NCBI GenBank assembly: GCA_027858835.1
Contig: JAQIBY010000040.1
Coordinates: 2,382-66,381, forward strand
Reading direction: 5' to 3'
DNA: 64,000 nucleotides
DNA from: Bacteroidales bacterium
Lineage (GTDB): Bacteria; Bacteroidota; Bacteroidia; Bacteroidales; ML635J-15
A program made the position numbers and the translations under genes. The notes under the pieces were generated by a model. It was not told the DNA's origin and ran no database searches. It was given only the letters and a program-made list of their open reading frames with translations. Numbering within the stretch: position 1 is the stretch's first letter; every line of letters begins with the position of its first letter. This document shows, piece by piece, positions 1-64,000 of this stretch.

Positions 1-523
1 CGCCACCCGATAGCTCGTTAATTGGCTGACCATTCGGCGGACATTGTAAAGCATCCATAGCGCGTTCCAGCTTATTGTCAAGGTTCCAGGCATCCAATTG
101 ATCCATACGCTCCTGCAGTTTTGCTTGTTCTGCCATGAGCTTGTCCATATTATCCGGATTTTCATACACCTCCGGCAAGCCAAACTGTTCATTAATTTCC
201 TCATAACGAGCAAGCACCTCAACGGTTTCCTGCAAACCCTCGCGAACGATTTCGATGACTGTTTTATTCTCATCGAGTTGCGGTTCTTGTTCCAACAAAC
301 CGACAGTATATCCAGGCGCAAAAACGACCTCACCATTATACGCTTTTTCCTGACCAGCAATAATTTTCAACAGCGTTGATTTTCCGGAACCATTTAATCC
401 AATAATTCCGATTTTAGCTCCAAGAAAAAAGGAAAGTGAAATATCTTTTATGACGGTTTTATTTGGCGGGTAGGTTTTACTCACCTGTGACATGGAAAAA
501 ATAATCTTTTTGTCGTCGCTCAT
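1..523 (-). CDS. ettA: ABC-F ATPase, energy-dependent translational throttle EttA (N-terminal part; ORF runs off the window edge)
   Basis: Absent from the ORF track because it is open at position 1. My reverse-strand translation from ATG 523-521 gives MSDDKKIIFSMSQVSKTYPPNKTVIKDISLSFFLGAKIGIIGLNGSGKSTLLKIIAG... (Walker A GLNGSGKST). It ends at the window edge in ...INELSGG (ABC signature). It is collinear with the E. coli EttA N-terminus. Confidence 0.85.
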   Translation of the reverse strand, partial: MSDDKKIIFSMSQVSKTYPPNKTVIKDISLSFFLGAKIGIIGLNGSGKSTLLKIIAGQEKAYNGEVVFAPGYTVGLLEQEPQLDENKTVIEIVREGLQETVEVLARYEEINEQFGLPEVYENPDNMDKLMAEQAKLQERMDQLDAWNLDNKLERAMDALQCPPNGQPINELSGG

Positions 524-539
524 ATTGTTATCTTTTTTG

Positions 540-547
540 CAAATGTA
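540..547 (-). promoter_or_regulatory. Bacteroidota-type -7 promoter box (TAnnTTTG) upstream of ettA
   Basis: The reverse strand reads TACATTTG, 17 nt upstream of the ATG at 523. Confidence 0.4.
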
Positions 548-805
548 CGACAGAAAATGGGAATACTAACAAGTAGCTTGGAAAACTCCCAACTATGTCC
601 ATAAAATCAATGGTTAATACAAAAACCCAAAAAGCCATAATGGAATTTTATTTTGAAATCCATATTCGATATCATCAGAAACAATAAAGCCATTTTCAAT
701 CTTTGCTATTTGAGATTTTGATTTGTTTAATGAACTTAACAATTTTTATCATTTTTGTTTATCGCACAATACATTTTGACTGTTATTTTGTTTATTTCAA
801 TTCAA

Positions 806-1009
806 TGTTGTCCGATAAAAGTTTAAAGATTTCTCACCGCTGGCTAGCGGTTCGAAATGACGCTGCGTTCAGGGCATCTGCGAGGGAGGGGCTTGGTGGT
901 GGCGAAGCCACCACCAAGCCCCTCCCTCAACAACGTAACTACTTGTCATTCCGACCGCAGGGAGGAATCTTGTTACTACAAAATATATTATATCATTTTT
1001 ATCGGACAA
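806..1009. repeat. Nested-palindrome MITE-like element, copy 1 (full length, ~204 bp)
   Basis: Terminal inverted repeats TTGTCCGATAAAA (808-820) and TTTTATCGGACAA (997-1009). Inner arms are AGATTTCTC...CGAAATGAC and GTCATTCCGA...GGAGGAATCT. The central hairpin at 882-928 is perfect (22-bp stem, gagggaggggcttggtggtggc-gaa-gccaccaccaagcccctccctc). Related copies lie at 41403-41503 and 60084-60289. Confidence 0.8.
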
Positions 1010-1227
1010 AAACGAAACGTTCCCCACAAGTTTTTTTGCTTGATCCCAAAAAACCCGCAAACAATTAACGACAACCCATTTTAATTGTTAATCGGTATAA
1101 TTTCAAGCCAATTTCATGATTTTGGTATCAAATCACTTAAAGAATTCGCACAAATCACATAAAATTTGTTCTTTTGTTATCAGATGCAACCAATCATCAT
1201 TAATTATTATCTGTAAAACAGTCCTGA

Positions 1228-1782
1228 ATGCATGAACTTGATGACATAATAAAGGGATGTCAGAAAATGGACAGGAAGGCCCAAAAGGTCTTGTATGATC
1301 GCTACTCACCGATTTTATTTGGTATGGCTATGCGATATGCATCCTGCGCATCAGAGGCTGAGGATATGTTACAGGAAGCGTTTATTAATATTTTCAAACA
1401 TATTAAACAATTTGAGGGGCACGGGTCCTTTGAAGGTTGGATGAAACGGATTTTAATTAATGCCGCCATAGGATATATCCGAAAACATAAAAAACATATT
1501 AATGATAGCTTTGACGATATACAGGAAATAAAAATAAAAGATACGAATTTTGAAACACGCGATTTTACAAAAGAAGAACTCATGTCAACCATCAATGAAT
1601 TGCCGGAGGGTTTTCGTCTGGTATTTAACCTCTATGCAGTTGAAGGGTACAAACATCGTGAAATCGCTGAAATGTTAGGAATACAAGTCGGGACATCAAA
1701 ATCACAGTATTCCAGAGCACGGAAAATTTTAATGAATAAATTACAAGTTTTAAGTAAAATGCCGGAAGATAGGGTCACATGA
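1228..1782 (+). CDS. ECF-type RNA polymerase sigma-70 factor
   Basis: 184 aa. Region 2 (YSPILFGMAMRY...EDMLQEAFINIFK) and region 4 HTH (LPEGFRLVFNLYAVEGYKHREIAEMLGIQVGTSKSQYSRARKIL). The stop overlaps the next start (ATGA at 1779-1782). Confidence 0.9.
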   Translation: MHELDDIIKGCQKMDRKAQKVLYDRYSPILFGMAMRYASCASEAEDMLQEAFINIFKHIKQFEGHGSFEGWMKRILINAAIGYIRKHKKHINDSFDDIQEIKIKDTNFETRDFTKEELMSTINELPEGFRLVFNLYAVEGYKHREIAEMLGIQVGTSKSQYSRARKILMNKLQVLSKMPEDRVT

Positions 1783-3242
1783 AAGACAGAAACCACATAG
1801 ATGATCTGTTCAGAGATGAGTTGTCAAACCATCAGGTTACACCCCCAAAATCAAATTGGAATGGGATGAAACCTGCCTTAGACAACATGCGTCTGGAACA
1901 TCTTGCCAAAGTGAAGCTTGCAAATCAAGCAATCACTCCGGCAAAATCTGTGTGGCAAAAAATTGCAACGAAACTTTGGTGGGAACAATTTATCCACTTC
2001 TCAGCATTAAAATTTAATATTTATTATGCCGCCCTTGGTGTAGTCGGAATCACAGGTGGTATCATCATCTCTAATCAAGTAAACACAGAAATTTATCAAC
2101 CTGAAAAGCAATTGCGTGTAGAAATGCTGCAATCTAGTGATGCATATAATCAAGCAGATTTACTTGAAATGGAATCGCTGAATCCGACACAGCTTGCAAA
2201 ACAAAGTAATCAAATCGAAATAAACTTAAATCCACAAAACAGCAACAAAGCATTTGCGGATAACAATAACACAGCAACCGAATTAACAGCGCAATTAACG
2301 CCTCATACAACTGATGCGCCAAGCGAAAATACAGCGGAAAACGAAACAGAATTAAATACAAATCTTCAAGGAAATTTACTTAATCAGGAAACGGAAAATC
2401 AGGAAGATCCGATAATTTCACAAGCCAAAATAAAAGGGATGCCATTGATTTTACATCAACTTGTCCCAATTTTGATTTCAGGACAACCGCTAATCATTAA
2501 AAATTATGCAAAACGCACTGACACATTAGGCTATGACTATCAGGGAGAACCAATTGTGAAAGACTTAAGCTTTTTTGAACAAGGATACTCCTTTGGTGCA
2601 ATTTTCCTCAAACAAAGTTTTGAGTTCTTAAACCCTGAAATGCAAAATGCAAATATTAACAAACAAGATTACAGCCAATTTTCTTATCGGTTTGGCATAC
2701 GCTTTAATTATGTGAAAAACAATTACATACTACAAACCGGTTTTTATCTTGCAAATCTAAACAACCAATTTAAACACACAACAACGCATTTAATTATTCG
2801 CGATGATACACCGAAGCTCCCCTATTTTGAATACTCTTGGCCATATGAGTCTGACACAGTAATTGAATATCAAACCCATACGTATAACAACTCCTATTCG
2901 TTTATTGAACTACCAATTTTGGCTGGAGTGCATTTAGAAAACGAAAAAATTGCAGTAAATTTAAAAACCGGTCCGATTTTCAACCTTATTACCGGGGTAA
3001 ACTCAAAACTACTGCTGGAATCTAATCAAATCATAAGTAATGTGCATAAAAGCGATTTTATCCGTCCGGGAATTCGTTGGGAATTTAGTGCAGATTTGAT
3101 TTATCGTTTCAACAATCAGGTTAGTGTTTTCGTTGAACCAAGTTATGTACACGATTTAACAAACATGTTCAACAAAAATTATGAGGTGAAAAGCCACTTC
3201 GAAGGCTACTCAGGAAGTGTAGGGATTTATTATCGTTTTTAA
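1779..3242 (+). CDS. Putative anti-sigma-like membrane protein with C-terminal beta-rich OMP-like domain
   Basis: 487 aa, translationally coupled to the ECF sigma gene. It has one hydrophobic helix (IYYAALGVVGITGGIIIS), a Q/N/T/E-rich low-complexity linker, and an aromatic-rich C-terminal domain ending GSVGIYYRF (terminal Phe, OMP beta-signal-like). Confidence 0.6.
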   Translation: MKDRNHIDDLFRDELSNHQVTPPKSNWNGMKPALDNMRLEHLAKVKLANQAITPAKSVWQKIATKLWWEQFIHFSALKFNIYYAALGVVGITGGIIISNQVNTEIYQPEKQLRVEMLQSSDAYNQADLLEMESLNPTQLAKQSNQIEINLNPQNSNKAFADNNNTATELTAQLTPHTTDAPSENTAENETELNTNLQGNLLNQETENQEDPIISQAKIKGMPLILHQLVPILISGQPLIIKNYAKRTDTLGYDYQGEPIVKDLSFFEQGYSFGAIFLKQSFEFLNPEMQNANINKQDYSQFSYRFGIRFNYVKNNYILQTGFYLANLNNQFKHTTTHLIIRDDTPKLPYFEYSWPYESDTVIEYQTHTYNNSYSFIELPILAGVHLENEKIAVNLKTGPIFNLITGVNSKLLLESNQIISNVHKSDFIRPGIRWEFSADLIYRFNNQVSVFVEPSYVHDLTNMFNKNYEVKSHFEGYSGSVGIYYRF

Positions 3243-3303
3243 TGCCCACAAATATTAACTATTTTTGCCTGCAGCTATTCTGACAACCATCAAACTTCAA
3301 ACC

Positions 3304-4122
3304 TCACCCCAATCCTGAGCCCTCATCAACATTCAGTGCATTTCCACAGTGTTTGCAAAACCGTGCATCCTTTTCATGTCCCACAGCATGACATTTCGGG
3401 CATTTTCTGTGTCCACTTTGTTGTTTATTCATTTCAACAGTAACAATTCCGGTTGGAACGGCAATGATGGCGTAACCAAGTATCATTGTAAAACTCGCAA
3501 TGAATTGCCCCAGCGTAGTTTGTGGGGTAATGTCTCCAAATCCGACAGTAGTTATCGTTACAATTGTCCAGTAAATACCTCTCGGAATACTGTCAAATCC
3601 GTTTTCTGCACCTTCAACAAGATACATCACTGTTCCCACAACTAGAATTACCATAATCACACCAAACATGAAAACGGATATTTTTGTCCAGGAATCGCGC
3701 AACGCTTTTGCGATGAGATTGCCTTGTTGCGTATATCGTGTGAGTTTGAAAACACGAAATAGCCGCAATAATCGCAGTCCTCTTATAATAGCAAGACTGT
3801 GACTGCCGGTAAAAATGAATTCAAGCAATGTAGGTAAAATGGAAAGCAAATCGACAATACCGTAAAAACTGAAAATGTATTTCCAACTGCGCTTGTGAAT
3901 CCAAACCCGTAAAATATATTCAATAGTAAAAATTGCAGTGACCGCATATTCAAAAATTCGCAAGTAAATTCCGTATTGCTCATAAATTTTAGAAACACTT
4001 TCTAAAAGAACTGCCAGAACATTTAAGAGAATGAAAACCAACAAAACAACATCAAAAGCTTTTCCGGCTTTAGTGTCTGTATGGAAAATAATTCGATAGA
4101 GTTTTTTGCGAATAGTTTTCAT
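3304..4122 (-). CDS. Voltage-gated-type K+ channel (ion transport family) with C-terminal zinc ribbon
   Basis: 272 aa. S4-like helix RGLRLLRLFRVFKLTR, K+ selectivity filter TTVGFGD, and a C-terminal CPKC-x11-CKHC. Confidence 0.85.
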   Translation of the reverse strand: MKTIRKKLYRIIFHTDTKAGKAFDVVLLVFILLNVLAVLLESVSKIYEQYGIYLRIFEYAVTAIFTIEYILRVWIHKRSWKYIFSFYGIVDLLSILPTLLEFIFTGSHSLAIIRGLRLLRLFRVFKLTRYTQQGNLIAKALRDSWTKISVFMFGVIMVILVVGTVMYLVEGAENGFDSIPRGIYWTIVTITTVGFGDITPQTTLGQFIASFTMILGYAIIAVPTGIVTVEMNKQQSGHRKCPKCHAVGHEKDARFCKHCGNALNVDEGSGLG

Positions 4123-4150
4123 TTTCTCTGTGTTAAAAGCATAAAATTAG

Positions 4151-4158
4151 TAATTTTG
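4151..4158 (+). promoter_or_regulatory. -7 promoter box (TAATTTTG) upstream of gmhA
   Basis: Matches TAnnTTTG 14 nt before the GTG at 4172 and 23 nt before the ATG at 4181. Confidence 0.35.
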
Positions 4159-4171
4159 AAGAGAATCAAAA

Positions 4172-4762
4172 GTGAATGCAATGCAATATTTAAAAGATAT
4201 ACGAGAAAACTTTGTTGAAGCGCAAAAGGTTTTGGATGAATTTACAGCATCTGAATCAAATTTTGAGAAAATACATGCAGCTGCTGAAGTCATGGTTTCG
4301 GCATTGCAAAAAGAAAACAAGATTTTGAGTTGCGGAAATGGTGGAAGCATGAGTGATGCCATGCATTTTGCCGAAGAATTAACAGGCCGTTACCGGGATG
4401 ACAGAAAAGCGCTTGCTGCCATTGCAATTAGCGACCCCGGGCATATTTCATGCGTTTCTAATGATTTTGGCTATGAGTTTATTTTTTCACGTTATCTTGA
4501 AGCGCACGGAAAACCGGGCGATGTATTACTGGCAATCAGTACAAGCGGAAATTCGCAAAATATTATTAATGCCATTTACACAGCAAAAAAACGAGGTGTT
4601 TTTGTTGTCGGATTAACCGGGAAAGATGGTGGAAAGATGGCGGATTTATGCGATATAGAAATCCGTGCCCCAAAATCTCAATATGCTGACAGAGTGCAGG
4701 AGATCCATATTAAAGTCATTCATACAATTATTGGCTTGCTTGAAAAGATGTTGGAAGTGTGA
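4172..4762 (+). CDS. gmhA: D-sedoheptulose-7-phosphate isomerase (SIS domain)
   Basis: 196 aa with [20 protein letters not shown] and AISTSGNS motifs typical of GmhA. The track start at 4172 is GTG; the ATG at 4181 (MQYLKD...) is an alternative start. Confidence 0.85.
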
Positions 4763-4840
4763 GTTTTGTCTAAAGAACTAAGGCTTTCAAATTAGGAAAT
4801 ATCTATGTGATTTATTACCTTGTGCAGCAAAACTTAAGCT

Positions 4841-6379
4841 ATGCTGGTTAAAACTTACGGAGCCGCCTTTTACGGGATAGACGCTCATATTGTGACGATA
4901 GAGACGGATGCAACCAAAGGATACGATTTTCACCTTGTGGGCTTACCAGATAATGCAGTGAAAGAATCTCAGCAACGAATTATTTCTGCACTTGGAAATA
5001 ATGATTACAAATGGCCGGGACGTAAAATTGTCATTAACATGGCACCTGCAGATTTGCGAAAAGAGGGAGCAGCTTACGATTTACCATTGGCAATTGGTGT
5101 ACTGTCTGCTTCTGAGCAAATGAATGGAGATCGTATTCACCGGTTTATGATGATGGGTGAATTGTCGCTCGATGGTTCCATCCTGCCAATTAAAGGGGTT
5201 TTGCCTTTAGCGCTTGAAGCTAAAAAAGCAGGGCTTGAAGGATTTATTCTTCCCAAACAAAATGCACAAGAAGCTGCTGTAGTTGAGGGAATCGATGTGT
5301 TTGGAGTAGAGCATATTACTGAGGTTATCGGTTTTTTTGATGGGACAAAAGAGCTCGAGACGGTTCGCATTGATTTAAAAGAAACCTTTACTCGAAAAAT
5401 GGGCGATTATGATGCAGATTTTTCCGATGTCAAAGGACAGGAAAATGTAAAACGTGTCATGGAAATTGCAGCATCCGGTGGTCATAATTTAATTATGATT
5501 GGTCCTCCCGGAGCCGGAAAAACTATGCTTTCAAAGCGTTTGCCGTCAATTATGCCGCCATTAACCCTCGAAGAGGCATTGGAAACCACAAAAATTCATT
5601 CAGTTGCCGGAAAAATGGAGCGCGATTCGTCCCTGATGACTCAGCGTCCGTTTCGTTCACCTCATCATACAATTTCTGATGTTGCACTGGTTGGTGGAGG
5701 AAATCATCCGCAACCGGGAGAAATTTCTTTGGCGCATAACGGGGTGTTATTTCTCGATGAGTTGCCAGAGTTTAAGCGGACAGTACTTGAAGTGCTTCGT
5801 CAGCCTTTGGAAGATCGGGAAGTGACCATTAGTCGCGCGAAATTTACCGTAGTGTATCCTGCCAGTTTGATGTTGGTTGCCAGTATGAATCCTTGTCCGT
5901 GCGGATATTACAACCACCCGCATCGGGAATGTGTCTGCACAACGGGAATGATTCAAAAATATCTATCAAAAATATCCGGTCCGCTTTTGGATAGAATTGA
6001 TATTCATATGGAAGTCGTACCGGTTGATTTTGATCAATTGTCGAGTCAGCCGCCCGGAGAAAATAGTACTGATGTTCGCAATCGCGTTATCCAGACACGG
6101 GAAATGCAGGCCGACCGTTTTAAAAAGCATAAAGGCATCTTTTCCAATGCACAAATGACATCTAAAATCATGCAGAAATATTGCGCAATTGATAATACCG
6201 CGAGTGTATTACTGAAAACTGCAATGGAGAAATTAGATTTGTCAGCACGTGCTTACGATCGGATTTTAAAAGTTGCCCGCACTATTGCCGATGTAGATGC
6301 CAGTGAAACAATTCAAGCACAACATATTTCCGAAGCCATTCAATACCGCAGTTTGGATCGAAGCAGTTGGGGAAGCTGA
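4841..6379 (+). CDS. comM: YifB/ComM family Mg-chelatase-like AAA+ ATPase
   Basis: 512 aa. N-terminal Lon-protease-like ChlI domain, Walker A GPPGAGKT, Walker B VLFLDELPEF, and a C-terminal Mg-chelatase subunit ChlI C-domain-like tail. Confidence 0.9.
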   Translation: MLVKTYGAAFYGIDAHIVTIETDATKGYDFHLVGLPDNAVKESQQRIISALGNNDYKWPGRKIVINMAPADLRKEGAAYDLPLAIGVLSASEQMNGDRIHRFMMMGELSLDGSILPIKGVLPLALEAKKAGLEGFILPKQNAQEAAVVEGIDVFGVEHITEVIGFFDGTKELETVRIDLKETFTRKMGDYDADFSDVKGQENVKRVMEIAASGGHNLIMIGPPGAGKTMLSKRLPSIMPPLTLEEALETTKIHSVAGKMERDSSLMTQRPFRSPHHTISDVALVGGGNHPQPGEISLAHNGVLFLDELPEFKRTVLEVLRQPLEDREVTISRAKFTVVYPASLMLVASMNPCPCGYYNHPHRECVCTTGMIQKYLSKISGPLLDRIDIHMEVVPVDFDQLSSQPPGENSTDVRNRVIQTREMQADRFKKHKGIFSNAQMTSKIMQKYCAIDNTASVLLKTAMEKLDLSARAYDRILKVARTIADVDASETIQAQHISEAIQYRSLDRSSWGS

Positions 6380-6458
6380 AGCAGGAGCTAGGATTCAGGT
6401 GTTATGGGTTAGGTGGTAGTATCTCTAAACGAATTTCAGTTAAATAAACAGTATTAAA

Positions 6459-7319
6459 ATGAAAACAACTAAATTTCAAGTACTAATCGTATGCTTTTTT
6501 TTCGTTGCATGTTTAAGTGAAAAACAAGATTCAGACAATGCAAATAATGAGCTTAAGAGCGAACTATTCGCAAATGAATACGGTGAAATATGCTTGGTAA
6601 AGGAGAATGATACTGTAATGAGAACAATTTTCAAAAATAACGAGGGGGATGTTTTTGATACAATTATGTCAATAAATCACAATTTCAAAATGATACTAAA
6701 AAATGATTCTTTCCCTTTTTTACAATTCCATACAGGTGGGATAGAATTATCTCATGATTGCTTATTTATCCATGAGTTCTCAGGTGTTGCTTATTTGTCT
6801 CAATTTATTCAAATTGAAGAAATGTATTCAAGGCCTTTTTATAAAGTTAATGAAGAAGTTACTGTAAAAGGAGATGTTTTATTTAATAAAGGAATTAAAA
6901 TTAATGGGATTTGGTTAATCGATGCCGGAACAGATATCCCTGAGGAATATTTATCTGTTTGCGGAACGATTAAAAAAGAGAAATACCCAATTGATTATTA
7001 CTCGACTGAAGAGTCACCACAAGGGATGTTTTCTGATACCAGTATCGTGCATTATCGCTTAATAATGGAAGATTATACAATTGAAGAAATACCGAAGCAG
7101 ATATTTAATGGAACTGCTGTTAACATAGATAATCAAGCCGCATTTATTAGTGATTTGGCATGTTCTGAAGCGTATTATTTAGATAAAAGAAAACCTTGGT
7201 CAGAAGCAGAATTGAACAATAGAATTGTAATTGAAGCTGTTTTAATTCAAACGAATATAGGAAAATCAGTCTTGAAAAACTGGCAAATAATTGAAGCTCT
7301 TCCTATTCACGAAGAATAA
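6459..7319 (+). CDS. Hypothetical lipoprotein
   Basis: 286 aa. Signal peptide followed by a lipobox-like FFVAC. No family recognised. Visibly more AT-rich than its neighbours. Confidence 0.6.
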   Translation: MKTTKFQVLIVCFFFVACLSEKQDSDNANNELKSELFANEYGEICLVKENDTVMRTIFKNNEGDVFDTIMSINHNFKMILKNDSFPFLQFHTGGIELSHDCLFIHEFSGVAYLSQFIQIEEMYSRPFYKVNEEVTVKGDVLFNKGIKINGIWLIDAGTDIPEEYLSVCGTIKKEKYPIDYYSTEESPQGMFSDTSIVHYRLIMEDYTIEEIPKQIFNGTAVNIDNQAAFISDLACSEAYYLDKRKPWSEAELNNRIVIEAVLIQTNIGKSVLKNWQIIEALPIHEE

Positions 7320-7412
7320 ATTATTGTGGAATAGTATTGTTTTTTCTTTACACTATATTATAATTTCTAAACCGGTTTTATGATTCACTTTGAATATAAT
7401 ACCGATTAAACA

Positions 7413-9170
7413 TCAATTCTTAATTATCATTTTTTTGTATTCTGATGTGCTTCCCAAGTCAATCTGAATCAAATACATTCCCGATTTGAGGTTTGTGTGC
7501 AATGCTTCATCACCAGCTACTTTTCGATCTAAAACTAATGACCCATCTATGGTGAAAATCCTAATATGAAGTTGTTCATTTCCTAAAAAACGAAAACTCC
7601 CAGAATTCGGGTTTGGGAATACCTGAAACATGTCACCATCCATTACCTGATGTCCATCAATCAAGACGGCGTTTTCACATGTATCAAAAGTCATTACCCC
7701 ATTAAAATATCTATCGTAGGCCGGAATATTGTTCTCGTTCATTCCAGCTGGATAACCAATTGATGACCAAGTATATTGATCATAAAAATAACAAGGAGAA
7801 TTCTCTAAATATAAGGACTCCTCCAAAATGTTTTCTGTTTCCGCAGGAATACAATCTCCAGTTTTATTATTTCCATATTCAAAGTGCCCATTACCATTCA
7901 ACATGTAATTACCAAGCAAGAAACCTAAATTGGTGATTTCATTTCCAATAAAATTACAAGAATCAGTTGCAGGATTAAAATTCATCACTATCCCATATTT
8001 CTCCAATCGATTTCTGAAAAATGTATTGTATGGACCATTACTGCCATGAGAATCATCGATAACAGCATTTTGAGCAATATTTCCTTCAAAGAGATTACAA
8101 TACACATAATTCCCATGTAACACTAAATCCCCTGCAGATGCAGATGGAAGTGCAGATTGATCCCAATACGGATCAAAAGAATAATTGTATGCAAATACGT
8201 TTCCATTGGCGCCAGATTGTAGCAACATGGAATGTCGTAAATGTTCGAAAACATTATTATGAATTAGACAGTCACTTGAACTTGCTGATACTTCGGCACC
8301 ATATCCTTGACCTCCTTCACCGTATGCATGCGCGTGATGAAAATAACATCCTGACACTTCACAATGCAAAGAAGTTCTTAAGCTTAAATGAGAAAAGTTG
8401 CAATTCTCACTTTGAATGCCTCTAACAGAACAATTATACGCGTAATTAAAGCGAATATTACATGTTTGTGCAGTGCTTGCATCAGCTCGTACAATTTGCA
8501 TATTTTTAATCAGAATATCCCTCACAGGAGTGATTTTAACCAAAACAGGATTGTTTTCTAACGGGTAGTCGTGTCTCAAATTACTTTTTAAAAAAACGGT
8601 GTCGGCGACCAAACTATCCACCTCACACAACTGAGCCATGGTAGAATACGCCCAGTCTGAAAACATATATGGCTCACCATCCATTTGAACCTTTACAACA
8701 TCACCAGCTTGTAAATCGGTTGGCAATGTTTGCAAAACAAGGAAGTCATTGCCCTTTTGCGCATTAATCACTGTCATGTTATCACCAGTAACACTACCTG
8801 ATGCATAAATAAAATCTGTTTCACTTTCAAGATTCGCATGCAGGATTGTTATTTCACTACTTGTTCCTTCAAGTATAATCCCAGAAGGCAACACGATTCT
8901 AGCGTTGAAGTGAAAGGTTCCAGCTGGAAACTGAATTTTCCCCGGCGCTCCGGCAAAACAATTGATTGCATTTTCCAGTGCATCATCGTCAGAAATCGCA
9001 TCATCAGGCATTCCTCCAAAATCGAGTATAGAAACAGATTCAATATCTTCGTTTATTGGATAAGACAAACCAGCATTTGACCAATTAACGATACGTTCAG
9101 GCGGAACTTGAGCATACAATTGTCCTGAAAAAACGAAAACAATAAGACTGAAAACTAAAATAAACTTCAT
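7413..9170 (-). CDS. Secreted right-handed beta-helix (pectate-lyase superfamily-like) protein with T9SS type-A C-terminal sorting domain
   Basis: 585 aa. Signal peptide, an N-terminal tailspike/pectate_lyase_3-like segment (ILDFGGMPDD...ALENAI), Asn/His-rich beta-helix repeats, and a C-terminus FQVFPNPNSGSFRF...GMYLIQIDL...KKMIIKN typical of the type-A CTD. Confidence 0.75.
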   Translation of the reverse strand: MKFILVFSLIVFVFSGQLYAQVPPERIVNWSNAGLSYPINEDIESVSILDFGGMPDDAISDDDALENAINCFAGAPGKIQFPAGTFHFNARIVLPSGIILEGTSSEITILHANLESETDFIYASGSVTGDNMTVINAQKGNDFLVLQTLPTDLQAGDVVKVQMDGEPYMFSDWAYSTMAQLCEVDSLVADTVFLKSNLRHDYPLENNPVLVKITPVRDILIKNMQIVRADASTAQTCNIRFNYAYNCSVRGIQSENCNFSHLSLRTSLHCEVSGCYFHHAHAYGEGGQGYGAEVSASSSDCLIHNNVFEHLRHSMLLQSGANGNVFAYNYSFDPYWDQSALPSASAGDLVLHGNYVYCNLFEGNIAQNAVIDDSHGSNGPYNTFFRNRLEKYGIVMNFNPATDSCNFIGNEITNLGFLLGNYMLNGNGHFEYGNNKTGDCIPAETENILEESLYLENSPCYFYDQYTWSSIGYPAGMNENNIPAYDRYFNGVMTFDTCENAVLIDGHQVMDGDMFQVFPNPNSGSFRFLGNEQLHIRIFTIDGSLVLDRKVAGDEALHTNLKSGMYLIQIDLGSTSEYKKMIIKN

Positions 9171-9190
9171 ATTAACGACTTGATTTTTAA

Positions 9191-9198
9191 CAAAGATA
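9191..9198 (-). promoter_or_regulatory. -7 promoter box (TATCTTTG) upstream of the beta-helix T9SS gene
   Basis: The reverse strand reads TATCTTTG, 21 nt upstream of the ATG at 9170. Confidence 0.4.
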
Positions 9199-9215
9199 CA
9201 AATGTTAGAGAATCA

Positions 9216-9223
9216 TAAATTTG
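9216..9223 (+). promoter_or_regulatory. Candidate -7 promoter box (TAAATTTG) upstream of the PGK cluster
   Basis: Matches TAnnTTTG in the divergent intergenic region, but lies about 110 nt before the ATG at 9334, so the assignment is tentative. Confidence 0.3.
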
Positions 9224-9333
9224 CGCTTTTTTGCTAAGGTAAAAGTATTCATAAATTGTGAAATACCAAAGAACAGCTTTCCGGCTTGTTAAAAAATCGT
9301 AACTTTACACATCAAAACATTGCTGATTTGCTT

Positions 9334-11718
9334 ATGAATCATATGGACGATTATCAGTTTAAAGGGAAGCGAGTTTTAATTCGCGTCGATTTTAATGTTC
9401 CCATTGATGAAAACGGGAAAATTACGGATGATACTCGGATTGTAACAGCAGTTCCGACAATCCAAAAAGTCTTAACAGAAGGTGGCTCGGCAATTATTAT
9501 GACCCACCTTGGTCGTCCGAAAGGACAATTTAATGAAGCATTAAGTGTAAAACGAATTTCTGATTATGTGGCAGCGATGCTTGGGCGAGAGATTATCGTG
9601 GCTGAGGATTGCATTGGTAAAGAAACTGAGAAATTGGCAGCCTCCCTCAAAAAGGGACAGGTTCTCATGCTTGAAAATCTCCGTTTTTACAATGAAGAAA
9701 CTGCCGGAGATGAGGAGTTTGCAAAAAAACTTGCCAAACTCGGTGATGCCTACATCAATAACGCTTTCGGAACAGCGCACAGAGCCCATGCATCTACATT
9801 TACGATTGCAAAATTTTTCCCATACGATAAAATGTTGGGTTATTTGGTTGAATCGGAAGTTAAGAATATTGATAAACTGCTTAAAAAAGCCAAATCACCG
9901 TTTACAGCAATTATTGGAGGAGCAAAAATCTCGACAAAAATTGATATCATTGAGGCTTTAATGGAGAAAGTGGATAACTTGATTATTGGCGGGGGCATTG
10001 TTTTTACTTTTCTCAAAGCCAAAGGGTTGGAAGTTGGAAATTCCCTGGTTGATGATGAGTATCTGAATGTGGCTCAGCGAATTATGGATACTGCCCGAGA
10101 TCGAAATGTCAAAATTTTTCTTCCTGAGGATGTTTTGATTGCAGACACTTTCAGTAATGAGGCGCAAATTGAACATGTGCCGGTTTCAGCCATTAAACCC
10201 GGCTGGATGGGAATGGATATCGGCGTAAAATCTGCAGAATTGTTTGAACAAGTGATTGAAGATTCCGAAAGCATTTTGTGGAATGGTCCCATGGGGGTGT
10301 TTGAAATGCCCCACTTTGCCTACGGAACATTGAAAACCGGTTTATCTGTGGCTCGTGCAACGGATAAAGGGTCATACAGTCTTGTCGGTGGAGGAGATTC
10401 CATTGCTGCATTGAAAAAGTACGCACTTGAACATAAAATATCTTATGTGTCAACTGCCGGTGGTGCTTTGCTGGAATATATCGAAGGGAAAAAGTTGCCG
10501 AGTTTAAAGGCAATTATGGAAACGCATTCCATTGATGATTATGATTTTCGTGGAAAACGTGCGCTGGTGCGGGTCGATTTTAATGTCCCGATGGATGAAA
10601 ATTTCAATATCACCGATGATACCAGAATTCGTACCGCCATTCCGACTTTACGAAAAATTCTTGCCGAAGGCGCTTCGATTATTTTGTTAACACATATTGG
10701 CAGACCAAAAGGTGAACGGATTGATAAGTATTCTGTTCGTCATATTATTCCGTATGTTTCAGAATTGCTCGGGACAGAAGTGAAATTTGCTGACCGATGC
10801 CGCGGTGATAATACCGAACATATTGCAGAAGCCTTAAAACCCGGCGAAGTGCTGATGCTGGAAAATCTTCGATTTACCAATGAAGAAATTGAGGGCAGTG
10901 AAAAATTTGCCGAAGAATTATCCCGATTAGGAGATGTCTATGTTAACAATGCCTTTGGAACGGCACATCGGGCACATGCATCCACTTATACCATTGCTAA
11001 ATTTTTCCCAGACGACAAGATGCTCGGTTATCTTATCGAAAATGAGATGAATAATATTAATCGGATTTTGCATAAAGCAGAACGTCCGTTTACAACTGTA
11101 ATCGGCGGGTCAAAAATCTCGACAAAAATTAATATCATCCGAGCCTTAATGGACAAAGCCGATAATGTAATCATTGGCGGTGGAATTGCCTTTACCTTTA
11201 TCAAAGCAATGGGAGGACAAATTGGAGACTCTCTCGTTGAGGAAGATTCGCTTGATGTTGCACGTGAAATTCTTGATTATGCTGCCCGGAGTTCAGTAAA
11301 GCTTTACCTGCCAACCGATTGTTTGATTGCGGATGCCTACGAGAATAACCCAAAAATCCGTCATTCCAAAGCAAATAATATCCCTGACGGATGGCGAGGG
11401 CTTGATATCGGTGTGAAAACGGCTGAAACTTATACGAAAGTCATTGAAAACTCCAATGCCATTTTGTGGAACGGTCCAATGGGAGTTTTCGAAATGCCAT
11501 ATTTCAGTAACGGAACCATAAAAATTGCGCTGGCAACTGCTCGTGCAACAGATATGGGAGCCTTTTCACTTGTTGGCGGGGGCGATTCGATTGCTGCGCT
11601 GAAACGATACGGAATGGGACATAAAATTTCATTTGTTTCTACTGCCGGAGGTGCTTTGCTCGAATATATTGAAGGGAAAGAGCTGCCGAGTTTAAAAGCC
11701 ATTCGAACCAAGATATAA
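9334..11718 (+). CDS. pgk: Tandem-fused phosphoglycerate kinase (two complete PGK modules in one ORF)
   Basis: The track ORF 9286-11718 starts at TTG. The first ATG, at 9334, gives MNHMDDYQFKGKRVLIRVDFNVP. Module 1 is 9334-10515 (394 aa) and ends ...GGALLEYIEGKKLPSLKAI. Module 2 starts in frame at ATG 10516 (METHSIDDYDFRGKRALVRVDFNVP) and ends ...LLEYIEGKELPSLKAIRTKI. Both modules carry RVDFNVP, H(L/I)GRPKG, ENLRF, NAFGTAHRAHAS, GG(A/S)KISTKI, WNGPMGVFE and GGGDS. Confidence 0.85.
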   Translation: MNHMDDYQFKGKRVLIRVDFNVPIDENGKITDDTRIVTAVPTIQKVLTEGGSAIIMTHLGRPKGQFNEALSVKRISDYVAAMLGREIIVAEDCIGKETEKLAASLKKGQVLMLENLRFYNEETAGDEEFAKKLAKLGDAYINNAFGTAHRAHASTFTIAKFFPYDKMLGYLVESEVKNIDKLLKKAKSPFTAIIGGAKISTKIDIIEALMEKVDNLIIGGGIVFTFLKAKGLEVGNSLVDDEYLNVAQRIMDTARDRNVKIFLPEDVLIADTFSNEAQIEHVPVSAIKPGWMGMDIGVKSAELFEQVIEDSESILWNGPMGVFEMPHFAYGTLKTGLSVARATDKGSYSLVGGGDSIAALKKYALEHKISYVSTAGGALLEYIEGKKLPSLKAIMETHSIDDYDFRGKRALVRVDFNVPMDENFNITDDTRIRTAIPTLRKILAEGASIILLTHIGRPKGERIDKYSVRHIIPYVSELLGTEVKFADRCRGDNTEHIAEALKPGEVLMLENLRFTNEEIEGSEKFAEELSRLGDVYVNNAFGTAHRAHASTYTIAKFFPDDKMLGYLIENEMNNINRILHKAERPFTTVIGGSKISTKINIIRALMDKADNVIIGGGIAFTFIKAMGGQIGDSLVEEDSLDVAREILDYAARSSVKLYLPTDCLIADAYENNPKIRHSKANNIPDGWRGLDIGVKTAETYTKVIENSNAILWNGPMGVFEMPYFSNGTIKIALATARATDMGAFSLVGGGDSIAALKRYGMGHKISFVSTAGGALLEYIEGKELPSLKAIRTKI

Positions 11719-11751
11719 TTTGCATTTTTTTAACGATAGAAAATTTGTGTT

Positions 11752-13056
11752 ATGGAAATTAATTTACCAAAAATTCAAGATGCCGATTTAAACGGGAAAG
11801 TTGTACTTGTCAGAGTTGATCACAATGTCGTGAAGAAAGGTGAAATTCATGACCCCTACCGGATTGATGCAACCATTGGAACGCTTTATCATATCAATGC
11901 AAAAGGAGGTAAAATTATTTTAATGACGCATGTCGGACGTCCGAAAAATAAAAAAACCGGTGAAATTGAAATCCATGATGATACTTCGGTGAAGCCGATT
12001 GTTGATTATCTCAATAATAAACTGCACATCAATATGAAAATTCCTGAATTTGTACCACATGGTAAAGATGGTTATTTGGGATTGGAAACTTCGATTAATC
12101 ATATGATTCGCGAATTGAGAAGCGGAGACCTCGATGGGATTTATCTGCCGAATACGCGTTGGTTTGCAGGCGAAGAAGCCGAAGGAGAAATTTCTGACCG
12201 CTTTGGTTTGCAGCTTGCCGGCTTGGCTGATGTGTTTGTCAATGATGCATTCGGATCATGGCAGCCTCATACATCAACCGTTAAGGTGAATAATTATCTG
12301 CCGTCTTATGCAGGATATCTTATGCAAAAGGAAATTGCTAATCTGGAGCGTATTTATCAGGCTGAAAATCCGTTTGTAGCTGTTGTTGCAGGAAGTAAAA
12401 TGGACACAAAAATTGATTCGCTGTATGCCTTGCTGAGGATTGCTGATAAACTAGTTTTGGGAGGCGTGATATATAATGCATATCTCTGTGCAAAATATGG
12501 AATTTCAATTAAAGGGGTAGATGATACAAACCTCAAACTTGCCGAGGAATTTGTTAAATATGCCGAGGATTATTCCGATAAGATTTTGGAGTTGGAGTAT
12601 ATCATTGAATCTGATACCCTTGACGGAAAAGAAGAAGGGAAATATCGCATGCATCACATTAAGGATTTAAAATCCGGACAATCATTAAATTATGTGCTAG
12701 ATGTTGCTCCGGAATCTTTTCACAAAGATGATGTTTGTCAGGTGTTTAAATCTGCAAAAACGATATTTATTAATGCCGTGATGGGATTTACGCCGCATTT
12801 TAATGATGGGACAATTGCATTAGATGAGCTTACGGATTCAAATCTTGATGCCGTAAAATTATATGGTGGTGGAGATACAATGCAAGAGCTGAAACGTCTT
12901 TTGCCTGGTTTATATATTGTGGCACTTGACAATCCGAAATATTATATCTTCACCGGAGGCGGTGCTGTTTTAAAAGCAATTCAGGAAGGAACTTATACGG
13001 GACTGGAGCCAGTGAAAGCTCTAGTAAGAAATCGTGAAAATCAAGTGAAACTTTAG
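11752..13056 (+). CDS. Divergent phosphoglycerate-kinase-like paralogue
   Basis: 434 aa, starting 33 nt after the fused pgk stop. It is collinear with PGK but has altered motifs: RVDHNVV, THVGRPKN, NTRWFAGEE, NDAFGSWQPHTS (versus AHRAHAS), AGSKMDTKI, NAVMGFTP (versus NGPMGVFE), GGGDT and FTGGGAVLKAI. Confidence 0.75.
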   Translation: MEINLPKIQDADLNGKVVLVRVDHNVVKKGEIHDPYRIDATIGTLYHINAKGGKIILMTHVGRPKNKKTGEIEIHDDTSVKPIVDYLNNKLHINMKIPEFVPHGKDGYLGLETSINHMIRELRSGDLDGIYLPNTRWFAGEEAEGEISDRFGLQLAGLADVFVNDAFGSWQPHTSTVKVNNYLPSYAGYLMQKEIANLERIYQAENPFVAVVAGSKMDTKIDSLYALLRIADKLVLGGVIYNAYLCAKYGISIKGVDDTNLKLAEEFVKYAEDYSDKILELEYIIESDTLDGKEEGKYRMHHIKDLKSGQSLNYVLDVAPESFHKDDVCQVFKSAKTIFINAVMGFTPHFNDGTIALDELTDSNLDAVKLYGGGDTMQELKRLLPGLYIVALDNPKYYIFTGGGAVLKAIQEGTYTGLEPVKALVRNRENQVKL

Positions 13057-13093
13057 ATTTTACTCGTAAAATCAAGATTTGTTCATTTAATTC

Positions 13094-15607
13094 CTAAAAC
13101 TCTGCCTTGAATTGAAATGCAATAGAGCGAGGCGGCAGCATATTTCCGGGACGTTCCACGTACTCTCTGTTAAATAAATTTCTAACCACCAGTGATGCCT
13201 TAATTGCTTCATTAATTTGCCATCCGAAATGCATATCATAGGTAAGCAAAGGTAAATATTTGTTATATGCATAATAATCTGCGAATCCATTCAAAACCAG
13301 ATTGTTGAATGTCTGAAATCCCGGGTCATCTGATACAAAAATATTATCGAGCGCTAGCATTGGAGAGTGATAAATCATTGATACACCCGTGGAAATTGCT
13401 TTGTATTCCAGTATAATATTTCCTTTTACAGAATGTTTGTATCGATATTTAAGGTAATCTGTATCGCGGTTTTTAGTGTCAATAATCGCATCACGTTCTT
13501 CTTCGCTGTCATATAAGTTGATGGCATCCATATTGGTGAATCCGGCAAATAAAAGCATATCAATATTTTCGGTGATTTTTCCTTTTGCAGAGATTGATAA
13601 ATCAATTCCGAATACTCTCACGTCACCAATATTTTGTGACTGAAAACCCATATTGTCCATTGTCGGTGGGATACTGTCAGCGAGTGGGAGATATGTTTCT
13701 GTATCAAAGAGCCCAAATCCGAACTCCATCATATTATTGTATCTGGAATAAAAGGTTGCAAAATCAGCAAAGCCCTGCCAGCCTTTTCCAATCCGAAATC
13801 CTTGATGCGCTCCCACCTCAATATTCCATCCGGTTTCACTTTCCAAATTTGGATTTGGAAAAACATTTAAAAGTCCGGCAAATGCTGTGGCTGTATATTT
13901 TTCTGCGATACTTGGGAATCGATATCCTTGTCCAAAGCTTGCGCGCAGATTTGTGTATTCAAATAAGCGATAATTGGCACCTGCACGGAACACCGGTTTA
14001 ACCGGAATTTCTATGATATTATCGCCGAGTTCAACGTCAATCATAGATTCTGTTTGTGTGGTGTCAACCCGATAATATTCTCCACGAATTCCCACCGAGG
14101 TTTTTAACCGGCCAAAATTATTGTCGGCCTGAATGTATCCTGCCAAATTGTTGCTAAAATGTTCGCCAAACAGATTTGATTGAATTTCAGAATAGGCATT
14201 TACCGCTCCGGCTGCAATTTTTGTTTTGTCGCCTATGTCAGTTTGATAGCGGTATTCTCCATAAAAAATTTCGCTCTTATTGTTTTTTGTAGTATCAACA
14301 GGAATACGGTTATCAGTAAAGTAATAGCGGGTCCTGATACTATATCTTGAGCCATTCGTTTTGTAATAATAGGCAAAGGGATCGATGTTAATACGATATC
14401 CTTCATTCACGTTAACCGCTCCCGGCATTGCCTCTAATGGTCTTATAACAACAGAATCCATGCCTTCAACATCGGTTAGTTTTTCAGATGTCCACAGGAG
14501 AAAATCTGATTTTACCTGCCCCATAAAATTAGCATTTACTCCATATGCCAGCCCTTCAATACGTTTGCTGCGAAAACGAAGGTTTGTATTAATCCGTGTT
14601 CGCTTATCAAAATTATTTGTACGGTATCCTTCATCAACAAATTGATTTCCTGCAATGACAAAGTCAAAATTGCCAAATTGTTGCATATGCATGAAATTCA
14701 GTCCACTAAACATTGGTTTCGATACCCAGTAAAATGCTTCTTCACGCAGCATAATTGAAGTTGGTGTGTTGCCGTCCTGATAAAAATTATTGTCAGTATA
14801 AAGGTGTGTATCCCATGTTTTTCCGTTAATATATTTAATGGGGTTTTTTGGTTCATTGTAAAATCCGACATTATAAATAATTTTAGTTTTTGATTCTTCT
14901 GTCGGATAAGCAGTACGGATATTGATGACACCATTCATTGCAGAAGATCCATAAAGTACAGATGATGCGCCTTTTAAAACTTCCACTTGTGAAATATTTT
15001 CTACCGGTAAAAAATCCCATTTAACATTGCCTGCATCGGCAGCTAAAATCGGCAGTTCGTCAACAAGTACCAAAACCCGGCTTCCTGCACCATATGACCA
15101 ACCACTTCCGCCGCGAATACTAGGCTGTCCATCGTTCACATCAACACCTGGGATTTTATTAATTGCACTTTCCATGTTGTTGGTGTTTGTGTTTTCTATC
15201 ATTGCCGGTTTAATCACCTGCATCGAAACAGTAACATCAGATAATTTTTGCTCGTATTTTGATGCACTGACAACGATTTCTTCAATAATTTCAGCATTCT
15301 CATGCATGACAAGGTTGATTTCCCGAAAATCATTATCTGCTAATTTGATGGATTTTCCCTGAGTTTTGTAACCTACGTATTGATAGCTGAGTTCGTATTC
15401 GCCCGACTTAAGTTCTAGTGAATAGTTGCCGTCAAAATCACTGATTGTTCCTGTACTAACAGCTCCTTCTTCTTGCTCTATCATGATATTGACACCATAA
15501 AGTCCTTCGTTGTTATCGTCAACAATTTTCCCTTTTATTCCGCTTTGCGCAAAAGTAGATGCTCCAATTATGAGAAATAATACAGTAAGAAATAAATGGT
15601 TTTTCAT
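13094..15607 (-). CDS. TonB-dependent receptor with N-terminal carboxypeptidase-regulatory-like domain
   Basis: The track ORF extends to a TTG at 15613. The ATG at 15607 gives MKNHLFLTVLFLIIGASTFAQ (signal peptide). This is followed by a CarboxypepD_reg-like domain (GIKGKIVDDNNEGLYGVNI), a plug region, and a long beta-barrel ending FQFKAEF (terminal Phe). There is no adjacent SusD-like gene. Confidence 0.85.
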   Translation of the reverse strand: MKNHLFLTVLFLIIGASTFAQSGIKGKIVDDNNEGLYGVNIMIEQEEGAVSTGTISDFDGNYSLELKSGEYELSYQYVGYKTQGKSIKLADNDFREINLVMHENAEIIEEIVVSASKYEQKLSDVTVSMQVIKPAMIENTNTNNMESAINKIPGVDVNDGQPSIRGGSGWSYGAGSRVLVLVDELPILAADAGNVKWDFLPVENISQVEVLKGASSVLYGSSAMNGVINIRTAYPTEESKTKIIYNVGFYNEPKNPIKYINGKTWDTHLYTDNNFYQDGNTPTSIMLREEAFYWVSKPMFSGLNFMHMQQFGNFDFVIAGNQFVDEGYRTNNFDKRTRINTNLRFRSKRIEGLAYGVNANFMGQVKSDFLLWTSEKLTDVEGMDSVVIRPLEAMPGAVNVNEGYRINIDPFAYYYKTNGSRYSIRTRYYFTDNRIPVDTTKNNKSEIFYGEYRYQTDIGDKTKIAAGAVNAYSEIQSNLFGEHFSNNLAGYIQADNNFGRLKTSVGIRGEYYRVDTTQTESMIDVELGDNIIEIPVKPVFRAGANYRLFEYTNLRASFGQGYRFPSIAEKYTATAFAGLLNVFPNPNLESETGWNIEVGAHQGFRIGKGWQGFADFATFYSRYNNMMEFGFGLFDTETYLPLADSIPPTMDNMGFQSQNIGDVRVFGIDLSISAKGKITENIDMLLFAGFTNMDAINLYDSEEERDAIIDTKNRDTDYLKYRYKHSVKGNIILEYKAISTGVSMIYHSPMLALDNIFVSDDPGFQTFNNLVLNGFADYYAYNKYLPLLTYDMHFGWQINEAIKASLVVRNLFNREYVERPGNMLPPRSIAFQFKAEF

Positions 15608-15630
15608 GTCCAATTTAATTGGTTATGAAG

Positions 15631-15638
15631 CAAATTTA
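15631..15638 (-). promoter_or_regulatory. -7 promoter box (TAAATTTG) upstream of the TonB-dependent receptor
   Basis: The reverse strand reads TAAATTTG, 24 nt upstream of the ATG at 15607. Confidence 0.4.
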
Positions 15639-15756
15639 ATAATATTTCTTAAATGGAGGTTTTTCTTTCCCCTGCTTTTATATTGATGTGTCTATTCTGA
15701 CGCATAAAACAGTGTGTAAATTCTGTTTAAAATGTGCCAGTTGGGAAAAGTTATTA

Positions 15757-16044
15757 CTAATCTTCAGGATTCAAATATGCATTTATGCTCGCCACATATT
15801 GTTCAAACGCACTCAGCCCTTTTTCTGTAAGGAGACAACTGGTTTGCGGGTAATTGTTTTTGAAACGTTTTTTTACCTCAATATAGCCCGCATCTTCCAA
15901 CTTTTTGATTTGAACTGATAAATTTCCTGAGCTGGATTCAGTTTGCTTCTTTAAATAACTGAAATCCAATTTTTCATGTTTCACAAGCAAACTGATAATT
16001 GCCAGACGTAATTGAGAATGTAACACGGGATCAAGTTGTTCCAT
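15757..16044 (-). CDS. Small winged-helix transcriptional regulator
   Basis: 95 aa. LRLAIISLL...SYLKKQTESSSGNLSVQIKKLEDAGYIEVKK is an ArsR/MarR-like wHTH. It lies 2 nt downstream of the membrane protein gene on the same strand. Confidence 0.7.
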   Translation of the reverse strand: MEQLDPVLHSQLRLAIISLLVKHEKLDFSYLKKQTESSSGNLSVQIKKLEDAGYIEVKKRFKNNYPQTSCLLTEKGLSAFEQYVASINAYLNPED

Positions 16045-16046
16045 AA

Positions 16047-16661
16047 TTACTGCTTTTTCCGGTTAAACTCGCGTTTTAAAATGTATCCGGGTATGAGATT
16101 AGTTAAAGTAATTCCCAAACCGACAAGCAAAATAATAAAACTGTTGGTTGAAACAATTTCCTTATAATATAATATCATCCATGCAAGCGTAAAAAATCCC
16201 AAAAGATTCGTAAGAAAGCCACAAATAATCATGGGGCGGAAACGCATGATGCGTCCTTCAATGGTTGCTGCAAAGCCGAGTAAAATTAATATAATTCCAG
16301 TACCCATATGTCCAAAGAAAAAGGAAAAACCAAATCCAAGTGCAAATGCGTTTCCCGCAAAAGTCCACCACAGAAATCCGGAAAGCTTGTCTAAAAACCC
16401 TGATTTTCCATGTTTCTTTTTTAATCGGGCAAAATATACCAAAGAATAAATTGCTCCGGGAATTGTGATAAGCCATGTCATCCAGAAAATTTTGTAGAAA
16501 CCTAATTCAAAAAGTGTAAAATGACCAATTGCAGCCAATAATATTAACCAACCCCAAAATCGTAGGATGTGGCCATTGTCGTTCCAGTTTGATTTCCGGC
16601 TTTCAATCATGCGTGAAATGATTTCCATGCTTTCTTGTGGTTGAAGTGTTTTGTTTTCCAT
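16047..16661 (-). CDS. Multi-pass membrane protein of unknown function (co-operonic with the wHTH regulator)
   Basis: 204 aa with about 5-6 hydrophobic helices. No family recognised. Confidence 0.65.
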   Translation of the reverse strand: MENKTLQPQESMEIISRMIESRKSNWNDNGHILRFWGWLILLAAIGHFTLFELGFYKIFWMTWLITIPGAIYSLVYFARLKKKHGKSGFLDKLSGFLWWTFAGNAFALGFGFSFFFGHMGTGIILILLGFAATIEGRIMRFRPMIICGFLTNLLGFFTLAWMILYYKEIVSTNSFIILLVGLGITLTNLIPGYILKREFNRKKQ

Positions 16662-16684
16662 CGTTTTAATAAATTAGTTCGACA

Positions 16685-16704
16685 CAAATGTAAACAAGTT
16701 TACA
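16685..16704 (-). promoter_or_regulatory. Candidate promoter and operator: -7 box TACATTTG overlapping the palindrome TGTAAAC-NN-GTTTACA
   Basis: The reverse strand reads TGTAAACTTGTTTACATTTG. The 7+7 inverted repeat (16689-16704) shares bases with the -7 box (16685-16692), 24 nt upstream of the ATG at 16661. Confidence 0.45.
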
Positions 16705-16724
16705 ATATAAACCAAATTTATTTT

Positions 16725-16757
16725 AAAAAGACTGCCTAGTTGAGCAGCCTTTTTTTA
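16725..16757 (-). terminator. Hairpin flanked by A-run and T-run, downstream of the 1431-aa T9SS gene
   Basis: aaaaagactgcctagttgagcagccttttttt: an imperfect 8-bp stem flanked by an A-run and a T-run, so it could act in both directions. Confidence 0.5.
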
Positions 16758-16772
16758 TATGGTATTGGTTTT

Positions 16773-19700
16773 TTACCGGATTAGCGTAAAACTTCCGGAT
16801 TTTGTGTAGGTGTTCCCGTAATAGTCGTCGAACTCAAGATACCAGCCATAAACGCCTTCAGGTGAGTTGACATGATTTGTTGTGCCGTTCCAGCCCTCTT
16901 CAATATCATCCGTTACAAAAAGGACTTCGCCCCAGCGGTTGTAAATTTCGAGATGATATGACTCAACATCAATTCCTGTAACATGTATGCTGTAAAATTC
17001 ATTCAATTCATCGAAATTCGGTGTAAATGCAGTTGGAGCATAAATCATAACTTCTCCTGACACCGTCATGTTTACCATAGCTGTATCAATACACCCGAAG
17101 AGTGATTCTGCCGTTAACATTACTGTGTATTTTCCTGGTTGTCCGAATGAATGTTGAGGATTTTCAACATCTGTGATGCCACCATCACCGAAATTCCACT
17201 CATAGAAATAAGCTCCGTCTGTGTAATTTGTGAAATGCACCAAGGGGTTGGTTAGCAGTACATTTGTTTTTGATGCTTCAAATTGCGCATCAGGTTTTGG
17301 ATGAACGGTAATTGCAATGGTGCTGTCTCTGCGACATCCCTCGGTAGATTCAACCATCAGATTTACATGATAGGTTGTTGCACTATGGAATGTGTGTGTA
17401 GGTTGTTTGTCAAATGACAGATTTTCCACGTCACCGTCATCAAAATTCCAAATATAGCGTTGTCCGATATGTGGACTCCCTTCATTAAAGTTTACTGTTA
17501 ATGGTTGGCATCCTTCTGTTACATCTGCATTAATTAATGTTTGAGGTAATGGATAAGCATAAATAGGATACTCAATATAAATACTGTCAAAATGGCAAGC
17601 ATCCCAAGCGGTAAATGCGAACACAGAATCTGTCCATGGGTGAACATATATCATATCGCCTGCAATCAGGCTATCGCCCATATATAATTCGTATGGTTGT
17701 CCTCCGCTACCTCGTAAATTAAAATCAAATTGAACTTCCTCATAAGGACAAACAGTATCTCGATTTGCTGTTAAATTGAATTCAAGAGAGTCTAAAACGG
17801 TTACAGTAAAATATGATGTGTCAGACATACAATTGATTGAATCTAATACAAACGCTCCATATTCTGTGGTTCCTTCGGGAGCAACTTCAATGGTTTCTCC
17901 TGATAGCCCGTGATGTGTCCAGAAAACATCATAAGGAGGAACTCCACCTGTAATCATACTGTATCCGATTGTTGTTGTTTGTCCCCAACATATGGTTTGA
18001 TCATCCAATGTAAGTAAAGACAGCGGTTCCGGTTGATTTACAGAGTCTGAAATTGTAAAATGGCAATAATGGTCGTCAGTAATTGTTACTGAATAATAGC
18101 CGGCACCAACACCAATTTGATCTTCTTGCCAGGAGCCGTTGTTCCACTCATAGTGATATGGTGGTGTTCCACCAAATGCTGTAATTTCTACAGAGCCATC
18201 TGTGTAATTTCCACAAGATGCATCGGTTGCTGTGATATTTGCGCCTAATGGTGCATCAGGTTGTATTACCTGGACGGTATCCCATGCAACGCAATTGTGA
18301 TTATCTGTAACGGTAACCGCATAAATTCCGGGAGGTAAGGAGTCGATGCTTTGACCAATTTGACCGTTTGACCATGTATAAAAATATGGCTCGGTGCCTC
18401 CGAAAACATTTACGCTTGCATAACCATTGGCTTCACCAAAACATCTTACATCTTCATGTTCAATTGTTGCTGTTAAAGGGAAGTCGGGTTGGTCAATTTG
18501 CACATATGCATAGGTTTGACAGTCATTAATATCTGTAACTGTTACAATGTAGATTCCTGCTGGGATATCTTCCAAATCTTCAGTTGTATCTCCATTATTC
18601 CATTGATAGCTATATGGAGGCGTGCCACCGTTTGCCGTTAAATTAATGTATCCGTTACTATCTCCAAAACAAGAGACATCGTTACTATGAATATTTGCAA
18701 CAAGTGGTTCTGGTTCAATAATTACCATGGTATGCGAAATGTCGCACCCATTAGCATCAGTAATTGTTAGTGAGTAATCGCCTGCCGGGATATTTAATAA
18801 ATCTTGTGTGTGCATGCCATTGTCCCACTCATAGTAATATGGAGGTGTTCCACCTGCCGGAGTAACATCAAGTTCTCCGTCGTATCCACCATGGCAAGAA
18901 ACATTGACAAATGTGTAAGTCATTGTGAGTGGGGCATCTGGTTCATCCACAAACACAGAATCTTCATAAGTACAGCCTACAGAGTCAGTAACCGTAACAT
19001 AATGCCATCCGGCATAAACGTTCACTGGGTTTTGGTCATCGCTGTTGACAGGCTCCCACCAATAGGTATGAGAACCGGCTCCGCCTCCTGAGTTTACATA
19101 AAGGTTTCCGGTTGCTTCTCCGTGACATAGTACATCATCAGCATAAGTGCTTGCCCACATGGGTGGATAAAGATTTGATATATTCATCTCTCCAAAAACT
19201 TCACATCCATAGACATCGCTTACGGTAACGTAATAATACCCTGCCGGAACTGTTATGCTGTCAATAGGAGAAATGTGAGTGTTTATCATCCCGTTGGAAT
19301 ACTCAAAAGTATATGGACCGGTTGAGTTGAGCGCAGTAATAGTAACAACGCCAGATGTGTCTCCAAAACAAAGAATGTCGTTTCCGTCAATTTCAAAATC
19401 CAATTCCGGTAATGGTATAATATTTACCATGTCATGGATTGTGTCATCATCTTCATAAAAACCGTCCATTTCCCAAGTTTGATCAAACCAGTTGATAGGA
19501 ATGTATCCCAAGGGGACAGAGCCTTCCAATAATGGTCCAATTTCGAATGGTCCGATGGTAATGTCTTTTTCGCCATTTTTTGAATCGTACATGGCAACAT
19601 AATCATCCTTAGCGAGATAATCGCTCAAGTCAATTTCCGGGGTTGAATATGCAGGGGATGTAATATTTGTGAAAACTTGTTCTCCGGTTTTCGGGTCGGT

Positions 19701-21068
19701 GTATGAAATGGGAATGTCGAAATTGGGAATTTCATTCGATTTGAAAGGGGTTTCCAGAACAATTGTAATGGATGCGTAAACTACTGAATACAAGAAATCG
19801 AAGGTTAAAGAATCCCATGTGTGATTTGCAAACGTCGGACTAATGTCATACTCTACCGAGATATCCATGGAATCCCAGTCGAAACAAGGATAAGTAAAAT
19901 TCAAATCGTTATTTACTTCAAATGTGATGGTATCAGCATTTCCGGCAGCAATTAATGCATTTCCGGCATTTGGATCGGTTTCAGTGTATGGTACGGATAG
20001 TGGGAAGCCTAGTGTTGCCCAAATGGTTGGACAAAATGAGAATTCCTGTGTCATCCAGCTATTCATATCAAAGGAAATTTGCAGGATATAATAATCGATT
20101 ATTGCAGTTACTGGGCTAACATCGTAGGTTATTGTGCCACCGTCGATAATATCAATCACACTGGCAATTGCCGGACCTGCTGGTGGAGGAATGAGATTTG
20201 CAATCGCACTTAAGAATGTTAAAATATTAAGGTTGAAATGAATCCAATTATCTTGTCCGTATGCTTCAAGACATTGGGTGGTAGGATCAAGCCAGTCGTC
20301 CGTTTCTACGTATGGAAGATCTATCTCTCCGGTGAGACCGATGCCAAACCAGTCGGGTATAATAATTGGTAAGATATCATCTTCACAAAATGCGGGAAGT
20401 CCGGTGACTGGGTCTAAACATGGATAAACGACTTCTCCAGTTTCACCATTGAGATAAAATACTGCAATAGAATCATGGGGAAGAGGTTGTCCTGGGATTG
20501 GTTCTGAAGGAATGTTAAAGCTGGGTATGAGTGGAATAGTGGTTGTTCCAAATAATTCAACGACTAAATCCATATGTAATCCAAGTCCGAACTCTAAGTC
20601 TAATGCAATCACTCCGGCAGTTGGGAAATGTGAATCAAGATACCATCCGTCTAGCACATCGTACCATGAGTTGATTGTAATGGTTTCTCCCGGATCAAAG
20701 CCGTAATCATCTGGAAAATCGAGTGTGATATCAACGGGATAATTAATGTCTATGCTGCCAAGTGTAAATCCATGAATACTAAAGGTTGAACGAATTACTC
20801 CCCAGAAACCGTAGTCAAACCCCATGCCAAAGGTTTCTCCGAAGATGGTTGTGTAAGCACCAACATTGTCTGATTCATTCCATTCAATGTCAATGATATC
20901 AAAATCAAAATCCAAACTGAATGAGCCTCCCGGTCCCCACATATCCTGATCGTGAGTCTCATATATAATGTTGTGAATTAATACATTGGTGGGGTCTTGT
21001 GCCTTGGCTTTATGCAGCCCTGACAATCCAATGATTAATAATGCGATTATGATAATTCGTTGTTTCAT
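16773..21068 (-). CDS. Large secreted adhesin-like protein with SprB-type repeats, PKD-like domains and T9SS type-B (gliding-motility-associated) C-terminal domain
   Basis: 1431 aa with a signal peptide. It has at least 6 repeats of the C.G...G...V...GGT.PY.Y.W.NG pattern, and PKD-like segments (NFNEGSPHIGQRYIWNFDDGD, YEWNFGDGG). The C-terminus is YAPTAFTPNFDELNEF...IYNRWGEVLF...GWNG...GVYGWYLEF...GSFTLIR. Confidence 0.85.
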   Translation of the reverse strand: MKQRIIIIALLIIGLSGLHKAKAQDPTNVLIHNIIYETHDQDMWGPGGSFSLDFDFDIIDIEWNESDNVGAYTTIFGETFGMGFDYGFWGVIRSTFSIHGFTLGSIDINYPVDITLDFPDDYGFDPGETITINSWYDVLDGWYLDSHFPTAGVIALDLEFGLGLHMDLVVELFGTTTIPLIPSFNIPSEPIPGQPLPHDSIAVFYLNGETGEVVYPCLDPVTGLPAFCEDDILPIIIPDWFGIGLTGEIDLPYVETDDWLDPTTQCLEAYGQDNWIHFNLNILTFLSAIANLIPPPAGPAIASVIDIIDGGTITYDVSPVTAIIDYYILQISFDMNSWMTQEFSFCPTIWATLGFPLSVPYTETDPNAGNALIAAGNADTITFEVNNDLNFTYPCFDWDSMDISVEYDISPTFANHTWDSLTFDFLYSVVYASITIVLETPFKSNEIPNFDIPISYTDPKTGEQVFTNITSPAYSTPEIDLSDYLAKDDYVAMYDSKNGEKDITIGPFEIGPLLEGSVPLGYIPINWFDQTWEMDGFYEDDDTIHDMVNIIPLPELDFEIDGNDILCFGDTSGVVTITALNSTGPYTFEYSNGMINTHISPIDSITVPAGYYYVTVSDVYGCEVFGEMNISNLYPPMWASTYADDVLCHGEATGNLYVNSGGGAGSHTYWWEPVNSDDQNPVNVYAGWHYVTVTDSVGCTYEDSVFVDEPDAPLTMTYTFVNVSCHGGYDGELDVTPAGGTPPYYYEWDNGMHTQDLLNIPAGDYSLTITDANGCDISHTMVIIEPEPLVANIHSNDVSCFGDSNGYINLTANGGTPPYSYQWNNGDTTEDLEDIPAGIYIVTVTDINDCQTYAYVQIDQPDFPLTATIEHEDVRCFGEANGYASVNVFGGTEPYFYTWSNGQIGQSIDSLPPGIYAVTVTDNHNCVAWDTVQVIQPDAPLGANITATDASCGNYTDGSVEITAFGGTPPYHYEWNNGSWQEDQIGVGAGYYSVTITDDHYCHFTISDSVNQPEPLSLLTLDDQTICWGQTTTIGYSMITGGVPPYDVFWTHHGLSGETIEVAPEGTTEYGAFVLDSINCMSDTSYFTVTVLDSLEFNLTANRDTVCPYEEVQFDFNLRGSGGQPYELYMGDSLIAGDMIYVHPWTDSVFAFTAWDACHFDSIYIEYPIYAYPLPQTLINADVTEGCQPLTVNFNEGSPHIGQRYIWNFDDGDVENLSFDKQPTHTFHSATTYHVNLMVESTEGCRRDSTIAITVHPKPDAQFEASKTNVLLTNPLVHFTNYTDGAYFYEWNFGDGGITDVENPQHSFGQPGKYTVMLTAESLFGCIDTAMVNMTVSGEVMIYAPTAFTPNFDELNEFYSIHVTGIDVESYHLEIYNRWGEVLFVTDDIEEGWNGTTNHVNSPEGVYGWYLEFDDYYGNTYTKSGSFTLIR

Positions 21069-21073
21069 GGTAA

Positions 21074-21619
21074 CTAGATTATATCCGCAGACATTAGACT
21101 ATTTATAATTGGTTTAATTACTGTTTTTTTTACCATTACCGGGTAATTTGCATTAATCCAAATGGTATTATGATAATCTCCGGCAAACAGCATAATTCGC
21201 TCGTAAGGAACTCCCTTTGCATCAAAACTTACTGTATAAAGTACGCCGCTAATTCCGGATTTTAATTCTACCTCTTCACGATTGATAAATTTTACCCCCT
21301 GCGATGCAAAATGCTCTGGGGTCATCGCACGATCAATAACTGGCCAACTTGTCCCTTTCACTTCTTTAATTTGCATACTTGCACTGGTTCCCGGGTGAAT
21401 ATATCCCGGAATCTCTTTTGCAAAAATAAAGTGCTCAGGGGGTATAATTGCAATGTCAAAACCGGGAACGGTATCAACTAATTGCTTATCATACGGAATT
21501 TCTTCAATATTCCGTATGAAATAATCACTTAATTCAGGACTTGAATCACGCACCTGTTCCTGCGCAAACATCAGTCCTGATAGTGCTAATAGCAAGCCTA
21601 TTACAATTCCTTTTTTCAT
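21074..21619 (-). CDS. Hypothetical secreted protein
   Basis: The track ORF starts at 21658. The internal ATG at 21619 gives MKKGIVIGLLLALSGLMFAQ (signal peptide). It ends 5 nt upstream of the large T9SS gene. Confidence 0.6.
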   Translation of the reverse strand: MKKGIVIGLLLALSGLMFAQEQVRDSSPELSDYFIRNIEEIPYDKQLVDTVPGFDIAIIPPEHFIFAKEIPGYIHPGTSASMQIKEVKGTSWPVIDRAMTPEHFASQGVKFINREEVELKSGISGVLYTVSFDAKGVPYERIMLFAGDYHNTIWINANYPVMVKKTVIKPIINSLMSADII

Positions 21620-21743
21620 AACTATACCCCAACGCTCTAAACTACAAAAAATATTCAATATCTACAAGTCTGATTTTTAGACGAGCAAATTAATAAAAGG
21701 TTGTCTTGAAAAAAGGGAAATTTGAGATGTTTTGACGTTTTAA

Positions 21744-22427
21744 TTATTCCTTGATATCTGCATTTTCATTGGTGCTTACAGATATTTCTTCAGAATCTTC
21801 ATCATTGGTATTGTTAACGGGTTGTTTAGGGAAAGCTTTTTTGTAAAAAAGGATCAAGAAAATCACCCCGGAAGTAATGGCTGCATCGGCAATATTGAAA
21901 ATTGCTCCGAAAAAAGTAAAATATCTTCCTCCGATTACCGGAAACCAATCAGGATAGCTACCACTAAAAATCGGGAAATAAAACATGTCAACTACTCTTC
22001 CGTGTAGAAACGTTCCGTAGCCTCCCTCTTCGGGCATAAAACTTGCCACTTGATGTAAACTGTCATTAAATATTAAACCGTAAAAAGCGGAATCAATGAG
22101 ATTTCCCATTGCGCCTGCCAGAATCATGCTAAGCGCAATAACAAAATACATGTTTTCTTTTTTCTTCAGTGAATGGATTAAATACCAAAACATGCCTCCA
22201 ATGGCAACAATACGGAATAAGCTAAGTAATAATTTGCCGAAATTTCCTCCGAATTCCATGCCAAAAGCCATGCCGGGATTTTCTGTGAAATGGATAATGA
22301 ACCAATCCGTAATTCGGACTTCTTCACCGAGCATGAAGCTGGTTTTAATATGAAATTTTAATACTTGATCAATAATCAGTATTAAAAGAATGATTCCGAA
22401 TGCTATATAACTCCGCTTATTTTTCAC
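21744..22427 (-). CDS. lspA: Lipoprotein signal peptidase (signal peptidase II)
   Basis: 227 aa with DQVLK, NPGMAFG, GNLIDS, VVDMF and FNIADAAI motifs, plus an acidic C-terminal tail. Confidence 0.9.
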   Translation of the reverse strand: MKNKRSYIAFGIILLILIIDQVLKFHIKTSFMLGEEVRITDWFIIHFTENPGMAFGMEFGGNFGKLLLSLFRIVAIGGMFWYLIHSLKKKENMYFVIALSMILAGAMGNLIDSAFYGLIFNDSLHQVASFMPEEGGYGTFLHGRVVDMFYFPIFSGSYPDWFPVIGGRYFTFFGAIFNIADAAITSGVIFLILFYKKAFPKQPVNNTNDEDSEEISVSTNENADIKE

Positions 22428-22489
22428 GCGCTAAAAATAGTAAAATTCCCATAAATGAACACTGTCAGTTATGGGAATTTGCTTTACAT

Positions 22490-22879
22490 TTATTTTTGAT
22501 TGTTTTTCGCTTCAATGCTGAGCGTTGCATGAGGAACTGCTCTCAGTCGTTCTTTTGAAATCAGTTTCCCGCTTTCTCGGCAAACACCGTATGTTCCGTT
22601 CTCAATACGTACCAAGGCTGCATTCAGGTGTTGAATGAACTTTGCCTGTCGTTGTGCTAGCCTTCCGGCTTCTTCTTTTGACAAAACAGTTGCACCTTCT
22701 TCTAATACTTTAAAAGTTGGTGAAGTGTCAGCAGTGTCATTTGAATCATCATTGTTTAATGCGGATTTGTACAAATCGTAATCGCGCTTTGCTTTTTCAA
22801 GTTTTTTAACAATGATTTCCCGGAATTCCGGAAGTTCATCTTTCCCGTATCGTTTATTATTGCTCGTTTTGTTTTCCAT
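22490..22879 (-). CDS. DksA/TraR-family regulator (Cys-poor variant)
   Basis: 129 aa. A coiled-coil region is followed by ENGTYGVCRESGKLISKERLRAVPHATLSIEAK. Only one of the four canonical zinc-finger Cys positions is retained. Confidence 0.8.
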   Translation of the reverse strand: MENKTSNNKRYGKDELPEFREIIVKKLEKAKRDYDLYKSALNNDDSNDTADTSPTFKVLEEGATVLSKEEAGRLAQRQAKFIQHLNAALVRIENGTYGVCRESGKLISKERLRAVPHATLSIEAKNNQK

Positions 22880-22896
22880 AGTGCTTTTAGTTAAAG

Positions 22897-25800
22897 TTAG
22901 ATTCGTTCAATAAACAATTTCGTTTCGAAATTATCCAATTTTACGTCATCTGCCCCGTTTTGTTCCAGTTTTTTCAAACTTTTTATTGACAAACCCAAAG
23001 TTTGTGCACAAATATACTCGCCGTGAAGCTCGATAACCTTTTCTATTTCAGGGTTTGATTGCAATGATATATTTATTTTATCCGTCACGTCAAACCCATT
23101 ATCTTTTCTCAGATTTTGAATGCGATTTATTAACTCGCGGGCAATTCCTTCTTGTTTAAGTACTTCGGAAATCTGAATATCCAGTGCAACGGTCAGCTGG
23201 CCTTGATTGCTGACTAACCATCCGGGAATGTCTTCCGAAATAATTTCAACATCCTCAAGACTGAGCTTTACTTCAGTGTCACTCACCACCATTTCATGCA
23301 CTCCACTTTGCTCAAAGGCAGCAATCTCAGTTTGTGACATGCCCATAATCGCCGGAGCAACTTGTTTCATGATTTTACCGTATCTTGGTCCTAATGTTTT
23401 AAAGTTTGGTTTAATTTTTTTAACCAAAACGCCAGAATCATCATTAAGATATTCAACTTCTTTAATATTAGTTTCCGTACGGATGATTTCTTCAACTTTT
23501 TCTAATTGTGATTGCATGGCTTTGTCGCGCACCGGAATCATGATTTTCTGTAATGGTTGACGCACTTTAATATTGACTTTTCGCCGCAAAGCCAAAATCA
23601 TGCTGGATATGCTTTGTGCCATGTGCATCCGCTCTTCTAATTCGGCATCAATCAGGTTTTTATCCCATTTCGGGAAATCTTCGTGATGTACAGATTCCTG
23701 ATATTTATTCTGTGTGAGATCAGAGTATAACAGGTCGCTGTAAAACGGAGCAATCGGACTCATGAGTTTTGATATCTCAAGTAAACACGTGTATAAGGTT
23801 TGATATGCTGAAATTTTGTCATCATCCATATTTCCACCCCAATAGCGTTTCCTTCCAAGACGAACATACCAATTACTCAAATGGTCATTTACATATGATT
23901 GAATCAATCGACCTGCACGTGTCGGTTCGTAATTTTCCATTGCAAGCTCAACATCACGGATTAATGAGTTTAATTGTGAGATGATCCATTCGTCGAGAAT
24001 GGGCTTGTCTTTAATCACTTTGTGCTTGTCGGGGTCGAAACCGTCGATATTTGCGTATAGCGCAAAGAAATTATAAGTATTGTATAGAGTGCCGAAAAAT
24101 TTCCGTTTTACCTCTTCAACGCCTTTTATGTCAAATTTTAGATTGTCCCAAGGCTGAGCATTAGTTGTCATATACCAACGTAGTGCATCTGCACCGTGTG
24201 CATCCATGGTTTCAAACGGATTGACTGCATTCCCGAGGCGTTTTGACATTTTATTGCCATGTTTATCAAGTACAAGCCCGTTGGAAATAATATTTTTAAA
24301 GGCAACATCATCGCTAATCATACAGGCAATGGCATGCAAAGTGAAAAACCAGCCGCGGGTTTGATCAACGCCTTCAGCAATGAAGTCGGCAGGAATTTTC
24401 TCATCGAAATTTTCGCTGTTTTCAAATGGATAATGCCATTGTGCGTAAGGCATAGCGCCGGAATCAAACCAGACATCAATTAAGTCGGGCTCACGATGTA
24501 ATGCTTGTCCGTCTTTCCCTTTTAACACAATACGGTCAACGTATGGGCGGTGCAAATCTAATTTCTCGTAATTGGCTTTTGAATAATCGCCGGGAACAAA
24601 ATCTTTGTAGGGATTTTCTTCCATTAACCCGGCTTCAATTGCCATGTCTATTTCTTTCACTAAATCTTCAGCAGAGCCGATACATTTGCGTTCACTGCCG
24701 TCTTCTGAGCTCCATATAGGTAAGGGAGTTCCCCAGTATCTTGAGCGACTTAAATTCCAGTCAACCAGATTTTCCAACCATTTGCCAAAGCGTCCTTCGC
24801 CGGTGCTTTTCGGTTTCCAGTTAATCGTATTATTCAGCTCCAGCATTCGATCCTTAATGGCTGTTGTTTTGATGAACCAAGAGTCCATTGGGTAATAAAG
24901 AACAGGTTTGTCGGTGCGCCAGCAATGCGGATAATTATGTTCGTGTTTTTCGACACGGAATGCTAAATCGTTTTTCTTTAACATAACAGCGATATCAACA
25001 TCCAAAGAAGGGTCTTTTTCGCTGAGATTTTCATCGTAGTCATTTTTAACAAATCGACCTGCATATTCCGCGTAGGAGTCGTCAATATATTGTTTGACAA
25101 ATGCATTGTCTAAGGATTCAAGAGTGAAAAAACGCCCTCTTCTATCCACCATGGGAACACGATTGTCTTCTTTATCAATTAACACAAGTGGAGGAATTCC
25201 TGCTTTTTTAGCAACGCGATCATCATCTGCACCGAAAGTCGGGGCAATATGCACAATTCCGGTACCGTCTTCTGTTGTCACATAATCTGCATCAATAACC
25301 TGGAATGCCTCTTTCATAGGGAGTACCCAGGGAATTAATTGTTCGTAGGTTATCCCAACAAGTTCTTTTCCTTTAAATTCCTTTACGGGAACCCAAGGAA
25401 TTTTTTTACTGCCGGGTTTAAATTCTGCAAAATCACCGTTTTCATCTTCAGCATTAAAATATGCACTGATACGGTCTTTCGCAAGCAAAACATTTGCTGG
25501 GTTTCCTGAATACGGATTTAAGGTTTTAACTAAAACATAGGGAATTTCCGAACCGACAGCTAATGCAGTATTCGAGGGTAATGTCCAGGGAGTTGTTGTC
25601 CATGCCAACAGATAGAGCGGTGCATTTGCTGGCTCTAAGATTTTTGCATTTTCAGGACGTTGAGGTACGTGAAACATTCCGACAACCGTAGTGTCCTTCA
25701 CATCGCGATAACAACCCGGCTGATTCAATTCGTGTGTGCTGAGTCCGGTGCCGGCTGCGGGGGAAAATGGCTGAATGGTATATCCTTTATAAATAAGCCC

Positions 25801-26313
25801 TTTATCAAACATGGTTTTTAATAAATTCCACAGGGTTTCAATGTATCGATTATCATAGGTAATGTAAGGGTCATCCATATTTACCCAGTATCCCATTTGG
25901 CGTGTAAGTTTTTCCCACATGTCTGTATATTTCATGACTTCCTCGCGACATGTTTGATTGTATTTTTCAACGCTTATTGATTTTCCGATATCCTCTTTCG
26001 TGATTCCCAAGGTTTTCTCAACGGAAAGTTCTACCGGAAGCCCGTGGGTATCCCAACCGGCTTTACGATTAACTTGAAATCCTTTGAGTGTTTTGTAGCG
26101 ACAAATGCTGTCTTTAATTCCCCTTGCCATGACATGGTGAATGCCGGGTTTTCCGTTGGCAGATGGTGGCCCTTCATGAAATATAAAGCGTGGTTTTCCT
26201 TCTCTGATTTCAAGCGATTTTTCAAAGCTTTTTTCTTTATCCCATTTCTGTTCTACGTCACGATTGATTTTTGACAAATCAAGTGTTTGATATTCAGGAA
26301 ATCGTTTCTGCAT
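22897..26313 (-). CDS. ileS: Isoleucine--tRNA ligase (long, type-2-like)
   Basis: HIGH-type motif (PSANGKPGIHHV) and KMSKS (KMSKRLGN). The track start at 26340 is TTG. The ATG at 26313 (MQKRFPEYQ...) lies downstream of the predicted promoter. Confidence 0.95.
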   Translation of the reverse strand: MQKRFPEYQTLDLSKINRDVEQKWDKEKSFEKSLEIREGKPRFIFHEGPPSANGKPGIHHVMARGIKDSICRYKTLKGFQVNRKAGWDTHGLPVELSVEKTLGITKEDIGKSISVEKYNQTCREEVMKYTDMWEKLTRQMGYWVNMDDPYITYDNRYIETLWNLLKTMFDKGLIYKGYTIQPFSPAAGTGLSTHELNQPGCYRDVKDTTVVGMFHVPQRPENAKILEPANAPLYLLAWTTTPWTLPSNTALAVGSEIPYVLVKTLNPYSGNPANVLLAKDRISAYFNAEDENGDFAEFKPGSKKIPWVPVKEFKGKELVGITYEQLIPWVLPMKEAFQVIDADYVTTEDGTGIVHIAPTFGADDDRVAKKAGIPPLVLIDKEDNRVPMVDRRGRFFTLESLDNAFVKQYIDDSYAEYAGRFVKNDYDENLSEKDPSLDVDIAVMLKKNDLAFRVEKHEHNYPHCWRTDKPVLYYPMDSWFIKTTAIKDRMLELNNTINWKPKSTGEGRFGKWLENLVDWNLSRSRYWGTPLPIWSSEDGSERKCIGSAEDLVKEIDMAIEAGLMEENPYKDFVPGDYSKANYEKLDLHRPYVDRIVLKGKDGQALHREPDLIDVWFDSGAMPYAQWHYPFENSENFDEKIPADFIAEGVDQTRGWFFTLHAIACMISDDVAFKNIISNGLVLDKHGNKMSKRLGNAVNPFETMDAHGADALRWYMTTNAQPWDNLKFDIKGVEEVKRKFFGTLYNTYNFFALYANIDGFDPDKHKVIKDKPILDEWIISQLNSLIRDVELAMENYEPTRAGRLIQSYVNDHLSNWYVRLGRKRYWGGNMDDDKISAYQTLYTCLLEISKLMSPIAPFYSDLLYSDLTQNKYQESVHHEDFPKWDKNLIDAELEERMHMAQSISSMILALRRKVNIKVRQPLQKIMIPVRDKAMQSQLEKVEEIIRTETNIKEVEYLNDDSGVLVKKIKPNFKTLGPRYGKIMKQVAPAIMGMSQTEIAAFEQSGVHEMVVSDTEVKLSLEDVEIISEDIPGWLVSNQGQLTVALDIQISEVLKQEGIARELINRIQNLRKDNGFDVTDKINISLQSNPEIEKVIELHGEYICAQTLGLSIKSLKKLEQNGADDVKLDNFETKLFIERI

Positions 26314-26344
26314 TTGTTCTAGTTTTTCAAAAATTAACAATTTG

Positions 26345-26352
26345 CAAATATA
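26345..26352 (-). promoter_or_regulatory. -7 promoter box (TATATTTG) upstream of ileS
   Basis: The reverse strand reads TATATTTG, 32 nt upstream of the ATG at 26313 and overlapping the position of the TTG start in the track. Confidence 0.4.
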
Positions 26353-26405
26353 CTGCCTGAAACTGTAGTATGCAAATATGAAAATCGGTGTTTTGAGGAG
26401 AAATT

Positions 26406-29400
26406 TTATGGGGTTTTTATTTCGGTTTCTTCCAGTTTTTTTGTTTCAGTTTCCTCCGGTTTTTTTGCAAAAGAAAAATAGCGTTTGAGTAAGCCCCGAA
26501 TTGTATTAAACGATTCTGTATAGAAAATGCCGACTCCTTGTGTATAAGGACCGTAGTCAAATTCGAGCTGAGATTGTGCGTTGGCTCTGGTAAATCCTTT
26601 GACACGTAAATTGCCGGATTTGTTGATTTTTACTTGTACTTCAACATCTCCGACAATATCTGAGGAGGTGTTTTCGTGTTCCCCAACCCCAACATTTCCG
26701 TTGATTAGTACTCTGTCGTTAAGGATTTGTGTTGAAAGTGCAACTTCGAGTTCCTGCGTGGTGATTTCATCACCCGGACGATAATTTACACCGATATCAA
26801 AATCGTCTGAAATTTGAGATAGCCAGTTACTAAGCTGGTTTGAGAGCAACTCAAAAGAGGTGACACCTGCAAGATTTGAGCCTCTGCTATCGCCGGCCAT
26901 TTGCATGTCATCGGGTGTATAGAACCTGTTGAGTACCAGCAAAGTCAATACTTGCTTATTTATTTCATCATCCGATAAGCTAGCAACTCTTGTTTTTGCT
27001 TTTTCATCGGCATTTGGTACTTCAATTGAGAATTTTATGTCAGGATTCATTAAGCTGCCACTCATTTTCATTATACATAAAACATCAGTTCTGCGCTTAT
27101 ACACATCGCTTGTATCAATGCCAATCATGATGTCATACAATGGAGCTTTGAGTTTATATGCCGCTTCAAGATCTAATTTTCCGTCAAGGGGATCCCCATC
27201 CCACGAAATCATTCCACCATCCTGAATAACAAATCGTTTGTTGATAATATTTTGCAGGGTAAATAAATAATCTCCGGATTTTATTTCCAGTTCTCCTTTC
27301 ATTGAGAAATCACCATCAGGATAAACCTCAATGCTTAAATCTCCCAAGGCATTTGCCCGAATCATATCTCCGACTTTCGGGTCAAACACAATTCGTGCTT
27401 CTGCATCCGGTGTTACCGACAAGTTCATTAAAAAAGTAACATCAAATGGCGTTTCAGGAATCAGGTCTTCAATGTTTTCACTGGTTGCAGAATCACTTAT
27501 GAAGCTAATCCATGGCTCATCGTCTGCTTCGTAATTGTCTGACATTGGAAGGACAAAAACGGTGTTTTTCTCAGTTAATGCTTCCGGAATATTTATGACA
27601 ATATCTTCAGTTCCTCCGCTAATATTTGCTGTGGCCGTAGCAAATGCAGATCCATAATATTGAGAGTTATCTACTTCTGTTGTGTTCATGATATGATAAT
27701 TAATCATATCAATATCAAAATCATATTTTATATTTTGAAACTTGTTGTGCGTGAGCTTGCCTTTTATGACACCTTTTCCGCCGGCTTCATCGGAAATCAG
27801 AAAGTTTTGGAACACAAGTGAATCTGTGTAAACAAACACAGTGTCATTCAAATTAAAGCGCGCCATCAGCATATCATAAGTTAAGCCTGCACGGTTAAAG
27901 TCTAATACGCCAATTATATCCGGGTCACTGAGTTTTCCGGTTACATCAATGCTTCCGTCAATACTTCCTTTGATATCCAATAATCCGGCATCTATCATGT
28001 AGGGTTCGAGCACCGCAAGTCCAAAATTATTGATGTTAACCGTTACATTGATGCTGTCATTGGTTGGGTTTACACCACCTCTGAAATCAAGATATTTACT
28101 GTTACCGTCAATTTTTAATGCATTGCTGAGATAATCCCAGGTCGCATTGATTTGTAACATTCCAAACTCTTCTTCATTGATATAAAGTTTCTGCAAATCA
28201 ATAAATGAACGGAAATTTATATTGTTGTAAGCATCTGCAAGTCTTCCATTGCTGTTGAATATTCCATGAATCTTATATCCACTTTGCTCCAAAAATCTGT
28301 TGAGAAGGCTAACATCAAAGTTTTGAATGTAATATCGCAAATCTTTTGCGGGATCGTTAGAGATATCTCCAACAAATTTAATCATTTGCTTTTCATTGTA
28401 AAATTGAATCGCCCCCAGATTAATTTCAGTTGTGTCGATTCGGATACGGGCTTCATCAAGCTTCCATTCCTGATTGTTTAAAATAAAATCGGATGGATAT
28501 AATTGAGTTACTAAGGCAATGTTGTCATTAAGCGATTTTTCAAACAGCACGGATGTGCTTAGGTTTCCGGCATAGCGTATGCTGTCATCAAGATTGTCCC
28601 ACGAAAGTGCAATAAACACTGAGTCTTTTTGTGATGCTGTTTCGATGCTCAGGTTGTTAAAAATATCACTGCCCTTGAAATTAAGGTAATCGGCATTAAT
28701 ATCTAAGAATAGAATTTCTTTATCAGCACTTAAACTAACGAGTAGATTTTTACTTGTGATTGTGTCGAATTGAATTTCCGGAGAATAAATTTCTAAATCG
28801 TAGATGTCTTTATTTGCATTTAAGTTTGCGCTCAGGCTTATTTCATGAGGGATAGAGAGTTGAGGCAGGAAAAATGCAGTCAATTCATCCAAATTAAAAA
28901 ATTTCGCATCGATTTTCAATACTCCCGGATTTGAAGCCATCCAATCTTCAGGCTTTTCTTCATCATCTGATAAAACAGGAAAATATTGATACACCATCGT
29001 ACTTAAAGCACTGAGTAAGTCACCGCTGTCATAGCTTCCACTTGTTGATATATCGAAATATTCGCTTTCAATTTGCAAAACTTGTTCATCAAGAATGTTT
29101 AAGCTGTTAATCACTAGGGTGTTGATTCTTGCTGTGTCCTGTTCTTTTCGATAATAAATATTTGAAAGTTGAAGTTCTCCCAACGCATCATTTAAGTTAC
29201 GTCCCTGCATGTCAGCAATTAAGAGTAGTCCTGCTTCAGTATCCGTTGTGTCAAAATTCAGTTCATCCAAATTTACTAAAAGGTCGGCACGGAAATCAAG
29301 TTTAGGAATATTGTTTTTTATCAGATAACCACCCATAAATTCCAGTTTGATATTTGGGTCGTCAATCATGATTTCTCCATTAAAGGATTTGTTAGTTAAG

Positions 29401-30860
29401 CGTCCGGCCAGATTTATTTCTGAGTAGGAGTACTGGTTGAAGTCCATTCTGGAGACTTTTGAACCCATTGCAATATCGTATTGCCCGAGAGAATCAAAGC
29501 TTCCATTCAGATTTGCTGACATGTCTAGCTCGCCAAGCATTTCCGTTTTATCAAGAATTTCCCCAATCTGAAGTGCATTGACGCTGATATCTCCATTGAA
29601 ATTGTAACGCTTGTTGGGAATGTCCGAAACGACTGCAAGGTCTGTCGTAATGCTTCCATAATCCGTAGTGAATTTTCCATTGGCGACAATGTCATTAAAC
29701 ATCCCAACTAAATCACCTTGGAATTTTACTGTTCCCAGTTTCTGGACATTTTCGGGCAATTGAAGCGTTTTCTTTTCATCAAACGGAGGGATGTAAATGC
29801 TTTGTGCATCACGTACCGAACTGGTAAGTTCTTTTATTTCGCCAAAGATAAATGCTTCTTCGAGTTCTGGCAAACCGTTTATGCTTATATCTGCAGCAAT
29901 GCGTGTGTCTCGCCCGTAAGTGAAAATAAAATCCTTTAATTTTATGTCAGCCAATGTGCCGGAAAGTTCTGCCCGCATATGAACTTTGTTGTCGAGGCCT
30001 TTCAGGTCGGGAGCAAAAAACACAGCATCTTTAATCCCGAGCATACTGGAGTCAATCTGAATGTCAAATTGCAGGTCTTCCCAAATATTATTCATGCTTG
30101 TATCCAAAACAGCAAGTTGCATTACGGGAGCGTGAATCATGCTGTTTCCTGTTTTTAGGAATAGATTGCTGACATGATACAGGCTGTCAGAAATTTCAAA
30201 GTAGCCACTCATTTTTTGCAATTCCATTCCTGATTTTTCCATAAATGCAAACTCGTTCATTTCCAGGGCAATGCTACCGTCGTACATCTGAAAGTCGTTA
30301 ATTCTTAGTGTAAAACCATCCACAAGCAAGTCATCAGTGTTTAGCGACTCAGGTGTTTCCGTGAACGGGTTGTTTTGCATTTTTAGGCAGGCATTCTGAA
30401 TCAGGAAACTTTCGCAAAAAATATCAAAACCCTCTCCCGAAGGTTCTTTTTCCTTATCGGATGCAAATTTGTCCAATAGAAATTGAAAATTAAAAACTCC
30501 TGCACTGTCAGATTCAACACAAATTTTTGGTTCATCCAATAAGACCTCACTGATATATATTCGTTTGTCCCGGAGTTTTACGGCGGAAATTTTTACTAAG
30601 ATTTCTTTGGAATAAACCAAAGTGTCGCCTGTTTGGTCCGGAATATAGAGTTCGTTTAGTACCAAATGGTTTGGTAATTTAACTTCGACAGATTCAATTT
30701 CAATTTTGATTTCATATCGATTCGCCATGAATGTAATAACGTGCTCAGTGAGCCATGTTTGGATGCTTGCAGACTGAAATACAATAAAACCGATCGCCAG
30801 CAGTCGTAAAAACCACAGCAGTATAATTAAGAGTATTCGGTATATCTTTCGTTTAAACAC
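26406..30860 (-). CDS. tamB: Translocation and assembly module protein TamB-like (DUF490 family)
   Basis: 1484 aa, GTG start, N-terminal membrane anchor (ILLIILLWFLRLLAIGFIVF), a very long beta-rich body and a DUF490-like C-terminal region. It is divergent from tsaD, as is common in Bacteroidota. Confidence 0.7.
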   Translation of the reverse strand: MFKRKIYRILLIILLWFLRLLAIGFIVFQSASIQTWLTEHVITFMANRYEIKIEIESVEVKLPNHLVLNELYIPDQTGDTLVYSKEILVKISAVKLRDKRIYISEVLLDEPKICVESDSAGVFNFQFLLDKFASDKEKEPSGEGFDIFCESFLIQNACLKMQNNPFTETPESLNTDDLLVDGFTLRINDFQMYDGSIALEMNEFAFMEKSGMELQKMSGYFEISDSLYHVSNLFLKTGNSMIHAPVMQLAVLDTSMNNIWEDLQFDIQIDSSMLGIKDAVFFAPDLKGLDNKVHMRAELSGTLADIKLKDFIFTYGRDTRIAADISINGLPELEEAFIFGEIKELTSSVRDAQSIYIPPFDEKKTLQLPENVQKLGTVKFQGDLVGMFNDIVANGKFTTDYGSITTDLAVVSDIPNKRYNFNGDISVNALQIGEILDKTEMLGELDMSANLNGSFDSLGQYDIAMGSKVSRMDFNQYSYSEINLAGRLTNKSFNGEIMIDDPNIKLEFMGGYLIKNNIPKLDFRADLLVNLDELNFDTTDTEAGLLLIADMQGRNLNDALGELQLSNIYYRKEQDTARINTLVINSLNILDEQVLQIESEYFDISTSGSYDSGDLLSALSTMVYQYFPVLSDDEEKPEDWMASNPGVLKIDAKFFNLDELTAFFLPQLSIPHEISLSANLNANKDIYDLEIYSPEIQFDTITSKNLLVSLSADKEILFLDINADYLNFKGSDIFNNLSIETASQKDSVFIALSWDNLDDSIRYAGNLSTSVLFEKSLNDNIALVTQLYPSDFILNNQEWKLDEARIRIDTTEINLGAIQFYNEKQMIKFVGDISNDPAKDLRYYIQNFDVSLLNRFLEQSGYKIHGIFNSNGRLADAYNNINFRSFIDLQKLYINEEEFGMLQINATWDYLSNALKIDGNSKYLDFRGGVNPTNDSINVTVNINNFGLAVLEPYMIDAGLLDIKGSIDGSIDVTGKLSDPDIIGVLDFNRAGLTYDMLMARFNLNDTVFVYTDSLVFQNFLISDEAGGKGVIKGKLTHNKFQNIKYDFDIDMINYHIMNTTEVDNSQYYGSAFATATANISGGTEDIVINIPEALTEKNTVFVLPMSDNYEADDEPWISFISDSATSENIEDLIPETPFDVTFLMNLSVTPDAEARIVFDPKVGDMIRANALGDLSIEVYPDGDFSMKGELEIKSGDYLFTLQNIINKRFVIQDGGMISWDGDPLDGKLDLEAAYKLKAPLYDIMIGIDTSDVYKRRTDVLCIMKMSGSLMNPDIKFSIEVPNADEKAKTRVASLSDDEINKQVLTLLVLNRFYTPDDMQMAGDSRGSNLAGVTSFELLSNQLSNWLSQISDDFDIGVNYRPGDEITTQELEVALSTQILNDRVLINGNVGVGEHENTSSDIVGDVEVQVKINKSGNLRVKGFTRANAQSQLEFDYGPYTQGVGIFYTESFNTIRGLLKRYFSFAKKPEETETKKLEETEIKTP

Positions 30861-30876
30861 AATACGTTATTTGGTA

Positions 30877-30884
30877 CAAAAATA
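30877..30884 (-). promoter_or_regulatory. -7 promoter box (TATTTTTG) upstream of tamB
   Basis: The reverse strand reads TATTTTTG, 16 nt upstream of the GTG at 30860. Confidence 0.4.
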
Positions 30885-30937
30885 ACAAAGGCAATCATAT
30901 TTTAGCAAAATCAGTGCGCAAAAAACGTGCAAATACT

Positions 30938-30945
30938 TAACTTTG
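30938..30945 (+). promoter_or_regulatory. -7 promoter box (TAACTTTG) upstream of tsaD
   Basis: Lies 14 nt upstream of the ATG at 30960. Confidence 0.4.
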
Positions 30946-30959
30946 TGAAAATTTAATTC

Positions 30960-31991
30960 ATGTCAAAGATTATTCTCGGAATAGAAACCTCTTGTGATGA
31001 TACCTCTGCAGCAGTTCTCAGGGGGGAGGATGTCATGAGCAATGTGATTGCGAGTCAAGCTGTTCATGAAAAGTATGGTGGCGTTGTTCCAGAATTGGCA
31101 TCAAGGGCTCATGAGCAAAATATCATTCCGGTTGTTGATGCCGCGTTAAAGGATGCCGGTGTGAAAGTTGAGGATTTAGATGCCATTGCCTATACGCGCG
31201 GCCCTGGACTTTTGGGAAGTTTATTAGTCGGCAGCAGTTTTGTAAAGGGGCTGAGTTTAGCGAGTAATCTGCCGATGATTGAAATTAATCACTTGCACGG
31301 TCATATTTTTGCACATTTTTTACGTGATGCCGATAATCGGGATGAACCCCGTCCTCGCTTTCCGTTTTTAAATCTTTTAGTTTCTGGGGGACATACCCAA
31401 ATTATTATTGTGAAAGATTATATGGATTTTGAAATACTTGGAGGAACAATTGATGACGCTGCCGGTGAAGCCTTTGATAAATGTGCGAAGGTGATGGGCT
31501 TGGGATATCCCGGAGGACCGGTTATTGACAAATTGGCAAAATCAGGAAATATTGATGCATTTACCTTTGCAAAACCCCGAATTGCCGGTCTGGATTTTAG
31601 TTTTAGCGGACTGAAAACCTCATTTTTGTATCTTATCCGAGATCATCTGAAAGCAAATCCGCACTTTATCGAACAAGAAAAGGAAAATTTGTCAGCCTCT
31701 ATTCAGTCGAGTATCGTTGAAATATTGAAAGATAAACTTGTTAAAGCATCCCGAGAAACCGGAATAAAAGAGGTTGCTGCATCGGGAGGGGTTTCTGCAA
31801 ACTCACACCTAAAAGCAGTATTAACTGAAACTGCAAAGCATGAAAATTGGACATTGCATATCCCTCGATTGAAGTACACCACTGACAATGCAGCAATGAT
31901 TGCTCTGATTGGATATTATAAGTTTTTGAAAGGAGAATTTGCAACACATGAACTAACTCCGGTGGCAAGAATGAAAGTAATTCAGAAATAA
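30960..31991 (+). CDS. tsaD: tRNA N6-adenosine threonylcarbamoyltransferase
   Basis: 343 aa. ILGIETSCDDTSAAV, NHLHGHI and SGGVSAN motifs of Kae1/TsaD. Confidence 0.95.
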   Translation: MSKIILGIETSCDDTSAAVLRGEDVMSNVIASQAVHEKYGGVVPELASRAHEQNIIPVVDAALKDAGVKVEDLDAIAYTRGPGLLGSLLVGSSFVKGLSLASNLPMIEINHLHGHIFAHFLRDADNRDEPRPRFPFLNLLVSGGHTQIIIVKDYMDFEILGGTIDDAAGEAFDKCAKVMGLGYPGGPVIDKLAKSGNIDAFTFAKPRIAGLDFSFSGLKTSFLYLIRDHLKANPHFIEQEKENLSASIQSSIVEILKDKLVKASRETGIKEVAASGGVSANSHLKAVLTETAKHENWTLHIPRLKYTTDNAAMIALIGYYKFLKGEFATHELTPVARMKVIQK

Positions 31992-32094
31992 ATTTTCAAT
32001 CAGGCAACGAAAAATAAAAAAAATGGTCTGATAATTGTAAAATAATACTTTGACAAAAAAATCGGTTTAAAGAAAAAAAATATACGTTTTTAAT

Positions 32095-32102
32095 TACATT
32101 TG
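32095..32102 (+). promoter_or_regulatory. -7 promoter box (TACATTTG) upstream of the DUF1573 gene
   Basis: Lies 25 nt upstream of the ATG at 32128. Confidence 0.4.
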
Positions 32103-32127
32103 TTTAATATTTTAAAAAAATCAAGTT

Positions 32128-33234
32128 ATGAAACGAATTTTAAGTATAAGTCTTTCTCTGTTCCTGATGATTAGTTTGGCTTCTAATGCACAACAAAAAG
32201 GAGCAACTGTATCATGGGATAAAACCTCTCACGATTTTGGAACCTTTAAAGAAGAGTCTGGAAAACAAACGGCAACCTTTACGTTTAAAAACACTGGGAA
32301 TGAGAATTTGGTGATAACGAATGTGCGTTCATCTTGTGGTTGCACCGCTCCTGATTGGACTAAAACTCCTGTTAAGCCGGGTGAAGAAGGTTTTGTTAAG
32401 GCAATATATAACCCCAAAAATCGTCCTGGAAAATTTAATAAATCAATCACGGTTACCACGAATGCCAATCCTCCGACAGCCATCATGCGCATTACCGGAA
32501 ATGTAACTGCAAGAGAAAAAACGATTGAAGACAATTATCCCAAGGCGTTTGGAGATTTGCGTCTGAAAACTTCTCACGTTGCTTTTGTAAAAATTACAAA
32601 TAATGAGATTAAAACAGAAAAGCTCGAAGTTGTCAACATGAGTGAAAAACCCATAACAATGGATTTTCAAAACGTCCCTTCACACATTAAAATCGAGGCA
32701 AAACCAAAAACCTTACAAGGAATGAAAGCCGGTGAAAAACATGGCGAAAAAGGAGTGATTGTTATAACTTACAATGCAAAAGCAAAAGGTGACTACGGTT
32801 TTGTAATTGACAGATTGTACCTCGTGCTAAATGGCGAGAAAAACCATCAAAACAGACTGTCAGTTAGTGCAACAATTGAAGAGGACTTTTCACACTTAAC
32901 TCCTGAGGAGCTTGCTAATGCACCGAAGGCGGAATTTGAGAATACAGATTTTGATTTTGGAACCTTAAAGCAAAAAGAAAAAGCATCTAATAAATATAAA
33001 TTCACAAATACTGGCAAATCCGATTTAGTAATTCGCAAACTTAAAGCAAGTTGTGGTTGTACTGCCACCAAGCCTGAAAAAGATGTGATTAAACCCGGTG
33101 AATCAAGTTATATTGATGTTACCTTTAATTCTTCCGGAAAACGCGGAAAACAACGCAAAACGATTACTGTAATTACCAATGACCCGAAAGAGTCAACCGT
33201 TCGCCTGACTATTAGCGGAAATGTAGAGATATAG
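32128..33234 (+). CDS. DUF1573 domain-containing secreted protein (three Ig-like modules)
   Basis: 368 aa with a signal peptide. The first and last modules carry the DUF1573 hallmark (F.F.N.G...L.I..V..SCGCT). Confidence 0.8.
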   Translation: MKRILSISLSLFLMISLASNAQQKGATVSWDKTSHDFGTFKEESGKQTATFTFKNTGNENLVITNVRSSCGCTAPDWTKTPVKPGEEGFVKAIYNPKNRPGKFNKSITVTTNANPPTAIMRITGNVTAREKTIEDNYPKAFGDLRLKTSHVAFVKITNNEIKTEKLEVVNMSEKPITMDFQNVPSHIKIEAKPKTLQGMKAGEKHGEKGVIVITYNAKAKGDYGFVIDRLYLVLNGEKNHQNRLSVSATIEEDFSHLTPEELANAPKAEFENTDFDFGTLKQKEKASNKYKFTNTGKSDLVIRKLKASCGCTATKPEKDVIKPGESSYIDVTFNSSGKRGKQRKTITVITNDPKESTVRLTISGNVEI

Positions 33235-33254
33235 AAAGTGTTTAAAATATAGAG

Positions 33255-33287
33255 AAAAAGCCTTCGAGTTTTCGGAGGCTTTTTTTG
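33255..33287 (+). terminator. Rho-independent terminator after the DUF1573 gene
   Basis: aaaaagccttcgagttttcggaggcttttttt: an 8-bp stem with one wobble, followed by a T-run. Confidence 0.6.
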
Positions 33288-33318
33288 TTGGTGTTGAATC
33301 AAATGAAATGATGTTTCA

Positions 33319-33326
33319 TATTTTTG
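33319..33326 (+). promoter_or_regulatory. -7 promoter box (TATTTTTG) upstream of the S8 peptidase
   Basis: Lies 26 nt upstream of the ATG at 33353. Confidence 0.4.
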
Positions 33327-33352
33327 TATCTTGCAAGAAACAAAATTGAAGA

Positions 33353-36118
33353 ATGATGAGAAATTTTCTTGTATTTACGATAGGAGTCTGTCTGTTTTTG
33401 TGCTTTAATGTCGCTTTGCAGGCGCAAGAAAAGCCCCAGCAAGTTCCGGGTAAAATTGTACTCAAATTGTCAGACAATTCTGTGAAAACCCAAGATGTTT
33501 TAGCATTTTTATCATCAAAATATGATATTGCACATATTAATAGAGCCTTCCCATCGGCTGAAAAGCCTACGAGATCATCCATAAATGGACATCAAACCAT
33601 AGATTTAAGTCGATATGTTGAAATTCAATTAACATCTAATTTACAAAAAAGTGCTTGTATTCAAGATTTGAATAAATCTGAATTTGTAGAATATGCTGAA
33701 CCACGCTATATCCCTGAATTGTTATATGTCACTGATGATCCAAACCATGAAAGCCAATATTATCTTAGTACCATTCATGCCTATGATGCATGGGATCTGC
33801 ATCAATCTGATACAAATATGGTTATAGCGATTGTGGATACAGGAATTGATATGGATCATGAAGATTTAATTTATAATATTGCTTATAATTTCGATGACCC
33901 CATTGATGGTATTGATAATGACAATGATGGCTATGTTGATAATTTCAGAGGCTGGGATATGGGTGATAATGATAATTTTCCGCAAAATGAGATGAATGAA
34001 CATGGTACGCTGTGTGCCGGAATGGCAGCAGCGCATACCGATAATGGACTCGGCATTGCAGGCGTTGGTTTTAAATCTCGAATTCTCCCGATAAAAGTGC
34101 AGGATGCTGATAGTTTATTAACTCGTGCTTATGAAGGCATCGTTTATGCTGCTGATCAGGGGGCTCACATTATTAATTGTTCATGGGGAAATACGCATTA
34201 TGCACAATTTGAACAAGATATTATTCAGTATGCTACAATAAATAAAGATGCACTTGTCGTGGCATCAGCCGGAAATGATAATAATGATGTTAATTTTTAT
34301 CCGGCAAGTTATGATTATGCTTTATCAGTTGCCGGAACTACCAGTGCAGATGAAAAATGGACCCCTGAAAACGGAAATTCCACAGGTGGATCGAGCTTTG
34401 GTTATCATGTGGATATTTGTGCTCCCGGAATCCGAATTATGACAACATCAGACGGTAATGATTACCGACAAGCTTATGCAGGAACTTCATTTTCTGCTCC
34501 AATTGTTGCTGGAGCGGCCGGCGTTCTGCGCTCTCAATATCCTCAGCTTTCAGCGCTACAAAGTATTGAGCATTTGAAAAACACTGCTGATAATATTGAT
34601 ACCATTGCATACAACGAGCCTTGGCAGGGGATGCTGGGTGCCGGAAGACTTAATATGTATCGCGCAGTCTCAGAAGATTTTAAACCCGGCTTAGTGTTTA
34701 AAAACATCCAAATTTATGACGATAGTGAAAACAACTTTGAAAACACAGCTATTGTTGAAATTCAAGGAATGCTTTTTAATTATTTGCATGATGCAGAAAA
34801 TGTTGAGCTTGCAGTTTCTATGCACAGCAATAATGCCACAGTTTTAACTCCAAATTTTGTTTTAGGCAGTATAGACAGTCTTTCTTATTTGACAATTAAT
34901 GATTCCGGAATCCAAATTGAATTAGATGAGCCAATCAGTTACGATGAAAAAGTTATTGTAAAACTTGAAATTACTGCCGATAATTTCTCCAGAACACAAT
35001 ATATCGAGTTTCTTGTTAATCCATCTTTCGCAAATATTAGTAATGGGAGTATATTGTTAAGTGTCCCGGCAAACGGGAAACTTGGCTTTGCAGATAGTTA
35101 TAGACAGATTGGTAACGGATTAAATTACAATGAATTCAGGGATTTGTTTTACGATGCAGCATGGGTAATGGGAAATGCCACCGATGCACTTATTGATGCA
35201 GTTCGGGTTAACACTGAGTTTCAAATGACGCTCCCAAGTTCAATTACAGATGATGATTTTGCCGACGAGGCGCTCGTTTCTCAATTTCTTGCATATGATG
35301 TTGAATCGGCACTTAATCTTGAAATTAATCAAAAAGTCTTTGCTTGGTATGATTTGCCGAATGCCTTATTAATAGAGTTGGATATTGTCAATCAAAACAT
35401 TGTAAGTGCAAGTAACTTTTATGCATCACTTTTTACGGATTGGGATTTGTTTAAATACAACAGAAATCGAATCTCATGGGATGAGATAAAGCAAATTGCC
35501 TACACTGAGCACACCGGCGATGTCAATCTTTATGCCGGATATATCCTTTTATCCGATCAGAGCATTAACCATTATGCAATGGATCAGTTGAATTACTCAG
35601 GTGGCTTGGTTGACATGACAAACGGATTGAGTGTTGAGGAAAAGTTTTATTCTATGTCAAATACAAATCATACTGTCGGACAAGTTGGATACGGGACAGA
35701 TGTTGCGCAAATGTTTGGTGCCGGGCCGATGAATATTGACGCACAAGACACAGTGAAAATTGCGATTGGCATGCTCGTAGCACAAAGTTTTTATGAGTTA
35801 CAAGTTGCTGCCGATAGTTTGCGGAGTAATTATCAGAGTATGTATCCGGAGGACTCAGGGATTGTGAGCAATGAAAATTCAGATTTTGTTTTCTATCCGA
35901 ATCCGCTTGATGATGAATTGTTTTTAAATTTCTCCAATGCTGTTTCCGGAGATTGTGAAATTCGCATTTATGATGTGAATGCAAGATTGGTTTATGAAAA
36001 TAAAGTGCCAACAACGAAACAAAGCATTCACCTAAATTTACCTGCAGGAATTTATCAATTAGCAGTCCAGATTGACTCGCATTTTTATCAGAACAAGCTT
36101 ATTATTCTTCATGATTAA
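33353..36118 (+). CDS. S8 family (subtilisin-like) serine peptidase with T9SS type-A C-terminal sorting domain
   Basis: 921 aa. Catalytic triad contexts VAIVDTGID, NEHGTLCAG and GTSFSAPIVAG. The C-terminus is FVFYPNPLDDELFLNF...GIYQLAVQI...KLIILHD. Confidence 0.9.
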   Translation: MMRNFLVFTIGVCLFLCFNVALQAQEKPQQVPGKIVLKLSDNSVKTQDVLAFLSSKYDIAHINRAFPSAEKPTRSSINGHQTIDLSRYVEIQLTSNLQKSACIQDLNKSEFVEYAEPRYIPELLYVTDDPNHESQYYLSTIHAYDAWDLHQSDTNMVIAIVDTGIDMDHEDLIYNIAYNFDDPIDGIDNDNDGYVDNFRGWDMGDNDNFPQNEMNEHGTLCAGMAAAHTDNGLGIAGVGFKSRILPIKVQDADSLLTRAYEGIVYAADQGAHIINCSWGNTHYAQFEQDIIQYATINKDALVVASAGNDNNDVNFYPASYDYALSVAGTTSADEKWTPENGNSTGGSSFGYHVDICAPGIRIMTTSDGNDYRQAYAGTSFSAPIVAGAAGVLRSQYPQLSALQSIEHLKNTADNIDTIAYNEPWQGMLGAGRLNMYRAVSEDFKPGLVFKNIQIYDDSENNFENTAIVEIQGMLFNYLHDAENVELAVSMHSNNATVLTPNFVLGSIDSLSYLTINDSGIQIELDEPISYDEKVIVKLEITADNFSRTQYIEFLVNPSFANISNGSILLSVPANGKLGFADSYRQIGNGLNYNEFRDLFYDAAWVMGNATDALIDAVRVNTEFQMTLPSSITDDDFADEALVSQFLAYDVESALNLEINQKVFAWYDLPNALLIELDIVNQNIVSASNFYASLFTDWDLFKYNRNRISWDEIKQIAYTEHTGDVNLYAGYILLSDQSINHYAMDQLNYSGGLVDMTNGLSVEEKFYSMSNTNHTVGQVGYGTDVAQMFGAGPMNIDAQDTVKIAIGMLVAQSFYELQVAADSLRSNYQSMYPEDSGIVSNENSDFVFYPNPLDDELFLNFSNAVSGDCEIRIYDVNARLVYENKVPTTKQSIHLNLPAGIYQLAVQIDSHFYQNKLIILHD

Positions 36119-36166
36119 GTACCGGGTTGTTTTTTTTTGCCAAGATTGAAAGGCGTCTGCTTTCTT

Positions 36167-36865
36167 TTATTTGTGAAGTAAATGTGGGTTAAGTTTTTCA
36201 AAGTTTTGAATCAGAAGTTCAGGTTTTTTTAAACTTTTAATCATCCAATCCAACCTTAAATCCCGATTTCTATCATAGGGAAGATGCCAGTCGATATCCG
36301 ATTGATGGAGTTTCCAAACCAAGTGATGCAAACAAATTGCTGCTGACACGGAAATATTAAAACTTTCAGTGAATCCATACATGGGAATTTTCATGAATTC
36401 ATCGGCTTCCTGCATGACATCTTCTGATATGCCGGGTACTTCAGAGCCAAAAACCAATGCAACTTTCCCTTTTGTTAAATCAAACGATTCAAGATTAACA
36501 TCGTTTTTATGTGGCGTGGTTGCAACAATCCGGTAGCCTTGTTTTTTTAATTTCCGAAGCGCCGGAATGGTGTTTTTAGCTTTTTGGTCATGGAAATGAA
36601 GGTCTATCCATTTATCGGAGCCCATTGCGACATCTGGGTTTATTTTGTAGTTGTAATTGTTTTCAATGATGTGTACATCTTGAATTCCAAAACAGTCACA
36701 GGTTCTTAATACTGCCGATGCATTTTGTGATTGATAAATGTCTTCTAATACGACAGTAAGATGTTCTGTTCTGTTTTGCAGGATTTCATCAAAACGTAAA
36801 ATCCTTCTTTCCAGAAGAAATTGGGAAAGATAAGTGATGAGTTGGTCTCGGTACGTTGTTTTCAT
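36167..36865 (-). CDS. SpoU/TrmH-family RNA 2'-O-methyltransferase
   Basis: 232 aa. NASAVLRTCDCFGIQDVHII, ALVFGSEVPGIS and IPMYGFTESFNISVSAAICL are SpoU motifs. Confidence 0.75.
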   Translation of the reverse strand: MKTTYRDQLITYLSQFLLERRILRFDEILQNRTEHLTVVLEDIYQSQNASAVLRTCDCFGIQDVHIIENNYNYKINPDVAMGSDKWIDLHFHDQKAKNTIPALRKLKKQGYRIVATTPHKNDVNLESFDLTKGKVALVFGSEVPGISEDVMQEADEFMKIPMYGFTESFNISVSAAICLHHLVWKLHQSDIDWHLPYDRNRDLRLDWMIKSLKKPELLIQNFEKLNPHLLHK

Positions 36866-36877
36866 TTTTGTTTAATG

Positions 36878-36908
36878 AAAAAAAAAGGAGCAATAACGCT
36901 CCTTTTTT
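36878..36908 (-). terminator. Terminator downstream of hup
   Basis: The reverse strand reads aaaaaaggagcgttattgctcc followed by a T-run: a 5-6 bp GC-containing stem. Confidence 0.6.
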
Positions 36909-36926
36909 ACATTCTGTATTAACTAA

Positions 36927-37202
36927 TTATTTTACAGAGTCTTTCAATTCGCTACCAGCAGAAAATTTAACAACTTTTTTAGCTGGAATATTGATTACTT
37001 CGTTTGGTTTTTGTGGATTTCTACCTTTACGGGCAGCTCTTTCAGAAACTGAGAAAGATCCAAATCCTACCAATGCTACACGGTCACCTTTTTTCAGTGA
37101 GTCAGTAGTTGCTCCGATAAATCCGTCGAGAGCTTTTTTTGCGTCTGCTTTAGTCAGACCAGCTTTTTCAGCCATTGCATCAATTAATTGTGCTTTGTTC
37201 AT
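36927..37202 (-). CDS. hup: HU family DNA-binding protein
   Basis: 91 aa. [28 protein letters not shown]...[19 protein letters not shown] is canonical HU. Confidence 0.9.
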
Positions 37203-37248
37203 AATACTAAGGTTTTAAGGTTAATTAAACTTTTGTTACTTCTGAATG

Positions 37249-37256
37249 CAAATATA
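37249..37256 (-). promoter_or_regulatory. -7 promoter box (TATATTTG) upstream of hup
   Basis: The reverse strand reads TATATTTG, 47 nt upstream of the ATG at 37202. Confidence 0.35.
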
Positions 37257-37507
37257 TGGCATTGTGGGACTTTTGCAAGTTTCTGGTTAAAAAACTTGGA
37301 TTTTGTTAATAAGTAAGGACTGATTGTTAATAAACCCGCCTTTATTAGAGGGTTTTAGCCGATTCTTCATGAAATTCAGGGAACTAAAGTATAATCATAA
37401 AACATAGAAAGCGATAAAAACGACATGTAATATTTTGATAAGCATTTATGTTATTATGCTTTTTTTAATAAAAGTGAAATTAATTTTTGTTTCTTTAAAA
37501 ATGATAC

Positions 37508-37515
37508 TATTTTTG
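37508..37515 (+). promoter_or_regulatory. -7 promoter box (TATTTTTG) upstream of tRNA-Ser
   Basis: Lies 14 nt upstream of tRNA position 1 (37529). Confidence 0.45.
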
Positions 37516-37528
37516 CACTCTATTCTCA

Positions 37529-37615
37529 GGAGAGATGGCAGAGTGGTCGAATGCGGTGGTCTTGAAAACCATTGACCGTGCGAGCGGTCCGGGGGTTCGA
37601 ATCCCTCTCTCTCCG
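37529..37615 (+). tRNA. tRNA-Ser (anticodon UGA)
   Basis: GGAGAGA acceptor stem pairs with TCTCTCC. The anticodon loop is CTTGAAA, the long variable arm is GACCGTGCGAGCGGTCC, the T-loop is TTCGAAT and the discriminator is G. CCA is not encoded. Confidence 0.9.
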
Positions 37616-37627
37616 CAGAAAAATAAG

Positions 37628-37651
37628 CCCTGACGATAGTCAGGGTTTTTT
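37628..37651 (+). terminator. Rho-independent terminator of tRNA-Ser
   Basis: ccctgac-gata-gtcaggg followed by TTTTTT. Confidence 0.8.
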
Positions 37652-37688
37652 CGTATATCACCGTGTAAAGCTTGCTTTAACACGGGGA

Positions 37689-37858
37689 TATACGAAAAAA
37701 ACCAGCGGGATGCGCTAGCAGACCGGGGCTATTTTTCTGAATTAACCCCCAATTGGGGATCACGCAAGGCGTTAGCCGAAGCGTAATCCATTAATAGAGT
37801 GAGTCCCGATATGCATATCAAAAAAAAGTATCGAGACAATTCAACCATCGATATTTAC
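37689..37858. repeat. Structured ~170-bp non-coding repeat, unit A (candidate sRNA gene, probably minus-strand)
   Basis: Near-identical to unit B, which sits 251 bp further on. It contains the palindrome ccccaattgggg (37747-37758), a 33-nt hairpin at 37757-37789 (9-bp outer stem; the minus strand carries GC-UUCG-GC), the hairpin gtcccgata...tatcgagac (37803-37837) and the palindrome atatgcatat. Confidence 0.7.
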
Positions 37859-37939
37859 TGAACTATTGTTTGTAAATATCGGGTTTCATTCAATTGAGAG
37901 TGGAGCCCGCCTGCCGGACGGGCAAGTAAGGAGTTGCTC

Positions 37940-38110
37940 TATACGAAAAAAAACAGCGGGATGCGCTAGCAGACCGGGCTTATTTTTCTGAATTACCCCC
38001 CCACTTGGGGATCACGCAAGGCGTTAGCCGAAGCGTAATCCAGAAGCAGAGTGAGTCCCGATATGCATATCAAAAAAAAGTATCGGGACAATTCAACCAT
38101 CGATATTTAC
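37940..38110. repeat. Structured ~170-bp non-coding repeat, unit B
   Basis: It has the same architecture as unit A. It differs mainly in a ~10-nt variable patch (ccattaatagag versus ccagaagcagag), the loop of the cccc/gggg hairpin, and one base that makes the gtcccgata/tatcgggac stem perfect. Confidence 0.7.
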
Positions 38111-38220
38111 CTGTGCCCTTTGGCCTTAACATTTATTTAACAAGATGATTTCATAAATGCTGTAACTTTTTTGGAACCCTAAGCGTCACACGCATGAAAA
38201 CAATCTAAAAAAATAAAACT

Positions 38221-38721
38221 ATGAAAACTCAAACGCTAATGATTCCACTTGCACTCTTTATATTAATGCTTTTAAAAAGCATGGGATTTGGAATGGTGCC
38301 ACCAAAAAAAACTGCAAACTTATCATCCTTGCAAAGCATCGAGCAGCAGCAAATTTTGGTTTCAAAATACCCAAATTATCCAATTCTTAGCACAAAAGAT
38401 TATCGACCCGTGCAGTCAGTTCAAAATCTGGTGAATGAGGATGTGATTGAATTTTATTTAAACAATGAAGCGATTTTTAGCATGCGTGTTGATGAAAACG
38501 GAGATTGTGTACAAACCTATAACAATACGGAGTGCCCTGAAGTTAAGGAAGCTAATAATAATAATGATAATGATAATGTGTTGGAAAACTTCAGACAAGT
38601 CAGTAAAGCTTTTTTCAAACAATCGTTTAGTCACTTGTTAAATGATTCAAAACAAACAGAAAATCAAGACCCGGAACCGACACAATCTGATAAAAAATAT
38701 TTTATGTCAGATTACAGATAA
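38221..38721 (+). CDS. Hypothetical secreted protein
   Basis: 166 aa with a signal-peptide-like N-terminus and an Asn/Asp-rich stretch. No family recognised. Confidence 0.5.
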   Translation: MKTQTLMIPLALFILMLLKSMGFGMVPPKKTANLSSLQSIEQQQILVSKYPNYPILSTKDYRPVQSVQNLVNEDVIEFYLNNEAIFSMRVDENGDCVQTYNNTECPEVKEANNNNDNDNVLENFRQVSKAFFKQSFSHLLNDSKQTENQDPEPTQSDKKYFMSDYR

Positions 38722-38783
38722 TGGCTGTGAGGAAACATAGTCTATGATAAGAAATAAAGTATTAACAAAAAAATATTGAAATT

Positions 38784-39839
38784 ATGAAACGTATTAAATT
38801 TTTACTCCCAATTCTAAGTATGGCAGCCATACTTTTAGCAAACACAAGTTTTGCAACATCAAATTATGAAACAGACACCTTAAAAATCGTTGTTAACGGT
38901 GAAGTTCAGGCTGTTGTTGACATGAGTGATCTGGACGCTTTAGAAGATCTGGATATTGATATTGATAGCATTATGATGGAGGTTGAAAATGCATTAAAGT
39001 CAGTTGATGAAAGCATGCAGGATATTGAAATAATTGAAAAAGACGGAAAAAAGACCATCATAATTAAAAGTGCAACCGGAGAAATTATTGAAAAGGTAGA
39101 ACTCGATAAGGCAAATCAAACTGCCGGAAATAATAAAAATAGCTTTGCAGTAGATTTCGAAAGCGACAAAAAAGACAAAAACCTGCATTCTTATATGTCT
39201 GTTGAGTTAGGTGCAAATAATTATTTGATAAATAATGATTTTAAGTTTCCTGAAGGGAATAGCGATTATGTTGTCAAACCATTTGGTTCATGGAGCTTTT
39301 CTATCGGATCCGGAATGCGCGCTTATGCAACAAATTGGTTGAGTTTTGATTTTGGAGCGGATTTATTGTGGTACAACTTTAAAATGGAAGATAAAACTGT
39401 TTTAATTACAGAAGGTGAAACTCCAAGTCAAATTCAGTTCATACCGGATGCTTCTTACGATACCGGTGATAATGATGCCATTCGATCAAAACTTCGTGTT
39501 GGATATGTAAACTTTAATCTAGTTCCAGTATTTCATATTGGTAATGAAACAGGAGGGTTCAATAAACGCACTTTTCGTATCGGTGCCGGAGCTTACGCAG
39601 GATACCGTATCGGAAGCATTACAAAATTTGTTTATGAAAACGACGGAAGTAAAGTGAAAGCAAAAAAATCCGACAATTTTTATCTGAATAATTTCAGATA
39701 CGGTGTAAAAGCAATCATCGGAATCAAAGAAGTAAACCTGTTTATGAATTATGATTTGAACAGTTTGTTTGAAGACAATAAAGGTCCAAATGGACAAACC
39801 CTCAACGCATTTGCTTTCGGTTTGAATTTCACAATTTAA
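38784..39839 (+). CDS. Hypothetical outer-membrane beta-barrel-like protein
   Basis: 351 aa. Signal peptide, an acidic N-terminal region, and a C-terminal half with alternating aromatic/Gly beta-strand pattern (porin-family-like). Confidence 0.55.
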   Translation: MKRIKFLLPILSMAAILLANTSFATSNYETDTLKIVVNGEVQAVVDMSDLDALEDLDIDIDSIMMEVENALKSVDESMQDIEIIEKDGKKTIIIKSATGEIIEKVELDKANQTAGNNKNSFAVDFESDKKDKNLHSYMSVELGANNYLINNDFKFPEGNSDYVVKPFGSWSFSIGSGMRAYATNWLSFDFGADLLWYNFKMEDKTVLITEGETPSQIQFIPDASYDTGDNDAIRSKLRVGYVNFNLVPVFHIGNETGGFNKRTFRIGAGAYAGYRIGSITKFVYENDGSKVKAKKSDNFYLNNFRYGVKAIIGIKEVNLFMNYDLNSLFEDNKGPNGQTLNAFAFGLNFTI

Positions 39840-39879
39840 CACACACATATAGATCTTAACCCTAACACCGCCAGGTGGA

Positions 39880-39910
39880 GCCGCTTCGAACAGAAGCGGC
39901 TTTTCTTTTT
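39880..39910 (+). terminator. Rho-independent terminator
   Basis: gccgctt-cgaacag-aagcggc followed by ttttcttttt. Confidence 0.65.
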
Positions 39911-39937
39911 CAAATCATGAAGAGATTTTTGTTTTAT

Positions 39938-39945
39938 TATCTTTG
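39938..39945 (+). promoter_or_regulatory. -7 promoter box (TATCTTTG) upstream of the hydrolase/FmdE fusion gene
   Basis: Lies 15 nt upstream of the ATG at 39961. It overlaps the TTG start in the track (39943), which argues for the 39961 start. Confidence 0.45.
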
Positions 39946-39960
39946 TGTAAAATTTATGCA

Positions 39961-41373
39961 ATGAAAAGCAGAAAACTTTTAATCCTCATTTCACTGATAC
40001 TGATAGCTTTTTCAGGCTATGCCCACAAAAAAGCATCATGGAATATAATTGTTGATACCGATGGCGCTGCAGATGATTTTCGTATGCTGCAAATCATTTT
40101 GGCTTCGCCCGATTTTAATCTGAATGCGGTTTGTACTTCTGACGGAGTACTCGCACCCGAACAATCAGCAGCTAAAATCAAAGGAATGCTGAATTATTAT
40201 CATCATGAGGGAATTCCTGTTGCTGCCGGAAAAGCGCTCGAAATTGAATTTTCCCATCGTGAATTTGTCAATTCCCTTAAATGGCCGGGCGAAGCATCTG
40301 CCGATTTTTCACATAATGCGCTTGAGCTTTACATGCAAAGTTTAAATCTGCATTCCCGAAAAAATGTAATTATCGCATCCGGTCCCTTAACAAACATTGC
40401 TAAGCTTCTGAGAACTTATCCCGAAGCAATTGAAAAAATCGACCACATTCTCTGGTATCACAACCCTGAAGAGCCTGGAATGAATTATCTCAGAGATAAA
40501 AAATCCGCAGAATTTGTCATGAAAACTTTTCCGGAAATCACCTATATTCATGCGGGTGATTCTGAAATCACCTTAAATGAGGAGTTTTTATCTTTTTTGA
40601 AGAGCTTAGATAATATCTATGTTAATTCCTTGTCGGAATATTTATATCAGGAGTCTTTGGCAAATCATAATTACCTCGGAAAGTATCCCGTTTGGGATGA
40701 ATGTTTGCCAATGTATTTACTTTTTCCTGAAATATTTGAAGAAAACAATACCGGATTTACGCCTAACTCGTCTGATTTATTGATGAATATGCTGGCTGTA
40801 CTTCATGTTAACAGGCCGATTGAAGGCGTAATCTGGAAAAAGAATTCGACAGAAAAATCCTATCTCAGAGATGATGTTTATTCCATTACCGACAGCCTGA
40901 TTCAAAAATTCGGATATAATGAATTTCAGGTTCTAGCGATGACCAGCGAATTTCATGGGCATCTCGGGCTATATTCCATTATGGGAGCAAAAATGGGATT
41001 GCGAGCAATGCAATATTTCTCAGTAGGCTTGGATGAATTGGAAGTATGGTCATTTGCAGGAAAAAAGCCACCACTCAGTTGCATGCATGATGGCTTGCAG
41101 TTTAGTACTGGAGCATCACTCGGTTTCGGAACCATTCATGTGGTTGAAGACGTGGAGTACTCGCCAAAAGCAAAATTCGTTTACGGAAATCGACAAATAC
41201 TGATTGAGCTGAAGCCTGATATGCAAGCAAAATTTAAACAAGACATCAAAAATTCAATTGAAAAATACGGATTATTAACCGATGCCTATTGGGATGAAAT
41301 CCGTCGAATCGGACTGAATTACTGGATTAATTTAGACAAAAATGATATTTTTACGATTCGGGTTGTTGAATAA
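39961..41373 (+). CDS. Secreted fusion protein: inosine/uridine-preferring nucleoside-hydrolase-like N-domain plus FmdE-like C-domain
   Basis: Signal peptide MKSRKLLILISLILIAFSGYA. The N-domain has IIVDTDGAADDFRMLQIIL (DxDxxxDD nucleoside-hydrolase motif). The C-domain has FHGHLGLYSIMGAKMGLRA...PPLSCMHDGLQFSTGASLGFG, resembling the FmdE family (FHGH...C..D..Q..TG.T.G). Confidence 0.65.
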   Translation: MKSRKLLILISLILIAFSGYAHKKASWNIIVDTDGAADDFRMLQIILASPDFNLNAVCTSDGVLAPEQSAAKIKGMLNYYHHEGIPVAAGKALEIEFSHREFVNSLKWPGEASADFSHNALELYMQSLNLHSRKNVIIASGPLTNIAKLLRTYPEAIEKIDHILWYHNPEEPGMNYLRDKKSAEFVMKTFPEITYIHAGDSEITLNEEFLSFLKSLDNIYVNSLSEYLYQESLANHNYLGKYPVWDECLPMYLLFPEIFEENNTGFTPNSSDLLMNMLAVLHVNRPIEGVIWKKNSTEKSYLRDDVYSITDSLIQKFGYNEFQVLAMTSEFHGHLGLYSIMGAKMGLRAMQYFSVGLDELEVWSFAGKKPPLSCMHDGLQFSTGASLGFGTIHVVEDVEYSPKAKFVYGNRQILIELKPDMQAKFKQDIKNSIEKYGLLTDAYWDEIRRIGLNYWINLDKNDIFTIRVVE

Positions 41374-41402
41374 TGTTTATTTCTATGATTCCTTTTAAAA
41401 AT

Positions 41403-41503
41403 CACTGTTGTCCGGTAAAACTATACAGATTTCTCACCGCTGGCTAGCGGTGAGGAATCTCATCAATTTTAATTTATTATCTTATTTTTATCGGACAACA
41501 GTG
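41403..41503. repeat. Nested-palindrome MITE-like element, copy 2 (internally deleted, 101 bp)
   Basis: 18-bp terminal inverted repeats cactgttgtccggtaaaa and ttttatcggacaacagtg (17/18 match). The interior is reduced to a single hairpin, ctcaccgc-tggcta-gcggtgag, joining the left-arm start to the right-arm end seen in copies 1 and 3. Confidence 0.8.
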
Positions 41504-41530
41504 TTTAAAATAAAAAAAAACAAATCACAC

Positions 41531-41557
41531 TGTAACTTTTTGCCATACAGTTACGTC
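41531..41557 (+). promoter_or_regulatory. Candidate ECF-type promoter (TGTAAC-N17-CGTC) upstream of the second ECF sigma gene
   Basis: tgtaactttttgccatacagttacgtc ends 13 nt before the ATG at 41571. It has the AAC/CGT architecture typical of autoregulated ECF promoters. Confidence 0.35.
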
Positions 41558-41570
41558 ACACTATCAGATT

Positions 41571-42059
41571 ATGACAGTAAAAGAGTATAACAAATCGGTT
41601 GACGATTTCTCGGACAATGTGTATCGCTTCATTATGAGCAACATACGCAATGAAGACATGGCTCGCGACATTGTCCAGGATGCTTACGAACGGCTTTGGA
41701 ATAATCATGAAAAAGTAGATGCCCGAAAAGTTCGTTCATACCTGTTCACCACTGCGCATAATCGAATGATTGACATGATACGAAAAAGAAAATATGAGCA
41801 GCAAGTTGACGAAACACCCGAAATGAGTGCTTCTTATCATGACGATCAATACACAGATTTACATGAAATTTTGAAAGAAGCCTTACAAAATCTCAGTGAA
41901 ATTCAGCGTTCAGTTATTTTGTTTAGAGATTATGAAAATTATTCATACAAAGAAATTGCTGAAATGACCGAATTAACGGAATCACAAGTGAAAGTTTATA
42001 TTTTCAGAGCAAGACAAAGTTTAAAAACCTATATTGGAAGTATTGAGGCAGTAATATGA
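41571..42059 (+). CDS. ECF-type RNA polymerase sigma-70 factor
   Basis: 162 aa. Region 2 (DIVQDAYERLW) and region 4 HTH (LSEIQRSVILFRDYENYSYKEIAEMTELTESQVKVYIFRARQSL). The stop overlaps the next start (ATGA). Confidence 0.9.
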   Translation: MTVKEYNKSVDDFSDNVYRFIMSNIRNEDMARDIVQDAYERLWNNHEKVDARKVRSYLFTTAHNRMIDMIRKRKYEQQVDETPEMSASYHDDQYTDLHEILKEALQNLSEIQRSVILFRDYENYSYKEIAEMTELTESQVKVYIFRARQSLKTYIGSIEAVI

Positions 42060-43066
42060 TAATGATTGATAAACATAATTATGAAGCATTTCTTCTGGAT
42101 TTTATGGAAGGAAATTTGAGTGCTGAACAGGCAAAAGCACTTGAGAATTTCCTGCAAAGACATCCGGAAATTGATGCTGATATTTTTACTTTGGATGATG
42201 TAAAACTCAGCCCTGACTCATTGCGTTTTGATGAAAAAATGCGTTTGAAACGGGATGAAGACATTCCGGAATTATCGAAACAAGATGCGTTATTAATCGG
42301 ATTGATTGAAAATAATTTGTCTCCAGAAGAAAGACAGACTGCTGAAAAATTAATTCAGTCGGATGTTGAAGCAGCAAATTCTTTCGCTCAATATCAAAAA
42401 ACAAAATTGCAGCCCGAAGCGGATTTGTTGTTTCCTGACAAAAATAAACTAAAGAAAAAATCACCTGTAATTCTTTTTTCTATAAGACGAGTTGGTGCTG
42501 TTGCCGCCGTTTTTATTGGAATTTTAGTTACTGTATTTCTGAATTTAAATCGTTTTGGCAATCAATATTCACCGGAAAAATATGTTTCACAGGAAAATCA
42601 TATTTCATTTGACCATGATGCCACGACTCAACCGGAAACATTGATTACAGAAGCCGAAACATCCAATGAGAATTTCATGGCGCATGTTGATCATGCAAAC
42701 ACTCAAGTAAATTCCGGAAGTCATATGAATACGCAAACTACAATGTCTCCCGAGGATTATTTCCGCATTCAACATATTCCGAAATTATCTCCGGGTAAAG
42801 TCAGAATTAAACAAGAACAGCGTGTATCTCATTTGGCATATAATCCCACACGGACAGAAAGTTTGAACTGGAAAAACATGGATATTACTTACATCCGTGA
42901 GACTCCGGAAAACCCCAATAATTTTAAATTTCCTAAATCCAAAACAGAATTTAATGAAACAATGGCTCGTTTGGATGAGAAATTCAATCCCATTGTTAAG
43001 TTACGCGAAGCCAAGGAAGAAGTGCTTGCTTCGAATGTGAATGATTTATTCAAACGGGAAAGATAG
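42056..43066 (+). CDS. Putative anti-sigma factor (single-pass membrane protein)
   Basis: 336 aa, translationally coupled to the sigma gene. The N-terminus is YEAFLLDFMEGNLSAEQAKALENFLQRHPE and there is one TM helix (VGAVAAVFIGILVTVFL). Confidence 0.6.
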   Translation: MIMIDKHNYEAFLLDFMEGNLSAEQAKALENFLQRHPEIDADIFTLDDVKLSPDSLRFDEKMRLKRDEDIPELSKQDALLIGLIENNLSPEERQTAEKLIQSDVEAANSFAQYQKTKLQPEADLLFPDKNKLKKKSPVILFSIRRVGAVAAVFIGILVTVFLNLNRFGNQYSPEKYVSQENHISFDHDATTQPETLITEAETSNENFMAHVDHANTQVNSGSHMNTQTTMSPEDYFRIQHIPKLSPGKVRIKQEQRVSHLAYNPTRTESLNWKNMDITYIRETPENPNNFKFPKSKTEFNETMARLDEKFNPIVKLREAKEEVLASNVNDLFKRER

Positions 43067-43296
43067 AGCCTATTTAAAAATGAATTGATTTAGTCACCTT
43101 GCTGAGTGTTGACACCAAAGCAGGTGACTGAGGGATCCGACAACAACCCGTCTGCCGACATGCAGGCAATCACCGAACAAAAAGGTGCCGGAATCATAGC
43201 CACCGAAAAAAACAGTATAAAAAAATACCACAATCTTATTCTATCCCAATTTCTTCTTATTAACAATTTATTAAGTTGATTATCCACAGCTTTATG

Positions 43297-43304
43297 TACA
43301 TTTG
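43297..43304 (+). promoter_or_regulatory. -7 promoter box (TACATTTG) upstream of the M16 peptidase
   Basis: Lies 25 nt upstream of the ATG at 43330, embedded in the small palindrome tgtacat-ttgtc-atgtaca. Confidence 0.4.
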
Positions 43305-43329
43305 TCATGTACAACACAAAATCAAAATT

Positions 43330-46128
43330 ATGAAAAGACTTATTTTTGGAGCAATCGCTCTATTTATTACCATCAGTTTGACAGCACAAGTCAATCTGAC
43401 AGAAAAGCTTCCGTTCGACGAAAGCATAACACATGGAAAAATGGAAAACGGAATGGAATATTACATTAAATCCAATCCAAAACCCGAAAATCGTGCAGAA
43501 TTAACCTTAGTTGTTAATGCAGGTTCTGTTTTAGAAGACGAAGACCAACAGGGACTCGCCCATTTTACTGAACACATGGCATTTAACGGGACAAAAAACT
43601 TCCCGAAACACGAATTGATTAATTATTTGGAATCAACAGGGATGAAATTTGGTGCAGATGTCAATGCATACACTTCATTTGATGAAACTGTATATGGCAT
43701 TACCATTGCACTGGATGATGAAGAAATGCTGGATAAGGGGCTTCTCGTTTTACACGACTGGGCACATTTGGTTTCTTTTGAAGATGAAGAAATTGATGCA
43801 GAACGTGGAGTAATTCATGAAGAATGGCGAATGGGACAAGGTGCTCAGGATCGCATGATGCGTGAATACCTGCCAAAGATTTTTCACAATTCACAATATG
43901 CAAATCGGCTCCCAATAGGCACAATGGAAGTTGTTGACAATTGTGAACACGAAGCTTTGCGTCGCTTTTATCAAGAATGGTATCGTCCTGATTTAATGGC
44001 AGTCGTTGTCGTTGGAGATTTCGACCAAGCTGAAATGGAACAAAGGGTAAAAGATTTATTCTCTAAAATTCCTACTAGAGAAAATCCCAGTAAACGAAAA
44101 ATGTTTGACATTCCTGACCACAAAGAAGCCCTTGTATCCATAGCATCTGACCCTGAGGCGCCTATGTCAATGATACAAATGTACACCAAGCTTCCATTAA
44201 TGAAATTGGAAACTGTCAATGATTACAAAGAACAAATTGTATCTACATTAATCAGCAGCATACTTAGTAGTCGTTTAAGTGAATTAACCCGTTTAGAAAA
44301 TCCTCCGTTCATGCAAGGATATGCGGCTCACACAAATTTCATTGGACCAAAATCAATTTACATGAATATCGGTATTGCGCAAAACAATGATGTGATGGGT
44401 GCTATGGAGGCTTTAGTAAAAGAAAACCAGCGTGCAAAACAACATGGTTTTACAGAAACTGAGCTTGAGCGTGAAAAATCATCCTTATTAAAACAAATGG
44501 AAAAGGCGTACAATGAACGCAACAAACGGAAATCATCCGAAATTGTAAACGAATTAAAAGCACATTATCTGTTTCCACACAATCCAGTGCCGGGAATAGA
44601 ATACGAATATGAACTTTACAATGAGTTAATCCCAATGATTACCTTGGAAGACGTTAATGAAAAGATGGAAACTTTCATTAAAAAAGAAAACACGGTTATT
44701 GTTGCCATGCTTCCTGAAAAAGAAGGCATTGAAATTCCAACCGAAGAAGAAGTATTGGCTAAATACGATGAGTTTAATAAGGTAGAAGTTGAAGCATATG
44801 TTGACAAAGTAAATACTAAACCACTGATATCTAATCTGCCGGAACCAAAACCCGTTGTAAAAGCATCTCAAGATAAAAAACTGGATTATACAGTTTGGGA
44901 ATTTGAAAACGGCGTTCGTATTGTGATTAAAGAAACGAACTTTAAGGATGATGAAATTCTCTTTAAAGCAAAATCCTACGGTGGAGCCTCATTATACGAT
45001 CAAAAAGATGACATTTCATTGGATATTGCGACTGATGTTGCGATGGAATCCGGCTTAGGGAATTACGATCGGACAGAATTAGATCGCTTTCTGTCGGATA
45101 AAAATGTGAACTTAAGCCCTTATATTGGAGAAACCAGTGAAGGATTGAATGGAAAAACATCTGTGGAAGATTTAGAAACACTTCTTCAAATGATTTATGC
45201 TTCATTTACATCTCCGAGGGTTACAGAAACTGCATTTAATTCGTACATTAACAAAACCAAAGCCTTACTTGAAAATCAATCATTAGATCCACAAAGCGTT
45301 TGGCAAGACAGCATCCGCACTATCATGGCATCAAACCATCCACGTCGTCGGGTATTAACGCCTGAATTGCTTGATGAAGCTGAATATAAACGTATTAATT
45401 ACATCCTCAAAACCCGTTTCGGAGATCCCGGGAATTTCACATTCTACTTCACTGGAAACATCAATCCTGAGGAAGTTAAACCACTATTTGAAAAATACCT
45501 GGGTGGCTTAGCAAAAGTAAACCGTGAAGAAAATTGGAAAGACCTCGGCATAGTAGCGCCAAAAGGCATTGTTGACAAAACCGTTTACAAAGGCGAAGAC
45601 GAAAAAACCATGATTGTTATTAATTTCCATGGAAAAATGGATTATACCGTTAATGACAGGTTAGAATTAGAGGCGATTTCTTCTATATTATCTACGAAAC
45701 TTCTTGAAGAAATTCGTGAGGAAAAATCAGGCGTTTATACAGTAGGTGCTTATCCAAATGCAAGCCGTATCCCTGATGAAGAGTTTGGAGTAACAATCTT
45801 CTTCTCATGCGACCCTGTAAGAATTGATGAACTAACAAAAGGTATTTTTGCTGAGATTAAAAAACTCCAGGAAAACGGTCCAAGCGAAGTGGATTTGAAT
45901 AAAGCAATTCAAAAACAAAGCCGTGAACTTGAAACCAGCCTGAAAGAAAACCGTTTCTGGATGAGAAAATTGGAAGAGGTAAATGACGGAAGCATGAAAA
46001 CTAAAGATGTATTAAGTTACCAGAAATATATTGATAAGCTGAATGCAAAAGACCTGCAAGAAGCTGCTGTAAAATATTTTGATATGAACAATTATGTTCG
46101 TGTTGTACTCAAACCGGAACAGAACTAA
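43330..46128 (+). CDS. M16 family (pitrilysin/insulinase-like) zinc peptidase, double-length
   Basis: The internal ATG at 43330 gives MKRLIFGAIALFITISLTAQ (signal peptide). It has the inverted zinc motif HFTEHMAFNG (HxxEH). At about 930 aa it holds two M16 halves. Confidence 0.9.
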   Translation: MKRLIFGAIALFITISLTAQVNLTEKLPFDESITHGKMENGMEYYIKSNPKPENRAELTLVVNAGSVLEDEDQQGLAHFTEHMAFNGTKNFPKHELINYLESTGMKFGADVNAYTSFDETVYGITIALDDEEMLDKGLLVLHDWAHLVSFEDEEIDAERGVIHEEWRMGQGAQDRMMREYLPKIFHNSQYANRLPIGTMEVVDNCEHEALRRFYQEWYRPDLMAVVVVGDFDQAEMEQRVKDLFSKIPTRENPSKRKMFDIPDHKEALVSIASDPEAPMSMIQMYTKLPLMKLETVNDYKEQIVSTLISSILSSRLSELTRLENPPFMQGYAAHTNFIGPKSIYMNIGIAQNNDVMGAMEALVKENQRAKQHGFTETELEREKSSLLKQMEKAYNERNKRKSSEIVNELKAHYLFPHNPVPGIEYEYELYNELIPMITLEDVNEKMETFIKKENTVIVAMLPEKEGIEIPTEEEVLAKYDEFNKVEVEAYVDKVNTKPLISNLPEPKPVVKASQDKKLDYTVWEFENGVRIVIKETNFKDDEILFKAKSYGGASLYDQKDDISLDIATDVAMESGLGNYDRTELDRFLSDKNVNLSPYIGETSEGLNGKTSVEDLETLLQMIYASFTSPRVTETAFNSYINKTKALLENQSLDPQSVWQDSIRTIMASNHPRRRVLTPELLDEAEYKRINYILKTRFGDPGNFTFYFTGNINPEEVKPLFEKYLGGLAKVNREENWKDLGIVAPKGIVDKTVYKGEDEKTMIVINFHGKMDYTVNDRLELEAISSILSTKLLEEIREEKSGVYTVGAYPNASRIPDEEFGVTIFFSCDPVRIDELTKGIFAEIKKLQENGPSEVDLNKAIQKQSRELETSLKENRFWMRKLEEVNDGSMKTKDVLSYQKYIDKLNAKDLQEAAVKYFDMNNYVRVVLKPEQN

Positions 46129-46148
46129 GCTTCTTTTTGGTTTATTTG

Positions 46149-46183
46149 AAAAACTGCTGCAGATTTCTGTGGCAGTTTTTTTT
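46149..46183 (+). terminator. Terminator after the M16 peptidase gene
   Basis: aaactgc...gcagttt stem followed by a T-run. Confidence 0.5.
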
Positions 46184-46457
46184 GCGTTATACACGAGTAG
46201 TATAATCAACAATTTAATGGTACATCGTCTGCAAAGCAACTAATACAAATTGTGTTTCAAGATGATTGATAAAGAAATTCTGAAACTACCTATTCCTGTT
46301 CCGAATTCATTTCGGAAGTTTATGCCGATATTATACCACTTTAAAATCAAATATTTCGGTATAATGCCGATGTAGATTAAAGCTGACAACTATCACAGCC
46401 TCACAAAGCTCATCGGCTAAAATGGATGTTTTAATAAGTTTTCCGGACGATACTACC

Positions 46458-47249
46458 CTATTTTCTGATCTCAATTTCAGCAACTTTGTCATCCCAGCTG
46501 AGGTAATACATTCCATCTTTCAGCTCAGCAACATCAATCATTGCGCCACCACCAAAACGAATTCTTTCACCAAACTCATTATACAACTCATAAAGTGTTT
46601 CTGCAGAAAATTCGATTTTATCTTTCGCCCGCTTTTTTGTCAGTAATTTAACCTCATCAATTTCAAGATGAAGCGACATGGTATCTGAATAAGAAATTCT
46701 ATCGAGATGATCGATTTGTTTTAAACGGAATAAATTTGTCCCATTATGGGGATATATTTTTACTCTATAATCATTGTTTTCCGGCCCTCCGATGCCATCA
46801 ATCTCATCAATTTGCACCCATTTTCCCCAACGAAATTGCTCAACAAAAAACGGAATTCGGCTTGCTTCCATTGTTGTCTCAAAAACCAAATAACCATCTT
46901 GCATTCTGTGACCTAGAAGCTCGTATGTGCTGAGCGGCTTAAGTACTTCCGGATTTATAACTAAGGGCGCACAATTGCTTTCATGCGTAAAAACGATATC
47001 AATTTTTTCACCAAGCTCAATATCCATGCGATCTAAGGAAATTACAAAGGCACTTGACCGTATTTCATCCGGAATATTTTCACCGTTAACAGTTACATTG
47101 GTAATGCAAAAAATGCCCTGTGTATCATTGAGCAGTGAGTTTTGCACAAACAAGTTTTTCCCATGATAAATCCCACTCATTTCCAACTCTGTCGCAAAAA
47201 TTGAACTAAAGACAAAAAGGCCAAGAAATAGAAAAACAATCTTCTTCAT
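46458..47249 (-). CDS. Hypothetical secreted protein
   Basis: 263 aa with a signal peptide. No family recognised. The C-terminus (GMYYLSWDDKVAEIEIRK) is loosely T9SS-CTD-like. Confidence 0.55.
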   Translation of the reverse strand: MKKIVFLFLGLFVFSSIFATELEMSGIYHGKNLFVQNSLLNDTQGIFCITNVTVNGENIPDEIRSSAFVISLDRMDIELGEKIDIVFTHESNCAPLVINPEVLKPLSTYELLGHRMQDGYLVFETTMEASRIPFFVEQFRWGKWVQIDEIDGIGGPENNDYRVKIYPHNGTNLFRLKQIDHLDRISYSDTMSLHLEIDEVKLLTKKRAKDKIEFSAETLYELYNEFGERIRFGGGAMIDVAELKDGMYYLSWDDKVAEIEIRK

Positions 47250-47337
47250 AACAAAATGGTATTGCTAGTTTGTAACAAATTTAATAAATATCGGCATTAC
47301 AGCAAGAATTAATCCAAAAATTTATTTGCGAATCATT

Positions 47338-47679
47338 TTATTCATGCAAAATCTCCCAATATTCAACAGCACGTCTAAGGTGGGGAATCACAATCGTACC
47401 GCCAACAAGATTTGATACTGACATCGCTTCCATAATTTCTTCAGTTGAAATTTTCAAATCAGCACATTGCTCAAGATGATATTTCACACAATCGTCGCAA
47501 CGTAGTACCAGGGAGGTTGTAAGCCCAATCAGCTCTTTCGTTTTTAAACTCAAAGCCCCTTCTTTATATGTGTTTGTATCCAGATTAAAAATGCGTTTAA
47601 TCACCAAATTATCCTTTTCAAGAATTTTTTCGTTCATGCGCTTTCTGTAATCGCGAAATTCATTAATCTTTTCATTCAT
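47338..47679 (-). CDS. Carboxymuconolactone decarboxylase / AhpD-like family protein (CxxC)
   Basis: 113 aa with the AhpD-core motif LVLRCDDCVKYH (CxxCxxxH). It starts 2 nt after the miaB stop. Confidence 0.8.
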   Translation of the reverse strand: MNEKINEFRDYRKRMNEKILEKDNLVIKRIFNLDTNTYKEGALSLKTKELIGLTTSLVLRCDDCVKYHLEQCADLKISTEEIMEAMSVSNLVGGTIVIPHLRRAVEYWEILHE

Positions 47680-47681
47680 AA

Positions 47682-49007
47682 TTATGAAATTTTAGTGCCA
47701 AAAAGGGTTGCAGAGGTATAATCATTCACTGTAACAGGTACGAAATCACCAATTTTTTCACCCGTATCAGGAATAATTACTACTTTATTTTGACAAGTTC
47801 GACCGAAAATTTCTGTTTCTGAGCGTTTGGATTTTCCTTCAATTAATATCCGAAATGATTTTCCCACATCACGCTGATTGCTTTCCAAAGACAATTGATT
47901 TTGCAAGGTGATAAGTTCGTTCAATCGGCGTATTTTTATTGCTTCTGGCACATCATCATCCAGATGTTTTGCTGCGTAAGTACCTTCGCGTTCTGAATAT
48001 TTAAACATAAATGCAGCATCGAAACCAACTTGTTTCATCACATCCAAACTTTGCTGATGATCGGCTTCCATTTCACCGCAAAATCCGGCAAAAATATCAG
48101 TAGTAATGCCACAATCAGGAATTAACTCACGAATTTTTTGAATTCTATCCAAATACCACTCTAGCGTGTATTTTCGGTTCATACGCTTAAGCACCTCATT
48201 ACTACCGGATTGTATCGGCAAGTGAATGTGATTACAAATATTGTCATGATTTGCAATGCACTCAATCAGTTCATCAGAAATATCTTTTGGATGTGATGTT
48301 GTAAAACGGATTCGTAAATCAGGAAACCGAGTTGCCGTTAAAGCAAGCAATTTTGGGAAATCAATACTTTCCGTAGATGTTGTGTAATTGTATGAATTTA
48401 CATTTTGACCCAGTAAAGTAATTTCCCGATATCCGTTTTCCTGCAAATCCTGCACTTCATTCATAATGTCTGAAACCTTTCTACTCCGCTCCCGTCCTCT
48501 TGTGTAAGGGACAATGCAATAAGAGCAAAAATTATTACATCCGCGAGTAATTGAAACAAATCCGCTGATTTTTGCATTGTTAATGCGCGTCGGCAAAATG
48601 GCCTCATAAGTTTCTGTCAAACTCAATTCAGTGTCAGCCTGAAATCCTGACTCATCAATTGACTTAAGTAAATTAGGTATATTTCGATAGGCATCCGGGC
48701 CGGCAATAAAATCTACCACGCCGGTTTGTTTAAAATCGTTTCCGATATGCTGTGCCATGCATCCGATTACGCCAAGTTTCAGATTTCTATTTTTACGTTT
48801 GATGCCTTTAAAATGCTGTAATTTATTCCAAATGCGTTTTTCTGCATTTTCGCGCACTGCACAAGTATTAAACAAGTATAAATCAGCCTCGTCAGGATTT
48901 ATTGTTAATTCATAATTTTCATCTTTCAAAATACTGGCGACCACTTCTGAATCCGCAATATTCATTTGACATCCAAAGGTTTCGATATAAAGTTTTTTCA
49001 TTTTCAT
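47682..49007 (-). CDS. miaB: tRNA-2-methylthio-N6-dimethylallyladenosine synthase (radical SAM methylthiotransferase)
   Basis: 441 aa. N-terminal YIETFGCQMNIADSE, radical-SAM CNNFCSYC, and a C-terminal TRAM-like domain. Confidence 0.9.
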   Translation of the reverse strand: MKMKKLYIETFGCQMNIADSEVVASILKDENYELTINPDEADLYLFNTCAVRENAEKRIWNKLQHFKGIKRKNRNLKLGVIGCMAQHIGNDFKQTGVVDFIAGPDAYRNIPNLLKSIDESGFQADTELSLTETYEAILPTRINNAKISGFVSITRGCNNFCSYCIVPYTRGRERSRKVSDIMNEVQDLQENGYREITLLGQNVNSYNYTTSTESIDFPKLLALTATRFPDLRIRFTTSHPKDISDELIECIANHDNICNHIHLPIQSGSNEVLKRMNRKYTLEWYLDRIQKIRELIPDCGITTDIFAGFCGEMEADHQQSLDVMKQVGFDAAFMFKYSEREGTYAAKHLDDDVPEAIKIRRLNELITLQNQLSLESNQRDVGKSFRILIEGKSKRSETEIFGRTCQNKVVIIPDTGEKIGDFVPVTVNDYTSATLFGTKIS

Positions 49008-49082
49008 TCAGCAAAAATACAATTAAGGGAATGAATAATTCGAAAGAATGTGAGAAAAATTAAAATCCTTTAAAATTCCCGC

Positions 49083-49090
49083 TATTTTTG
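49083..49090 (+). promoter_or_regulatory. -7 promoter box (TATTTTTG) upstream of yebC
   Basis: Lies 39 nt upstream of the ATG at 49130. Confidence 0.35.
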
Positions 49091-49129
49091 TATTTTTATC
49101 GTTTAAAGTCAAATATAAAATTTTAGCAT

Positions 49130-49873
49130 ATGTCAGGACACAGTAAATGGTCAACAATTAAACGCAAAAAAGGCGCATTGGATGCAAAACGCTCCAAAAT
49201 ATTCTCACGACTGGCGAAGGAGATTACGATTGCTGCTCGTGATGGCGGTTCAGATATTGAAATGAATCCACGGCTGCGTTCAGCTGTACAAAATGCCAAG
49301 GCGCAAAACATGCCTAAGGATAATATTGAGCGGGCAGTAAGCAAAGCAAACTCCGATGATGCTGCCCTTCAGGAAAACACCTTTGAAGGATACGGAACCA
49401 GCGGTGTTGCAGTTTTTGTTGAGTGTTTGTCAGACAATAACAACCGTACCGTAAGTAACGTACGAGCAATATACACTAAATACAATGGTAGCTTGGGGAA
49501 AAACGGCTCGCTAAGCTTTCTTTTTGATCGAAAAGGAGTTTTTACGATTCCACGAGGCGATTGGGATTTGGAAGAATTAGAACTCGAGTTAATTGATGCC
49601 GGGGTTGAAGAAATTGAAGAAGCCGGAGATGTATTGATGATTTACTGTCCCCTGGAATCATTCGGCGACATGCAAGCAAAACTGGAAGCCATGGATATTG
49701 AACCGGAAAACTCTGTCCTTCAGCGCATCCCAAACAACACACAAAAAGTAGATGTGGATACAGCGAAAACCATTTTAAAAATGATTGATGCCTTTGAAGA
49801 TGATGATGATGTTCAGAATGTTTTTCACAATATGGAAATGACTGACGAAATCATGGAAGCCCTTGAGGAATAA
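49130..49873 (+). CDS. yebC: YebC/PmpR family DNA-binding transcriptional regulator
   Basis: 247 aa. MSGHSKWSTIKRKKGALDAKRSKIFSRLAKEI is the canonical N-terminus. Confidence 0.9.
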   Translation: MSGHSKWSTIKRKKGALDAKRSKIFSRLAKEITIAARDGGSDIEMNPRLRSAVQNAKAQNMPKDNIERAVSKANSDDAALQENTFEGYGTSGVAVFVECLSDNNNRTVSNVRAIYTKYNGSLGKNGSLSFLFDRKGVFTIPRGDWDLEELELELIDAGVEEIEEAGDVLMIYCPLESFGDMQAKLEAMDIEPENSVLQRIPNNTQKVDVDTAKTILKMIDAFEDDDDVQNVFHNMEMTDEIMEALEE

Positions 49874-49892
49874 AGGATAAGGATAAAATATT

Positions 49893-49925
49893 AATTCCGG
49901 AATTTCGATTTCGGAATTTTTTTTT
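49893..49925 (+). terminator. Rho-independent terminator after yebC
   Basis: aattccg...cggaatt 7-bp stem followed by a run of Ts. Confidence 0.6.
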
Positions 49926-50007
49926 GAAAAATATGATAAATAATTTGCAAAAATTAAAGATTTGGATTTTCTTTGCAGTCCCTAAAACAAAAATTAGGAA
50001 ACGCAAT

Positions 50008-50079
50008 GGTCCGTTCGTCTAGGGGTTAGGACGCCAGGTTTTCATCCTGGTAACAGGGGTTCGATTCCCCTACGGACTA
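50008..50079 (+). tRNA. tRNA-Glu (anticodon UUC)
   Basis: GGTCCGT acceptor stem pairs with ACGGACT (G1-U72 wobble). Anticodon stem CCAGG/CCTGG, loop TTTTCAT, T-arm AGGGG-TTCGATT-CCCCT. Confidence 0.9.
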
Positions 50080-50088
50080 CAAGAAAAA

Positions 50089-50117
50089 CCTTCAACTAAT
50101 TTAGTTGAAGGTTTTTC
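50089..50117 (+). terminator. Rho-independent terminator of tRNA-Glu
   Basis: ccttcaacta-att-tagttgaagg (10-bp perfect stem) followed by tttttc. Confidence 0.8.
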
Positions 50118-50354
50118 TTTTTCCACTCCGAAATTCTGCCTCCAACGCAATACTCGCCAGAAATTTCCAGACTCAAGGTTTCAGTTTCCGGCACAAGCCA
50201 TCACTCAGTGAAATTCTCGCCCCATCGCAAATTACGCCCTCGCACCAACCGCCTCATCGTCCCACCGCCCTACCGCGACCACGCCTCACCGCAACTATCA
50301 ACATTCACATTTTACAAAAAACAAAAAGAAACTTTGAAAGAAGAAAAAAAAGAC

Positions 50355-50362
50355 TAAATTTG
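50355..50362 (+). promoter_or_regulatory. -7 promoter box (TAAATTTG) immediately upstream of clpS
   Basis: Ends only 5 nt before the ATG at 50368, implying a leaderless or near-leaderless mRNA if it is functional. Confidence 0.35.
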
Positions 50363-50367
50363 TTGAT

Positions 50368-50649
50368 ATGGTGAAAAAGGCAAAAGAAAATATCAATCCG
50401 GCAAAAGATAAGCTGTCTTCATCAGATAAAAAACATGTCATAGTGCTGTTTAATGATGATTTCAACAGCTTTGATTATGTTATTGAATGCCTCGTTGAAG
50501 TTTGCGATCATGACATGACACAGGCAGAACAATGTGCATTTATTACACATTACAACGGCAAATGTGACGTAAAAAATGGAAACGTTTCAAAGCTAAAGCC
50601 ACTGAAAGACAGATTAATTGAAAAAGGATTAAATGTAAATATTCAATAA
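50368..50649 (+). CDS. clpS: ATP-dependent Clp protease adaptor ClpS
   Basis: 93 aa. VIVLFNDDFNSFDYVIECLVEVCDHDMTQAEQCAFITHYNGK is the ClpS core. Confidence 0.85.
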   Translation: MVKKAKENINPAKDKLSSSDKKHVIVLFNDDFNSFDYVIECLVEVCDHDMTQAEQCAFITHYNGKCDVKNGNVSKLKPLKDRLIEKGLNVNIQ

Positions 50650-51117
50650 ATGGGAATCGGAGCAATTATATTTCTGATTGTGTTGGGCTTATTGCTCATC
50701 TGGCTTGAAGTGCTAGTAATACCGGGAACAACAATTTTCGGTATCGGCGGTATTATTCTAATGGGAGGAGGAGTATTTTTGGCATTTGATCAACACGGAA
50801 CAAGTGTTGGTGTCTGGGTTTTGCTTGCCTCATTAGGATTACTAATCCTGTCAATCGTCTTTTTCCTGAAATCAAACACGTGGAAACGTTTGTCACTGAA
50901 TTCCAGTATGAATTCAAAAGTGGAATATTTTAAAGAAGACAGCATAAAACCCGGAGACAGCGCAAAAACAATCACTCGCCTCGCTCCTATGGGAAAAGTT
51001 CGTGTCGGAGAAGTTGATGTTGATGCAGAATCACTCAGCGGACTTATTGATCCCGGAACAGAAGTCACTGTCACTGAGGTGTTAAAGTATAAAATATATG
51101 TAAAACTTAAAAAATAA
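50650..51117 (+). CDS. NfeD family membrane protein
   Basis: 155 aa. Three N-terminal TM helices and a C-terminal OB-fold-like domain ([27 protein letters not shown]). The ATG directly abuts the clpS stop. Confidence 0.75.
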
Positions 51118-51122
51118 ATTCT

Positions 51123-52103
51123 ATGGGTACAATTGGTTATGTAGTAATTATTGGCGGAGCCATTATCTTTCTTTGGCTTTTTTTATATCTTATTCCACTG
51201 GGTTTGTGGTTTCAAGCGCTGGTTTCAGGCGTTAGAATCTCACTGCTCCAGTTAATTTTCATGCGTTGGAGAAAAGTGCCACCTGCGATAATTGTTCGTG
51301 CGATGATTGAAGCAACCAAAGCTGGATTAAGCTTGGGAAGAGACGATCTCGAAGCACACTATCTTGCCGGAGGACACATAGAAAAAGTGGTTCATGCACT
51401 GGTTTCTGCATCCAAAGCAAATATTGATTTGCCGTTCAAAATGGCAACTGCAATTGATTTGGCAGGTAGAGATGTTTTTGAAGCCGTGCAGATGTCTGTA
51501 AATCCCAAGGTGATTAACACACCTCCGGTTGCAGCAGTAGCTCTGGATGGAATTCAGGTAATTGCAAAAGCCAGAGTAACTGTGCGTGCAAACATCAAAC
51601 AACTCGTTGGTGGTGCTGGTGAAGAAACCGTACTTGCGCGTGTAGGTGAAGGAATTGTTTCCTCTATCGGATCGTCTAAAACACACAAAGTTGTGCTTGA
51701 AAATCCGGATAATATCTCACGTGTAGTCCTTTCTAAAGGATTAGATGCCGGAACTGCATTTGAAATTCTTTCCATTGATATTGCTGATATTGATATCGGT
51801 AAAAATATTGGAGCAGGTCTGCAAACGGACCAAGCGGATGCCGACCTTAAAGTTGCTCAGGCCAAAGCAGAAGAGCGCCGTGCAATGGCAGTTGCCAATG
51901 AACAGGAAATGAAAGCCCTGTCACAAGAAAAAAGAGCTCGTGTAATTGAGGCAGAAGCCGAAATTCCTAAAGCAATGGCAGATGCATTCCGTAGTGGAAA
52001 TCTCGGTATTATGGATTATTACAAAATGAAAAACATTCAGTCTGATACATCCATGAGAGACAGCATATCAGGCGATGATAATAAGAAAAAAGACAATAAA
52101 TAA
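51123..52103 (+). CDS. floA: Flotillin-like protein FloA (UPF0365/YqfA family, SPFH-related)
   Basis: 326 aa. N-terminal [27 protein letters not shown], and an EA-rich coiled-coil tail. Classic NfeD-FloA pairing. Confidence 0.85.
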
Positions 52104-52126
52104 CACTTGATAATCATATTGAAAAA

Positions 52127-52161
52127 GGGAAAGTTTCACTCGAAACTTTCCCTTTTTTTTT
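52127..52161. terminator. Bidirectional Rho-independent terminator between floA and comF
   Basis: gggaaagtttc-actc-gaaactttccc (11-bp perfect stem) flanked by an A-run and a T9 run. Confidence 0.8.
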
Positions 52162-52182
52162 GATTGAATTTTATTCTACATA

Positions 52183-52890
52183 TTATCCCGCAGATGCAAA
52201 ACCTAAACTCGCAATGCTGACTTTTACTCCCTTAACTTTCAACAAACGCTGCGCACATGCTTCAATAGTTGCTCCGGTTGTAATTACATCATCAATTAAA
52301 AGAATATGCTTGTTTTCAAACAAAGATTCATCTTTAACCTGAAACACTTCTGCAACATTTTCCCAACGGTCAAATCTGCCTTTTTTTGTTTGTGTCGTTG
52401 TTGCTACCGCACGGTAAAAGTTTTCGGCATCCATCGGCACTTTTAGTGTTTCATTCATTCCTTCGCCGATTTTTTCTGCTTGATTGTACCCGCGTGTTTT
52501 ATACCTATCAGGATGTAAGGGAACGGGGACGATATAATCAAGGTCGTCAAACAATCCTGAGGAATAAAGCTCAGAACCCAGTTCTTTACCTAGAAACACA
52601 CCAATGTCAGGGCGCTTTTGATATTTTAACTTATGAATTAATTTTCTGTATTTGCTTCCTTTGACAAAATGCATGAGAGAAGTTATATATTCAATTGGGA
52701 TACGTCCCCAAAACACTTGCGCAAGCTCACTTTCCTTGTCCTTATGAAAACCGGTTCGCGGAAGTTTCACTAAGCAAGATGTACACAATATCGTTTCCTG
52801 CTGCCGCAGACTTTGTCCACAAGCATCACAAATTTTCGGGTAAAAAAGAAACCAGAAATCCTGCCAAATATTTAATAGCAAACGCCTCAT
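52183..52890 (-). CDS. comF: ComF family protein (phosphoribosyltransferase domain)
   Basis: 235 aa. N-terminal CDAC...CTSC zinc-finger-like motif and the PRTase motif ILLIDDVITTGATIEAC. Confidence 0.8.
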   Translation of the reverse strand: MRRLLLNIWQDFWFLFYPKICDACGQSLRQQETILCTSCLVKLPRTGFHKDKESELAQVFWGRIPIEYITSLMHFVKGSKYRKLIHKLKYQKRPDIGVFLGKELGSELYSSGLFDDLDYIVPVPLHPDRYKTRGYNQAEKIGEGMNETLKVPMDAENFYRAVATTTQTKKGRFDRWENVAEVFQVKDESLFENKHILLIDDVITTGATIEACAQRLLKVKGVKVSIASLGFASAG

Positions 52891-53011
52891 GATTTGACGA
52901 ATTTAGTGATTATTTTTAAACATCACAGTGAAATTTCACAGAAGATTTATGGAATTTGTTTGATAAGCGCATCCAATTACCAAAATTTGTTTAACCAAAA
53001 TCTTTATCATC

Positions 53012-54895
53012 ATGAAACGTATAATCTCAATCTTAATTCTTAGCTTTTTGACAGTCGCCCTATATGCGGCAAGTATTAATGGGACCGTAAAAAACAAAAA
53101 AGGAGAGCAAATCTCCGGTGCTGAAGTCAGTTTATTGCAATCCGGGAAACAAATTGCAAAAACACAAACTGATATAAACGGAGTTTTTACTTTTGCTAAT
53201 CTTAACCCGGGACATTATAATATATATGCAGAAAAAAGCGGATATGAAAAAAGTCTACCCCAAAGCCTGATAATTACAGACAATTCTGAAAAAACCATCA
53301 ATTTTGTGCTAAAACCTATTAATATTAAGCCCGTTAAAGAAGAAGTCGTGCTTGAAGTATTAAGTGTTGTGGAGGATGATGCCGAAATGTCGGTTTCTTA
53401 CTCTGGTGTGTCGCAAAATAATCAATATGGAAATGCAAAACGAAACCGAAGCTTAGGAGGTTACAATTATGATCAACCTGCTGTTCAGCACAATACCGAA
53501 GACTACAGTTTAATTGAAGAGAATCGCTTTCATTCAGCAAAAGACAAGCCCTTATCTACATTTTCAATTGATGTTGACAAAGCATCTTATGCAAATGTGC
53601 GTCGGTTTATTAACCAAAATCAAATGCCACCAAAAGATGCTGTCAGAGTTGAAGAATTAATTAATTATTTTAGTTACGATTATCCACAACCAACCGATGG
53701 CCATCCTTTTGCATCACACCTCGAATATGGCGATTGCCCATGGAATGAGAACCACAAATTGCTGATGATCGGTCTTAAAGGCGAGGAAATTGAAAATGAA
53801 GATGTTCCAGCTTCAAACATCGTTTTCCTACTTGATGTTTCAGGATCAATGAATAATCCAAACAAACTCCCATTGCTAAAAAGATCTTTTGAAATCCTCA
53901 TTGAAAAATTACGTCCCGAAGACAGAGTTGCAATTGTCGTGTATGCAGGAAATGCAGGCGCAGTTTTGGAATCAACTCCCGGAAACGAAAAAGATAAAAT
54001 TAAATTAGCATTAAATAATCTTAGTGCCGGAGGATCAACAGCAGGAGGTGAAGGAATTCAGCTTGCATATAAAATTGCAAAAGAAAATTTCATTCAGAAT
54101 GGAAATAATCGTGTAATTCTTGCAACTGATGGAGATTTTAACATTGGAGCAAGCAGCGATGCAGAACTAGTAAGAATGATTGAGGAAAAACGAGATGACG
54201 GGATATTTCTCACTATCCTCGGGTTCGGTATGGGAAATTATAAAGACAACAAAATGGAGCAACTTTCAAACAAAGGAAACGGGAACTATGCCTACATTGA
54301 CAATATTCTGGAAGCGAAAAAAATGTTTGCCGATGAATTATGGGGTACATTATATACCATCGCAAAAGACGTGAAAATTCAAATCGAATTCAATCCGAAT
54401 GTTGTAGAATCGTACCGTTTAATCGGATATGAAAATCGCTTATTGAACGATGAAGATTTTAATGATGATAAAAAAGATGCTGGCGAAATTGGTGCAGGGC
54501 ACACTGTAACAGCCCTTTATGAAATCATACCCACAGGAAGCAATGAAAAAACTGGCGATGTGGATGATTTAATTTATCAAAGCAGAAAACTTAAAAACTC
54601 TGCGGATTTATTGACATTAAAACTCCGCTATAAAGCACCAGATGAAAACACAAGCCGTTTATTAACCGAAGCCGTAAAAGCAAAACCGGTTTCAGAATCT
54701 GCTTTAAGTGAAAATTTCAAACTGGCATCTGCGGCGGCGATGTACGGAATGTTGCTGAGAAACAGTGAACACAAAGCAAACGCGAGTTGGGAAAAGGCTC
54801 TTGAATATGCAAAAGCTGCTAAAGGAGAGGACAAATTCGGATATCGAGCTGAGTTTATAACACTCATGCAAAAAGCAGAATACCTCTCAAAATAA
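53012..54895 (+). CDS. von Willebrand factor type A domain protein (YfbK-like) with N-terminal carboxypeptidase-regulatory-like domain
   Basis: 627 aa. Signal peptide, INGTVKNKKGEQISGAEVSL, the vWA MIDAS motif FLLDVSGSM...GGSTAGG...ATDGDFN, and a C-terminal DUF3520-like region. Confidence 0.8.
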   Translation: MKRIISILILSFLTVALYAASINGTVKNKKGEQISGAEVSLLQSGKQIAKTQTDINGVFTFANLNPGHYNIYAEKSGYEKSLPQSLIITDNSEKTINFVLKPINIKPVKEEVVLEVLSVVEDDAEMSVSYSGVSQNNQYGNAKRNRSLGGYNYDQPAVQHNTEDYSLIEENRFHSAKDKPLSTFSIDVDKASYANVRRFINQNQMPPKDAVRVEELINYFSYDYPQPTDGHPFASHLEYGDCPWNENHKLLMIGLKGEEIENEDVPASNIVFLLDVSGSMNNPNKLPLLKRSFEILIEKLRPEDRVAIVVYAGNAGAVLESTPGNEKDKIKLALNNLSAGGSTAGGEGIQLAYKIAKENFIQNGNNRVILATDGDFNIGASSDAELVRMIEEKRDDGIFLTILGFGMGNYKDNKMEQLSNKGNGNYAYIDNILEAKKMFADELWGTLYTIAKDVKIQIEFNPNVVESYRLIGYENRLLNDEDFNDDKKDAGEIGAGHTVTALYEIIPTGSNEKTGDVDDLIYQSRKLKNSADLLTLKLRYKAPDENTSRLLTEAVKAKPVSESALSENFKLASAAAMYGMLLRNSEHKANASWEKALEYAKAAKGEDKFGYRAEFITLMQKAEYLSK

Positions 54896-54903
54896 AAATA
54901 AGA

Positions 54904-54927
54904 ATCCGGCTTAGTCCGGATTTTTTT
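54904..54927 (+). terminator. Rho-independent terminator after the vWA gene
   Basis: atccgg-cttagt-ccggat followed by a T-run. Confidence 0.6.
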
Positions 54928-55020
54928 AATTTAGAAATCATTGCATTAAAAAAAAACATTTTAATTTTTCGGCATCAAGTTTGTTTTGTATCTTTATTGT
55001 AAATTTAAAAAGACAAAACT

Positions 55021-55683
55021 ATGTTACGTAATTTATTACTCTCGCTCATTATTATTGTATTGACAATACCTGCAATGGCACAAAAACTTGAAGTCACAGA
55101 AACTAACAGTAAATTCGACAAAACAAGTCGTCCTGCACTTATGGTTGAAATTCCTTATGCCGACCAATCAAATGTAGAAAAGGAATGGAAAAAGTTAATG
55201 AAAGATTACAATCCCGAAAAATTTAAAAGTCGAAAAGAAATGTTTGCTGATAATGCAACTATTGATCGCCTTTCAGAAAACACAGTCGATGTTTATGCTA
55301 AAGTCGATGAGAAAAAAGACATTGTTACGCTTTTTGTTGCTGTTGATCTTGGAGGAGCTTTCCTTAGTTCATCAGATGGTGATAAAATGCAGGTCATGAA
55401 AGGGATTGTAAGGGATTTTGCAGTCAACTTTGTTAAAAATGTTTACGACGAAAAAATTAAGGAACAGGGAAAAAATGTAGAAGACCTCCAAAAAGAATTG
55501 AAAAACACTAAAGACAATAAAGACCATCTTGAAAAAGAAATAGAATCCTATCAGGAAAAAATTGAAAACAATAAATTAGAAATTGAAAACCTAACGAAGT
55601 CCATTGAAGATCAGAACAAAAAACTAAAGGACGAAGAAAAAGTTTTGGATGAGATTAAAAAAGAGGCATCAAAAATAAAGTAA
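55021..55683 (+). CDS. Hypothetical secreted protein with C-terminal coiled coil
   Basis: 220 aa. Signal peptide and a K/E-rich heptad-like C-terminal third (KEIESYQEKIENNKLEIENLTKSIEDQNKKLKDEEK). Confidence 0.55.
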   Translation: MLRNLLLSLIIIVLTIPAMAQKLEVTETNSKFDKTSRPALMVEIPYADQSNVEKEWKKLMKDYNPEKFKSRKEMFADNATIDRLSENTVDVYAKVDEKKDIVTLFVAVDLGGAFLSSSDGDKMQVMKGIVRDFAVNFVKNVYDEKIKEQGKNVEDLQKELKNTKDNKDHLEKEIESYQEKIENNKLEIENLTKSIEDQNKKLKDEEKVLDEIKKEASKIK

Positions 55684-55688
55684 GTTTT

Positions 55689-55696
55689 TACCTTTG
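55689..55696 (+). promoter_or_regulatory. -7 promoter box (TACCTTTG) upstream of purQ
   Basis: Lies 26 nt upstream of the ATG at 55723. Confidence 0.4.
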
Positions 55697-55722
55697 TCAT
55701 CAAAATCGCAACGCAAACAAAC

Positions 55723-56424
55723 ATGAAATTTGGTGTAATTATTTTTCCGGGATCGAATTGTGACCATGACATGGTCTATGTTTTACGAGATAAATTAAAT
55801 CAGGAGGTCGTTGAGCTTTGGCACAAAGATACTGACCTGCAGTCTGTTGACGCAATTATGTTGCCTGGGGGATTTTCCTACGGTGATTATTTGCGTTCCG
55901 GAGCCATAGCCCGTTATTCCCCAATTATGGAATCCGTCATTGAATTTGCCAATAATGGCGGGTTTGTTTTTGGAGTGTGCAATGGTTTTCAGGTGCTTTG
56001 TGAAACCGGATTATTGCCGGGAGCTTTGCTGCATAACAATGATCAAAAGTTTATCTGCAAAAATCAGCACATTATTGCCGAGCAAAAGCACAGTGCACTC
56101 ACAGAATATGTGCCGAACGGGAAAATTCTGACAATCCCGATTGCCCACGGTGAAGGCAGATATTATGCTCCGAAAGATGTACTTGCTGACATGATGCAAA
56201 ATCATCAAATTATTTTTAGATACACGAATGAAGACGGCGATCTTTCAGAAGATGGAAATCCAAACGGTTCAAGTATGAATATCGCTGGAGTTTGTAATCT
56301 TACCGGAAATGTGTTCGGTATGATGCCGCATCCGGAACGTGCCGCCGATGAAGATTTGGGTAATACTGACGGGTTAATGATTCTTCATTCGATTATCCAT
56401 CATCTTGAGTCGAAGAAGGCTTAA
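55723..56424 (+). CDS. purQ: Phosphoribosylformylglycinamidine synthase, glutaminase subunit
   Basis: 233 aa. KFGVIIFPGSNCDHD, GVCNGFQ (catalytic Cys) and MMPHPER motifs. Confidence 0.9.
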   Translation: MKFGVIIFPGSNCDHDMVYVLRDKLNQEVVELWHKDTDLQSVDAIMLPGGFSYGDYLRSGAIARYSPIMESVIEFANNGGFVFGVCNGFQVLCETGLLPGALLHNNDQKFICKNQHIIAEQKHSALTEYVPNGKILTIPIAHGEGRYYAPKDVLADMMQNHQIIFRYTNEDGDLSEDGNPNGSSMNIAGVCNLTGNVFGMMPHPERAADEDLGNTDGLMILHSIIHHLESKKA

Positions 56425-57490
56425 TTCGCATTATTTCTGATTGTAATCGAATGGCCTCTTTATGAATCGATTGCAAAAGTTTTAAGACATATGATCTGGA
56501 AAGATTATTTGTTTCTGCATAATCTAATCGTGTTTGCAAAATCGACTCCCAACGCTGTAATTGCAATATATTAACATTCATTTCTGATTTGCATTTTGCA
56601 ATTCCTTTAATGATATCCTGTCGCTGAGACAATAAATCAATTAACTGATAATCAATGTGATCAATCTCTTTGCGAAGCTGCTCGATGCGTGAAAGATAAG
56701 CATGGTCAATAAACTGATTATCTCGAATGGAAAGCTGTTTCAGCAAAGTGTTAAGCTCAGAAGGAAACATTTGTTGAGACCTGTCTGTCAAAGCAACCTT
56801 CGGGTTTTCATGAACTTCTATCATTAAACCCGCCATGTTTAAATCCATTGCATGTTGGGAAATGGTTTCTATATGATTGGTTTTCCCTGCAATATGACTC
56901 GGGTCGCAAATTATCGGCAAATCTTTATGTCGTAACTGCAACTCTATCGGGATTTCCCACAAAGGTAAATTCCTAAACGCAGATTTCTCAAATGGATAAA
57001 ACCCTCTATGCACAGCTGCCAAATCTCGGACTCCGGCGTCATAAAAACGCTGTATCGCACCACACCACAAATCAATATCCGGATGTAAAGGGTTTTTTAT
57101 CATCACCTTTACGTCCTGACCTTTTACTGCCTCTGCAATTTCCTGAACATAAATCGGACTACCTGTTGTTCTGGCGCCTATCCATAAAACATCAATGCCG
57201 GCATCAATCGCTTTTTTCGCATGATTAGCAGTCGCTACCTCTGTCGCAATCAGTAATCCGGTTTCCTGCTTTACTTTTTGCAACCATTTCAATCCTTTAT
57301 CGCCTGCACCTTCAAATTGCCCGGGCTTAGTTCTCGGTTTCCAAATACCGGCTCTGAAAATTTTTACAGCATCTAATTCTGTGAGGGCTGTCGCTGTATT
57401 TAAAACCTGCATCTCTGATTCCGCACTACAAGGGCCTGCAATTATTAGTGGCCGCTTCATGCTATGAAAATATCCTTGAACCAAATTCAT
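56393..57490 (-). CDS. Bifunctional 3-deoxy-7-phosphoheptulonate (DAHP) synthase (type I-beta) / chorismate mutase
   Basis: 365 aa. The N-terminal KDO8P-synthase-like DAHPS has IIAGPCSAES and ICDPSH. The C-terminal AroQ chorismate mutase has RKEIDHIDYQLIDLLSQR. An alternative start is the ATG at 57460 (MKRPLII...). Confidence 0.85.
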   Translation of the reverse strand: MNLVQGYFHSMKRPLIIAGPCSAESEMQVLNTATALTELDAVKIFRAGIWKPRTKPGQFEGAGDKGLKWLQKVKQETGLLIATEVATANHAKKAIDAGIDVLWIGARTTGSPIYVQEIAEAVKGQDVKVMIKNPLHPDIDLWCGAIQRFYDAGVRDLAAVHRGFYPFEKSAFRNLPLWEIPIELQLRHKDLPIICDPSHIAGKTNHIETISQHAMDLNMAGLMIEVHENPKVALTDRSQQMFPSELNTLLKQLSIRDNQFIDHAYLSRIEQLRKEIDHIDYQLIDLLSQRQDIIKGIAKCKSEMNVNILQLQRWESILQTRLDYAETNNLSRSYVLKLLQSIHKEAIRLQSEIMRIKPSSTQDDG

Positions 57491-57618
57491 AAATCCAATT
57501 TTTTACAAATTACGGCAATTATTACAGAACTCAAGACAGAAAGTTAAAAATATCTGTTTATTATCGAATGAAAAACTGTAACTTTATGCCGAAAATGTAA
57601 ACAAAAACAACGCAAGCT

Positions 57619-58641
57619 ATGCCATCTCGTATCATCACATTAAATGAAGTCATTATTCAAAAACAATCTGCTTTTCCTTATGCCAAAGGAGAATTAAGCC
57701 GATTGTTAAGCCATATCGGACTGGCAGCAAAAATTGTTGCGAAAAAAATCAATAAAGCCGGACTAGTAAACATTCTTGGCGATTCAAAAAATGTAAACGT
57801 GCAAGGTGAAAATCAGCAAAAGCTGGATGTTTTTGCAAACGAAGTGTTCATTAACACCATGCGTGCAAGCGGAATTTGTGTCGGAATTACCTCTGAGGAG
57901 AATGATGAAATGGTGCTTTTTGATGATGATTTGTCACTCGACGGGAAATATATCATTTGCATGGATCCCCTTGACGGCTCATCAAATATTGATGTGAACG
58001 TTTCAATCGGAACAATTTTCTCAATTTACCGACGCGTTTCCTCTAGAGGGGAAAAAGCAACACTTGAAGATTTTCTACAACCGGGAAATAAACAAGTAGC
58101 TGCCGGATATGTCCTTTATGGGTCATCAACTATGATGGTCTATTCCACAGGACTTGGCACAACCGGATTTACACTCGACAACACAATCGGAGAGTTTTGC
58201 TTATCACATCCCTACATGGTAACTCCAAAACAAGGGAAAATCTTTTCAGTAAACCAAGGGAATTTCATAAACTTTCCACGAGGCACAAAAGAATACATTA
58301 AATATTGTCAGGAAAAAGATGAAGCCACAAACCGTCCGTATTCAGCGAGATATATTGGTTCACTTGTGGCCGATTTCCATAGAAATTTGATGAAAGGCGG
58401 AATATTTATGTACCCGACTACGGGAAGTGCTCCAACAGGAAAACTCAGATTGCTTTACGAATGTAATCCCATTGCATTTCTTGCCGAACAAGCTGGCGGA
58501 TTGGCAACCGACGGATTAGGAAACCGCATTTTGGACATCCAACCAACAGACATTCACCAGCGTGTGCCATTTTATACCGGATCAAAAGATATGGTGCAAA
58601 GAGCGGAAGAGTTTATGGAAGAATACAAGGATGAAAAATAA
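57619..58641 (+). CDS. fbp: Class 1 fructose-1,6-bisphosphatase
   Basis: 340 aa with [12 protein letters not shown] and GKLRLLYE motifs. Confidence 0.9.
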
Positions 58642-58723
58642 GCGATTAAAAGCAAATTCCTCATCAATAGTTAAACTGGCAAAATAATCATTCAAAAAGT
58701 TTTCATTTTGTGAATCAAAAGAT

Positions 58724-58731
58724 TATCTTTG
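58724..58731 (+). promoter_or_regulatory. -7 promoter box (TATCTTTG) upstream of rpsP
   Basis: Lies 43 nt upstream of the ATG at 58775. The context gattatctttgcagccc resembles ggattttctttgcagtccc upstream of tRNA-Glu (49962-49980). Confidence 0.4.
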
Positions 58732-58774
58732 CAGCCCTGTTTAAAAATTAGTATTAATAACTAAAGTAAAATTT

Positions 58775-59410
58775 ATGTCAGTAAAGCTTAGATTAGCACG
58801 ACACGGTAGAAAAAGACTTCCTTTCTATCACATAGTTGTCGCAGATAGCAGGGCACCACGAGATGGTAAGTATATTGAGCGGATTGGTTCTTACACTCCG
58901 GTTACTACACCTGCCACTATTGAGCTGGATTTCGAGAAAGCACTCGAGTGGCTTCAAAAAGGTGCCAAACCTTCAGATACTGTAAGGGCTATCCTATCAC
59001 AGGAAGGCGTATTAATGAAAAAACACCTGCTCGAAGGAGTGAAAAAAGCTGCGTTCGATGAGGCTGAAGCAGATCGTCGTTATGAAATCTGGATGAAAGA
59101 CAAAGAACTCAAACTGAAAGCGGATCAAGATAAACTTGTGGAAGCCAAAGATGCTGAGAAAAAATCCAAATTTGACGCTGAAGCTAAAGTGCGCGAAGAA
59201 CGCGAAAAAGTAATCGCTGAACGTCTTGCAAAAGTTGAAGCGGAACGCAAAGAGGCTGAAGATGCTGCTAAAGCAGAAGCCGAAGCTGCGGCTCAACCTG
59301 TAGAAGAAAAGGAAGAAAAAGCTGAAGAAAAAACAGAAGAAGCTCCAAAAGAAGAAGCCCCAAAGGCTGAGGATAAAGAGGAAGCTTCTGACGAAAAAAC
59401 TGAAAAATAG
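58775..59410 (+). CDS. rpsP: 30S ribosomal protein S16 with long K/E/A-rich C-terminal extension
   Basis: 211 aa. MSVKLRLARHGRKRLPFYHIVVADSRAPRDGKYIERIGSYTP is the S16 core. About 120 aa of low-complexity tail follows. Confidence 0.9.
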   Translation: MSVKLRLARHGRKRLPFYHIVVADSRAPRDGKYIERIGSYTPVTTPATIELDFEKALEWLQKGAKPSDTVRAILSQEGVLMKKHLLEGVKKAAFDEAEADRRYEIWMKDKELKLKADQDKLVEAKDAEKKSKFDAEAKVREEREKVIAERLAKVEAERKEAEDAAKAEAEAAAQPVEEKEEKAEEKTEEAPKEEAPKAEDKEEASDEKTEK

Positions 59411-59428
59411 TTTGTGCTTGTTTTAACA

Positions 59429-59965
59429 ATGATTCAACGTGCTGATTTTGTAGAGATCGGATATTTGAAGAAGCTGACCGGTACCGACGGAACATTTTTG
59501 TTAAAACTTAAAGTAAAACAAACAAGTAATTGGTTTTTAACTGAAAAGGAACCGATTTTCATTGAAATAGATGGAAATCTGGTTCCTTTTTTTATGGATA
59601 ATATTAAACAACACGAAAGTGAACCTGTCATCCATTTTGATTCCATCTTAAGCAGAGAGAAAGCAGCAGATTTTTTAGAAAAGCCCTGCTTTTACAACAA
59701 AAAACAGCTCACAAACGCAGACAGCACCCCAGACATTGAAAATCTCAACGGATATACCCTAATTGACAAATCTGCCGGCGTAGAATTTAAAATCTCAAAT
59801 GTCAATTTAATCCCCGGAAATCCAATTTTGGAAATTATGTTTGAAGACACAAGCATTGATATCCCGCTAATCACCGAGGCAATTCTATCTTACGATATCG
59901 AAAAAAAAATTATTCAAACTGAATATCCCGAAGGCTTATTGCAAAGTCTGTTGGATATGGAGTAA
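59429..59965 (+). CDS. rimM: 16S rRNA processing protein RimM
   Basis: The track start at 59414 is GTG. The ATG at 59429 gives MIQRADFVEIGYLKKLTGTDGTF, RimM-like. This is the conserved rpsP-rimM order. Confidence 0.8.
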   Translation: MIQRADFVEIGYLKKLTGTDGTFLLKLKVKQTSNWFLTEKEPIFIEIDGNLVPFFMDNIKQHESEPVIHFDSILSREKAADFLEKPCFYNKKQLTNADSTPDIENLNGYTLIDKSAGVEFKISNVNLIPGNPILEIMFEDTSIDIPLITEAILSYDIEKKIIQTEYPEGLLQSLLDME

Positions 59966-60083
59966 TACCTTCCTACTAAAAAACACAATTGAATTTTACT
60001 GCAAAAAAAATCCAGCCAATTCTCAAGGAAATCGCTTGGTGTCTCAACAAATAGACTTCGGTTACAAATTCAGTATTTTTTTT

Positions 60084-60289
60084 CACTGTTGTCCGGTAAA
60101 ACCATACAGATTTCTCCCTTCGGTCGAAATGACGCGGCTTTCAGAGTATTTGGAAGTGGAGGGACTTGGTGGCGGCTTCGCCGCCACCAAGTCCCTCCAC
60201 AACGACATAACACCTTGTCATTCCGAACCGCTAGCCAGCGGTGAGGAATCTCATCAATTTTAATTTATTATATCATTTTTAGCGGACAA
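60084..60289. repeat. Nested-palindrome MITE-like element, copy 3 (full length, ~206 bp)
   Basis: Terminal inverted repeats cactgttgtccggtaaaa and tttttagcggacaa. The central hairpin at 60156-60200 is perfect (21-bp stem, gtggagggacttggtggcggc-ttc-gccgccaccaagtccctccac). The sub-hairpin accgc-tagcca-gcggt lies in the right arm. Confidence 0.8.
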
Positions 60290-60382
60290 TAATTATAAAA
60301 TTAGAAACATAAGGCAACCATTACAAATAATTCCGTCTTTTTATTAAGAAAAAATCAATTAAATAAATAAAACCACTAAACC

Positions 60383-62149
60383 ATGAAAAAAATTGCAGTT
60401 ATTATTTTGAGTAGTCTGTTATGCTACGGACTTTTTGCACAAACATTAAATATTGACTTGGGATATATACCGGCAACTGCTGAAAGTCAATGTACTGGTA
60501 AAGTATGGGTGCAGGTTGCCGGCGGGGTTGCGCCTTACACATTTGAATGGAATAACGGTGAAACCGCAACGTATCAGGAAAATCTTTGTTTAGGAACATA
60601 TAGTGTGACAGTAACTGATGCATCAGATGCTACCGCCGAAACAAGTGTTGAGTTTTCAACCTCATCACAAATAATAATTCCATTAAATGGGAATACATCG
60701 GCCATTTCAAGTCTATATCAACAATGTGACGGAACAGTTAACGTGTATGCATATGGAGGAATTACACCATATGAATATCAAATCTTTGATGCAACTACCG
60801 GTTTACTTATTTCAGAATCAAATTCCTTAACAGATATATGCTCAGGGGAATATTATGCAGTTTGTATAGATGCAAATAATGGAATATATTTCAATCCTTT
60901 CACCGTCGGTGTTGAATATATCAGACTTACTCCCACGCAATATCCAGGATCATATCCGATAAATCAACCAGCAACATTTGAGGTTGCAGGAGAACCACCA
61001 TTCACAGTGAACATAACTAGCAACAGTAGCAATCCTCAGTCTTATACAATTGAAACGACAACCGACCAAATTGCATACACTCCTCTATATAGCGAGTTTT
61101 ACAACATTCAACTTACCGACAATCTTGGGAATGAGGATCAGGAAAGCTTCTGCGCATATGACGAAGTGAATTTGATGAATCTTTCATCAACACCTGCATC
61201 AAACGGTTGCGATGGGATGATAATAAGTTCAAATCCAGTTGATGTAATAATGAATTACGAAGTTTCACCAAACGTATTTAACTCTATTCATGTCGAAAAT
61301 GGAACATTGTGTCCAGGAGAATATCTAGCCATAGTACAGGATGCATTTTGCCCATCAGTTATGAATGAAACACCGATTATTATTACAGGCCCACAATATG
61401 ACTATCCTCAAGTTAATGTTTTTTCATCAAACACGATCTACAATATTTGTACTGGAATGGCATGGCTTGAAGTCGAAGGAGGAACCTCGCCATATCAATA
61501 TAATTGGATAAATTACTCATCAAATACCACCGATTTTATTGACAACTTATGTAGTGGTAATTTATTTGTCAAGGTTACAAATGCAAACAATGTCTGGTCA
61601 ATCGGACATACCTTTATTGAATCGGATTTACCCGAAACTGAACCCGGAGACACACTTTCCGCCTCACAAGATGAATGTATTGATAATATTACCTCAAGCT
61701 ATATTTATGCCTACACAGTTAATGATTCAAATGTTATTGTTACTTGGGCAATTGAACACGATGGTACGACTACATATCTTGACGTGACATACAATTATGT
61801 AATTACACTCCCAGGTGTTTACAATGTTGAATTGATTTTAAATTGTCAAGGAGGGAAAAGCACCGTTCATCTTATCACAGAACTTAATATTTCACTGACT
61901 GGTATTAATAATGACAAAAACAATGAAATTAATATTTATCCTAACCCGGTAAATGACATGCTTAATATCAGCTTAACCGAAACGGTAGAAAGTTTAGAAA
62001 TTACATCAATTTCCGGAGCAATTATCAGCAAGTTTAAAGCAAACGGCACACAAATGACATTTAATGTATCAGATCTTAGTACCGGAGTTTACATGATTCG
62101 GTTTATTAATTCTGATGGCTCAACAATTATTAAGAAATTCATTAAATAA
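60383..62149 (+). CDS. Secreted protein with SprB-type repeats and T9SS type-A C-terminal sorting domain
   Basis: 588 aa. Signal peptide, repeats of C.G...V.V.GG..PY.(F/Y).W(N/I)N, and a C-terminus INIYPNPVNDMLNISL...GVYMIRFINSDGSTIIKKFIK. Confidence 0.75.
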   Translation: MKKIAVIILSSLLCYGLFAQTLNIDLGYIPATAESQCTGKVWVQVAGGVAPYTFEWNNGETATYQENLCLGTYSVTVTDASDATAETSVEFSTSSQIIIPLNGNTSAISSLYQQCDGTVNVYAYGGITPYEYQIFDATTGLLISESNSLTDICSGEYYAVCIDANNGIYFNPFTVGVEYIRLTPTQYPGSYPINQPATFEVAGEPPFTVNITSNSSNPQSYTIETTTDQIAYTPLYSEFYNIQLTDNLGNEDQESFCAYDEVNLMNLSSTPASNGCDGMIISSNPVDVIMNYEVSPNVFNSIHVENGTLCPGEYLAIVQDAFCPSVMNETPIIITGPQYDYPQVNVFSSNTIYNICTGMAWLEVEGGTSPYQYNWINYSSNTTDFIDNLCSGNLFVKVTNANNVWSIGHTFIESDLPETEPGDTLSASQDECIDNITSSYIYAYTVNDSNVIVTWAIEHDGTTTYLDVTYNYVITLPGVYNVELILNCQGGKSTVHLITELNISLTGINNDKNNEINIYPNPVNDMLNISLTETVESLEITSISGAIISKFKANGTQMTFNVSDLSTGVYMIRFINSDGSTIIKKFIK

Positions 62150-62198
62150 GGATCTTTAATTATAAACTTCTCCAAAGTCAGTACTTTGGAGAAGTTTA

Positions 62199-63146
62199 TT
62201 AATTCTTTACCTCACGTAGGATATTCCCCTGCAAATATGCTTCGATATTTTCAAAAACAATCTTAATTCGCTTTTGCATCGCTTCATGGGTAGCATAGGC
62301 GATATGCGGCATAAGTAAACAATTAGGCGCATGCAATAACGGATGATTTTCAGGCAATGGTGGTTCCGTTTCATAAATATCAAATGCTGCTCCTGCAATT
62401 TGTTTTTCAACAAGTGCTATTTTTAAAGCCGGCATATCAACAACAAGACCGCGAGCACAATTTATCAATACTGATTCTGGTTTCATATACTTAAAGGCTG
62501 CATCACCGAACATCCCTTTGGTTTCATCCGTTAACGGGACATATAAGCTAATCACATCGGCTGTTTTAATGATTTCATCCAAATCAGCGTATTTCCAGTA
62601 TTCACCATCCGCTTGTCGGCGATTATAACCAAGCACTTTACAACCAAACCCACTAAAAATGCGAGCTGCAACCGTTCCGATTTGCCCTGTGCCGATTATT
62701 CCGACGGTTTTTCCGCTGAGTTCTGTTCCGATTAGCCCGTTTCGTCCTTTTAATTTCCGGGTTTGAACATCAGCAGCAGGGATCTCTCGGAGCAAACTCA
62801 AACATAATCCTACGGATAATTCCGCAACTGCCTCATTTGAATATCCTGCTGCATTACTGACTTTAATATTATGTGAATGACAATATTCCACATCAATATG
62901 GTCAGTTCCTGAAAATGCAGCAATCAGATATTTCAACTTTTCCCAAGACTCTATCAGTAATTTTGGTACTGAAATATTGCTAATTACAATAATATCAGCA
63001 TCGGCACCGCGGATTGCCAGTTCCCTCGGATCCTCATTTCGATCGGGATAAATGACAAGTTCATGCCCGGATTTTTTAAATTTCTCAACAAATTCAGCGG
63101 TTTGCCGAGGACTTATTTCAATTGGTTCTACAAATACAATTTTCAT
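62199..63146 (-). CDS. D-isomer-specific 2-hydroxyacid dehydrogenase family protein (phosphoglycerate/glycerate dehydrogenase-like)
   Basis: 315 aa. NAD-binding motif GIIGTGQIGTVAARIF, and catalytic contexts CARG and MPHIAYAT. Confidence 0.8.
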   Translation of the reverse strand: MKIVFVEPIEISPRQTAEFVEKFKKSGHELVIYPDRNEDPRELAIRGADADIIVISNISVPKLLIESWEKLKYLIAAFSGTDHIDVEYCHSHNIKVSNAAGYSNEAVAELSVGLCLSLLREIPAADVQTRKLKGRNGLIGTELSGKTVGIIGTGQIGTVAARIFSGFGCKVLGYNRRQADGEYWKYADLDEIIKTADVISLYVPLTDETKGMFGDAAFKYMKPESVLINCARGLVVDMPALKIALVEKQIAGAAFDIYETEPPLPENHPLLHAPNCLLMPHIAYATHEAMQKRIKIVFENIEAYLQGNILREVKN

Positions 63147-63151
63147 AAGAT

Positions 63152-63889
63152 TTAATTTATCTGTTCTTGAATTTTGGGAAGTATGCTGCCTGCTTTCCCC
63201 TGTAAAAACACATCACTGATGGAGTGTGTAAAACGACCCTCTTCAGTGTTAATTTCAATAATTTTTGCGCCCGCTTTTTTAGCAAGAAATGGAATATTAC
63301 TTGCTGGGATTACCTCCCCGCTTGTTCCGATAATAATAAACAAATCGGCTTTTCCGGCTTCTTTAACAGATTGCGATGCTGCAGGCTCTGGAATTTGTTC
63401 ACCGAAAAAAATAAAATCTGGCTTCAATAAACCACCGCAGGAAACACAGAGTGGAGCAGTATTCAATAGCTTTGTATCCTTTAACAGCTGATATTTTCCA
63501 CATTCAAGGCAAATAAATTGTCGTGAGTTTCCATGATATTCATAAACAGATTTACTGCCGGCTTCCTGATGCAAATTATCAATATTTTGAGTGATAATTG
63601 TTTGTAACAAGCCGCTTGCCTCCCACTCCGCCAATACCATGTGAGCAAAGTTTGGTTTTGCATTCCCGAAAAAATCAAAAAACAAACGCTTTATTACCGG
63701 CCAACTTTCTTCGCTCCCGTAGTAATAACGGTTTAGATCCAGTATCATAGGGTCATATTCCGACCACAGGCCATTATCTCCCCGGAAAGGAGGTATTCCG
63801 CTCTCTACAGATATCCCAGCACCGGTAAAAGCAACGGTATATCCGGAATTTCTGATTAATTCTACTGCTCTTTTAATACTTGTTTCCAA
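63152..63889 (-). CDS. cobB: NAD-dependent protein deacylase (Sir2/CobB family)
   Basis: 245 aa. GAGISVESGIPPFRG, TQNIDNLH, the zinc module CLECG...CVSCGG, and IIIGTSGEV. It ends 5 nt upstream of the dehydrogenase gene start. Confidence 0.85.
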   Translation of the reverse strand: METSIKRAVELIRNSGYTVAFTGAGISVESGIPPFRGDNGLWSEYDPMILDLNRYYYGSEESWPVIKRLFFDFFGNAKPNFAHMVLAEWEASGLLQTIITQNIDNLHQEAGSKSVYEYHGNSRQFICLECGKYQLLKDTKLLNTAPLCVSCGGLLKPDFIFFGEQIPEPAASQSVKEAGKADLFIIIGTSGEVIPASNIPFLAKKAGAKIIEINTEEGRFTHSISDVFLQGKAGSILPKIQEQIN

Positions 63890-64000
63890 TAATCTCAGAT
63901 TTAATTGTAAAAATAAGGATTCTTCATGAAACTGTCGGTCAGTTTTTCAGAAAACCATAGAAACTGCCATAATATCATTCGAATTTAGTCATGAACAGAC

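What the first reader, a model, noticed from the sequence alone, without database searches (positions are those of the whole stretch)
9334..11718. Two complete phosphoglycerate kinase modules fused head-to-tail in one ORF
Seen in sequence:
- The ORF contains two full-length PGK units, 9334-10515 (394 aa) and 10516-11718 (400 aa).
- There is no stop, frameshift or linker at the junction. It reads ...GKKLPSLKAI|METHSIDDYDFRGKRALVRVDFNVP, with codons aag gca att ATG gaa.
- The second unit ends ...GKELPSLKAIRTKI-stop, so the first unit's normal C-terminus runs directly into the initiator Met of the second.
- Both halves keep every PGK motif I can recognise: RVDFNVP, HxGRPKG, ENLRF, NAFGTAHRAHAS, GGxKISTKI, WNGPMGVFE, GGGDS.
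- The halves are clearly diverged. About 38 of 55 residues are identical in the first conserved block by my count, and the nucleotide sequences differ throughout. This is not an assembly duplication.

Established knowledge: bacterial PGK is normally a ~400-aa monomer made of two hinged domains. PGK-TIM fusions are known in Thermotoga, but I am not aware of a described PGK-PGK tandem fusion.

Inference: this is an old duplication whose two copies have been kept as a covalent pseudo-dimer.
Basis: partly seen in the sequence, partly recalled or inferred. Interest (0 to 1): 0.75.

Follow-up and report, generated by a model that had tools for sequence, protein, structure and literature searches.

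The report
Tandem double phosphoglycerate kinase, one polypeptide
One gene in this uncultured Bacteroidales genome encodes two complete, intact copies of the glycolytic enzyme phosphoglycerate kinase joined head-to-tail, a conserved but undescribed architecture found in at least 80 species and followed here by a third, divergent PGK gene.

Summary
ORF 9334-11718 (+) is one uninterrupted 794-aa frame with two full-length PGK (PF00162) units. The units are 63% identical with no gaps, and there is no linker.

It is not an artefact:
- At least 120 protein clusters and all 80 best species-level genome loci carry the same roughly 794-aa fusion. Nearly all are uncultured Bacteroidales/Bacteroidota MAGs.
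- The junction length is invariant in 78 of 78 measurable loci.
- Both halves keep every catalytic motif.
- Both halves are under equally strong purifying selection (dN/dS 0.02-0.04).

The junction Met is not conserved (mostly Lys/Arg), so the second unit has no start codon of its own.

The halves form one clade with a few single-unit relatives. Some lineages show gene-conversion tracts between the halves.

It lies immediately downstream of the fusion in 38 of 73 assessable loci.

NCBI protein records often trim the fusion to about 400 aa by starting at ATT/ATC/ATA, which hides it. I found no paper describing a PGK-PGK protein.

Most likely this is a covalent tandem PGK with two active sites, analogous to hexokinase II. 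It is a new variant of a known enzyme, of moderate interest.

The parts
9216..9223 (+). Candidate Bacteroidota-type -7 promoter box (TAAATTTG, consensus TAnnTTTG) in the intergenic region about 110 nt upstream of the start codon
   Evidence: this is the only + strand match between 9216 and 12452. The motif count over the whole window equals chance (83 observed versus 82 expected), so this is a weak inference only.
9334..11718 (+). Fused pgk-pgk gene: one 794-aa ORF (stop included) encoding two complete phosphoglycerate kinase units
   Evidence: Homologues of the same length and N-terminus. dN/dS 0.02-0.04.
9334..10515 (+). PGK unit 1 (residues 1-394), with all substrate- and nucleotide-site motifs intact: RVDFNVP, DDTRI, HLGRPKG, ENLRF, NAFGTAHRAHAS, GGAKISTKI, WNGPMGVFE, GGGDS, STAGGA
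   Evidence: The AF2 model superposes on solved PGKs with TM-score (target-normalised) up to 0.96.
10507..10527 (+). Junction K-A-I|M-E-T-H. The C-terminal helix of unit 1 runs directly into the N-terminus of unit 2, with no linker, stop or shift
   Evidence: Spacing from AGGALLE to the second RVDFN is 38 residues in 78 of 78 loci. Met395 is replaced by K/R/I in most orthologues.
10516..11715 (+). PGK unit 2 (residues 395-794), with all catalytic motifs intact
11719..11751 (+). 33-nt spacer between the fusion gene and the third PGK gene. No terminator-like hairpin, so co-transcription is likely
   Evidence: no terminator-like site between 11190 and 11986.
11752..13056 (+). Third, divergent PGK paralogue ('PGK3', 434 aa). 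It keeps R38, H62, R65, R122, K215, K219, N336 and D374 equivalents. Family-wide it has H169W and R170Q, lacks the F342-E343 segment and carries several insertions
   Evidence: (PF00162, 270 bits). Within 6 kb of the fusion in 47 of 73 assessable loci, and immediately downstream in 38.

Best explanation
The gene encodes a genuine single polypeptide of about 87 kDa. It is made of two complete phosphoglycerate kinases joined directly: the C-terminal helix of unit 1 runs into the N-terminal strand of unit 2.

Origin and history:
- It arose by tandem duplication of a single-unit PGK of the 'STAGGALLEY' type in an ancestor of an uncultured Bacteroidales clade.
- An in-frame deletion removed the first copy's last few codons, its stop codon and the spacer.
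- It has been kept since, with occasional gene conversion between the halves.

Function:
- Both units most likely still catalyse 1,3-bisphosphoglycerate + ADP <-> 3-phosphoglycerate + ATP. The protein would then be a two-active-site tandem enzyme, analogous to mammalian hexokinase II.
- In PGK both chain ends lie in the N-terminal (3-PG-binding) domain (established PGK structure). The zero-length junction should therefore place the two N-domains side by side and leave both nucleotide-binding C-domains free to hinge.
- It is probably co-transcribed with the divergent PGK3 gene downstream.

Shown: one ORF; two full units; conservation of the junction; intact motifs; equal purifying selection; the clade structure.

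Inferred: activity of both sites; domain arrangement; a housekeeping role; the operon.
For: - Single frame and two full PF00162 matches.
- 63% identity between the halves with no gaps.
- At least 120 clusters of about 794 aa.
- The 80 best of 438 confirmed matches in species-representative genomes all cover the whole query or nearly all of it.
- Junction spacing is invariant in 78 of 78 loci, and the junction Met is not conserved.
- Catalytic residues are invariant in both halves across 105 sequences. These include R17/R413, D19/D415, N21/N417, R35, H58/H454, R117/R513, H149-R150/H545-R546, K202/K598, G352-354 and G749-750-D751 (motif counts).
- dN/dS is 0.020-0.042 for the N half and 0.028-0.042 for the C half against the closest relatives.
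- Mean ortholog identity is 0.68 for the N half and 0.70 for the C half.
- The halves plus close relatives form one clade.
- Gene-conversion tract: 133 identical nt in L042 where about 26 are expected.
- The AF2 units are confident (mean pLDDT 84.7). Each superposes on solved PGKs with target-normalised TM-score 0.93-0.96.
- An independent PGK-PGK fusion (P0243) sits immediately upstream of a TIM gene. This shows that a tandem PGK can occupy a classic glycolytic locus.
Against: - No biochemical or expression data exist.
- AF2 does not fix the mutual arrangement of the two units (pTM 0.52; junction pLDDT 61-65).
- I could not scan a whole genome of the clade, so I do not know whether a separate ordinary pgk also exists or which of the three modules carries the main flux.
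- PGK3 is more conserved than the fusion between the same genome pairs (about 75% versus about 63%). It could therefore be the principal enzyme.
- In a sister subclade (14 of 80 loci) the N half has changes in nucleotide-site motifs (WNGP to WDGP, GG[AS]K to GGDK, VFE to VYE). The halves are not always equivalent.
Confidence: 0.7

Rival explanations
1. Hexokinase-I-like outcome. Only one unit is catalytic, and the other has become a regulatory or ligand-sensing module that merely retains the PGK fold.
For: - In 14 of 80 loci the N half carries substitutions at nucleotide-site motifs while the C half stays canonical.
- A related 'remnant' family (P0421-P0424, P0242) keeps only a degenerate nucleotide-binding domain (WNGTLGHTE, VDGSDT) in front of a full PGK. 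Decay of unit 1 therefore does happen in this lineage.
Against: - In the window's protein and its subgroup every catalytic motif is canonical in both halves.
- dN/dS is equally low in both halves.
Confidence: 0.15
2. The locus is expressed as separate PGKs of about 43 kDa. This could happen by internal initiation at Met395 (as NCBI-style annotations imply) or by a recoding event near the junction, so the fusion is only nominal.
For: - The window and its closest relatives do have ATG at the junction.
- NCBI protein records of 395-405 aa exist for many of these loci.
- From memory, as a lead only: the Thermotoga pgk-tpi locus yields both a free PGK and a fusion.
Against: - Unit 1 has no stop codon, so any ribosome starting at 9334 must make the fusion.
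- The junction residue is K/R/I in most orthologues.
- The NCBI short proteins start at ATT/ATC/ATA codons with at least 394 open in-frame codons upstream. That looks like homology-guided start trimming rather than biology.
- The junction length is invariant, which implies selection on the joined form.
Confidence: 0.07
3. The three PGK modules form a functionally differentiated set. PGK3, and possibly one fusion half, would act on a different substrate or nucleotide, or serve opposite flux directions, rather than being redundant PGKs.
For: - PGK3 lies immediately downstream in 38 of 73 assessable loci and within 6 kb in 47.
- PGK3 has family-wide H169W and R170Q, loses the F342-E343 segment and carries insertions, yet keeps the phosphotransfer residues.
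- It is very strongly conserved (73-96% identity).
- It is shared with Desulfobacterales at about 75% identity.
Against: - 26 of 73 assessable fusion loci have no PGK3 within 6 kb.
- In a Desulfobacterales chromosome PGK3 occurs without the fusion nearby.
- There is no neighbouring gene that suggests a special pathway.
- There are no biochemical data.
Confidence: 0.2
4. Assembly or sequencing artefact: a collapsed or duplicated region, or a missed stop codon.
For: - One representative (P0244) does look like an assembly repeat.
- One MAG (L082) has a TGA inside unit 1.
Against: - The halves are only 64% identical at nucleotide level, with a longest exact match of 20 nt.
- The same architecture appears in 80 independent genome assemblies, including two complete chromosomes.
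Confidence: 0.01

Closest known systems
Canonical monomeric bacterial phosphoglycerate kinase (EC 2.7.2.3; e.g. PDB 1PHP Geobacillus stearothermophilus, 1VPE Thermotoga maritima, 3Q3V Campylobacter jejuni)
   Same: - Each unit is a full-length PF00162 match and 44-46% identical to these enzymes.
- Each unit has all 3-PG- and nucleotide-site residues.
- The predicted fold superposes with target-normalised TM-score 0.93-0.96.
   Different: - Two such units sit in one chain with no linker.
- No PDB chain covers more than one unit. Alignments span 390-416 columns, query-normalised TM-score is at most 0.48, and the longest PGK chain is 511 aa.
PGK-TIM fusion of Thermotoga (fus gene; NCBIfam NF010569)
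   Same: A PGK covalently fused at its C-terminus to another glycolytic enzyme. This is the only bacterial PGK fusion discussed in the PGK review (PMC7729029).
   Different: - The partner here is a second PGK, not TIM.
- NF010569 matches only over its PGK part (profile positions 1-393 of 645) and scores 496-501 bits against a cut-off of 883.
Mammalian 100-kDa hexokinases (HK II: both halves catalytic; HK I: N half regulatory) and eukaryotic PFK: duplication-fusion of a glycolytic kinase (established knowledge)
   Same: - Head-to-tail fusion of two homologous full-length kinase units.
- In the window both halves keep catalytic residues, as in HK II.
- A sister subclade and the 'remnant' family show one half diverging or decaying, as in HK I.
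   Different: - The fold and family are unrelated, so this is an analogy of evolutionary route only.
- No activity or allostery data exist here.
Non-covalent oligomeric PGKs of extremophiles (homodimers in Pyrococcus woesei and Methanothermus fervidus; other oligomeric forms such as tetramers are also reported; PMC7729029)
   Same: More than one PGK unit per functional particle. The review suggests stabilisation through subunit contacts.
   Different: - Those are separate chains of archaeal-type PGK.
- Here the link is covalent, the enzyme is bacterial-type, and the organisms are low-GC Bacteroidales MAGs with no sign of thermophily.
Other multi-PGK proteins found here: P0243 (797 aa, unnamed bacterium; halves 72% identical; next gene TIM) and mollusc proteins (Aplysia XP_035826093.1, 1918 aa with 4 PGK stretches plus a THEG repeat; Bulinus KAH9525160.1)
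   Same: - Two or more PF00162 units in one chain.
- P0243 also joins its units without a linker.
   Different: - These are independent origins. The P0243 halves are each other's sisters, far from the Bacteroidales clade.
- The mollusc proteins are long eukaryotic proteins, probably sperm-associated.
- None is characterised.

Membership tests
Phosphoglycerate kinase (Pfam PF00162, EC 2.7.2.3), unit 1 and unit 2 | Full-length match to the family profile above the curated cut-off | tested here: met
   979.4 bits against a cut-off of 27, in 2 stretches. The best stretch covers 4-386 against profile positions 1-379 of 379; each half aligns end to end with the PGK part of NF010569.
Phosphoglycerate kinase (Pfam PF00162, EC 2.7.2.3), unit 1 and unit 2 | 3-PG-binding basic patch (human numbering R38, H62, R65, R122, H169/R170, plus D23/N25) | tested here: met
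   Present in both halves of the window protein. Invariant or nearly invariant in both halves across 105 family members (motif counts).
Phosphoglycerate kinase (Pfam PF00162, EC 2.7.2.3), unit 1 and unit 2 | Nucleotide-binding and phosphotransfer residues (K215, K219, N336, E343, G371-D374, GGG loop) | tested here: met
   GG[AS]KISTKI, WNGPMGVFE, GGGDS and STAGGA are present in both halves.
Phosphoglycerate kinase (Pfam PF00162, EC 2.7.2.3), unit 1 and unit 2 | Two-lobed hinge-bending PGK fold | tested here: met
   AF2 mean pLDDT 84.7. Foldseek against PDB PGKs gives target-normalised TM-score 0.93-0.96 and rmsd 1.3-2.0 A over about 390 columns. This is a prediction, not a solved structure.
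Phosphoglycerate kinase (Pfam PF00162, EC 2.7.2.3), unit 1 and unit 2 | Catalysis of 3-PG + ATP <-> 1,3-BPG + ADP by each unit | not testable with these tools
   Requires an enzyme assay with per-site mutants.
Bifunctional PGK-TIM (NCBIfam NF010569) | TIM domain C-terminal to PGK; whole-protein score at or above 883 bits | tested here: not met
   496 and 502 bits, and only profile positions 1-393 of 645 are matched. Pfam finds no TIM domain.
PGK family, third ORF (PGK3, 11752-13056) | Profile match above the cut-off | tested here: met
   PF00162, 269.9 bits, residues 8-411 against profile positions 1-377 of 379.
PGK family, third ORF (PGK3, 11752-13056) | Complete canonical 3-PG and nucleotide sites | tested here: not met
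   H169W and R170Q, a one-residue deletion before them, the F342-E343 segment absent, and NGP changed to NAV. These changes are conserved across 120 family members. R38, H62, R65, R122, K215, K219, N336 and D374 are kept. It is a PGK homologue, but its PGK activity is uncertain.
Duplication-fusion 'double' kinases (hexokinase II type): an analogy, not homology | Two homologous full-length catalytic units in one chain, both retaining catalytic residues | tested here: met
   Whether both are active is not testable here.

The most novel reading that the evidence does not exclude
The fusion and PGK3 together form a conserved three-module PGK system in an uncultured Bacteroidales clade, in which the modules are not redundant. 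PGK3 has an altered 3-PG phosphate site (R170Q, H169W) and ribose site (loss of the E343 segment), and it is shared by horizontal transfer with Desulfobacterales. It would use a different substrate or nucleotide, or work in a different flux direction. The covalently coupled double PGK would show inter-unit communication, such as cooperativity or half-of-sites behaviour, which is impossible in the textbook monomer.
Probability: 0.2. Interest if true: 0.7.

Novelty: new variant of a known kind. Interest (0 to 1): 0.5.

Why it matters

What the fusion offers:
- It is a natural, strongly conserved covalent tandem with two intact active sites. That makes it a ready-made system for asking whether two hinge-bending units can be coupled.
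- It lets one watch the duplication-fusion route, known from hexokinase and PFK, at several stages in one bacterial lineage. Those stages are an intact double enzyme, a subclade with a diverging N half, and a family with a decayed remnant.
- It shows concerted evolution inside a single gene.

Practical lesson: homology-guided start-codon selection trims many of these ORFs to a 'normal' 400-aa PGK that starts at ATT/ATC/ATA. The architecture is therefore under-reported in public protein sets and in metabolic reconstructions of these MAGs.

The co-located divergent PGK3 is a candidate for a new specificity within a family that has essentially one known reaction.

Tried and rejected
- **Assembly duplication or a hidden stop.** Rejected, because the halves are diverged at nucleotide level and 78 of 78 independent loci have an identical junction length.
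- **Second unit as an independent gene using Met395.** Rejected as the general mechanism, because Met is not conserved and unit 1 has no stop.
- **PGK-TIM type fusion.** Rejected.
- **Origin of one half by horizontal transfer.** Rejected, because the halves are closer to each other and to STAGGALLEY-type singles than to any other PGK.
- **Diagnostic N-type versus C-type residues, to separate gene conversion from re-duplication.** Only 4 diagnostic columns were found, so this was uninformative. Identical nucleotide tracts gave the evidence instead.
- **Repeated independent fusions, to explain N and C halves of one protein being sisters (P0030 99/100; P0085/P0059 100/100).** Judged less likely than conversion, because every member has exactly the same junction. 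Not formally excluded.
- **Sigma-70 promoter scan.** Not meaningful for Bacteroidota. The TAnnTTTG search is at chance level window-wide.
- **Gene neighbourhood.** It gives no pathway clue: T9SS cargo, TonB receptor, SprB, LspA, IleRS.
- **Another pgk elsewhere in the same genome.** I could not determine this.
- **AF2.** It did not resolve the inter-unit geometry.
- **Literature searches.** Searches for PGK-PGK, 'two PGK domains', 'PGK domains', tandem/fusion plus Bacteroidetes and PGK-like returned nothing relevant.
Full report
**1. The observation**

- The + strand carries one ORF from 9286 (TTG) to 11718. The ATG at 9334 gives 794 aa, which is the length and N-terminus of the homologues.
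- The junction reads aag gca att ATG gaa (…KAI|METH…) with no stop, shift or linker. The stop TAA is at 11716-11718.
- Pfam PF00162 (PGK) matches in two stretches totalling 979 bits. The best stretch spans profile positions 1-379 of 379.
- Each half aligns end to end with the PGK part, and only the PGK part, of NCBIfam's PGK-TIM model.
- The halves are 63% identical (248/391) with no gaps.
- At nucleotide level they are 64% identical. Third codon positions are 43% identical and the longest exact match is 20 nt. This is not a collapsed or duplicated assembly.

**2. It is real and widespread**

- A protein search returned 120 clusters (at 90% identity). All cover 98-100% of the query, nearly all are 791-800 aa, and identity is 59-94%. 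They come from NCBI, JGI, ENA and Logan assemblies.
- A scan of one genome per GTDB species found 438 confirmed matches. The 80 best loci all cover the whole query or nearly all of it.
- Almost all of these are MAGs labelled Bacteroidales, Bacteroidota or Marinilabiliales. Two are complete chromosomes: OY781043.1 (94% identical) and OY762280.1. A few are labelled as other phyla (Aminicenantes, Delongbacteria, Thiohalospira), which probably reflects binning contamination; I did not test this.
- OY781043.1 also shares the downstream gene order TonB receptor, SprB, LspA, IleRS.
- The distance from AGGALLE of unit 1 to RVDFN of unit 2 is 38 residues in 78 of 78 measurable loci.
- The residue at the window's Met395 is Lys, Arg or Ile in most members. 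Met occurs only in the window's closest relatives and a few others. The 'initiator Met' is therefore incidental, and the second unit has no conserved start of its own.

**3. Both halves are maintained as enzymes**

- Across 105 aligned family members the substrate-site and nucleotide-site residues are invariant or nearly so in both halves (motif counts).
- Mean ortholog identity is 0.68 for N halves and 0.70 for C halves.
- Against the closest relatives, dN/dS is 0.020-0.042 for the N half and 0.028-0.042 for the C half.
- AF2 with a 105-sequence alignment gives mean pLDDT 84.7. Each unit superposes on solved PGKs with target-normalised TM-score 0.93-0.96.
- The relative position of the units is not defined (pTM 0.52; junction pLDDT 61-65).
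- No PDB chain contains two PGK units.

**4. Evolutionary history**

- *One clade.* In a neighbour-joining tree the 60 sampled halves form one clade, 100/100, against the first set of single PGKs.
- *Fusion predates a subgroup split.* For the window's subgroup and a sister subgroup, N halves group with N halves (85/100) and C halves with C halves (97/100).
- *Sister halves in other lineages.* In some lineages the two halves of the same protein are sisters (P0030 99/100; P0085/P0059 100/100).
- *Gene conversion.*
  - In L042 the last ~180 nt of the two units are 96-99% identical, including a 133-nt exact run where about 26 nt are expected. The rest of that gene is about 70-88% identical.
  - L079 has a 50-nt exact run.
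  - With the invariant junction, this favours a single fusion followed by episodic intragenic gene conversion. Repeated fusion is not formally excluded.
- *Closer singles added.* Three true single-unit PGKs with the same STAGGALLEY signature (P0456, P0461, P0464) fall inside or next to the fusion clade (78/100 for fusion halves plus these). P0456 and P0464 were checked at their loci and sit alone there (L084-L087).
- *Remnant family.*
  - P0421-P0424, P0242, P0426 and P0428 are 617-651 aa. One of these clusters has 213 members.
  - They consist of a degenerate nucleotide-binding domain of about 205 aa, followed by a full PGK.
  - The full unit is sister to the fusion clade, and the whole assemblage has 99/100 support.
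- *Asymmetric divergence.* In 14 of 80 loci the N half has WDGP, GGDK and VYE in place of WNGP, GG[AS]K and VFE.
- *Overall picture.* The lineage shows intact, diverging and decayed versions of unit 1.
- *Rarity elsewhere.*
  - In a library of 1.84 billion representatives the whole fusion family collapses into one representative.
  - Only one other complete bacterial PGK-PGK was seen: P0243, whose halves are 72% identical and whose next gene is TIM.
  - Multi-PGK proteins were also seen in molluscs.

**5. The third PGK**

- An ORF of 434 aa lies 33 nt downstream (11752-13056) and matches PF00162 at 270 bits.
- Its family ('PGK3') is very conserved (73-96% identity over 120 clusters).
- It keeps the R38, H62, R65, R122, K215, K219, N336 and D374 equivalents.
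- Family-wide it has H169W and R170Q, lacks the F342-E343 segment and has several insertions.
- Of 73 assessable fusion loci:

| PGK3 position relative to the fusion | Loci |
|---|---|
| Immediately downstream, same strand | 38 |
| Elsewhere within 6 kb | 9 |
| None within 6 kb | 26 |

- It never lies adjacent on the same strand in the subclade with the diverged N half.
- It also occurs without the fusion in a complete Desulfobacterales chromosome at about 75% identity, which suggests inter-phylum transfer.
- No terminator-like site lies in the spacer.
- A Bacteroidota-type -7 box lies upstream of the fusion at 9216-9223 (weak evidence).
- Co-transcription is therefore plausible but only inferred.

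**6. Why it has gone unnoticed**

- Many NCBI protein records for these same contigs are 395-405 aa and named 'phosphoglycerate kinase'.
- They are exact sub-sequences of the fused ORF. They begin at ATT, ATC or ATA (Ile in frame) or at an internal ATG, with at least 394 open in-frame codons upstream.
- Other gene callers on the same contigs give about 794 aa.
- I infer that homology-guided start selection trims the fusion to the expected PGK length.
- Full-text searches found no paper on a PGK-PGK protein.
- A detailed 2020 PGK review lists monomers, archaeal homodimers and other oligomeric forms, the PGK-TIM fusion and PAS/CNB multidomain forms. It does not list tandem PGK (PMC7729029).

**7. 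Mechanism**

- *Most likely (0.7):* a covalent two-active-site PGK. Both chain termini of PGK lie in the N-domain (established structure). The direct junction should therefore juxtapose the two 3-PG-binding domains and leave both ATP-binding domains free to close.
- *Possible benefits (all inference):* fixed stoichiometry, higher stability, or coupling between the sites.
- *Rivals:*
  - one half is regulatory (0.15);
  - the three modules are functionally differentiated, with PGK3 as the odd one (0.2; this overlaps the main reading);
  - the halves are expressed as separate proteins (0.07);
  - artefact (0.01).

**8. Verdict**

- It is a new variant of a known enzyme family: present in databases, plainly or wrongly annotated, and undescribed in the searched literature.
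- Interest is moderate (0.5). It is an evolutionary and enzymological curiosity with a useful annotation lesson, plus a potentially more interesting divergent paralogue next door.

Noticed in passing
window 11752-13056 (+); L002 10001-11293: The divergent PGK paralogue (PGK3) has family-wide H169W and R170Q and lacks the F342-E343 segment. It is 73-96% conserved. It also occurs alone in a complete Desulfobacterales chromosome (CP070789.1) at about 75% identity, which suggests inter-phylum transfer and possibly a changed specificity.
   Followed up: partly
L004, L005, L007, L008, L010, L012, L014, L018, L027, L029, L041, L061, L062, L064, L075, L076 (fusion ORFs): NCBI protein records of 395-405 aa for these contigs are sub-ORFs of the fused gene. 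They start at ATT/ATC/ATA or an internal ATG, with at least 394 open codons upstream. The annotation trims the fusion to a normal-length PGK.
   Followed up: yes
L042 6025-8406; L079 1557-3935: Gene-conversion tracts between the two halves of the same gene. L042 has a 133-nt exact identity, and the last ~180 nt of each unit are 96-99% identical, in a gene that is otherwise about 70-88% identical between halves. L079 has a 50-nt exact run.
   Followed up: yes
L083 8001-10394: Independent second bacterial PGK-PGK fusion (P0243, 797 aa). Its halves are 72% identical, all motifs are intact and there is no linker. It sits immediately upstream of a TIM gene in an unnamed metagenomic contig of 358 kb.
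   Followed up: partly
proteins P0421-P0424, P0242, P0426, P0428 (no locus fetched): 'Remnant' family of 617-651 aa. It has a degenerate PGK nucleotide-binding domain of about 205 aa (WNGTLGHTE, VDGSDT), a short linker, and a full PGK with a Bacteroides-type insertion. The full unit is sister to the fusion clade. One cluster has 213 member sequences.
   Followed up: partly
proteins P0247, P0248 (Bulinus truncatus KAH9525160.1; Aplysia californica XP_035826093.1): Mollusc proteins with 2-4 PGK units in one chain. The Aplysia protein also has a THEG (testicular haploid expressed) repeat, so these are probably sperm-associated multi-PGK proteins. They are uncharacterised.
   Followed up: no
L082 about 7132 (codon 378 of the fusion ORF): A TGA stop interrupts the AGG*ALLE motif of unit 1 in Marinilabiliales MAG BM703. 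This could be a sequencing error, a pseudogene or a recent fission. NCBI annotates a 383-aa PGK there.
   Followed up: no
L015, L020, L021, L023-L025, L027, L028, L030, L036, L037, L047, L055, L082: In this subclade the N half has WDGP, GGDK and VYE in place of WNGP, GG[AS]K and VFE, while the C half stays canonical. In these loci PGK3 is never adjacent on the same strand.
   Followed up: partly
window 39943-41373 (+): A 476-aa ORF combines an inosine-uridine nucleoside hydrolase domain with a C-terminal FmdE domain, which is an unusual pairing.
   Followed up: no
window 7413-9170 (-), 16773-21068 (-), 33353-36118 (+), 60383-62149 (+): Several type IX secretion cargo proteins (Por_Secre_tail or CHU_C sorting domains): a beta-helix protein, a SprB/PKD giant protein, an S8 protease and a SprB-repeat protein. 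This confirms a Bacteroidota chromosome. A class I FBPase lies at 57619-58641, and a DAHP synthase-chorismate mutase fusion lies at 56393-57490.
   Followed up: no
PDB 9io5 chain O: The best solved-structure match to PGK3 is a 511-aa 'phosphoglycerate kinase' chain, which is longer than any ordinary PGK. Its origin was not examined.
   Followed up: no
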